A DNA stretch of 40,105 nucleotides from Flavobacteriales bacterium (GCA_049608805.1 JBMYXX010000003.1:1-40105); one strand, 5' to 3'; positions 1-40,105 are shown, numbered from the stretch's first letter. Translations and numbers: made by a program. The notes: generated from the letters alone by a model not told the origin.

Positions 1-1
1 G

Positions 2-820
2 GATAAAGCGGGATTCAAGCAAAGCTTGCTAACCATTGCTTACGTAGGCGTTTTTGTTGCGCTCTTTTTGTTTTTCATTCGGCCTTTCGGAATAGAAGGT
101 TCTTGGGCAGATTTGGCCGTAGCTTCTGTTGGGTTTGGTGCGGTAACCATCGCTTTTGGTTGGGTTTTCGAAGCTGTTTCTCGCTATGCGTTGAAGATTC
201 AAACACATGGCCCTAAATGGACGCTCGGCAAATGGATGATTATGTCAATCGTTTTGGTGGTGTGGATAGCGTTTGGGAATTACCTGTTCGTGAATTTCCT
301 ATCTGGGTGGAACGCGGTTGGCTATTTCAATTTCATCAGAATGATTGGGTACACATCGCTCATCGGAATATTTCCCGTTGCATTGTCGGGCTTAGTTGTT
401 CAAATGCGTGCCGAAAAGGCGAATGAAATAGACGCGCAATCTTTGGATAGTAGGTTGCAAGAACCGCCATCAACTAACTCAAAGCAAATCAGACTAACAG
501 ATTCCGCAGGGAAAGAACTGAAGTTAAACTCGGAACAAATTCGGTATGCAGAAGCCATGCAGAATTACGTTACGGTTTGGTTTGTTGAGGGCAACGAAAT
601 GAAAAAGGAAACGCTGCGAGCAACGGTTTCTTCCATTGAAGAACAACTGTCTGATTGTTCTGTAATTCGCTGTCATCGGTCGTATTTGGTAAACGTAAAT
701 ACTGTTGAGAAAGTGAGCGGAAACGCTCAGGGTTTACGTTTAAAATTGAGCGCAGTTTCTGAGTTTGAAGTACCTGTTTCTCGTTCTTATATTGATGAAA
801 TAAGAAGATTTATGGATTGA
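2..820 (+). CDS. Membrane-anchored LytTR-family transcriptional regulator (5' end probably outside the window)
   Basis: About four hydrophobic TM segments are followed by a LytTR domain (IRYAEAMQNYV...LRATVSSIEEQL...IRCHRSYLVN...VPVSRSY). There is no receiver domain. The frame is open from position 2, so the TTG start at 26 is probably not the true start. Confidence 0.88.
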   Translation, partial: DKAGFKQSLLTIAYVGVFVALFLFFIRPFGIEGSWADLAVASVGFGAVTIAFGWVFEAVSRYALKIQTHGPKWTLGKWMIMSIVLVVWIAFGNYLFVNFLSGWNAVGYFNFIRMIGYTSLIGIFPVALSGLVVQMRAEKANEIDAQSLDSRLQEPPSTNSKQIRLTDSAGKELKLNSEQIRYAEAMQNYVTVWFVEGNEMKKETLRATVSSIEEQLSDCSVIRCHRSYLVNVNTVEKVSGNAQGLRLKLSAVSEFEVPVSRSYIDEIRRFMD

Positions 821-900
821 TGTTTAGCCCTGCCGATTGCCGTTTGTCCCAAAGGTTTGATATCCGTCACTAAGCTTTGTAATCCGTCCCTTTTGTTCTT
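821..900 (+). promoter_or_regulatory. Four direct repeats at a 20-bp period, putative LytTR binding boxes
   Basis: TTTAGCCC (823), TTTGTCCC (843), TCCGTCAC (863) and TCCGTCCC (883) lie between the LytTR gene and the next promoter. Confidence 0.65.
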
Positions 901-920
901 GATGTGGCCGTAGTTGACCA

Positions 921-928
921 TAGGTTTG
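921..928 (+). promoter_or_regulatory. Bacteroidota sigma70 -7 element
   Basis: TAGGTTTG matches TAnnTTTG. A TTG lies at 899-901 (19-nt spacer) and the ATG is at 953. Confidence 0.6.
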
Positions 929-952
929 AGCCGAAATCAAAACTCAACCACT

Positions 953-1648
953 ATGGAAATCATCGCTAAAACATTGCTCTTTTTACATGTGTCTTTCGGG
1001 TTTGCCAGCCTTGTGCTTTTCTGGCTTCCTGTGTTCTTAAAGAAAGGAGGGAAGGGGCACGTCATTACAGGAAAGCTTTATGTCATTGCCATGTGGATTG
1101 TTGTAACAACAGCAGCGTTACTAAGCGTGAAGAATGTCCTTATCGGTAAGTATTTCATGGCGGCTTTTCTTGGGTTTATATCGCTGATTACTGCAAACCC
1201 ACTTTGGTATGGTATGGCAATACTTAAGAAGGAAAAAGGCGAAACATGCCGGAAGGGTAGACTGTTGTTCGAGTCGCTAATACTCGTTTACAGCATCGGG
1301 CTGCTTGGTTCTGGATTGTATGATGTGTGGCTGGACAATAACCCCAATGTGTTGCAGTTCATCTTCGGTGGACTTGGGCTAACGGCCATTCCGACCATTC
1401 TTCAACTTCGCAAAACAGATTCGGAAAAACCCGATCGAATAAAAGAACACATGGTCGGTCTGCTTACGAGCGGCATTGCTGCTTACTCAGCCTTTTTTGT
1501 ATTTGGAGCTTATACATGGGTAGATAAATTCTTGCCAGGTATGTGGGGAATTATTCCATGGGTTGCCCCAGGTGTTTTAGGCGGATTTGGAATTACGTTT
1601 GGTGTGAAATATTTCCGCAAGAAGGGAATGATTAAAACCCAAGCTTAA
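953..1648 (+). CDS. Multi-pass membrane protein, DUF2306-like
   Basis: LHVSFG...KKGGKGHVITGKLYV...EHM motif pattern with 6-7 TM helices. The ATG at 953 is preferred over the TTG at 914 because the promoter lies between them. Confidence 0.7.
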   Translation: MEIIAKTLLFLHVSFGFASLVLFWLPVFLKKGGKGHVITGKLYVIAMWIVVTTAALLSVKNVLIGKYFMAAFLGFISLITANPLWYGMAILKKEKGETCRKGRLLFESLILVYSIGLLGSGLYDVWLDNNPNVLQFIFGGLGLTAIPTILQLRKTDSEKPDRIKEHMVGLLTSGIAAYSAFFVFGAYTWVDKFLPGMWGIIPWVAPGVLGGFGITFGVKYFRKKGMIKTQA

Positions 1649-3021
1649 ATCTCATTCAATTTCGTGAGATTGGTTTTGTGAACTGGCCGTTGTGAAGAAT
1701 CGTGGTTGCCAAGAATTAGAATCGAAAACGTCTCTTCAGAATCGATATTAAATATTCGGTTTGAGTTTAGGAAATCGTAGCGTGAGCAAATTCTGTTTTG
1801 GTCAGATAGGCGTTTTACAAGTTGCTTGTTAACCGAATCGGAAAGGGTAGAGCCTTTTAAAACCAGTCCAACCGTTCCTCTTTCCGAGCACAAACTATTG
1901 CATAGTTCGGTGAAAAGCACGTTGGTGTGCAGTCCACCATTCGTTGAGTTTTGAAAACGTGAATCTTCGTAAATTGAATCAACCGCTAAGTCCGTTGCTT
2001 CTTCGTGTTCTAACAACCAGTCGAATAACAAAGGATGAGAGGTTTCCAGTTTGCCCAGAACTGTTTCAAGTTCTTGTTGAGATTGAATTTCGTTCACTTT
2101 TGGCAAAACAATATGGCAGAAGAAACCTAAGTCAAAACCAACTTCTCCCCAAGGCGGATTGCCAATAATCACATCACATTTCGGAATGTGATTTGGTTCT
2201 ATTGCCAAACCATTGTGGTAATAAAACTCATGACCAAAATCGAAGTCTGGGTAGCCACTGTTTGGAGCAATAAGTGGATTGCCTAAAACAAAGCTTTCGT
2301 TCAATCCTGAATACAAATTCATATTCCCAATAGCTTCCAATACTTGAAGCTTGGCAATTTCAAGCGATAGTGAATCAGCTTCAATGGCGTAGAAATTCAG
2401 TGCAATCTTTTTTAGCTCTTGCTTGGAGAAAGTTAGATGCGTTTTGTAGTAACGAAGAATGGATAAAAGAAAACTTCCTGTTCCGCAGGAATAGTCTGCA
2501 AATGAAGTACCTAGGAACAAACCGTGCACGCGCTGAACTTGTGATTCAGTTTTGTTTGATGAAGAAAACTTAGGAATTCCAGTGTTACTCTCAACGTAGT
2601 TGTCGAGCGTAAACTGCACGATTTTATCGGCCAATTCATCTGGCGTGTAGAACGAACCGATTGAATCTAAATTCTCGGCATCAGCTACCAGTTTTCCGTC
2701 TGCGATTGGGAATTCCATCAGCAACATCATCTCATACAAATGAGATAGATTAGCTCTAATGAACTCTTGCTTAGTAAACCAAGTTTTGAACTGGTTTAGA
2801 GCTTCTTCTTCAACATCTGTAAGCTCGTTTAAAACCTGAGCAAACAAAGATGCTTTGGGTAAATCATCACCAAAAACAATCCCCAAAACACCTGCCTGCA
2901 ACCGATAGATTGAGTTGTAGTATGCTGTAGGGTTCGCTATTGCGTTGTCCCTAATCTCGGTTTGGCGAGAAACAACATCAAGGATAACCTCCGAGATTTT
3001 ATGGCAAATACTGTTGAGCAT
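1645..3021 (-). CDS. N6-adenine DNA methyltransferase-like protein (Eco57I/type IIG-like MTase core), orphan
   Basis: Motif X GSFYTP, motif I ADYSCGTGSFL and motif IV DVIIGNPPW occur in gamma-class order. The ORF ends soon after motif VIII. Its stop overlaps the convergent gene's stop at TTAA 1645-1648. Confidence 0.8.
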   Translation of the reverse strand: MLNSICHKISEVILDVVSRQTEIRDNAIANPTAYYNSIYRLQAGVLGIVFGDDLPKASLFAQVLNELTDVEEEALNQFKTWFTKQEFIRANLSHLYEMMLLMEFPIADGKLVADAENLDSIGSFYTPDELADKIVQFTLDNYVESNTGIPKFSSSNKTESQVQRVHGLFLGTSFADYSCGTGSFLLSILRYYKTHLTFSKQELKKIALNFYAIEADSLSLEIAKLQVLEAIGNMNLYSGLNESFVLGNPLIAPNSGYPDFDFGHEFYYHNGLAIEPNHIPKCDVIIGNPPWGEVGFDLGFFCHIVLPKVNEIQSQQELETVLGKLETSHPLLFDWLLEHEEATDLAVDSIYEDSRFQNSTNGGLHTNVLFTELCNSLCSERGTVGLVLKGSTLSDSVNKQLVKRLSDQNRICSRYDFLNSNRIFNIDSEETFSILILGNHDSSQRPVHKTNLTKLNEI

Positions 3022-3074
3022 GAAGCTGCCAAGTTATAACTCAGGAGGTTATGGATTCAGTTCCGTCTATCTTT

Positions 3075-3082
3075 TAGCTTTG
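3075..3082 (+). promoter_or_regulatory. Bacteroidota -7 promoter element
   Basis: TAGCTTTG lies 20 nt upstream of the ATG at 3103. Confidence 0.6.
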
Positions 3083-3102
3083 CAAGCCACAATTGAATAA
3101 TA

Positions 3103-3882
3103 ATGAGCGAAGCAATAGACCAGGGAGGAGTAGCTATTTCAGTAGATGAACGTGGTGTGGCCACCATCGAATTTCATCATCCATTAAGTAACTCTTTACC
3201 AGGTAAGGTCTTGCGGAAATTGGCGCAGACTATTGAAGATGCTGGTAAGGACGAAAACGTAAAAGTTATACTGATGAAAAGTGCTGGAGAACGCGCTTTT
3301 TGTGCTGGAGCTTCGTTTGATGAGTTGGTTTCTATCGATGATTTAGAAACAGGAAAAGTGTTCTTCTCAGGATTTGCTGGGGTGATTAACGCCATCCGCA
3401 AAGCGCCAAAGTTTGTGCTCTGCAGAGTGCAGGGAAAAGCCGTTGGGGGTGGAGTAGGACTTGCTTCTGCGGCAGATTACACTTTCGGGACAAAACACGC
3501 TGCTGTAAAGCTAAGTGAGCTCGCTATTGGAATTGGCCCATTTGTAGTTGGACCTGTAGTAGAAAAGAAGATTGGTAATTCAGCATTTTCTCAAATGACC
3601 ATTGATGCCACAACTTGGTATTCGGCAGAGTGGGCGAGAGAAAAAGGTATGTACACTTCTATTCACGATTCGGCCGAGGAAATGGATACTGCCATTAACG
3701 CCTTGCTTGAAAAGCTTTCCAAAAGCAATCCAGAAGCTATGGCACTTTTAAAAGGTGTTTTTTGGGAAGGAACAGAGCATTGGGATACTTTGCTTTCTGA
3801 TAGAGCAGAGTTAAGTGGCAAATTGGTGCTGTCTGATTTTACCAGAAATGCAATCTCCAAGTTCAAGAAAGGGGAGCGGTAG
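3103..3882 (+). CDS. Enoyl-CoA hydratase/isomerase (crotonase family, methylglutaconyl-CoA hydratase-like)
   Basis: AFCAGASFDEL, VQGKAVGGGVGLASAADY and LSELAIGIGP motifs. Confidence 0.92.
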   Translation: MSEAIDQGGVAISVDERGVATIEFHHPLSNSLPGKVLRKLAQTIEDAGKDENVKVILMKSAGERAFCAGASFDELVSIDDLETGKVFFSGFAGVINAIRKAPKFVLCRVQGKAVGGGVGLASAADYTFGTKHAAVKLSELAIGIGPFVVGPVVEKKIGNSAFSQMTIDATTWYSAEWAREKGMYTSIHDSAEEMDTAINALLEKLSKSNPEAMALLKGVFWEGTEHWDTLLSDRAELSGKLVLSDFTRNAISKFKKGER

Positions 3883-3898
3883 TTGGGGTTAATTTGAA

Positions 3899-4225
3899 AT
3901 GGAGCTACCAGAGTTTGACATGACGGGCGAATTCCACTTGGTCAAGGAAGGGGGAAGACGCAACCCTCTCAAAAATGGACATTGGTGCCACTCAAATGCA
4001 AAAGGAGTTGAACGACAAGACTCCTGCGGCATCTTTTTTAACGACCGAGAAGTGCTAAACCTTGGTGAAACCTGCTCGGCTGGCTGGAAGTTCTTATTTC
4101 GTAACTCGGACGGCTTTGAAATCCAAGTCGCGACTGGACAAGTGTTTGAAGTAAATGAAGGCGCGACAAAAATTGGAGAGTTTAAGGTAGTTGAAGTGCT
4201 GAATGAAAAAATAAAGAAAAACTAA
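3899..4225 (+). CDS. Small protein resembling EF-Tu C-terminal domain III
   Basis: KEGGRRNPLKNG...LNLGET...GQVFEVNEGATKIGEFKV parallels EF-Tu domain III (EGGRHTPF...VMPGD...GLRFAIREGGRTVGAGVV). Confidence 0.6.
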   Translation: MELPEFDMTGEFHLVKEGGRRNPLKNGHWCHSNAKGVERQDSCGIFFNDREVLNLGETCSAGWKFLFRNSDGFEIQVATGQVFEVNEGATKIGEFKVVEVLNEKIKKN

Positions 4226-4264
4226 CCCCAACAACCGTTAGCTAGAAAATTAGAATAGTTGTCG

Positions 4265-4299
4265 TAAACCTGCGAGGTTTCGAAAACCTCACAGGTTTA
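4265..4299. repeat. REP-like palindrome, possible bidirectional terminator
   Basis: TAAACCTGCGAGGTTT-CGA-AAACCTCACAGGTTTA forms a 16-bp stem with one mismatch between convergent genes. A related copy is at 20962. Confidence 0.75.
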
Positions 4300-4317
4300 A
4301 GTTTGGCTTCTCTTATC

Positions 4318-5424
4318 CTACAACTGAACGTCTTTCTGCGTTTCTATTGGTGCAGGAATTTCCTTTGGGTCATCGCCAATCATTTCCCGAATATCAATTT
4401 CAATTCCTCTAGACATGGTTGTAATTGGAATGTCATTGCTATTTCCTTCAAACGGATTTTCAGTGTTTTCGCCAATGCGCTCCATGGTGTGGAAAATCCA
4501 AGAAACAATAACCGTAAACGGAACTGTAAACCAGATAAAATACTTCCCTACAAATTCTACAACCTGATGAACAGGGCTTGAATGAACCAACATGTGTGCG
4601 TGAATAGCTTTCATAACCTCAAAGCCAATCTTCTCAAATTCGTGCATCATTCCTAGAGGCAAGAGGAAAATGAAAATCCAAACGAAATAGTAATTCAGCG
4701 TTGCAAACTGACGTGGATATGGGAAGTTCTTAATTCGCTCTACTTTACCCTGTAGCGTGAAAAACTCTGTAAGCATTGCCTGCATTTCCATATGTCGGAA
4801 ATCTTCAATCAACCCATCTTCCAAGAGCCTTTTAAGGTGTGCAGATTGCAGGTTAAGACACGCACCTTGTTTGTTTGTTTTGCTCAGAATCTCTTCCATT
4901 TCGGCCTTAGATACATAGCCTTGGAGCTCTTCTTCTAACGAGTATTTAAACTCTCGTATTTCTAATTGAGACAAGTACTCTTGGTCAGCTTTATCCATTT
5001 TACTGAACTCCCAAGATTTGTGCTGTCTGAGCGCATGTCTTAGGCTTGTCATCCAAGCTACATGCCGTAGCACCATTTCTTTTCTAATGCTAAACAACTC
5101 GGCATCAGTTAAGACAGTTTTTGCATGCTGATTAGAAATGAAATCGTTTAACATTAACGTAAACGACCGCGAGCCATTTACAATGCCTCCATAAATTTTA
5201 CGCGCTTCCCATAACCTATCGTAAGAAGCGTTGTTTTTAAAACTGACAATAAAGGCCACAGCAGTACCCACAACGCCAATCGGCAACCAAGGAAGGTGAA
5301 GCCAGTAAAATCCTAATCCTTTGAAAAGAAACACTGGAATGGCCCCAATAATGATGAATTTGTAAAGGTCCCTGCGGGTCCACATCATCATCCCTGTAAA
5401 GGGAAATTTTCTCTGTACGTACAT
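4318..5424 (-). CDS. Bestrophin-family (UPF0187/YneE-like) ion channel
   Basis: FKNNASYDRLWEARKIYG, ERIKNFPYP and ENPFEG..NDIP motifs. Confidence 0.9.
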   Translation of the reverse strand: MYVQRKFPFTGMMMWTRRDLYKFIIIGAIPVFLFKGLGFYWLHLPWLPIGVVGTAVAFIVSFKNNASYDRLWEARKIYGGIVNGSRSFTLMLNDFISNQHAKTVLTDAELFSIRKEMVLRHVAWMTSLRHALRQHKSWEFSKMDKADQEYLSQLEIREFKYSLEEELQGYVSKAEMEEILSKTNKQGACLNLQSAHLKRLLEDGLIEDFRHMEMQAMLTEFFTLQGKVERIKNFPYPRQFATLNYYFVWIFIFLLPLGMMHEFEKIGFEVMKAIHAHMLVHSSPVHQVVEFVGKYFIWFTVPFTVIVSWIFHTMERIGENTENPFEGNSNDIPITTMSRGIEIDIREMIGDDPKEIPAPIETQKDVQL

Positions 5425-5611
5425 CGATGGTATTGTTTAAGCGTGTTTCACAAACCTACGTATCTGCAAGATTGTTTTGCAAATAACTTATCAGGCGATT
5501 GGGGAATTAGCAAATAGGTTCTTCGGCTACGTAAACTCCGCTCTGGATGATAGCTCAAAGCTCATTCCTCCAATTTGCCAACTCCATCAACTTTATCAAC
5601 TTTGTCAGCCC

Positions 5612-7690
5612 ATGATAAAAGCGAAGAAAGGTGCTGTTTCTGTTGATGTCTTAAAAAAGGCCTACCGTCTTATGTGCACGGCTAAGGCCATGACTACGCT
5701 TTATGAGGAGAATGCCAAAGTCACGAGCAAGTACGTACACGCTACTTCTCGTGGACATGAAGCTGTTCAGATAGCCCTCGGATTACAACTCAAACCACAA
5801 GATTTTGTAGCGCCTTACTATCGTGATGATTCGATTCTGCTTTCCATTGGAATGCAGCCACATGAGTTGATGTTGCAGTTGCTCGCTAAACGCGATGACC
5901 CTTTCTCTGGTGGAAGAACGTATTACAGTCATCCAAGTCTCAATAGAGACGGCATGCCAAAGATTCCGCATCAGAGTTCAGCAACAGGTATGCAAGCCAT
6001 TCCAACAACAGGAATTGCCATGGGTGTGCAGTACCGAGAGTTGATGGGTCTGGATGCCGATAAGGACGATAAACCAGTTGTGGTTTGCTCTATTGGAGAT
6101 GCTGCTGTAACGGAAGGCGAAGTAGCTGAAGCATTGCAAATGGCAGTGCTCAAACAATTGCCAATACTTTACTTGGTTCAGGATAACGAATGGGACATTT
6201 CTGCAAGCGCAGAAGAGATTCGTGCTATGGATGCGAGTGAGTACGCTAAAGGATTTAAAGGACTTGAGGTTCAGTCGATTAATGGCTCTGACTTTGCGGA
6301 ATCATTTAATGTAATTGAGAAAGCGGTTAAGACCATTCGAAAAGAGCGAAGACCGATGATGGTACACGCTAAAGTGCCGTTGTTAAACCACCATACATCT
6401 GGGGTTCGGATGGATTTTTACCGTACCGATGAAGACCTCGCGGAGCATGGAAAACGTGACCCATATCCTGTATTGAGAAAGCAATGCCTTGATGCGGAAA
6501 TTGCGGAAGCAGAATTGCTTGCCATTGAGTCGGAAACCAGAGACATGGTTCAGGCAGAATACGAGAAAGCATTGACGTTTGAAGACCCTCGTCCAGAGGA
6601 TTTATTCGACCATGTGTATGCTCCAACGCCAATTACTGAAGAGCTTGGAGAACGAGCTCCCGAAGGGAAAGAACCAACCGTAATGGTTGATAGTGCCTTG
6701 TTTGCAATTCGTGAATTGATGGCCAAACACCCAGAGTGTTTGCTTTACGGGCAAGATGTAGGAAGAAGGCTGGGAGGCGTGTTTAGAGAGGCAGCAACTT
6801 TGGCTGAAACGTATGGAGACCATCGTGTATTCAACACGCCAATTCAAGAAGCATTTATAATTGGAAGTACGGTTGGAATGAGTGCCGCTGGATTAAAGCC
6901 AATTGTGGAAGTTCAGTTTGCCGATTACATCTGGCCAGGTTTGAATCAGCTGTTTACGGAAGTAAGTCGTTCTTGCTATTTGAGTAATGGTAAATGGCCT
7001 GTAGGATGCATTCTTAGAGTACCAATTGGTGCGTATGGTAGCGGAGGTCCGTATCACTCATCAAGCGTTGAAAGCGTGCTTTGCAATATTAAAGGCATCA
7101 AAGTAGCCTATCCATCTACAGGTGCCGACCTCAAAGGGTTGATGAAAGCTGCGTATTACGACCCGAATCCAGTAGTAATGCTTGAGCATAAGGGCTTGTA
7201 TTGGAGTAAGATTAAAGGCACCGAAGGAGCCAGAACCATTGAGCCAAGCGAAGATTACGTGCTTCCTTTTGGGAAAGGACGTGTCGCCCTAGAAGCTGAT
7301 TCTGATAAGGTTGGAAATGGCGAGAGCGTTTGCGTGATTACCTATGGACGAGGAGTTTATTGGAGTCAGAATGCAGCTAAGCAGTTTAAAGGACAAGTGG
7401 AGGTGATTGACCTAAGAACACTTCAACCGTTAGATACCGAACTCATTTACGCTACTGTTAAAAAGCATGGCAAATGTGTGGTTGTAACGGAAGAACCTGT
7501 TTCTAACTCATTTGCGCAGAGTATTGCAGCGCGTATTTCAGATAACTGTTTCGAAGCTTTGGATGCTCCCGTAAAAGTTGTTGGTTCAGAAGACATGCCT
7601 GCAATTCCGCTTAACTCTATCCTGGAAGAAACCATGATTCCAAGTAAGGAACGAGTGGGAGAGGCTATTCAGTTTTTGTTGGATTACTGA
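5612..7690 (+). CDS. 2-oxoacid (probably branched-chain) dehydrogenase E1, fused alpha/beta subunits
   Basis: TPP motif GDAAVTEG...QDNEW, GHEA, YYRD, and beta-subunit motifs GQDV, FNTPIQE and EVQFADY. The ATG at 5612 is preferred over 5477. Confidence 0.93.
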   Translation: MIKAKKGAVSVDVLKKAYRLMCTAKAMTTLYEENAKVTSKYVHATSRGHEAVQIALGLQLKPQDFVAPYYRDDSILLSIGMQPHELMLQLLAKRDDPFSGGRTYYSHPSLNRDGMPKIPHQSSATGMQAIPTTGIAMGVQYRELMGLDADKDDKPVVVCSIGDAAVTEGEVAEALQMAVLKQLPILYLVQDNEWDISASAEEIRAMDASEYAKGFKGLEVQSINGSDFAESFNVIEKAVKTIRKERRPMMVHAKVPLLNHHTSGVRMDFYRTDEDLAEHGKRDPYPVLRKQCLDAEIAEAELLAIESETRDMVQAEYEKALTFEDPRPEDLFDHVYAPTPITEELGERAPEGKEPTVMVDSALFAIRELMAKHPECLLYGQDVGRRLGGVFREAATLAETYGDHRVFNTPIQEAFIIGSTVGMSAAGLKPIVEVQFADYIWPGLNQLFTEVSRSCYLSNGKWPVGCILRVPIGAYGSGGPYHSSSVESVLCNIKGIKVAYPSTGADLKGLMKAAYYDPNPVVMLEHKGLYWSKIKGTEGARTIEPSEDYVLPFGKGRVALEADSDKVGNGESVCVITYGRGVYWSQNAAKQFKGQVEVIDLRTLQPLDTELIYATVKKHGKCVVVTEEPVSNSFAQSIAARISDNCFEALDAPVKVVGSEDMPAIPLNSILEETMIPSKERVGEAIQFLLDY

Positions 7691-7724
7691 TAATAGCCTT
7701 CCAGCAAATTAAGAACTGCGGGAT

Positions 7725-8531
7725 TCACTTTTCGACACTGGGAAGTGTCCAAATCAAACCTATTGAAAAGTGGTGTTGTCCACCAATCTTCTCGGGTGCC
7801 TTGAGCAAAGCAAACTCAATTCCTTGTTGATTGACAACGCCACCTGAAATGTAATACTCATCTGAGCCTGGTATGGTGTTGTTTTGATAAGTAAGAAAGT
7901 TTGAGGTTTCTCCTTCTTCCAGAGAAGGTTTCCCGAAAATGTATTGAAAGCCGTATTTGAACGAAAGCCACATCCAAGGAGCTAACGGAATTCTGTGGTT
8001 TATGCCTGTAGTCAAGCCAGCGTTTAGACTCTGCCTTAATGGTAAATTGTGTTCAATATCTACATTGGTGAATACCTGGTCAATATTCAGCTTGCCCGAT
8101 GTAATTACATTTAATTGTGGGCCAATTTCAAACGTTACGTTACCTCTTGGACCAAACCTATGAGTATAACTAATCAATAAGTCAACTGAAACGGGGACAA
8201 TGTTGATCGTAGCGTTGTATGCGTTTGTGGAGAGCCCCAACATATCAAGTTGTTCAGAGTCTTTTTTTATCCCAAATGACTGAAACCCTGTTCCAACACC
8301 AAGGCTAATGCCAATGCGCCTTCTTAAGAATGCATAGCGCGAAGAGAGTCGATTGTAGCTACCTGGAGCTGCGCCAAAGGTCATGTCTTCGCTCAAACCC
8401 GTGTGGAAGGTGAACTCAAAGCCTCGATTCTGGTCTAGCTTTTTACTTGGTTTTAAATCTTGGCTAAAACCTTCATTGGACAACGAAATTGAGAGCAGGA
8501 TAATCAGCCCGAATACCGTAAGATTTTTCAT
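7725..8531 (-). CDS. Secreted, probable outer-membrane beta-barrel protein
   Basis: Signal peptide MKNLTVFGLIILLSISL, alternating beta-strand segments and a C-terminal HHFSIGLIW strand. The start at 8531 avoids overlap with the upstream gene. Confidence 0.6.
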   Translation of the reverse strand: MKNLTVFGLIILLSISLSNEGFSQDLKPSKKLDQNRGFEFTFHTGLSEDMTFGAAPGSYNRLSSRYAFLRRRIGISLGVGTGFQSFGIKKDSEQLDMLGLSTNAYNATINIVPVSVDLLISYTHRFGPRGNVTFEIGPQLNVITSGKLNIDQVFTNVDIEHNLPLRQSLNAGLTTGINHRIPLAPWMWLSFKYGFQYIFGKPSLEEGETSNFLTYQNNTIPGSDEYYISGGVVNQQGIEFALLKAPEKIGGQHHFSIGLIWTLPSVEK

Positions 8532-8559
8532 AGGGGAAAGGGTTGACGCTTGCTGAGAA

Positions 8560-9261
8560 TCATGAAGCCGGTTTCTTTGAATTACTAAAGACCGCCACAT
8601 CAGGTATTCCCTTGCGGTTTTTGATTACTTGAATTGGGTCTCCTAACTGCTTTTCTAGCACAGAGCAATGCACAGGATGCACGTAAACCAAGAAAAGCGG
8701 CCGGGAACGATTAAAAGCCGGTTTAACCTTCTTCATCAACCCAGCAACAGCTTCTTCATCAAACGGGTTAAAGAGATAAATCACGTCAACCTCATCTGCA
8801 ATGTCGTATTGCAAAGCATCTCCAGCAACCAAGTCAAAACTGGTGGACGGAAACTTGTCTTTAACTGTTTCTATGTTTTGCTGGGCAATGACATTCAGCT
8901 CTGCCGCATACTCTACACCAATTACTTTTTTAAAGCCAGCTTCTGCGGCTAGAATGATTGCTCGGCCTTTCCCAGAACCAATATCTAGGAATACTTTATC
9001 TCCAAAATTGAACGGTAAAGCATTCATGGCACGTTCAAAAATAACCGAACTAGAAGGCTGATATAAATGACCTCCCATCTTTGAATCGGCCTCAATAGAT
9101 AGTTCATCTGGTGCGTGGGCACCAAAGGTTTGAATGCCTAATTCGCGTTCTTTTTGCCATTCTTTTAAACCCATAGAGCAAGTGTTGCTAAAACCACGGT
9201 GCTTTATTGAATAAAGCAGGTGTTCTAACCACAGAAATTTGCCCTTGTGCTTAAAGTCCAT
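8560..9261 (-). CDS. Class I SAM-dependent methyltransferase
   Basis: FLDIGSGKGR motif I, VIGVE, GDA and DVIYLFNPF. Confidence 0.88.
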   Translation of the reverse strand: MDFKHKGKFLWLEHLLYSIKHRGFSNTCSMGLKEWQKERELGIQTFGAHAPDELSIEADSKMGGHLYQPSSSVIFERAMNALPFNFGDKVFLDIGSGKGRAIILAAEAGFKKVIGVEYAAELNVIAQQNIETVKDKFPSTSFDLVAGDALQYDIADEVDVIYLFNPFDEEAVAGLMKKVKPAFNRSRPLFLVYVHPVHCSVLEKQLGDPIQVIKNRKGIPDVAVFSNSKKPAS

Positions 9262-9266
9262 TGCTT

Positions 9267-9274
9267 CAAAGTTA
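9267..9274 (-). promoter_or_regulatory. -7 promoter element, near-leaderless
   Basis: Minus-strand TAACTTTG ends 5 nt before the ATG at 9261. Confidence 0.6.
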
Positions 9275-9376
9275 GAAGGATAACCGTCTTATACAGAGAT
9301 TGGCAAACAAGTCTTTTGAACCAAAATTGCTAATATTGTAAGAGTAAGTGTTAATCTGACACTAAGTAAAATCTCC

Positions 9377-10756
9377 ATGAAAACACGACTGCTTTTAGTT
9401 CTATTCGTTCTTCCATTAGTAGGTTTCTCCCAAGTACCGTGCAGTGTTTCGCTAGGTGAGGATATTGTTCAGTGCAACGGAAATCCAGTAACGCTTTCCG
9501 CTGTAAGCATGGGAACTGCATCTGAAGATTCGTTACGAATTGTCTATGATGCAAGCCAAGGTACCACAGGGTTAGTTGGCGCTTCTGAAGTCTATCTTCA
9601 TTCAGGGATTCAAACCGTGCCGTTCGGAGGTTGGGAATATGTTATTGGAAATTGGGGTTTTGATGATGGTCTTGGAGAGATGACATCGCTTGGCAACGAC
9701 ATGTGGTCAATCACAATTCATGTTGAGGATTATTACGCTTATCCTGGTGGAACCAACGTTATTGGTCTTTGGATGGTTTTTAGAAATGGTGATGGCACCC
9801 AAACGGGTAAGGATGATACCGATAACGACATCTACATTGAGACATCGAACAACAACACGAGTACATTTTCTGGTGTAACTGGAACCGATATTCTTGGTTC
9901 GGATGGAAGCTATTTTTGGGGTAATGCTGAAACAACACAGAGCATCACAGTTTCGCAGACTGGGACTTATTCGGTAACCTTTACAGACGGTGTTGGCTGT
10001 ACGAGTTCTGATGATATTTATGTAGAGTTTGGCTCTGGAAACGTATCCGTAAACCTAGGAGCAGACACGGTAATCTGCAATGGCGAAATTATTACGTTAG
10101 ATGCTGGCGCTGGATTTTCTTCTTACGATTGGAGCACCATGGAAACGAGTCAGACATTAGACGTGAGCACTCCTGGAGATTACTCGGTTACAGTAACAGA
10201 CGCTTCTGGTTGTACGGGCATCGACCTGATAAACATTCAGACTGGCGCATCTCCGTTGGCAGATTTCTCTTACGAATCTATAACTGGAACAACCGTAGAA
10301 TTTACGGAAACAGGAATTGCAGGAACCACCATTCTTTGGGATTTTGATGGAGACGGAAACGTTGATGAAACTACAGCAGCTGGCGCATCTGTTCAGTACG
10401 ATTTTGGTGCCGAAAGTGTTTTTGGCGTTACCATGATTTCCGAAAATGGTTGTGGTTCTGATACTGCCACGCAAAACGTTTTGGTGCAAGATGTAGGTGT
10501 TGAAGAATTGAAAGCTGAAATTGGTTTTAACGTGTATCCTAATCCTGCTAAAGACAGATTGGTTGTTGCCATTACAAACGCAACGGTTACGGTTAATTCA
10601 GTTCAAATCTTGGATTTACAAGGCCGGAAGGTGAATGAGATTTCCACGTTTTCAAATTCAACAATCATCAACATTAACAAACTGCCAAAAGGATTCTACG
10701 TCTTACAAGTAGCTACTTCAAAAGGCATTATTAATCAACGCATTTTAAAACAATAA
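9377..10756 (+). CDS. T9SS type A secreted protein: CBM98-like domain, Ig-like repeats and PKD, no catalytic domain
   Basis: Signal peptide, VYLHSG..W..VIGNWG..MT..EDYY..MVFRNGDG..DIY domain, Ig/PKD repeats and CTD VYPNPAKD...LPKGFYVL. Confidence 0.8.
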   Translation: MKTRLLLVLFVLPLVGFSQVPCSVSLGEDIVQCNGNPVTLSAVSMGTASEDSLRIVYDASQGTTGLVGASEVYLHSGIQTVPFGGWEYVIGNWGFDDGLGEMTSLGNDMWSITIHVEDYYAYPGGTNVIGLWMVFRNGDGTQTGKDDTDNDIYIETSNNNTSTFSGVTGTDILGSDGSYFWGNAETTQSITVSQTGTYSVTFTDGVGCTSSDDIYVEFGSGNVSVNLGADTVICNGEIITLDAGAGFSSYDWSTMETSQTLDVSTPGDYSVTVTDASGCTGIDLINIQTGASPLADFSYESITGTTVEFTETGIAGTTILWDFDGDGNVDETTAAGASVQYDFGAESVFGVTMISENGCGSDTATQNVLVQDVGVEELKAEIGFNVYPNPAKDRLVVAITNATVTVNSVQILDLQGRKVNEISTFSNSTIININKLPKGFYVLQVATSKGIINQRILKQ

Positions 10757-10758
10757 CT

Positions 10759-11661
10759 ATGAAGAAACTGATACTTAGCTGTGCCCTTGTTGGAGGTGCT
10801 TTCGCGCTGCAAGCGCAAACAGAAATTACCATTACACTAGACACAAAAGACTTGTTTAATGTTGATTGCAACTTGCTTGGCGATGGTGCTGGCGGACCTG
10901 CTCAGGTAAACAAGGTTTATATGCACTCTGGTGCGTGTTCTGAGAACCGTGGTAGCAACATGAGCCAGTCGGCAGAAGATTATTGTGCTGATCAAATTGT
11001 GCCGTTTGCATCTGATGTTTGGCAGCATGTAGTAGGTAATTGGGGTGCTGCTCCGCAGGATGATGGCGTTGGTGAAATGACGCATGAAGGCGATGGAATT
11101 TACTCCAAAACCTTCATCATGGAAGACTATTACAGCGATCCTAATATTGTGAGTACGGAAACGAACTCAACAGGAACAACCGCTTCTGCACCGCTTGATC
11201 CGAACAATCCGGTTTACCTGCTTGGTTTGGTTTTTAGAAATGAAGATGGAACCGCTTCTGGCCGCGATCAGCAAGGTTGCCAAGACATTTTTGTAATTAA
11301 CGTTCAGGGAAATCCTACCGTTATCAATTCAACAGATAATTCGGCTGCAGACTTTGTAACGTTTGAGAAAAACTCTGTTGGTATTGAAGACCGAAGTATA
11401 GCCTACGACTTGTTTGTTGGTCCTAACCCAGCAACAGACCAAGGCTTGGTTAGAATTAGTGTTTTGGATGATGTGAAAGACGCAACCTTCAGCATTACAA
11501 ACACAATAGGGCAGCAAGTTTACACGCAAGCTGCGCCACTAAAAGTGGGCAAGAATGTTCTTCCGTTTAATGTAAGTGAGCTTAGAAACGGCATTTACAT
11601 TGTAAACATTTCAAGTTCAAAAGGACTTTTAATGCAAGAAAGACTAATTGTAAATCATTGA
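10759..11661 (+). CDS. T9SS type A secreted protein with a single CBM98-like domain
   Basis: Signal peptide, VYMHSG..WQHVVGNWG..EMT..EDYY..LVFRNEDG..DIF and CTD GPNPATD...LRNGIYIV. It starts 2 bp after the previous gene. Confidence 0.78.
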   Translation: MKKLILSCALVGGAFALQAQTEITITLDTKDLFNVDCNLLGDGAGGPAQVNKVYMHSGACSENRGSNMSQSAEDYCADQIVPFASDVWQHVVGNWGAAPQDDGVGEMTHEGDGIYSKTFIMEDYYSDPNIVSTETNSTGTTASAPLDPNNPVYLLGLVFRNEDGTASGRDQQGCQDIFVINVQGNPTVINSTDNSAADFVTFEKNSVGIEDRSIAYDLFVGPNPATDQGLVRISVLDDVKDATFSITNTIGQQVYTQAAPLKVGKNVLPFNVSELRNGIYIVNISSSKGLLMQERLIVNH

Positions 11662-11680
11662 TTTTTAGCCACTCGGCACT

Positions 11681-14524
11681 ATGAAAAACCTCATTTCCAT
11701 TCTGTTCTTTTCACTACTTGCTAGCGCGAGTTTTGCGCAAGTTGTAAGCACCGATATTGCTTACATAACTGTTGAAGATTCTGTCACACTTACGTTCAAC
11801 AGTAACGAAGGAAATGCGGCACTTTCAGGCACAAACCCAGTTTACATTCATACGGGTTTAATAAAAGACAATAGCGATTACAGCGGAGATTGGAAGCGCC
11901 AAGTTGGGCTTTGGGGAGAAACCGAATCTTACCAGTTAATGACCAGCCAAGGAAGCGGTATTCATTCGAAGGGAATTAATATCGAAGACTTCTATGGTAC
12001 TGGAACTTGGGATGGCGTTCGTGCCCTAGCCATGGTTTTTAGAAATGCTGATGGAAGCACAGTTGGTCAAAATGCCGATGGAAGTGATATTCTGATTCCA
12101 GTTTTTGAAACCACAACAGAATTGGAGGCGGTAATTATGGATCCAATTGTTGCTGGGAAATTGGTTGAACAAAATGATGGATTAATCTTTGAAGTACGTT
12201 CAAACAATCCTTCAAGTCTTATTAATCTGTATCAGGATGGAGCATTAATTGGCCAAAATTTAGGCGATGCAGCTTCGGCTAGTGTTTCTACAGCAACGGC
12301 CGGTAAATCTTACTTGAGTTACACGGTAGAGCAGGGCGGTAATACCATTGAAGACAGCACCTATTTCGTAGTTACAACAGCACCAACGATTTTGGATGTT
12401 CCTGCGGGAATTGAACCTGGAATTACCGTTGTTGATGATAATACAGTTACGCTTTGCCTTTGGGCTCCGTTTAAGGAGAATGTCTATTACATAGGCGATC
12501 AAACTAATTGGGAAGTTGACCCTGCTTACCAGATGAATAAATCGGTAGATGGAGAGCGTTACTGGATTACGTTAACTGGAATCACTCCTCAAACTGAATA
12601 CAGATTTCAGTATTTGGTGGATGGCATGTTTAAAATTGCCGACCCTTACTCTTACAAGATTTTGGAGGAACAAAGCGATGCCGGAATCAATCCAAACATC
12701 TACCCGAATCTTATTGACTACCCAGACGAAACACACGGAAATGTGTCTGTTTTTGAAACTGATATGGTTGAATACGAGTGGCAAACTACTGGATACCAAC
12801 GTCCAGCAAAGGAGGACTTAATTATCTACGAACTACTTATTCGAGATTTCTCTTTCCGTAAGAGTTTTACGTCTGTAATTGACTCACTTCCGTATTTGAA
12901 AAAGCTTGGCATTAACGCCATTCAGCTAATGCCAATTATAGAGTTTGAAGGCAACGATTCTTGGGGATACAACCCAATTTTCTTCACGGCAGTAGATAAG
13001 AAATACGGACCTGCCAATAGACTTAAAGAATTGATTGATGCTTGCCATGCAGAAGGCATTGCAATCATTTTAGACATTGTACCAAATCATGCATTTGGTA
13101 GAAACCCGTATGTAAAAATGTATTGGGATGCAGGTTTGCAACGGCCAGCTTGGAACAGTCCATATTTCAATCCCGTTGCCACGCACCCGTTTAGTGTTGG
13201 GTACGATTTTAACCACGAGAGCCAGTATGTACGGCAGATGTTTCACAGAATATTCAAGTATTGGATTGAAGAGTTCAATATTGATGGATACCGAGTTGAC
13301 CTTTCGAAAGGACTGACACAGACCAACAGTGGTAATGATATTGGTGCTTGGACAAACTACGATCAAAGTAGGGTAAATATCATCTTCGATTATGCAAATA
13401 CCGTTTGGTCGTATTCGCCAGACTTCCATATGATTTTAGAGCACTTGGGCGACAACGGAGAAGAAACTGCCTTAGCAAATGGCAACATCATGCTTTGGAG
13501 CAAGGCTCAGGAGCAATTTAAACAGGCAACAATGGGTTATCAGTCTAGTTCTAACTGGGGTTGGCAAATGAGTTACCAAGACAAAGGTTGGAACCTTCCG
13601 AGAGCCATTGGCTACATGGAAAGCCATGATGAGGATAGACTGATGTTTGAAAACGTGACATACGGAAATGGTACAAACCCTGACCACAATGCGGCAGATA
13701 CAACCACAGCGCTTTATAGAATGCAAGCAGCTGCGGCTATGTTTACACTTGTTCCTGGCCCAAAAATGATTTGGCAGTTTGGTGAGTTGGGCTACGATGT
13801 TTCTATTTTTTGGCCATCAGGTTTAGACCTTTCTAGAACGGCCGCAAAACCAATCCGTTGGAACTATTTCTGGGAAGAAGCACGCCAAGATTTATACCGT
13901 GCTTGGGGCGCCATTAACACGCTAAAACACATGCAACCGGTTTATTCTGTTACCGATTTCGGGATGGATTTAGATGGAACAGGTAAGCGTATGTGGCTTA
14001 CTCATCCTGATATGAAAACCAGCGTTACCGCAAACTTTGATGTAGTGGGTTTTTCAATGACACCAGACTTTCATCAAACAGGAACTTGGTATAATTACAT
14101 GACTGGAGAGCCACTTCAGGTTGACCAAACCAACATGGAGTTGTTTTACGAGCCAGGTCAGTATTACATTTTTACCGATCAGCCGTTGCCAGTTCCAAAT
14201 CTTGATTTTGTACCAGAACCGGGAGACCCAGATGGAATTGCTGAGAACGATCCGTTAAACACGCGGGTTTATCCAAATCCAACCACCGGGAATACGTTTA
14301 TCGAATACGATTTAGGAACCGATAGAGCGCGTTCTATTGAGATTTGGGATATAACCGGAAGACCAGTAAAACGATTCACAGAAAATCTAAGCAGGGTTGG
14401 TTTAAACCGCGTTATGTGGGATGGAACCGATGAAAGTGGAAGCCACGTTTCAAATGGCCAATACATCATCACCATTACTACGGATAACTACCGAAGTTCT
14501 AAGATGGTTGTAGTGCAGAGATAG
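11681..14524 (+). CDS. Secreted GH13 alpha-amylase family enzyme (CBM98-like + CBM48 + GH13 + T9SS/FlgD-like CTD)
   Basis: IYELLIRDF, WGYNP, DIVPNH, catalytic DGYRVD / ILEH / ESHDE, QFGELG, CBM48-like LWAPFKENVYYIGD and CTD VYPNPT...WDGTD...NGQY. Confidence 0.92.
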   Translation: MKNLISILFFSLLASASFAQVVSTDIAYITVEDSVTLTFNSNEGNAALSGTNPVYIHTGLIKDNSDYSGDWKRQVGLWGETESYQLMTSQGSGIHSKGINIEDFYGTGTWDGVRALAMVFRNADGSTVGQNADGSDILIPVFETTTELEAVIMDPIVAGKLVEQNDGLIFEVRSNNPSSLINLYQDGALIGQNLGDAASASVSTATAGKSYLSYTVEQGGNTIEDSTYFVVTTAPTILDVPAGIEPGITVVDDNTVTLCLWAPFKENVYYIGDQTNWEVDPAYQMNKSVDGERYWITLTGITPQTEYRFQYLVDGMFKIADPYSYKILEEQSDAGINPNIYPNLIDYPDETHGNVSVFETDMVEYEWQTTGYQRPAKEDLIIYELLIRDFSFRKSFTSVIDSLPYLKKLGINAIQLMPIIEFEGNDSWGYNPIFFTAVDKKYGPANRLKELIDACHAEGIAIILDIVPNHAFGRNPYVKMYWDAGLQRPAWNSPYFNPVATHPFSVGYDFNHESQYVRQMFHRIFKYWIEEFNIDGYRVDLSKGLTQTNSGNDIGAWTNYDQSRVNIIFDYANTVWSYSPDFHMILEHLGDNGEETALANGNIMLWSKAQEQFKQATMGYQSSSNWGWQMSYQDKGWNLPRAIGYMESHDEDRLMFENVTYGNGTNPDHNAADTTTALYRMQAAAAMFTLVPGPKMIWQFGELGYDVSIFWPSGLDLSRTAAKPIRWNYFWEEARQDLYRAWGAINTLKHMQPVYSVTDFGMDLDGTGKRMWLTHPDMKTSVTANFDVVGFSMTPDFHQTGTWYNYMTGEPLQVDQTNMELFYEPGQYYIFTDQPLPVPNLDFVPEPGDPDGIAENDPLNTRVYPNPTTGNTFIEYDLGTDRARSIEIWDITGRPVKRFTENLSRVGLNRVMWDGTDESGSHVSNGQYIITITTDNYRSSKMVVVQR

Positions 14525-14553
14525 CTTTTGATAGGCTAGATTACTTGCCACAA

Positions 14554-15963
14554 TTAGCTCTTCCGCTCCAACAGCACAACGCTTTCTACGTGGTGCGTGT
14601 GCGGGAACATATCTACCGGACGAGCCTTTTTTACTTCGTAGTTCTCGCTAAGCAATTGTACATCGCGTGCTTGTGTAGCAGGATTACAACTCACATAGAC
14701 GATTCGTTCAGGTAAAAGCTCGTTTAAACGTGCTATTACATCAGCATGCATTCCTGCTCGTGGTGGGTCGGTAATCACAACATCAGGTTTGCCTTCTTTC
14801 TCTATCAATTCTTTGGTGAATACATCCTTCATATCGCCAGCGTAGAACGAAGTGTTCTCGATGCCATTCAATTCAGCATTCAGCTTGGCATCAACAATTG
14901 CTGGTTCTACGTATTCAATACCCACAACTTTTTTGGCTTGCTTGGCCACAAACTGAGCAATGGTTCCCGTTCCCGTGTATAGGTCGTAAACCACTTCATC
15001 ACCAGTTAATCCAGCAAAATCGCGCGTAATCTTGTACAGTTCATACGCCTGCGGACCGTTGGTTTGGTAGAACGATTTCGGCCCAACACGGAACTTCAAT
15101 CCTTCCATTTCTTCCATGATAAAGTCGTTGCCAGAATGAACCTGAATGTCTAGGTCGGAAATCGTATCGTTTGGTTTATCGTTAATCACGTATAGCACAG
15201 AAGTTAGCTGTGGAAACCCAGCAACCAACGTATCTAAAATCAACTTGATGTCATTCGGGCGGTCTTCAGCTACGCTTAGAATAACCATCCACTCGTTGGT
15301 CATTGTGCTACGCACGATTAGGTTTCGCAAAAAGCCCGTTTGCTCGTTTAGGTTGTAATAAGAGAAATCGTTTGCCAAAGCAACCTCTCTAACCTTGTTT
15401 CTGATACCATTACTCGGCTCAGCCATCAAATGACATTCCTCCACATCAAGCACCTTATCCCAACGACCTGGAACATGAAATCCCAGTGATGGAATATTAT
15501 CAAAATCTTTTCCGCTAGCCACTTGCTCGGCTGTTAGCCATTGCCTGTGCGAAAAGCTGAATTCCAACTTGTTACGGTAATTGAAAATCTCGGCAGAACC
15601 CAAAATTGGCTCAAATGCGTTAACCTCAACTTTACCGATGCGTTGCAGCGCATCGTAAACCTGCTTCTGCTTAAACTCAAGTTGTTTTTCGTAGCTCAGG
15701 TTTTGCCATTTGCAACCACCGCAAACACCGAAATATTTGCATTTCGCTTCAATCCGAATAGGGGAGAACTCCTTAATCTTCTGCACATAACCTTCTGCGT
15801 AGTTTTTGCGCTTGCGTTTAATCTGAATGTCGCACACATCGCCAGGCACTACGCCTTTCACAAAAACCACCATATCATTTACCCGCGCAAGGGCCTGACC
15901 CTTATCCGCAATATCAAGAATGGTTACATCTTCCAGTATCGGCTTTTTCCGCTTTCTTCCCAT
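14554..15963 (-). CDS. rlmD: 23S rRNA (uracil-1939-C5)-methyltransferase
   Basis: TRAM domain, CKYFGVCGGC Fe-S motif, SFYQTN, DLYTGTG, DPPRAG, YVSCNP and DMFPHTHHVE. The start is taken at ATG 15963. Confidence 0.95.
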   Translation of the reverse strand: MGRKRKKPILEDVTILDIADKGQALARVNDMVVFVKGVVPGDVCDIQIKRKRKNYAEGYVQKIKEFSPIRIEAKCKYFGVCGGCKWQNLSYEKQLEFKQKQVYDALQRIGKVEVNAFEPILGSAEIFNYRNKLEFSFSHRQWLTAEQVASGKDFDNIPSLGFHVPGRWDKVLDVEECHLMAEPSNGIRNKVREVALANDFSYYNLNEQTGFLRNLIVRSTMTNEWMVILSVAEDRPNDIKLILDTLVAGFPQLTSVLYVINDKPNDTISDLDIQVHSGNDFIMEEMEGLKFRVGPKSFYQTNGPQAYELYKITRDFAGLTGDEVVYDLYTGTGTIAQFVAKQAKKVVGIEYVEPAIVDAKLNAELNGIENTSFYAGDMKDVFTKELIEKEGKPDVVITDPPRAGMHADVIARLNELLPERIVYVSCNPATQARDVQLLSENYEVKKARPVDMFPHTHHVESVVLLERKS

Positions 15964-15967
15964 GGCG

Positions 15968-15975
15968 CAAAAGTA
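15968..15975 (-). promoter_or_regulatory. -7 promoter element of rlmD, leaderless
   Basis: Minus strand reads TACTTTTG-CGCC-ATG. Confidence 0.6.
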
Positions 15976-16134
15976 TGAGAACTGACGCACGTAATTGCCA
16001 ACGGAAATTATTGTAATCGTTTGGTTGAAAGCCGCAAATTTATTCTCGTGTGGAGCGCGGTTCTGGCTGATTTATTCTTTAAACCAGCAAGGTTGTAGTC
16101 TCCAGTTTGTTGTAGATTAAGTACAATAATGTGG

Positions 16135-16142
16135 TAGCTTTG
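16135..16142 (+). promoter_or_regulatory. -7 promoter element
   Basis: TAGCTTTG lies 28 nt upstream of the ATG at 16171. Confidence 0.55.
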
Positions 16143-16170
16143 AATTGAATAGAAAACAACCTCTTAAATC

Positions 16171-17856
16171 ATGAGAAAAATATACTTCAGCACGATTGCC
16201 GCTTTTATCGCAATTAGTGTTAACGCGCAAAACCCTACAATAACGTTTAGTTCAGATAATATTTGTGCGGGAGAGACTATAACAGCAACAGTAACAGGTG
16301 CCGAAACGAGCCTTGCTAGTTCAGCAGCAGACAACAATGCTAATAATGGGGTAATGTTTGACTTGGTGGGCGAAGCCGGAGCCATTATTAAAGGCTTTAC
16401 TGTTAACACAGAAACTACCGCTTCTATGGAAATATATTATCGCACAGGTAGTTATGCAGGGTTTGAAGACAGTAACGTAGGATGGACACTTTTAGGTAGT
16501 TCAACAGGCGTTGCTTTGGGCACTGGAGTAAATACTGGAGTTGAGTTAGATTTAGAAATTTTACCAGGACAAACGCTGGGATTTTACATTACCTGTACTT
16601 CTGGGAGTGAATTTATTCAGTATGCTGATGGAACCTCCGTGGGCACAGAGCTCGGTTCAGACGACTACATTAGCATACTTTCTGGGGTAGGGAAGAGTTA
16701 TCCTTTTGCTGCTACTAACACGCCTAGAGATTTTATTGGCTCCGTGATTTACGAACCTGTTCCGACTTTTGTTTATTGGAATGTGAGTTCGAGCGATACT
16801 AATATTGTAGAGTTTACACCAACAAAAACGCAAGTAGTTTCGGTTGTTACAACTGCCAATGGTACCAGCTTGGGAGCAAGAAAGGTTGTAACTGTAAATG
16901 ATTACCAGGTAGAAGCAACGGCTGACCCGGCTGTTCTTGGCTGGAATGAGTCGAGTACGCTTACGGCTGATGTAACCTTGTCAACTGGATTGGCAACCAC
17001 GTTTGAAGGAATTTCGTGGTCAGATGGAGCCATGTTTGACCTTTCTGCAACCTCAGAATTATCGGTTACTGGTTTTGCAATTGCCACTCCAAATGTTGCA
17101 GGCGATGTGGAGGTTGAAGTGTTTTACAAGACGGGAAGTTATGTTGGTTTTCAGGCAAATGCCGGGGCTTGGACCAGTTTAGGTACAAGTACCATTCCTA
17201 CGGGGGCAGGAGAGGAAATTGAATTGGCTAGTTCCGTGATGATGGCTGCTGGACAAACCATGGCCTTTTATATTACTCGATTAGATGGCGAACATATTGG
17301 CCACGTTAGTGGAACTTCAGTTGGAGCCGTTTACTCATCAGATAGTTACATCTCCATTAAAGAAGGGATTACATTGGAACATCCATTTGGAGCAGAGTCT
17401 GCTTTTCCTCGCGTGCCAAGGTGTATTGTGTACTATGAGGTAGAAAACCCAGCAGGGCTTAACTATTCTTGGAGTGAGAGTGTTGGTACAAACGCTTCTG
17501 AAACCGTTATGCCAAATGCGGATGTTACCTACGTTGTAACGGTGGATAATGGCGATTGCGAAACAACTGCCGATGTATCCGTTTCCATGGCGGTTGGTAT
17601 TGATGAAGCAATTGCGGAAAACATATCTGTTTACCCAAATCCAGCAACTGAGAATATTACCATTCAATCTGAGAATGTAATTGAAGTAGAATCAATTAGT
17701 TTGATGGATGCCACGGGAAAAATTGTTCAGGCGATAACGCCAGGTGTTTCTTTTTCTACGGTTACAATCCCTGTAAACCAATTGGCAAAAGGAGTGTATT
17801 TGCTACAATTGAATATGGCTGGCGGGATAGTTAACCACAGGCTTATGGTGCAATAG
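16171..17856 (+). CDS. T9SS type A secreted protein with two copies of an unassigned beta-rich domain
   Basis: Signal peptide, duplicated G.MFDL...YRTGSY.GF....W..LG...GQT..FYIT..GTSVG...D.YISI..G....PF..PR, and CTD VYPNPATE...LAKGVYLL. Confidence 0.82.
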   Translation: MRKIYFSTIAAFIAISVNAQNPTITFSSDNICAGETITATVTGAETSLASSAADNNANNGVMFDLVGEAGAIIKGFTVNTETTASMEIYYRTGSYAGFEDSNVGWTLLGSSTGVALGTGVNTGVELDLEILPGQTLGFYITCTSGSEFIQYADGTSVGTELGSDDYISILSGVGKSYPFAATNTPRDFIGSVIYEPVPTFVYWNVSSSDTNIVEFTPTKTQVVSVVTTANGTSLGARKVVTVNDYQVEATADPAVLGWNESSTLTADVTLSTGLATTFEGISWSDGAMFDLSATSELSVTGFAIATPNVAGDVEVEVFYKTGSYVGFQANAGAWTSLGTSTIPTGAGEEIELASSVMMAAGQTMAFYITRLDGEHIGHVSGTSVGAVYSSDSYISIKEGITLEHPFGAESAFPRVPRCIVYYEVENPAGLNYSWSESVGTNASETVMPNADVTYVVTVDNGDCETTADVSVSMAVGIDEAIAENISVYPNPATENITIQSENVIEVESISLMDATGKIVQAITPGVSFSTVTIPVNQLAKGVYLLQLNMAGGIVNHRLMVQ

Positions 17857-17984
17857 CTCCAGGTAGGTGCCACCTCTTTTAGTGGCTACGTTTTACGCTG
17901 ATGTATCTTCAAAACGTTTTCACCCGTGTGTGATTGCAGAAAGCTCATGCCCAAACATCTCAATCACATCTCTAACTTGCGGCC

Positions 17985-18851
17985 ATGCTACTCCCTAAGG
18001 AAAACACGCTAGGCTCTTTAAGAGATTTATACCGAGAAGTGCTCGATTCTATGTACGATAAAGTGGAGGTTGATTCACTTTGGAAGTACTCCTTAGAGGA
18101 CAAACTTTCAATAAAATCAGATTTGAAGGATTTGTCCGAATCTGTTCTGACCGAAAGCAACCTCAATACCATTATTCCAGTGCTAGAGCGTTTAGCAACT
18201 GGAGAACCATATCAGTACATAATTGGAGAGGTAGAATTCTACGGTTGTAAATTGAAAGTGGATGAAAACGTGCTCATCCCACGGCCAGAAACTGAGGAGT
18301 TATGTGAGTTGGTGCTGAGCGAGAACGATACCGGCAAACCGCTCAACGTCATCGACCTCGGAACGGGCAGCGGTTGCATTCCAATTACGCTAAAAAGTAA
18401 AGCCCCAGCTTGGAAAGTAGATGCCGTTGAGGTTGATGAAGGAGCACTTTCGTTAGCCAAGGAAAACGCCATCAAGAATAATCTGGAAATAGGTTTCAAA
18501 CAGTTGGATTTACTTACGACTTACGACTTATCACTTACATACTCTTTAATTGTAAGCAATCCACCATACATTGCTGAAAAAGAAGCTGATACGATAAAAG
18601 AAAACGTACTCGTTCATGAGCCACACTTGGCGCTTTTTATTGCAGATGAAGACCCATTGTTGTTCTATCGTAAAATGCTGGATATTGGTCAACAATCGTT
18701 AGAGAAAGGCGGTAAGTTTTACTTCGAATTTAACGAGCAATACGGCAAAGAAATGACCGATTTAATGGAGCAAAAAGGTTATTCCGATATTCGGGTTGTG
18801 AAAGACCTGAGTGGGAAGGATAGGTTTGCAGTGTGCACAAAAAAGGGGTGA
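17985..18851 (+). CDS. prmC: Release factor glutamine methyltransferase
   Basis: GEPYQYIIG, VLIPRPETEEL, DLGTGSGCI, SNPPYI and EPHLALF. Confidence 0.95.
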   Translation: MLLPKENTLGSLRDLYREVLDSMYDKVEVDSLWKYSLEDKLSIKSDLKDLSESVLTESNLNTIIPVLERLATGEPYQYIIGEVEFYGCKLKVDENVLIPRPETEELCELVLSENDTGKPLNVIDLGTGSGCIPITLKSKAPAWKVDAVEVDEGALSLAKENAIKNNLEIGFKQLDLLTTYDLSLTYSLIVSNPPYIAEKEADTIKENVLVHEPHLALFIADEDPLLFYRKMLDIGQQSLEKGGKFYFEFNEQYGKEMTDLMEQKGYSDIRVVKDLSGKDRFAVCTKKG

Positions 18852-18865
18852 GTAAAAAGTGATAA

Positions 18866-20959
<2,094 letters not shown>

Positions 20960-20961
20960 CT

Positions 20962-20994
20962 AAACCTAGCAGGCTTCAAAAACCTGTTAGGTCT
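20962..20994. repeat. REP-like palindrome, second family member
   Basis: AAACCTAGCAGGCTTCAAAAACCTGTTAGGTCT is an imperfect hairpin just after the ligA stop, between convergent genes. Confidence 0.7.
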
Positions 20995-21077
20995 TGAATG
21001 CTCATCAACCATGTAAGTTTCCTGCATAAGCGGAGCTTGAGACTTAATACAGGAAGAAGATATTGGAAGGATTGACG

Positions 21078-21563
21078 TTAACGCTTGCGGTAACGCATGC
21101 TTAAAGTCATTACAAACTCGGCTACGGGTTCGTCTCCGTATTTAGACGGTACGGTAGCGGTAACAGTTAGCGGAATGTTTTTTCGTTCTCCGTCAATAAT
21201 GGTTTGCTTGAACGAAGCCAATACTTCTGGGCCATCTAAACACGTAAAGTGTACATCGCCATCGGCACGCTTTAAAAACTCAGCTTTAAGGTCTTTAAAA
21301 ACGATGGAAACGTTTTTCTTCGTCTTGTCTAGGTAGTCAAAAGCAATCCAAGCACCAGTTACATCTGCACCAACGGCTAACGCGCCAAAATAAACGCTGC
21401 CAAGGTGGTTGCGGGTTTTCCTGTTTAGCGGAATGCGAACAACAGTCTTTTCTTCTGAATATTCAACCAGCTTTGAGTTTACAAAACCAAGCATTCGGAT
21501 TTTAAAAAGGCCAACCAGTTTGAATTTCAGGTTGGCCTTTTGAATAGGAGAGAGTAGCCCCAT
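21078..21563 (-). CDS. Hotdog-fold thioesterase-like protein (DUF4442/PaaI-like)
   Basis: TRNHLGSVYFGAL..GAD and FLKRADGDVHF. It abuts the upstream gene with a 0-bp gap. Confidence 0.85.
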   Translation of the reverse strand: MGLLSPIQKANLKFKLVGLFKIRMLGFVNSKLVEYSEEKTVVRIPLNRKTRNHLGSVYFGALAVGADVTGAWIAFDYLDKTKKNVSIVFKDLKAEFLKRADGDVHFTCLDGPEVLASFKQTIIDGERKNIPLTVTATVPSKYGDEPVAEFVMTLSMRYRKR

Positions 21564-23048
21564 TTACTTTTTCAAGTCTTGTGCGTCAATTCTATACTTG
21601 TGAACCCACGCATCTGGAACATCCTTCTTACGCGTTTTTCTCATCTGCTTAAGCGCAGGCTTTAACGCATCGTACTTGGTAGAGTACACGTAGAACCACT
21701 TACGCTCTTCGTTGTAAACAATAATGGCGTCACGCTTTTTGGTTTTCCAAATATCTACGGCTTTCCAAGCATTTTCCACTTTTCTGAACGATTCAATTAC
21801 AACGTAGTAACCACTTTCAAGCTCAGACTTGTTCATTCCAATAGAACCATCTTCGTTTCTGTACGGAGTAATTTGCTGCAACATGCCTTTAAGCTTGTTG
21901 GTATCAATCATTCGGCTGTTAACGTCTTCAATTTCTTTGTTGAGGTCATCAATTTCTTTCTGCAATCTGTCAAGATCAGCATCATGCTCATCAACACGAG
22001 TTTTAACGCCATCAACTTCGTTTCCTAGAGAATCGATTTTGCTGTTAAGCTCGCCTTCTAGAGAATCCATTCTAGCATAAAGCAATTCGTTGTCTTGCTT
22101 AATACCTTCCATATCGCTCTCTAGCTTCTTGAATTTCTTCTTAAATCCATCTAGATGAAAGCCAATCATAATTTCGTTTGAACCTGGAGAACCTGGGTTT
22201 CCGTCAATTCCGTTCAGTGTGAAATCGTAAGCATATCCGACAATAAACTTGTCGGCTATTTTAAACCCTAAACCTGCAACCGGACCTGTTTCTGCTCTCC
22301 AAGTGAAGGCGGCCCAAACAATTTCCTTGTAGCCAAACTTAACCGTACCATCATAAGAGAGGTTGGTTTTGTAAGGCAACCATCTAACCATTGCTGATGG
22401 TGCAATAAGCCAGTCTTTCTTTATCCAGAAATCGTAACCAACATAAGCGCTAAAGTGCCTAGAAAGGTCGTAGGTAAAATCACGTTCTCTTGCTCTTATT
22501 TCTCCAATGCTTTCTAAAACATGAGGCGCTGCAATACCAATTTCAAGAAGACCTTTCCAGCTATAACGTAAACCAGCATCCATATCAAAGGTTGTGCTTA
22601 CAACGTTACCATTGGCTAGAATAGCATCTGTTGGGTCTTCAACCACAGCATCGGTAAAATCCAGTTGTGTGTGGTTAATTCCAATTCCTACACCTAAACT
22701 TAATTGGTGGTCTGGCGCCAGTTTAATGTCGTGTGCGTAGGCCAACTTAGCGTTGATGGTTGAAACAAAGTTGGTTTTGTCATAAACCAAGTTGGTACCC
22801 ACGTTGGTGTTTTTTCCAAGTGGAGTGTGCAAACTTACCCAACCGGTCGTAGGGGAGTTAGCCACACCTGTCCATTGGTTTCTGAAGTTGGCATAGCCCA
22901 TAAGTCCTTCGCCATAACCAGCGTTTGATGGGTTAATTAGGAACCTGTTTTCCTTGTAAAGGCTGGACAAACGTGTTTGCTGAGCAAAAGCTGTAAAGCT
23001 CTGTCCCATAAGGCCAAGTAGGAAAAGTGTTACGTATATCTTTCTCAT
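21564..23048 (-). CDS. PorP/SprF-family T9SS membrane protein with C-terminal coiled coil and SPOR-like domain
   Basis: INPSNAG, RNQWTG..NSP.T and GYAYD...GSNEIMIGF barrel end, then heptad-rich helix, then GYYVVIESF...NA...FYVY...DAWV. Confidence 0.88.
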   Translation of the reverse strand: MRKIYVTLFLLGLMGQSFTAFAQQTRLSSLYKENRFLINPSNAGYGEGLMGYANFRNQWTGVANSPTTGWVSLHTPLGKNTNVGTNLVYDKTNFVSTINAKLAYAHDIKLAPDHQLSLGVGIGINHTQLDFTDAVVEDPTDAILANGNVVSTTFDMDAGLRYSWKGLLEIGIAAPHVLESIGEIRARERDFTYDLSRHFSAYVGYDFWIKKDWLIAPSAMVRWLPYKTNLSYDGTVKFGYKEIVWAAFTWRAETGPVAGLGFKIADKFIVGYAYDFTLNGIDGNPGSPGSNEIMIGFHLDGFKKKFKKLESDMEGIKQDNELLYARMDSLEGELNSKIDSLGNEVDGVKTRVDEHDADLDRLQKEIDDLNKEIEDVNSRMIDTNKLKGMLQQITPYRNEDGSIGMNKSELESGYYVVIESFRKVENAWKAVDIWKTKKRDAIIVYNEERKWFYVYSTKYDALKPALKQMRKTRKKDVPDAWVHKYRIDAQDLKK

Positions 23049-23081
23049 TCGAGTTGGATTTCGTGTTTGTGCTAAATATTT

Positions 23082-25118
23082 TTATTTCAAAATTGTAACG
23101 GCACCGTCAAAACGATCTTCACGGCCATCACATTCAATTACATAGTAGTAGGTTCCATCAGGAAGAGGGTCTTCGTTAAAATCTCCCTTCCAATCGTTTT
23201 TGTATGCATTAGAGCTGTAAACCTCTAGTCCCCAACGATTGTAAACTTTAAGAACACAGTCTGAATAGCAATCTATGTTACCTACATAAAACCTATCGTT
23301 TGTACCATCACCGTTAGGGGTGAAAAGGTTAACTGGCTTTAGGTTGTAATCAGTTATTACTTCAATACTCATGCTAATTGAACTGAAACAGCCGTTTAAA
23401 TCGGTGCCAGTTACGCTGTAAGTAATGTTTTCTTTCGGGTCAATGCTAGTAGGCATATCGCTCATTGGGTCATCTAGGTAATCTGAAGGAGTCCAATCGT
23501 AAAAGTTAGCGCCTTCTACCCAAAGCGGAATGTTTTCTCCAAGGCTTATAGATGTGTCGTTGCTTATTGTAAGCTCTGGCAATAACCAAGAGATAACTCC
23601 AATATTGGTTTCTCCTTCACAACCGTGCTCATCTGTAATGAGTACTTCGTACAAATTGGTTGTATCAACCGTAATAGACTGAGTAGTTTCTCCTGTGCTC
23701 CAAAGGTTTGAAACGCCATTAGGATTAACCGTAAGCGTTACATCTTCTCCCTGGCAGAAAGCAAGCGGACCATCGGCAGTAATTACAGGCGTTGGCAATG
23801 GCCAAACATGTACATAATGCTGAACGGTGTCTCTACAACCATCGGTTGTATTAGCAACCATGGTTACTAGGAAACTATCTGCGGTAAAGTATTCATGGAA
23901 TGGATTTGCTCCGAAACCAGCGTTGCCATCAGCAAAATCCCATTGGTAATCAGAAACTGTTGCTCCTTTTGGGTCTGTGGTGTTTGTGAATGCATTTGTT
24001 TGACCAAAGCAAACTTCGGTTGCTGTAAAGTCAGCCTCTGGAGTAGGGTACACCTCAACCAAATGCGTAACTGTGTCTGGGCAACCAAAAGATGTTAGCC
24101 CGATGAGTTCAACACTTGCTGGCCCAGCAGAAGTAAATGAGAAAGTTGGGCTTTCTTCTGTAGATGTTCCTTCAGAACCAAATGTCCAAGCATAGGAGAT
24201 GGTTCCAACCACGTTTTGTGTGGTATTGGTAAACGCTACGTCTGTATTCTGACAAGCATTATCGAAGGTAAAACCAACAAACGGGTAAGGCGCAATTGTC
24301 ATTAGCTGAAAGGTGTCTATTGTACAACCTTGGTCAGAAACCACTTGCAAACCAACTTGGTAATCTCCATCGGCAGAAAACTGATTGGTAATCATGGTGC
24401 CTGTAGCATCATCAAACAATCCGTTACCATTCAATTCCCAGTTGTACTGATCAACAGTACCAGAACTTACGGTAGAGGTGGCGGTAAGCTCAGTATCGTC
24501 TCCTAAACAAACCTCTGCAACTGCAAATTCTACCGTTGGCATTGGATCTACGGTTACGTTTTCTGTTGTGGTAGATTGGCACCCTTGATCGCTAGTAACC
24601 TGAAGACCTACAACGTAAGTTCCAGCATTAACAAAATCGTGTGCTATTACACTTCCTGTTGCATTATCGTACAAGCCATCGTTATCTAAATCCCATTCCC
24701 AAGTGGCAATAGAGCCGCTAGAAATAGTAGAAGCATCTGCTAGGGCAGAAACGGTTCCTTCACAAACATCTGGAGCTGTAAAGTCTGCTGCCGGAACCGG
24801 GTTAACGGTAATTAGCTTGTAAACAGACTGTGGCGCATCCATATCTGTGGTTATTCTAAGACCAACGTTGTAAACGCCCGGAGCATTAAACTGGAAACCA
24901 ATACTTGGTCCTGAAGCATCAGTAAAGGAGCCATTGGCATTTAAGTCCCATTCCCAGGCCGTTATTGTTGCTCCGCCAGAAACAACAGATGTACTGGTGA
25001 AAGTTGTCTGAGACCCCTCACAAACCGTGGTGGTTGTGTAGTCAACAGAATCGATAGTTGCGTGTGCCTGAAAGGCCAGCAACGTAAGTAAAGAAAACAG
25101 GATTCTCATCTTATTCAT
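23082..25118 (-). CDS. PKD-repeat protein with T9SS type B (gliding-motility-associated) CTD
   Basis: Signal peptide, PKD repeats with WDLDNDG-type loops, and CTD NLFTPNGDGTND.F...YNRWG...W.G...LPDGTYYY. Confidence 0.9.
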   Translation of the reverse strand: MNKMRILFSLLTLLAFQAHATIDSVDYTTTTVCEGSQTTFTSTSVVSGGATITAWEWDLNANGSFTDASGPSIGFQFNAPGVYNVGLRITTDMDAPQSVYKLITVNPVPAADFTAPDVCEGTVSALADASTISSGSIATWEWDLDNDGLYDNATGSVIAHDFVNAGTYVVGLQVTSDQGCQSTTTENVTVDPMPTVEFAVAEVCLGDDTELTATSTVSSGTVDQYNWELNGNGLFDDATGTMITNQFSADGDYQVGLQVVSDQGCTIDTFQLMTIAPYPFVGFTFDNACQNTDVAFTNTTQNVVGTISYAWTFGSEGTSTEESPTFSFTSAGPASVELIGLTSFGCPDTVTHLVEVYPTPEADFTATEVCFGQTNAFTNTTDPKGATVSDYQWDFADGNAGFGANPFHEYFTADSFLVTMVANTTDGCRDTVQHYVHVWPLPTPVITADGPLAFCQGEDVTLTVNPNGVSNLWSTGETTQSITVDTTNLYEVLITDEHGCEGETNIGVISWLLPELTISNDTSISLGENIPLWVEGANFYDWTPSDYLDDPMSDMPTSIDPKENITYSVTGTDLNGCFSSISMSIEVITDYNLKPVNLFTPNGDGTNDRFYVGNIDCYSDCVLKVYNRWGLEVYSSNAYKNDWKGDFNEDPLPDGTYYYVIECDGREDRFDGAVTILK

Positions 25119-25131
25119 CCTTGATTATGTC

Positions 25132-28100
25132 TTATTTAATAATGTCGAATCTTAATACTGATTGCTGCTCGTTTCCAACAATTCTTAGGTAATACAGTCC
25201 GTTAGAAAGCTCGCTAACATTTAGCTGAACAGTTTCTGCGGCATCCATTCTTGCAATTTGCTTAGACAGAATAAGCTGACCAGAAGTTGAAACAACTTCA
25301 AAAGTCAGTTCTGTACTAACAGTTTTGCTAGGCTGAATAAACAGTTCGTTAGAAGCAGGGTTTGGATAAAGTCCAAAGCTTACTACATCGTTATCGTTAA
25401 TTCCAATAGTGGTTGTAGAAACAAGTTGCGTAATTGTTTCGCTGCCGCAATCGTTAGTAACGGTAAGAGTTACCATGTAATCGCCATCCAGCGCATATAC
25501 GTGTACTGGAGACATTTCTGTACTCGTAGAATCATCGCCAAACTCCCATAGATAAGTGTCTCCAAACTGAGACTCGTTGGTGAATGAGACTGCTGTTCCG
25601 ATTAGCGCCCAGTCAAAGTCGGCCGTTGCAAGCATCTGATCAGCAGTAACTTCTACGTCTTCAGCAAAAACACAACCGTTCACATCCATAATAGAAACAG
25701 AATAGATGCCATCAGAAAGGCCAATGTAGTCTCCGTTTGTCTGAACGCTTCCGCCATCTAGCATGTAGTTGTAAGAAGGCGTTCCACCAATTCCCGTTAC
25801 GTGAATCTCTCCAGTAAAGTCTCCCTCGCAGCTAACGCTAACAATTGTGTCAAGAGATAAATCCATGATAGGAGGAGCAGTTAGCATAATAGTATCAGAA
25901 TCTAAGCAGCCATTGGCATCCTGAACAAACAGAAGGTGGTTTCCACCATTTAGTCCAGCCAAAGTAGGACTAGCTTGGTACGAGTCTCCACCATCAGAAG
26001 AGTAGGTGTAACCCGGTGTTCCGCCCATAGCGGTTATTGTTGCCGTACCGCTATTCTCATTCGGGCAAGCAGGGTTGGCCAAAATTGTGCTGGTAATTTC
26101 TACGGAAGTAGTTGGTTCACCAATCGCAACTTCAACGCTATCAATACATCCATTAAGGTCTTGACCGTATAGCGTGTAAGTACCAGCGCCAAACCCAGAA
26201 AATAAACCTTCTGAGCCAAAGCTGATGTTGTCATCAGAGTAAACATATGTTGGAGTTCCGCCTGTTCCGATAAGCTCAACGCTGCCCGATGTAGAATCAA
26301 GACAAGCTGCATCGGTAACATCAGAATCAAGAATAAACACTGAAGCTGGCTGTGAAATAATAACGCCTTCAGAAGCGGTACAACCGTTTGCATCCTGAAC
26401 TACAACTAAGTAGTTGCTAGCAGGCACATCGGCAAACATTCCACCATTAGCAATAAAAGACATTCCACCATCACTAGAATACTCATAGCCTGGTGTTCCG
26501 CCATTAGCAATTACCTCAATCTCACCAGATGCATCGCCAAAGCAAGCAACAGGAACAGAATTGGTTTCAATAGTAAGTTCAGTTGGTTCAAACACTGTTT
26601 CTGTTAGCTCATCTAAACAACCGTTTGCATCCATAACAGTTACGGTGTAAGTGCCTGCTGCTAAACCATCAAAAAGCGCACTTCCTTGGAAGCTAATACC
26701 ATCAATAGAATATGTATAGTCTGGTGTTCCTGAAGATGCAGCAACCTCTATAGAACCATTAGCTTCTAAGTAGCAATTAGCGCTATCTACACTAACTAAC
26801 GATAATTGAAGAACGCCTGGTTCGGTAAGGTTAACGTGAAGCGTGTCTGAACATCCGTTGGCGTCTAAAACACCTACAATGTGTGTTCCTGCAGCCAACC
26901 CAGTAAACAGGGCGTCTGGTCCGTAAGCACCGCCATCAATGTTGTATTCGTAATCGACAACACCGCCAGTACCAACAACAGTAATTTCTCCAGAGTTGTC
27001 TCCATTACAGAGTAAATCCTCAGAACTTACATAGGTTAAAATAAGTGTGTCTGGTTCTGTTAGGGTAATGGTTGTGTCAAACACGCAAAGGTTGGCGTCT
27101 GTTATTTGAATGTCATGAACACCAGCTTCTAAACCGGTAAACATTCCAGAAGCTTGCTGAACTCCAGCATCTACACTGTACATATAAGAAGAAGTTCCGC
27201 CTGTTCCGCTAATGCTGATTTCTCCTGTAGCAGCACCATGGCATAGAATGTCCGTTGTGCTAACTACGTTAATTCCCAATGTATCGCTAGGCTGACCAAC
27301 CGTTCCAGAAACAGTGAATTCACAACCGTTAGCATCAAACGCGGTAATATCATAAGTACCCGCTTCAAGTCCGCCAAAAGTTACACTGGCCTGAGGCGTT
27401 CCACCATCAATACTTAGCGTCCAAGGAGAAGCGGCAGGCGGAACTGCAACTGCGGCTAACTCTCCAGTAGCTTCTCCATAGCACAACACATCAGTAGGCG
27501 TAAGAGTGAAATCAGGTAAATCAAAGATTTCAATCGTTTGAGTTACTGAACTCATACAGAACTCAGGACTGGTAACCGTTAGCATTACATCATATATACC
27601 GAAAGTTGAGTAGATATGAGAAACATCTGTAAGTGTAGAACTGCTTCCATCTCCTAAATCCCAGTTGTATGTTCCGGCATCAGAAGTGTTAACGAAATCA
27701 GCAGCGGTTCCTTCACAAACATCACTAAATGTGAAGCTTGCAGCAGGAAGGTTGTTTACAGTAACTGAAGCTGTATGTACATCAACACAACCGTTGTCGT
27801 TGGTTGTGGTTAGTACTACAGTATAAACACCATCTGTTAGATAAGTGTGTGTAGGATTTGCATCTGTAGATAATGGGCTGGAATCTCCAAAATCCCAGTT
27901 ATAAGTAAGTGTCCCGTCTCCCGTGCTCAGGTTTGTGAATACCGTTGCCGTTCCTTCGCATTCTGTAGAAGCAGAGAACAAAGCAGTAGGGGAGTCATTA
28001 ACTGTTACAGATTGGGTTGACACATCTTCACAACCATTATCGCTAGTAACTGTAAGCGTTACGGTGTAAGTACCGTCTAATGCATAAGTATGACTTGGGT

Positions 28101-30429
28101 CTTGGTCTGTAGATGTATTGCTGTCACCAAAGTCCCACGCGTAGTTTAAGTTGCCAGCATCAATTGTAGATGTGTTGGTGAAAACTGTTGGGTTTCCTTC
28201 GCAAGCACCAACAAAGGTGAATCCTGCAACGGGAACTGGAGTAACATGTACAGTTTGGGTAGCCGTGTCTGAACAACCTTCAGTAGAGATTACAACTAGC
28301 TCTACATCATACATTCCTGTATCGCCAAAAGCATGAATTGGGTCAACTAGACCAATAGATGAACTTCCATCGTCCATGTCCCATTCCCAAGAAACTATAT
28401 CGCTTGATGCGTCTATGGTAGATGCATCTGTAAAGAAGGTAGATTCTCCCTCGCAAGCTGCAGTGAAGCTGTAACTGGCTTCTGGCTTTGGATTAACTCC
28501 TACAATGAAATTACAAACAACGCTGTTTGTTCCGTCTGTAGCAGTCCATTGTTGTGCGGTTGGCCCTAGTGGAAAAACGTTTCCGCTAGTTAGACCAGAA
28601 CCATCTGTTTGAGTAACAACAGAGTTGCAGTTATCTGTTGCTGTAGGCAAGATGTAGTTAACAGTTGCACCGCTTGCATTATCAGCACAAACAATTATGT
28701 TTCCTGGACAAGTTAGAATTGGGTCTTCATTGTCTTCAACCGTTACCGTTTCTGTACATGTTGATACAAGTCCGTTTACATCTGTTACTGTAAGCTCTAC
28801 CGTGTTAGGGCCAATGTTAGAACAGTTGAATGTGGTCATGTCTAGGCTCATGCTTGCAATTCCGCAATTGTCAGAAGAAGCATTGTCAATGTCTCCAGTA
28901 GTAATTGTTCCACTACCAGAACCATCAAGAACTACTGTAAATGGTTGGCAATTTGCATTGGGAGAAACCGTGTCAAGAACGGTTACTACAGATACGCAAT
29001 CGTCTGTGTTAGAAGCGGGGTCTGTAACTGTTAGCGTTACAGAGTTAGCTCCATGGTTTGCACATGTAAATGTTGTTTGACTAGCTGCATAGTTTAAAGT
29101 GCAATTGTCAGTACTTCCTGCGTCAATATCTGCTGCAGTAATTGATACATTACCAGTACCATCTAAATAAGCCGTAATATTTTGGCAGGCTGCTATTGGG
29201 TTTTCATTGTCTTCTACGGTTACCGTAGATGTACAGGTAGATGTGGCAGCATTATTATCGGTTGCCGTAAGGGTAACTGTATTTGCGCCAACGTTTGCGC
29301 ATGTAAACGAAGAAACATCTAAACCAAACGAGGCAAGGCCAACCGCAGCAGTTGAACCATTGTCAATTTCTGGCCGTTGTAGGATTTTTGTGCTGAAAAC
29401 GAAGTCTGAGGTTGCACTAATGTTGTTGTTGCCACCAGCGTAAGGGTCTCCATCATTTTTCTGAAGGCTAAATGCGGAACCATCAGTGTAAATGAAAATA
29501 CTGTATGAAACTCCACTTACAATCTCAACTGATTCTTCAAGAACGAACTCGTTCAACCCACTACTAATACTGACTGGATCAGGGTAAACAAGTAGAGAGA
29601 TAGTGGATCCCTGTAGAATTTCAATGAGCAAAGATTTTCCTGTGCCTGGTGTGTATGCCGAGGAAAACCCAAGACTCACACTATGGAGAACTCCATCTTC
29701 GATTGCGGTGAAACTTTGCACAGCACTCGTATTGGTGTAAACCCCAGCAGGAACCAGCTGTTCTGCATCCGTTTGGGGAATAAGAGGTGTGTCAAAGTTG
29801 TAATTGCCAGTTCCGTCTAGTTCTACGGTAATGTCCTGACAAGTAGCAACTGGGCCAGTTACCTGGATGTAGTTGGACTTGGTTTCCGTACTAGAACATC
29901 CATTTGAGGCAGTAGTTGTAAGCGAAACCGTAAAATCTCCACCTTCATTATAGGTATGGGTGGGGTTTTGCATTGTAGATGTATTACCATCACCAAAGTC
30001 CCATGCCCAAGTGTCAATTGTCCCCGGTCCAGAGATTGAAGATAAATCAGTGAAGGTGGTAGTTAATGGGGAACTACCAGTTACAGCACTAGCGCTAAAC
30101 TCTGATGTTACCACAGTTACAAACACCGTCATGGTTGTGACATCCGAGCATCCTACTATTGTATCTACCACGGTAAGTGTTACCGTAAACGTACCAGTAG
30201 TGGTGTAATTATGAACAGGGTTTTGTAATGTTGAAGTGTTTCCATCGCCAAAATTCCACAACCATGTATCAGGAAGTGTACTCTGGTCGGTAAAGAAAAC
30301 GGTATGCGGAATAGCGCATCCTTGCGAAGGATTAAGGACAAAGTCTGCTACCGTAGGGCACTGCGCAATTGCAGTATTAGAGGCTAGCGAAGATATTGCG
30401 ACAAGCGCGAGAAGTAAAAGTCTTTTCAT
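25132..30429 (-). CDS. Large surface protein: PKD, HYR-like and SprB-like repeats with T9SS type A CTD
   Basis: Signal peptide at MKRLLLLAL (ATG 30429), WNFGDG PKD repeats, C..TVTVED HYR-like repeats, C.G...G.I...GGT..Y.Y..DANGC SprB-like repeats, and CTD LYPNPAS...LSNGLYYL. Confidence 0.9.
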   Translation of the reverse strand: MKRLLLLALVAISSLASNTAIAQCPTVADFVLNPSQGCAIPHTVFFTDQSTLPDTWLWNFGDGNTSTLQNPVHNYTTTGTFTVTLTVVDTIVGCSDVTTMTVFVTVVTSEFSASAVTGSSPLTTTFTDLSSISGPGTIDTWAWDFGDGNTSTMQNPTHTYNEGGDFTVSLTTTASNGCSSTETKSNYIQVTGPVATCQDITVELDGTGNYNFDTPLIPQTDAEQLVPAGVYTNTSAVQSFTAIEDGVLHSVSLGFSSAYTPGTGKSLLIEILQGSTISLLVYPDPVSISSGLNEFVLEESVEIVSGVSYSIFIYTDGSAFSLQKNDGDPYAGGNNNISATSDFVFSTKILQRPEIDNGSTAAVGLASFGLDVSSFTCANVGANTVTLTATDNNAATSTCTSTVTVEDNENPIAACQNITAYLDGTGNVSITAADIDAGSTDNCTLNYAASQTTFTCANHGANSVTLTVTDPASNTDDCVSVVTVLDTVSPNANCQPFTVVLDGSGSGTITTGDIDNASSDNCGIASMSLDMTTFNCSNIGPNTVELTVTDVNGLVSTCTETVTVEDNEDPILTCPGNIIVCADNASGATVNYILPTATDNCNSVVTQTDGSGLTSGNVFPLGPTAQQWTATDGTNSVVCNFIVGVNPKPEASYSFTAACEGESTFFTDASTIDASSDIVSWEWDMDDGSSSIGLVDPIHAFGDTGMYDVELVVISTEGCSDTATQTVHVTPVPVAGFTFVGACEGNPTVFTNTSTIDAGNLNYAWDFGDSNTSTDQDPSHTYALDGTYTVTLTVTSDNGCEDVSTQSVTVNDSPTALFSASTECEGTATVFTNLSTGDGTLTYNWDFGDSSPLSTDANPTHTYLTDGVYTVVLTTTNDNGCVDVHTASVTVNNLPAASFTFSDVCEGTAADFVNTSDAGTYNWDLGDGSSSTLTDVSHIYSTFGIYDVMLTVTSPEFCMSSVTQTIEIFDLPDFTLTPTDVLCYGEATGELAAVAVPPAASPWTLSIDGGTPQASVTFGGLEAGTYDITAFDANGCEFTVSGTVGQPSDTLGINVVSTTDILCHGAATGEISISGTGGTSSYMYSVDAGVQQASGMFTGLEAGVHDIQITDANLCVFDTTITLTEPDTLILTYVSSEDLLCNGDNSGEITVVGTGGVVDYEYNIDGGAYGPDALFTGLAAGTHIVGVLDANGCSDTLHVNLTEPGVLQLSLVSVDSANCYLEANGSIEVAASSGTPDYTYSIDGISFQGSALFDGLAAGTYTVTVMDANGCLDELTETVFEPTELTIETNSVPVACFGDASGEIEVIANGGTPGYEYSSDGGMSFIANGGMFADVPASNYLVVVQDANGCTASEGVIISQPASVFILDSDVTDAACLDSTSGSVELIGTGGTPTYVYSDDNISFGSEGLFSGFGAGTYTLYGQDLNGCIDSVEVAIGEPTTSVEITSTILANPACPNENSGTATITAMGGTPGYTYSSDGGDSYQASPTLAGLNGGNHLLFVQDANGCLDSDTIMLTAPPIMDLSLDTIVSVSCEGDFTGEIHVTGIGGTPSYNYMLDGGSVQTNGDYIGLSDGIYSVSIMDVNGCVFAEDVEVTADQMLATADFDWALIGTAVSFTNESQFGDTYLWEFGDDSTSTEMSPVHVYALDGDYMVTLTVTNDCGSETITQLVSTTTIGINDNDVVSFGLYPNPASNELFIQPSKTVSTELTFEVVSTSGQLILSKQIARMDAAETVQLNVSELSNGLYYLRIVGNEQQSVLRFDIIK

Positions 30430-30544
30430 GAAGTCAAGTTCAAAAACATGTAAACCTTGAAATAGGAGGCGCAATTTAGTAAAATGAAAGACCAACCTTG
30501 ATTTTTAAACAATCAAGTTATCCATCTAATCGGTAAGGGTGATT

Positions 30545-31339
30545 TTAGTAATTGACCTTAACGTAGTAGCCTGCGTGGTTTCTAATGTTAATAACATTAA
30601 GGTTGTCGAATATCAGATACTGACCTTTAATGCCCGTTAGAACTCCTTCTACAGACTCTACTTTTTCTAATCGCTGGCTTTTTACTTTCTCTGGCGTATC
30701 TAAAGAGGGGAAGTTGAGGTTCCAAATCTCTTCATCATCTGTAACGTATTGCTGTAATTCTTCAGACAACCTTGCTTTAGCTTCGGCCTTAACCGTTAGT
30801 AAATCAGCTTCTAGCACTTGGTTTTTTAGCATACGCTGCCAGTTGGTTTTGTCGCTGTAAAATTCTTTAAGCGCCACTTCAATCTCGCCAGATAACCTTC
30901 TATAGGGAACCTTGGCTAGAATTATAGCGGCAGATGCGCCTTGGTCAATCCAGCGTGTTGGGATTTGAGTTTCTCTTGTAATACCCACTTTTAAACCGCT
31001 GCTTAATGCGAGATAAACGAAGTGCGGCTGCACATGGTGTTTTTGTTCCCACTCTGGATCACGGCCACCGCCCAAATGTCCTTCGCATAATTCTGGGCGT
31101 AGAATGCATTCTGCATTATCGGGAGAATTGGCAAAGCACGGATAGCAGAATCCTTGTCCGAATGCCTTCTTTGTTCTTACACCACAAGAAACACAGTTTA
31201 TTTGTCCATCGAACTGAATAGAAATTTTCTTTCCTAGAAGGTCATTCATAAGAATTCTATCCTCACCCAAAACGAGTGTGTATTGAATTGGCGAGCCAAA
31301 TTCGACTGGCATTTTAAAGAGGTTTCCTTCGTGCTGCAT
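30545..31339 (-). CDS. DUF2797-family protein (Cys-rich)
   Basis: C..CG....K.F.QGFCYPC, HFVYLA..SGLKVGITR, RWIDQGA and GIKGQYL. The start is ATG 31339, downstream of a TACATTTG promoter. Confidence 0.85.
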   Translation of the reverse strand: MQHEGNLFKMPVEFGSPIQYTLVLGEDRILMNDLLGKKISIQFDGQINCVSCGVRTKKAFGQGFCYPCFANSPDNAECILRPELCEGHLGGGRDPEWEQKHHVQPHFVYLALSSGLKVGITRETQIPTRWIDQGASAAIILAKVPYRRLSGEIEVALKEFYSDKTNWQRMLKNQVLEADLLTVKAEAKARLSEELQQYVTDDEEIWNLNFPSLDTPEKVKSQRLEKVESVEGVLTGIKGQYLIFDNLNVINIRNHAGYYVKVNY

Positions 31340-31362
31340 TTTCGTGTTATTGGTTGTGGCGG

Positions 31363-31370
31363 CAAATGTA
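31363..31370 (-). promoter_or_regulatory. -7 promoter element
   Basis: Minus-strand TACATTTG lies 23 nt before the ATG at 31339. Confidence 0.6.
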
Positions 31371-31434
31371 TGGTTTGGCCAATTACGGATTATCCATCGT
31401 TGGCGGTAATTTCCTAGCAAATTGCTTAAAGCTA

Positions 31435-31530
31435 TTGTCACTCCGAGTATGCGAGGAGTCTCTTTATTAAGTTATGCTGTTCGGTCTATTGCTCAGATGT
31501 TGTGAGACCCTTCGTACCTCAGGGTGACAA
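31435..31530. repeat. Inverted-repeat pair (REP doublet or MITE-like), about 96 bp
   Basis: Left arm TTGTCACTCCGAGTATGCGAGGAGTCTC; right arm GAGACCCTTCGTACCTCAGGGTGACAA (reverse complement TTGTCACCCTGAGGTACGAAGGGTCTC); about 41-nt spacer. Confidence 0.7.
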
Positions 31531-31685
31531 ACAGATTACGTGTTTTACTAATCACATAGTCAGTTTAGGTTCGACCTAAATGGATTAGTAAATACTGATT
31601 GCCACTTTTCAAGAAATCACATCATCGGTTACATGCTATCGGCAGATAACTATGGAGTGGTAACTTCGCGGCTCGGAAAACAGCC

Positions 31686-33266
31686 ATGACACGCCAAGAA
31701 GAAATAGACAGAAGAAGAACGTTTGCAATTATTAGCCATCCAGATGCTGGTAAAACAACATTAACAGAAAAGTTGCTGCTTTTTGGTGGTGCAATTCAGG
31801 TGGCTGGTGCTGTAAAAAGCAATAAGATTAAGAAAACGGCTACATCAGATTTTCTTGAAATTGAAAAGCAGCGTGGTATTTCTGTGGCTACATCTGTTAT
31901 GGGTTTTGAGTACCGAGGCAAGAAGATTAATATTCTAGACACACCCGGCCACCAAGATTTTGCCGAAGACACTTACAGAACACTTACTGCGGTAGATAGT
32001 GTAATTGTGGTGATTGATGTTGCTAAAGGAGTAGAGGCACAGACAGAAAAACTGGCTGAGGTTTGCCGTATGCGAAATACGCCTGTTATCGTTTTCATCA
32101 ACAAACTAGATAGGGAAGGAAAGGATGCTTTTGAACTGCTTGATGAAGTAGAGCAGAAGCTTAAAATTAACGTGCGTCCAATGAGTTGGCCTATTGGAAT
32201 GGGTAAACGATTTAAGGGCGTTTACAATTTGTATGAGAACAACCTAAGTCTGTTTAGTGGTTCTGATAAACAGCGAAAAGAAGATACCGTTGATATTGAG
32301 TCTCTTGAAGATGAACGGGTTAACGAGCTGGTAGGAGAAGAGGCTGCAAACACGCTAAGAGAAGAGGTTGAATTGGTAGAAGGCGTATATTCTAAGCTTA
32401 ATATACAGGATTACATGGATGCCAAGGTGGCTCCAGTATTCTTCGGTAGTGCATTAAACATGTTTGGAGTAAGAGAAATGCTCGATTGCTTCGTAGATAT
32501 TGCTCCATCTCCTAGAGGTATGGAAACCGAGGAAAGAGCCATCGACCCAAGCGATAATAAGTTTACGGGTTTCGTGTTTAAAATTCACGCCAATATTGAC
32601 CCTAACCATAGGAATAGAATTGCGTTTCTAAGAATTACCTCAGGTACGTTTGAAAGAAACAAAGGCTACAACCATGTTCGATTAGGAAAGAACTTGAAGT
32701 TTAGCAGCCCGACCTCTTTTATGGCGCAGAAAAAAGAAGTTATTGATGAGGCTTATCCGGGCGATATTGTTGGTTTGCACGATTCTGGAAACTTTAAGAT
32801 TGGCGATGCCCTTTCCGAAGGGGAGAAGCTACATTTTAAAGGTATTCCGAGTTTCTCGCCAGAGCTTTTTCAATACATAGAAAATGCCGACCCAATGAAA
32901 ACCAAGCAGCTCAATAAAGGCATTGATATGCTGATGGATGAAGGAGTTGCGCAGCTATTCACTCGTAAAATGAATGGCAGAAAAATTATTGGCTGTGTAG
33001 GGGCGCTTCAGTTCGAAGTTATTGAGCACCGTTTAGAGCATGAGTATGGCGCTAAGTGTAGGTATGAAGGCATTAGTCTGCACAAAGCTTGTTGGATTAG
33101 CAGCGATGATGAAGACGAATTAGCCAAATTCAAGGATATGAAATTGAACTTCCTAGCCGATGACAAAGACGGTAAGCTTGTTTTCTTAGCAGATAGTGCA
33201 TGGGCCTTACAAATGGCTCAAGAGCAATATCCAAATATTGAGTTTCACTTTAAGAGTGAGTTTTAA
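31686..33266 (+). CDS. prfC: Peptide chain release factor 3
   Basis: RRTFAIISHPDAGKTTLTEKLLL, DTPGHQDF, NKLDR and GALQFEV. Confidence 0.97.
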   Translation: MTRQEEIDRRRTFAIISHPDAGKTTLTEKLLLFGGAIQVAGAVKSNKIKKTATSDFLEIEKQRGISVATSVMGFEYRGKKINILDTPGHQDFAEDTYRTLTAVDSVIVVIDVAKGVEAQTEKLAEVCRMRNTPVIVFINKLDREGKDAFELLDEVEQKLKINVRPMSWPIGMGKRFKGVYNLYENNLSLFSGSDKQRKEDTVDIESLEDERVNELVGEEAANTLREEVELVEGVYSKLNIQDYMDAKVAPVFFGSALNMFGVREMLDCFVDIAPSPRGMETEERAIDPSDNKFTGFVFKIHANIDPNHRNRIAFLRITSGTFERNKGYNHVRLGKNLKFSSPTSFMAQKKEVIDEAYPGDIVGLHDSGNFKIGDALSEGEKLHFKGIPSFSPELFQYIENADPMKTKQLNKGIDMLMDEGVAQLFTRKMNGRKIIGCVGALQFEVIEHRLEHEYGAKCRYEGISLHKACWISSDDEDELAKFKDMKLNFLADDKDGKLVFLADSAWALQMAQEQYPNIEFHFKSEF

Positions 33267-33356
33267 CTCGGTTTGAGTTGCCGCTATGATTTTAGATAAC
33301 CAGCAATCAAGCATTACTCAAATTGAGCAATTTTAGCATCATGGCAATAGAGTAGG

Positions 33357-33923
33357 CTATGGATGAATTACATCGGCTTCCCTAAGCACTCTATATCCGA
33401 AAACACCGTCAGAAAATGTGAATTCTATTTGCGGAGAGGTGCTGCTACTAGGCGCCTCGGCTAAGTTTCTAATTCGCCAGAATTCATCGTAAGCATCGTT
33501 CTCTAATTGGTAGATGTAGCCTTTGCCGCCAAACTCCACGTTAAGTACGTTGTGCACCTCTTTATATTCTTGAGATGAACATGCGTTGATGAATAAAAAT
33601 GAAGCAAGTAGAATAGGAGCTACCGCGAAGGTGCTGTAATACAAGCCATCCAAAATGGTTAGGTGTAGCTTCTTTCTCAATAAAAAGGAGAGGACAAAAC
33701 CACACAAACCAGCAGACAGTAGAATACGACTGGCCTCTACTAAGTCAATAAGTGTGGTGGTTAGCTTAAAGTAAATAGTGAAAGCTGATACAAAAAACAC
33801 AATTATCATGATTCCATGATGCGCTTCCTTAACTGCGTTTAGCTTAAATTCTTGCACCCAAGATTGCTCAATTTTTATTGGGTCGGGTGGTGGAGGACTA
33901 TGCTTTGTAATCTTAGCAGACAT
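33357..33923 (-). CDS. Hypothetical membrane protein
   Basis: 188-aa ORF with three TM segments and a C-terminal G.FGY.V motif. It fills the intergenic gap. Confidence 0.65.
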   Translation of the reverse strand: MSAKITKHSPPPPDPIKIEQSWVQEFKLNAVKEAHHGIMIIVFFVSAFTIYFKLTTTLIDLVEASRILLSAGLCGFVLSFLLRKKLHLTILDGLYYSTFAVAPILLASFLFINACSSQEYKEVHNVLNVEFGGKGYIYQLENDAYDEFWRIRNLAEAPSSSTSPQIEFTFSDGVFGYRVLREADVIHP

Positions 33924-34042
33924 GCAAATGCTAGTATAGGTAAGGCAGACGATACAAACAACTCCATAGTTATTTGCACGCCAGATCGCAAAGCACTGCT
34001 TTTTGCTATGCTATCCGTTTAAAATGTTCGACTTTTGCGGCC

Positions 34043-34705
34043 ATGACCAAGTATAAGTGGATAATTGCGGCCTTTGCCGGTGTTTGGATTGTTGGAATGT
34101 TTGTGGTGTACCCAATGCTTAAAGAGAACCAGCGATTATTGGTTTTTCAGCCGGCAGATATTAATCCGCAGCTTGTAGATAAAGACATGCAACGCACAGC
34201 AAAGGCGCATAGAATTGCAGACTTTAAGTTGTTGGACCAAATGGGAGATACGGTGACCAATGCCAATTTTAAAGACAAAATATATGTAGCCGATTTCTTC
34301 TTTACCACCTGCCCGAGCATCTGCCCTAAAATGACGGCCAGTCTGAGCAAGCTATCTGAGATTTACCAAAACGACACAGATATTATGTTTTTGTCTCACT
34401 CGGTAACGCCAATAAAAGATCGCGTTTCTGTGTTAGCTGCTTATGCTGAAAAGTACAATGTTGATTACGATAGATGGAAATTAGTAACCGGAAGTAAAAA
34501 GCACATTTATGAGCTGGCGCGAAGAAGTTATTTTGCCGTTACCACAGAAGGAGATGGAGGTGTGGACGACTTTATTCATACCGAGAATTTTATTCTGGTG
34601 GATAAGGAGCGTAAAATTCGCGGGTTTTATGATGGAACATCTGCCCAAGAAATGGAACGGCTACAAGAAGACATTATCATCTTACGGTACGAGTATCAAG
34701 ATTAA
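34043..34705 (+). CDS. SCO1/SenC family copper chaperone
   Basis: N-terminal TM, FFFTTCPSICP (CxxxC) and HTENFILVD. The start is ATG 34043. Confidence 0.93.
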   Translation: MTKYKWIIAAFAGVWIVGMFVVYPMLKENQRLLVFQPADINPQLVDKDMQRTAKAHRIADFKLLDQMGDTVTNANFKDKIYVADFFFTTCPSICPKMTASLSKLSEIYQNDTDIMFLSHSVTPIKDRVSVLAAYAEKYNVDYDRWKLVTGSKKHIYELARRSYFAVTTEGDGGVDDFIHTENFILVDKERKIRGFYDGTSAQEMERLQEDIIILRYEYQD

Positions 34706-34736
34706 CGTCTGCCAAGAAAGTAGGCTTGGTTAAGTT

Positions 34737-36695
34737 TTAACCAACCTGACGGTTGTCCTTAAAAATGGCATCCTTAATGAACTGCCCGTTTTTATCGTAC
34801 AGTTTTACCGGTCCTTCAAGCACATCATTTACCCAGTTGCCTTTTAGCTTAGAACCATCAGGCATGGTGAGTAAACCTTTTCCGTGGCGTAGGTTGTTCT
34901 GCCAACTGCCTTCGTAAATCTGCTTGTTTGGCCAGCGATATGTTCCCTGTCCGTTCTTTTTGTCATCCTTCCATTCTCCTGTGTAGCCAATGTCGTAATC
35001 AAATTTCATGATGTACGTGTCTGGCTTTTTAAGCTGATGAATGACCTTAAATTTTGCAGGATACCTCTTAACCGCAGGGTACAAATACCGTGAAGTAGAT
35101 GAATAACCAAGCTGATCCAATACCACGTGGGTAACACCGCTTTCTTTCAAACCTAAAATAAGTTCTTCTTTGTCGAGCGTGCTTTTAAAACCAGAAACCC
35201 ACCTGTTGCTGTAGAGATAAAAAAGCTGTCCTTTTCGGCAGGCAACAACCGCATCTTTTGGGAGGTTTTTATTTGACCAACTAGCTATGTCAAAGTAGTT
35301 TTTGAACTTACTTATGTACACGCCTTTTGCTCGTTGTTCAAGTTCAGATACTCTAGAGTCTAGCTTGCTGTACAGCCCGAAGAAAATGATAAATGGGATA
35401 ACGGTGGCCAAAAGCCAAGGTTCTTTTTTCTTAAGTAGTAATGCTGCTAATGCCGGAATTTGTACAACGCCATGTAGGGCCAACATGATAAGAATCGGCA
35501 CAACCGGAAGCATGAATCTGATACCAAACCAAGCTTCTGGCCACAAGAATAAAATACCGAATGTACCAGCGAGGTAAAGCCCAATTAGAATCTTGTTGTC
35601 TTTCATTCTAGCCAACCCTATGGCCATGAGAATGAGAAGAATTAGGGTGATGATGTAATCGGTGATTGTTATCTCAACTTTGGCGTTTGGCAAACCTCGT
35701 TTAAGTGCTTGTGCCTTCTTTTCTTTTATGCTGAGTTCTTTAGCAGGTTCTTTCTTTTTGCCTGTTTTGGGGTCAACGGGTGTTTCTAGAGTTCCTGCCT
35801 CTTTTTTTAACTGCTTAACCGCTTGTTTGTAGTCTATGACTTCAAACGGTAATACGCTATTTGAAATCTCTAAGGCCAAATACCTTTTTACGTTCATTCC
35901 AAAGCGCTGCGGCCAATCGGCAATCTCCATCGGACCTAATTCTGGTCGGTATGGGTTTTTGCGCAAAAGCTGCTTTACATAAGGGCTACCTCCTAGGTTG
36001 GCACTTCTAATTTGCCATGGCAAAGCAAGAAGAAAAAAGCAAACTACCAATGTTCCGGCATAAGCCCATCGCTTTTTTAGTAGCAGAATAAGAGTGAAAG
36101 AAATTACCAACGAAACGCCTAGCGTTCTGATGTAAAACGCAAACGTCATGGCGGCAATAAAAAGCAAGAACTTCCAATTCTTGTAAACCTGTTTTTCAAA
36201 GTCGATGAGCACAAAAAGCAACAGGCTAATTGCCGAAAACAGAACAAACGAAATTTCGCTCATCATTATGGTGCTGTATTCCAGTAAATGGAAGTTAAAC
36301 GCAGCAAACATGCAGGCAATGAATGAAAGGTGAATGTTTTTTGTTAATGCTCTAAAGAGGAAAAACAAGACAATGAGTGCAGAGAGCATAAAGAAGCCAT
36401 TGGCACCTTTAATTGTGTCTATTTTGCCGTTTAAAACGGTCATTACACCACCAATTAGAGCAGAATATCCTGGCGGGAAATGATTGCCTGGCTTTTTGGT
36501 TTTAGAATGTATTGCGGTGTAGCCTTCGCCTTTGGCTATGGCTTTGCCGTAGATGTAATAACCGGCATTATCACCGCCTAGGTGCACTTTTTTATCAAAA
36601 ATGCGGTCGTAGGTTTTATTAAATGAAAAGCAAATAATGAGCAGATAGAAGACCACAACAAACTTGTGGTTTACGTATTTCTTTAAGGTTTCCAT
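34737..36695 (-). CDS. GT-C fold (ArnT/PMT-like) membrane glycosyltransferase with C-terminal MORN repeats
   Basis: GGDNAGY..Y..AI..G.GY, FPPGY, MSE and RF.LP..P motifs with many TMs. C-terminal YTGEWKDDKKNGQG / YEGSWQNNLRHGKG / KGNWVNDVLEG repeats. Confidence 0.8.
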   Translation of the reverse strand: METLKKYVNHKFVVVFYLLIICFSFNKTYDRIFDKKVHLGGDNAGYYIYGKAIAKGEGYTAIHSKTKKPGNHFPPGYSALIGGVMTVLNGKIDTIKGANGFFMLSALIVLFFLFRALTKNIHLSFIACMFAAFNFHLLEYSTIMMSEISFVLFSAISLLLFVLIDFEKQVYKNWKFLLFIAAMTFAFYIRTLGVSLVISFTLILLLKKRWAYAGTLVVCFFLLALPWQIRSANLGGSPYVKQLLRKNPYRPELGPMEIADWPQRFGMNVKRYLALEISNSVLPFEVIDYKQAVKQLKKEAGTLETPVDPKTGKKKEPAKELSIKEKKAQALKRGLPNAKVEITITDYIITLILLILMAIGLARMKDNKILIGLYLAGTFGILFLWPEAWFGIRFMLPVVPILIMLALHGVVQIPALAALLLKKKEPWLLATVIPFIIFFGLYSKLDSRVSELEQRAKGVYISKFKNYFDIASWSNKNLPKDAVVACRKGQLFYLYSNRWVSGFKSTLDKEELILGLKESGVTHVVLDQLGYSSTSRYLYPAVKRYPAKFKVIHQLKKPDTYIMKFDYDIGYTGEWKDDKKNGQGTYRWPNKQIYEGSWQNNLRHGKGLLTMPDGSKLKGNWVNDVLEGPVKLYDKNGQFIKDAIFKDNRQVG

Positions 36696-36713
36696 CCGCT
36701 ACTAGTTCTCGTA

Positions 36714-37604
36714 TTATTTAGCAAAGTAAGCCGAAACCGTTTTGTCTTTGCTGCCCGGAGTGTAGGTATAGAACCCACTACCAGATTTAACACCAAGATT
36801 TCCGCTTTCTACCATGTTTACAAGTAAAGGACACGGAGCATATTTTGGGTTGCCTAATCCATCATGCAAAACTTTAAGAATACTAAGGCAAGTGTCTAGT
36901 CCAATAAAGTCAGCTAAATGAAGTGGTCCCATTGGATGCGCCATTCCAAGCTTCATAATGGTGTCTATTTCGTTAACGCCAGCCACGCCATGGTACAGCG
37001 TTTCAATAGCCTCGTTAATCATTGGCATTAAAATTCTGTTGGCTACAAAACCAGGGTAATCGTTTACCTCAACTGGCACCTTAGAAAGCTGTTCTGTGAG
37101 GCTAACTACTGTTTCTCTAGTTTCTTCAGAAGTAGAGTAGCCGCTAATAATTTCTACCAGTTTCATGATTGGCACTGGATTCATGAAATGCATGCCAATA
37201 ACCTTTTCTGGTCGCTGGGTTACTGCAGCAATCTTTGTAATTGAAATAGAGGAGGTGTTACTCGCTAAAATTGTTTTGTCTGGACAAACCAATTCAAGCT
37301 CTCTGAAGATTTTGAGTTTAAGGTCGATGTTTTCTGTGGCCGCTTCTACAACTAGATCTGCATTAGAAGCACCTTTTTCTAAGCTGGTAAAAGAATGAAG
37401 GTTACCTATGGTTTTAAGTTTCTGGTCTTCGGTTAGTCTGCCTTTGGCTACTTGCCTGTCTAGGTTTTTTGCAATGGTATTTAAGGCTGCATCTAGCGCT
37501 TTCTGGCTTACATCTACAAGCGAAACCTGAAAACCATTTTGCGCAAAAACATGCGCAATTCCGTTCCCCATTGTACCTGCACCTATAACCGTAATATTTT
37601 TCAT
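36714..37604 (-). CDS. hbd: 3-hydroxybutyryl-CoA dehydrogenase
   Basis: VIGAGTMGNGIA, VEAATEN, SNTSS, GMHFMNP, PGFVANR and HPMGP. The start is ATG 37604. Confidence 0.92.
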   Translation of the reverse strand: MKNITVIGAGTMGNGIAHVFAQNGFQVSLVDVSQKALDAALNTIAKNLDRQVAKGRLTEDQKLKTIGNLHSFTSLEKGASNADLVVEAATENIDLKLKIFRELELVCPDKTILASNTSSISITKIAAVTQRPEKVIGMHFMNPVPIMKLVEIISGYSTSEETRETVVSLTEQLSKVPVEVNDYPGFVANRILMPMINEAIETLYHGVAGVNEIDTIMKLGMAHPMGPLHLADFIGLDTCLSILKVLHDGLGNPKYAPCPLLVNMVESGNLGVKSGSGFYTYTPGSKDKTVSAYFAK

Positions 37605-37679
37605 TCTTTGATTGTTTTGCGCGAATATACCTACCAAAATGCTTCAGGGAACTAGGAAAGAAAATGCTTTAGGTAAAGC

Positions 37680-39095
37680 CTACTTACCTCTTCCTAACAA
37701 GACGGTTTGCACCGTGTAAATCAGAATTTTTAAATCTACCAGCAGGTTCATGTTTTCAATGTAGAGAAGGTCAAATTTCATTCTACGAATCATTTGCTCC
37801 ACATTTTCTGCATAGCCATATTTTACCATTCCCCAAGAGGTTATTCCTGGTTTTACTTTATGAAGATGGCGGTAATGAGGCGCTTGTTTTACAATTTGGT
37901 CAATGAAGAATTGCCGCTCTGGTCTTGGTCCAACTAGGCTCATGTCGCCAATAAGCACGTTGTAAAATTGTGGAATTTCATCAAGCCTAACCTTGCGCAT
38001 AAACCTTCCCCAAGGTGTAATTCTAGGGTCGTGGTCGCTAGATAATGCTGGGCCAGCACTTTCGGCATTAACAATCATAGATCTGAACTTAAAAATATTG
38101 AAAGGTTTGCCGCCAATACCAATTCTTTCTTGTGCATAGAAAATAGGGCCGGGGCTGCTAAGCTTTACGCAGATTGCGGTAAGCAAATACAGCGGACTTA
38201 AGATGAGCAAGGCAAGCAGAGAAACAACAATATCTCCAACTCGTTTGGTAACCTCTTGCCAAGGCGCCATAATATCTTGGGTTACCTGAATGAGTGGCGT
38301 TCCGTAGATTGAATCCATTCTTACAGAACCCGAAAGAATGTCGTACATATCTGGTATAACCTTCACCATTACATTCTTGCTTTCTAACTGATTTAGAATG
38401 TTTTGAAGACTCTCATGTTCGCTAGATTCTAGCGCAATAATTACTTCCTCAATCTTATGCTGATCAATTAGTTCTACTAAGGAATCTTGCGTTCCTAAGT
38501 AAGAAAGGTGCTCTTTAAGAGGGTAGTTTTCCCGCTCTTTAACCCTAACAAATCCTTTGAAAAGATTTCCAGAAGCTTGTCTTTGATTTTCTAAATCGAG
38601 GTATAACTCAACGGCCTTAGCATTGCTGCCCACCATCAGCGTTGGGAAACCAATTTTTCTTGCGTGAATTTGATGTGCCGTTATGGAAGAAAGCAAAAAA
38701 CGGAGCATAAATGTTGCTCCAAAATGCAGTCCAAACAGAACAGCAAATGATTGGTAGTAAGTGGTGTGATTTACTATCTCATCGTCTAGAATTAAGGCGA
38801 AAAACAAGGCTGTAACTCCGCCAAGTGAGGTGACAAATGTTTGAAAGAACTCCTTCAGCCTAGACTTACGATAGACCTTTCTGTAATTGCCTAAGACGGT
38901 GTAAACAATGAGCCAAAACAACGGGATAAGAATAAGTCCTTGGATGAAACGCTCATCCATATTTACCATCACTTTAACCCCAAAAATTTGGCTTTCTACA
39001 ACTACTTTACGGTAGTAGAAGAAACAACTCCATGCTACAGCCGCAGCCAAAAGGTCAAACAGAATGTACTTAAAGGTTTGTAGTGGTCTGTTCAT
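37680..39095 (-). CDS. Polyprenyl-phosphate glycosylphosphotransferase (WcaJ/WbaP-like priming sugar transferase)
   Basis: N-terminal TMs and a CoA-binding-like domain, then KR..D, KFRSM, DPRIT..G, LDEIPQ, GDMSLVGPRPE and KPGIT. Confidence 0.93.
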   Translation of the reverse strand: MNRPLQTFKYILFDLLAAAVAWSCFFYYRKVVVESQIFGVKVMVNMDERFIQGLILIPLFWLIVYTVLGNYRKVYRKSRLKEFFQTFVTSLGGVTALFFALILDDEIVNHTTYYQSFAVLFGLHFGATFMLRFLLSSITAHQIHARKIGFPTLMVGSNAKAVELYLDLENQRQASGNLFKGFVRVKERENYPLKEHLSYLGTQDSLVELIDQHKIEEVIIALESSEHESLQNILNQLESKNVMVKVIPDMYDILSGSVRMDSIYGTPLIQVTQDIMAPWQEVTKRVGDIVVSLLALLILSPLYLLTAICVKLSSPGPIFYAQERIGIGGKPFNIFKFRSMIVNAESAGPALSSDHDPRITPWGRFMRKVRLDEIPQFYNVLIGDMSLVGPRPERQFFIDQIVKQAPHYRHLHKVKPGITSWGMVKYGYAENVEQMIRRMKFDLLYIENMNLLVDLKILIYTVQTVLLGRGK

Positions 39096-39097
39096 TA

Positions 39098-39964
39098 TTA
39101 ATGCAGCAACCTAATGTTGTCAATAATGGCAAATGCCTCACCCTGATGGTCTTCGTCTCTTAAAAAACCGAAATACGGTCGGTGGTCAATAAATCCAGAA
39201 TTTGTAGAAATAATATCCGTTAGATTTAGATAAATCCTATTCCAATCTTCGGATGGATTAAGCACAATAATTGGCACCTGAAACGTACCTGATTCGTCTC
39301 GGCTAAAAACGCCTGCTACCAATGTGTGGTTACTTCGGTAAGTAAATTCTAGCATTACGGGGTTTCCGCCACCGGGCAGAGCAACTGCGTTTGATAAACG
39401 GCATTCTGCAATTAACTCGTCTTCTTCTAACGTGAGTTTTAAAGATTCGCCATGGTAGGCTTCTGTTCCTTGTACTCTTTCTATTTCGCCATTGTTTACG
39501 TCTGTAGGTTCTAGAGATAGACCAATTCCTTCAAACTCTTCTATCCACGGAAAACTTACATCGGAATGATAAGTAAGCGTTGGGTTTACACTAACCTGGC
39601 TGTCTGGAAAGAGTTGAATTGTACCTTGATAATCTTGCGTGTAGAGGTAAGGTATGCGCGTTGCAACCTGCCCGTTTAGTTTAATGCCACCACGAATTCT
39701 GATGTTGGCATCTCCTTGGTTTAAAATTGGAACCACGGCTGGTAACTCAAAAATCCCAACCAACTGCTCATTGTCAAAAACCCAAGCATCAACAATATTG
39801 TGAACGGCTTCTCCTTCTCCGTTGCTGGTAGCTAAAGAAATGGAGTCAATTCTTAGGTAAGCAGGAATTTGCTCGTCAGGATTAATTAAATCGCAGGAGC
39901 TGAACGAGCTGCTAAACAGACTGAAAGTAAGACCTAATACTGCTGCTTGTAGAGAATTTCTCAT
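39098..39964 (-). CDS. Putative lipoprotein
   Basis: Signal peptide with lipobox FSSC followed by D-L-I-N-P-D-E. Beta-rich soluble body. It ends 2 bp upstream of the sugar transferase. Confidence 0.75.
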   Translation of the reverse strand: MRNSLQAAVLGLTFSLFSSSFSSCDLINPDEQIPAYLRIDSISLATSNGEGEAVHNIVDAWVFDNEQLVGIFELPAVVPILNQGDANIRIRGGIKLNGQVATRIPYLYTQDYQGTIQLFPDSQVSVNPTLTYHSDVSFPWIEEFEGIGLSLEPTDVNNGEIERVQGTEAYHGESLKLTLEEDELIAECRLSNAVALPGGGNPVMLEFTYRSNHTLVAGVFSRDESGTFQVPIIVLNPSEDWNRIYLNLTDIISTNSGFIDHRPYFGFLRDEDHQGEAFAIIDNIRLLH

Positions 39965-40003
39965 TGAACAATTTCCTCCTGAACGAGCACGAAAGTAAAC
40001 TTA

Positions 40004-40105
40004 TTATATGGTACTGGTAAGAAGATCTGAACCTAAGCTTAGTTTGGCAACAATCTTATGCGCAACATCTAATGCATTGTACCCGTCTTGCAGCGTAACT
40101 GCTGG
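40004..40105 (-). CDS. C-terminal end of a probable Gfo/Idh/MocA oxidoreductase (partial)
   Basis: Minus strand reads PAVTLQDGYNALDVAHKIVAKL...*, which resembles the P.VT..DG..AL.VA..I C-terminal helix of this family. Confidence 0.55.
   Translation of the reverse strand, partial: PAVTLQDGYNALDVAHKIVAKLSLGSDLLTSTI

Follow-up and report, generated by a model that had tools for sequence, protein, structure and literature searches.

Three adjacent genes at positions 9377-14524 of the analysed DNA probably encode the T9SS-exported outer part of a split alpha-glucan "hybrid PUL" in a marine Bacteroidota bacterium, a part that is detached from the rest of the system. The window, that is, the whole stretch of 40,105 nucleotides analysed here, is a 40-kb contig of a fragmented MAG of 454 contigs, and "detached" means here that the trio and the SusC/SusD pair lie on different contigs. 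The original prediction had taken the trio for a SusCD-free alternative architecture; a split hybrid PUL is preferred to a SusCD-independent system because the SusCD pair on contig C324 of this genome is orthologous to pairs adjoining the trio in relatives, and because in the relative G001 the orthologous pair sits in a GH13-rich PUL. The descriptive part of that prediction stood up in the analyses below: a tightly packed trio flanked by a methyltransferase and rlmD, no adjacent SusC, SusD or regulator, a T9SS type A CTD on each gene, one catalytic gene with an intact D/E/D triad, and a common CBM98-like domain with a defined motif. The gene order also proved to be conserved in relatives.

ORF calling places all three genes on the plus strand, at 9377-10756 (gene 1, 459 aa), 10759-11661 (gene 2, 300 aa) and 11681-14524 (gene 3, 947 aa), with intergenic gaps of 2 bp between genes 1 and 2 and 19 bp between genes 2 and 3; they probably form one unit, an operon, and would then be co-transcribed. 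On the minus strand, Pfam identifies a class I methyltransferase gene (8560-9261) on one side and an RlmD-like gene with TRAM and U5-methyltransferase domains (14554-15990) on the other. Neither SusC nor SusD was found by Pfam among the 27 ORFs of the contig, some of which have no Pfam match at all, and the adjacent SusC/SusD that serves as the criterion of a PUL is absent at the trio. The nearest regulator-like gene on the contig is a LytTR-domain ORF at 2-817.

Gene 1 encodes a non-catalytic T9SS cargo protein, as judged from the ORF call, Pfam and NCBIfam, with a signal-like N-terminus, a CBM98-like domain (aa 46-159, 9512-9853; hmmsearch with profile A3, E 4e-43), a cysteine-containing Ig-like region, a PKD-like domain (aa 303-370, 10283-10486) and a type A CTD (aa 386-459, 10532-10753). 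Both PKD-like matches are below the Pfam cut-off, with 22.4 bits for PF00801 (cut-off 23.5) and 19.2 bits for PF18911 (cut-off 27). Gene 2 belongs to a family of ~300-aa proteins with 161 matches, and its AF2 model has a pLDDT of 84.4; a signal-like N-terminus is followed by an expanded CBM98-like domain with conserved cysteines (aa 21-185, 10819-11313; hmmsearch full-sequence E 2.9e-15, and similarity to genes 1 and 3 by BLASTP) and, after a linker, by a type A CTD (aa 221-299, 11419-11655). Gene 3 encodes a predicted alpha-amylase, as indicated by the ORF call, Pfam, NCBIfam, homology and alignment, in which a signal-like N-terminus, a CBM98-like domain (aa 21-146, 11741-12118; profile A3, AF2, Foldseek and VIA), an extra ~100-aa domain (aa 147-245, 12119-12415), a CBM48-like domain (aa 247-323, 12419-12649), a GH13 region of GH13_47-like type with catalytic and C domains (aa ~365-834, 12773-14182; PF00128 and structure alignment) and a type A CTD (aa 863-946, 14267-14518) succeed one another.

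The CTDs of genes 1, 2 and 3 all score above the curated cut-offs, with 49.2, 38.4 and 31.7 bits for PF18962 (cut-off 27) and 47.5, 36.7 and 39.2 bits for TIGR04183 (cut-off 23). Residues 211-300 of the gene 2 AF2 model also match the mirolase CTD (Z 11.0, rmsd 2.1, 78 aligned residues), as well as the solved CTDs of PorU, PorZ and NucA. The hydrophobic N-termini, judged as signal peptides by eye only, end in GFSQ, LQAQ and SFAQ, respectively. T9SS machinery is encoded in the genome, with SprA on C27 (572 bits), GldN on C15 (252.8 bits) and a PorP/SprF gene within the window at 21567-23048; the genome-wide number of type A CTD matches is at least 150. These features point to export of the three products by the T9SS, after which they may stay attached to the cell surface or be released.

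A GH13 domain was found in gene 3 only (PF00128, 89.1 bits). Its triad comprises D540 (13298-13300), E587 (13439-13441) and D650 (13628-13630), all three of which are unchanged across 38 orthologues. In the alignment, D540 falls where 8xx9 and 8xxa differ by D to A, and E587 falls on E523 of BoGH13ASus, the residue mutated in 8dl1; D650 lies within the motif ESHDE. Among solved structures, the closest relatives of gene 3 are 8xx9 (E 1.3e-154) and BoGH13ASus (E 2.6e-93), followed by TreZ-type enzymes (5.4e-31). The close similarity to BoGH13ASus, which we take to be the founder of GH13_47, suggests that the gene 3 amylase is GH13_47-like; 8xx9, for which no subfamily label was found, is closer still. 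The CBM48-like region scores 19.8 bits for PF02922, below the cut-off of 22.4, and aligns to both 8xx9 and 8dge. The preceding extra domain is kept in orthologues and makes the stretch from CBM98 to CBM48 ~100 aa longer than in BoGH13ASus; it matches no Pfam family, and its best ESM Atlas score is 0.77.

One domain of ~125 residues is common to the three genes, with pairwise BLASTP E values of 5e-16, 1e-13 and 1e-10, and the three-way alignment contains 27 invariant columns (VY.H.G, W, G.WG, MT..G, ED.Y, VFRN.DG, G, DI). When profile A3, built from 70 domain sequences, was compared with PDB sequences, the sole significant match was BoGH13ASus residues 31-131 (8dge/8dl1, E 5.6e-9); a profile of three sequences and single domain sequences gave no match to the founding CBM98 module. 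The fold comparison used the gene 3 domain (AF2 pLDDT 94.5), to which the domains of genes 1 and 2 are tied by sequence. All 12 Foldseek matches at E <= 0.001 were BoGH13ASus chains, with E of about 2e-6 to 5e-6 and TM of 0.72-0.76, and the next match had an E of 6.6e-3. Similarly, VIA aligned 112 of 126 residues to BoGH13ASus chain residues 49-164/169 (Z 14.4-14.5, rmsd 2.0-2.5; next Z 7.8). Judged from the profile match and the predicted fold, the domain of genes 1-3 is homologous to CBM98, and it is the only recognisable functional module by sequence in genes 1 and 2, both of which are non-catalytic.

According to the available excerpt of PMC11633381, the CBM98 of BoGH13ASus binds maltooligosaccharides, and the homology suggests that genes 1 and 2 would bind alpha-glucan as well. 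The CBM98-like domains of these two might instead have acquired a different ligand, another glycan or a protein, with the proteins serving for example as anchor, scaffold or adhesin and gene 3 alone acting on starch; identity to the characterised CBM98 is only ~20%, and in contrast to the other two, the domain of gene 2 contains conserved cysteines and is interrupted by three loop insertions, on account of which the profile matches it as three segments. In addition, the amylase is missing from locus L059, where genes 1 and 2 are retained, and the proteins P0191, P0240 and P0173 carry the domain with SprB or GEVED modules only, without a glycosidase. We nevertheless regard such divergence as improbable: at ten positions, among them a His, a Trp and the VFR motif, conservation is at least 80% in each of the three paralogue clades, gene 2 lies immediately ahead of the amylase at 55 of the 59 loci, and the recurrent catalytic partners of the domain are alpha-glucan enzymes. 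The last point is based on a sample of 30 proteins out of 891 cluster representatives matched by the domain profile; in this sample, GH13 occurs in 9, GH31 in 1 and SusE/F in 1; up to five matched stretches of the domain occur in single proteins.

In Pfam terms, the domain is equivalent to the final ~100 positions of DUF4961 (PF16328). Among the 30 sampled proteins, 26 pass the DUF4961 cut-off of 27.1 bits, always over profile positions ~180-283; gene 1 reaches 20.6 bits, genes 2 and 3 are not listed, and gene 2 matches DUF4961 clusters in the ESM Atlas with a score of 0.93. The CBM98 homology also suggests a function for the C-terminal portion of this Pfam family. CBM98, which was known only from one gut amylase, is thus a widespread domain that occurs alone, on GH13 enzymes and on GH31 enzymes.

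The order gene 1-gene 2-amylase is found again in a set of 59 MAG loci that represent several orders of Bacteroidota, with the amylase directly after gene 2 as counted above and a relative of gene 1 upstream of gene 2 in 45. No cultured isolate is represented among these 59 gene 2-family loci. In a FastTree phylogeny, each of the three domain types has a clade of its own (support 0.905, 0.996 and 0.999), so the trio is old. The genes next to the trio in relatives are alpha-glucan genes and encode MFS transporters (25/59 loci), GH13 pairs, GH65 with HAD, GH31 and GH77.

The SusD on C324 is the only one in the genome, and its SusC/SusD pair is the single one. This SusD is 46-48% identical to the SusD adjoining the trio in L027, L055 and L048, the C-terminus of the C324 SusC is 57-60% identical to the corresponding SusC of the same three loci, and the pair is orthologous to those adjoining the trio in L027, L055, L048 and L045. 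In G001, the closest long-contig relative, the orthologous SusD (83.7% identical to that on C324) lies in a PUL with the order GH13-GH13-SusC-SusD-T9SS protein-cyclomaltodextrinase, on a contig other than that of the trio, while in G004 the trio and SusCD form one cluster. The C324 pair, the separate PUL of G001 and the single cluster of G004 point to a split PUL, the case that the original prediction had set against itself. The best solved relatives of the C324 SusD orthologue are labelled as generic SusD-like proteins, none as the B. thetaiotaomicron starch SusD; therefore, the alpha-glucan role of the C324 pair rests on gene context in relatives.

A self-sufficient system, in which the amylase and CBM98 proteins exported by the T9SS stand in for the whole Sus outer-membrane apparatus and the products enter by another route, would agree with the lack of SusC/SusD on the 40-kb contig and with related loci, where a SusC/SusD gene lies inside the fetched flanks in 4 of 59 (one more just beyond the flank) and in none of the other 55. 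In many relatives the next gene after the amylase encodes an MFS transporter, and a "PUL-free" T9SS mode is a concept discussed in the available part of PMC10792170. However, MFS proteins are inner-membrane carriers and cannot explain passage across the outer membrane, a SusD orthologue is present in 10 of the 11 trio-bearing genomes examined, and the orthologous pairs described above adjoin the trio, lie amid GH13 genes or share a cluster with it. The self-sufficient system is accordingly considered very unlikely, although coupling of the trio to SusCD may be looser than in a single locus or absent.

In the preferred split hybrid PUL, the three products would cross the inner membrane by Sec and then leave through the T9SS by means of their type A CTDs. 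Genes 1 and 2 would most likely trap or retain alpha-glucan, such as starch or glycogen, on or close to the cell surface so that the amylase can act on it, which is the task of SusE/SusF in Bacteroides and a plausible role for two CBM-only proteins. The released maltooligosaccharides would enter via the C324 pair, to which the trio may thus be functionally linked. The other candidate alpha-glucan genes of the genome are those for GH13 enzymes on C82 and C247 and for an MFS transporter, divided between C228 and C49; the MFS transporter would carry the sugars in, and the GH13 enzymes would process them. A further proposal, which we offer as a doubtful speculation, is that T9SS-delivered stand-alone CBM98 proteins are a distinct, phylum-wide class of glycan-capture proteins that form a surface-attached, amylosome-like complex with the amylase, held via processed CTDs and taking the place of the SusE, SusF and SusG lipoproteins in those uncultured Bacteroidota that have hundreds of T9SS cargo proteins and a single SusCD pair.

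The hybrid PUL design and T9SS-secreted amylases are already described, and the mechanism of the trio varies the hybrid PUL in a way that was to be expected; no earlier description seems to exist of two stand-alone CBM98 proteins that form a conserved pair. For free-living, largely uncultured Bacteroidota, the trio would show that a starch-capture layer can be built from T9SS cargo, not lipoproteins, and can be genetically detached from its own SusCD importer. PUL predictors that need SusCD adjacency would miss the trio, which bears on estimates of alpha-glucan turnover in seawater.

SusE and SusF of Bacteroides thetaiotaomicron are non-catalytic, exported starch-binding lipoproteins that are encoded with a surface amylase and have starch-binding domains of their own (PF16411). 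Genes 1 and 2, whose products are predicted T9SS cargo with CBM98-like domains, have no PF16411 (SusF_SusE) match at E <= 0.01; their relation to SusE/F is probably one of functional analogy and no more than that, as they do not belong to the family. BoGH13ASus (BoSusG of Bacteroides ovatus; PDB 8DGE, 8DL1, 8DL2) is a CBM98-CBM48-GH13_47 surface alpha-amylase whose module order is shared by gene 3, with likeness in the catalytic region, the aligned E523 and the CBM98 fold. As far as the excerpt of PMC11633381 goes, BoGH13ASus is a lipoprotein encoded inside a Sus locus, and stand-alone CBM98 proteins are not reported for B. ovatus. Unlike BoGH13ASus, gene 3 has a type A CTD, no lipobox cysteine and the extra domain, and is situated away from SusCD. 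The DUF4961 amylases of cultured Roseivirga species and of Fulvivirgaceae BMA10 combine PF16328, PF00128 and PF18962, as gene 3 does, but are ~1210 aa long and differ in module order. The hybrid PUL nomenclature is reportedly that of McKee et al. 2021. The term is quoted in the consulted portion of PMC10792170, and partial texts of other studies state that F. johnsoniae secretes amylases by the T9SS (PMC11885536) and that the enzyme ChiA, secreted by the T9SS, belongs to a SusCD locus for chitin utilisation in F. johnsoniae (PMC5127042). As far as these texts describe hybrid PULs, the system resembles them in that an endo-acting enzyme with a type A CTD would leave by the T9SS and its products would enter through SusC/SusD; it differs in that the T9SS genes lie apart from the SusCD locus, both in this genome and in most relatives examined, and in that two conserved CBM-only cargo proteins are included.

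On the plus strand, gene 1 (9377–10756, 459 aa), gene 2 (10759–11661, 300 aa) and gene 3 (11681–14524, 947 aa, a GH13 amylase) form a trio with 2 bases between the first two ORFs and 19 bases between the last two, and the window in which they lie is the complete 40,105-base contig C3 of a MAG of 3.15 Mb, 454 contigs and 90.8% completeness. Each protein begins with a short hydrophobic, signal-peptide-like segment, as judged by eye, and ends in a T9SS type A tail, with PF18962 scoring 49.2, 38.4 and 31.7 bits for genes 1, 2 and 3 (curated cut-off 27) and TIGR04183 scoring 47.5, 36.7 and 39.2 bits (curated cut-off 23). The N-terminal stretches are related pairwise in BLASTP (E 5e-16, 1e-13 and 1e-10), and a three-way alignment gives 27 invariant columns that match the motif from which the original prediction had recognized one domain common to all three proteins. 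Its further statements, that three packed genes each carry a signal-like N-terminus and a T9SS type A tail, that only gene 3 has a catalytic domain and that the flanks are a methyltransferase and rlmD, agree with these results; Pfam places GH13 in gene 3 alone, and a methyltransferase and an RlmD-like gene border the trio.

Across 9100–14700, promoter-like and terminator-like sites occur at or below chance: a sigma-70 scan, which does not cover Bacteroidota promoters, found 8 promoter-like sites where 12.0 were expected, and a terminator scan gave 5 sites against 4.8 expected. By eye, a motif resembling TAnnTTTG is present upstream of gene 1. LytTR-type genes near the trio are a possible candidate regulator: such a response regulator is found directly upstream of gene 1 in three related loci (L016, L049 and L052) and two genes further upstream of the trio in another (L005:4972–5691), and a LytTR-domain ORF lies at the start of the window (2–817), 8.5 kb upstream of the trio. 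The window DNA is represented in seawater metagenome runs, all of one study, and no RNA run was among those found to contain it.

Gene 3 adds a further member to an enzyme type that is already known. Its closest solved relative is the unpublished alpha-amylase 8xx9 (E 1.3e-154), and a literature search found no relevant paper on 8XX9; among solved structures, the match to BoGH13ASus, the CBM98-CBM48-GH13_47 amylase of Bacteroides ovatus (8dge/8dl1), has E 2.6e-93, compared with 5.4e-31 for the next family, the TreZ-type enzymes. According to PMC11633381, BoGH13ASus belongs to GH13 subfamily 47 and its CBM98 binds maltooligosaccharides. D540 of gene 3 aligns with the residue at which 8xx9 and 8xxa differ by D to A, E587 aligns with E523 of BoGH13ASus, which is mutated in 8dl1, and D650 lies within ESHDE; all three are invariant across 38 gene 3 orthologues, and the GH13 D/E/D triad that had been predicted to be intact is thus borne out by alignment. 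Gene 3 differs from BoGH13ASus in an additional domain of ~100 residues (aa 147–245) and in carrying a T9SS tail instead of a lipid anchor. The additional domain matched no Pfam family, and residues 146–245 reached a best score of 0.77 in the ESM Atlas, too low to be informative. The same Pfam combination as that of gene 3, PF16328 + PF00128 + PF18962, is annotated in cultured Roseivirga species and one Fulvivirgaceae isolate, and therefore the amylase architecture is already present in databases.

The relationship of the shared domain to CBM98 is detectable in sequence only with a deep profile. A single-sequence phmmer search with residues 1–240 of gene 3 gave chance-level matches only among PDB sequences, and a three-sequence profile gave no match, whereas a 70-sequence profile, built from the gene 3 and gene 1 orthologues of related loci, gave BoGH13ASus residues 31–131 as its sole match (E 5.6e-9). 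For fold comparison, the whole gene 2 model was rejected as a Foldseek and VIA-align query because the C-terminal domain dominated the searches and the BoGH13ASus matches were noisy multi-domain alignments, and the domain was therefore modelled alone. The AF2 model of the isolated gene 3 domain has a pLDDT of 94.5; in Foldseek, all 12 matches at E ≤ 0.001 were BoGH13ASus chains (E about 2e-6 to 5e-6, TM 0.72–0.76; next match E 6.6e-3), and in VIA-align, 112 residues aligned with chain residues 49–164/169 of BoGH13ASus at Z 14.4–14.5 and an rmsd of 2.0–2.5 Å (next Z 7.8). Profile and fold together support the CBM98-like assignment proposed at the outset.

Among 1.84 billion cluster representatives, the domain profile matches 891 proteins when the threshold is E ≤ 0.001 and 445 when it is E ≤ 1e-10, with up to five matched stretches per protein. 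When 30 of the 891 were scanned with Pfam, 26 passed the cut-off of DUF4961 (PF16328), always at profile positions ~180–283, which suggests from sequence that the CBM98-like domain is the C-terminal part of DUF4961; other domains in the sample were GH13 (nine proteins), GH31 (one) and SusE/F (one). Gene 1 itself scores 20.6 bits against DUF4961, below the cut-off, genes 2 and 3 are not among the matches to that model, and gene 2 neighbours DUF4961 clusters in the ESM Atlas with a score of 0.93. Among the matched proteins are a 1770-aa T9SS protein with five matched stretches (P0123), a GH31 alpha-glucosidase-type enzyme with the domain at its N-terminus (P0246) and a 1701-aa GH13 protein combining the domain with SusE/F domains (P0133). 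Within the MAG, a six-frame hmmsearch confines the domain to the three trio ORFs.

Gene 2 is one of a family of ~300-residue proteins (161 matches) whose precomputed Pfam annotation contains no model except those of the C-terminal tail, PF18962, PF13860, PF13585 and PF11589. A pattern-based scan limited to one genome per species yielded 59 related loci, all in records titled MAG, with order labels that include Flavobacteriales, Cytophagales, Bacteroidales, Marinilabiliales and Chitinophagales; their genes were mapped by BLAST against 35 query sequences from related loci and the window, so that genes unlike these queries may escape the map. Conservation of the three-gene order across MAGs, which had been proposed as a check, was found: the amylase lies downstream of gene 2 in 55 of the 59 loci, with one to three ORFs between them in L013 and L019, and a gene 1 relative (456 to 1545 aa) lies upstream in 45, while in most remaining loci having upstream sequence a different T9SS-tailed protein precedes gene 2. 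Three of the four loci without a downstream amylase stop at the contig edge, and the fourth, L059, has 9.8 kb downstream of gene 2 with no amylase; in this Flavobacteriales MAG (L059:2975–5949), the gene 1 and gene 2 relatives are kept and a MoxR/BatA-type operon downstream replaces the amylase. A FastTree of 153 domain copies, for which nine rows with length-rule labels were corrected, groups the copies according to the position of their gene: there are three clades, with 49, 49 and 55 members and support values of 0.905, 0.996 and 0.999. The three domain paralogues are old, and the unit has been retained or transferred intact. Each clade keeps the same ten positions in at least 80% of its sequences, namely H57, W78, E/D82, M87, F/Y104, V119, F120, R121, G125 and D136 in gene 3 numbering.

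The original prediction had called the system SusCD-free, and this holds for the 40-kb contig, where no SusC or SusD was found among the 27 ORFs called, but not for the genome. The single SusD match in the MAG lies on a 3.2-kb contig, C324, which carries in order a SusC C-terminus, SusD and a T9SS-tailed protein. This pair is orthologous to the SusCD found directly upstream of the trio, in divergent orientation, in L027 and L055: the SusD is 46–48% identical over its length to that of L027, L055 and L048, and the SusC C-terminus shows 57–60% identity to the relatives' SusC. In L048 and L045, SusCD lies 6–9 kb upstream of the trio inside an alpha-glucan cluster. An IS200-type transposase gene (L055:15386–15814) sits between the GH31 and GH13 genes of the L055 cluster. 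In G001, a relative whose trio (70% identity) is on a 326-kb contig, another contig carries GH13, GH13, SusC, SusD, a T9SS-tailed protein and a cyclomaltodextrinase, with the SusD 83.7% and the T9SS-tailed protein 62.6% identical to those of C324; the counterparts in the window's genome are a GH13 pair on C82 and a cyclomaltodextrinase on C247, and its maltose-type MFS gene is split over C228 and C49. In G004, a single cluster holds two T9SS-tailed proteins, the second being a gene 1 relative without the CBM98-like domain, followed by gene 2, the amylase, HAD, GH65, GH13, GH13 and MFS, with SusD and SusC on the opposite strand. SusCD is on the same contig as the trio at ~37 kb in G002 and ~82 kb in G005, the SusD orthologue is on another contig in five genomes (G003, G006, G007, G009 and G010), and no SusD orthologue was found in G008 with the query used. 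Within the fetched flanks of the 59 loci, SusC/SusD occurs in 4 and an MFS transporter in 25. A search with the SusD orthologue gave 14 matches among PDB sequences, all with generic SusD-like labels, and therefore the alpha-glucan role of the C324 SusD rests on gene context.

The T9SS-tailed protein of ~340 aa directly after SusD on C324 and in G001 (L061:8796–9818) matches no Pfam family; in Bacteroides, SusE/F is encoded directly after SusD. It shows 33–39% identity to the T9SS-tailed proteins before gene 2 in the Bacteroidales loci L009, L015 and L048, and some relatives give weak CBM20, CBM48 or CBM53 signals.

The 3.15-Mb MAG encodes SprA and GldN together with at least 150 matches to type A sorting domains, which points to the T9SS as the usual route to the outside in this organism. 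Set against a single SusD match, this suggests a much greater dependence on T9SS cargo than on lipoprotein PULs. On the minus strand, the window also contains a cluster of T9SS cargo (21567–30429). It encodes a member of the PorP/SprF family (494 aa), a 678-aa PKD protein whose sorting domain is of the CHU_C (type B) kind, and a 1765-aa PKD/SprB-repeat protein whose sorting domain is type A; gene 1 has a Cys-containing Ig-like region with weak similarity to the 678-aa and 1765-aa proteins. A further T9SS type A cargo protein (16171–17856, plus strand, 561 aa), with no other Pfam family, appears to consist of two similar halves, each with a (Y/F)Y(R/K)TGSY.GF stretch. A 458-aa ORF on the minus strand (1648–3021) has weak Eco57I and N6 DNA methylase matches and may encode a restriction-modification methyltransferase.

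The trio would form the outward-facing layer of an alpha-glucan system, in which products of the exported amylase would pass through the C324 SusCD pair and then reach the periplasmic GH13 enzymes and the MFS importer. Within the literature searched, a conserved pair of stand-alone CBM98 T9SS proteins and the identification of the C-terminal part of DUF4961 with CBM98 both appear undescribed: the available portions of papers mentioning CBM98 or GH13_47 contain nothing about stand-alone CBM98 T9SS proteins, and the literature search found no mention of DUF4961. T9SS delivery of PUL enzymes is already known. T9SS-secreted amylases of F. johnsoniae serve as a T9SS read-out with activity in the culture supernatant (PMC11885536), and ChiA is a fully secreted T9SS enzyme belonging to a SusCD locus (PMC5127042); both are precedents for T9SS export of such enzymes. 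By analogy with Sus, in which the amylase SusG works with two polymer-holding proteins, SusE/F, gene 3 would be an exported endo-amylase and the counterpart of SusG, and genes 1 and 2, as counterparts of SusE/F, would be exported CBM98 proteins that have no catalytic domain and keep hold of the polymer. Together with the C324 SusCD, the trio reads as a hybrid PUL, a term of McKee et al. 2021 as quoted in PMC10792170 and used here for T9SS-exported enzymes combined with SusC/SusD uptake, in which the T9SS part is genetically detached.
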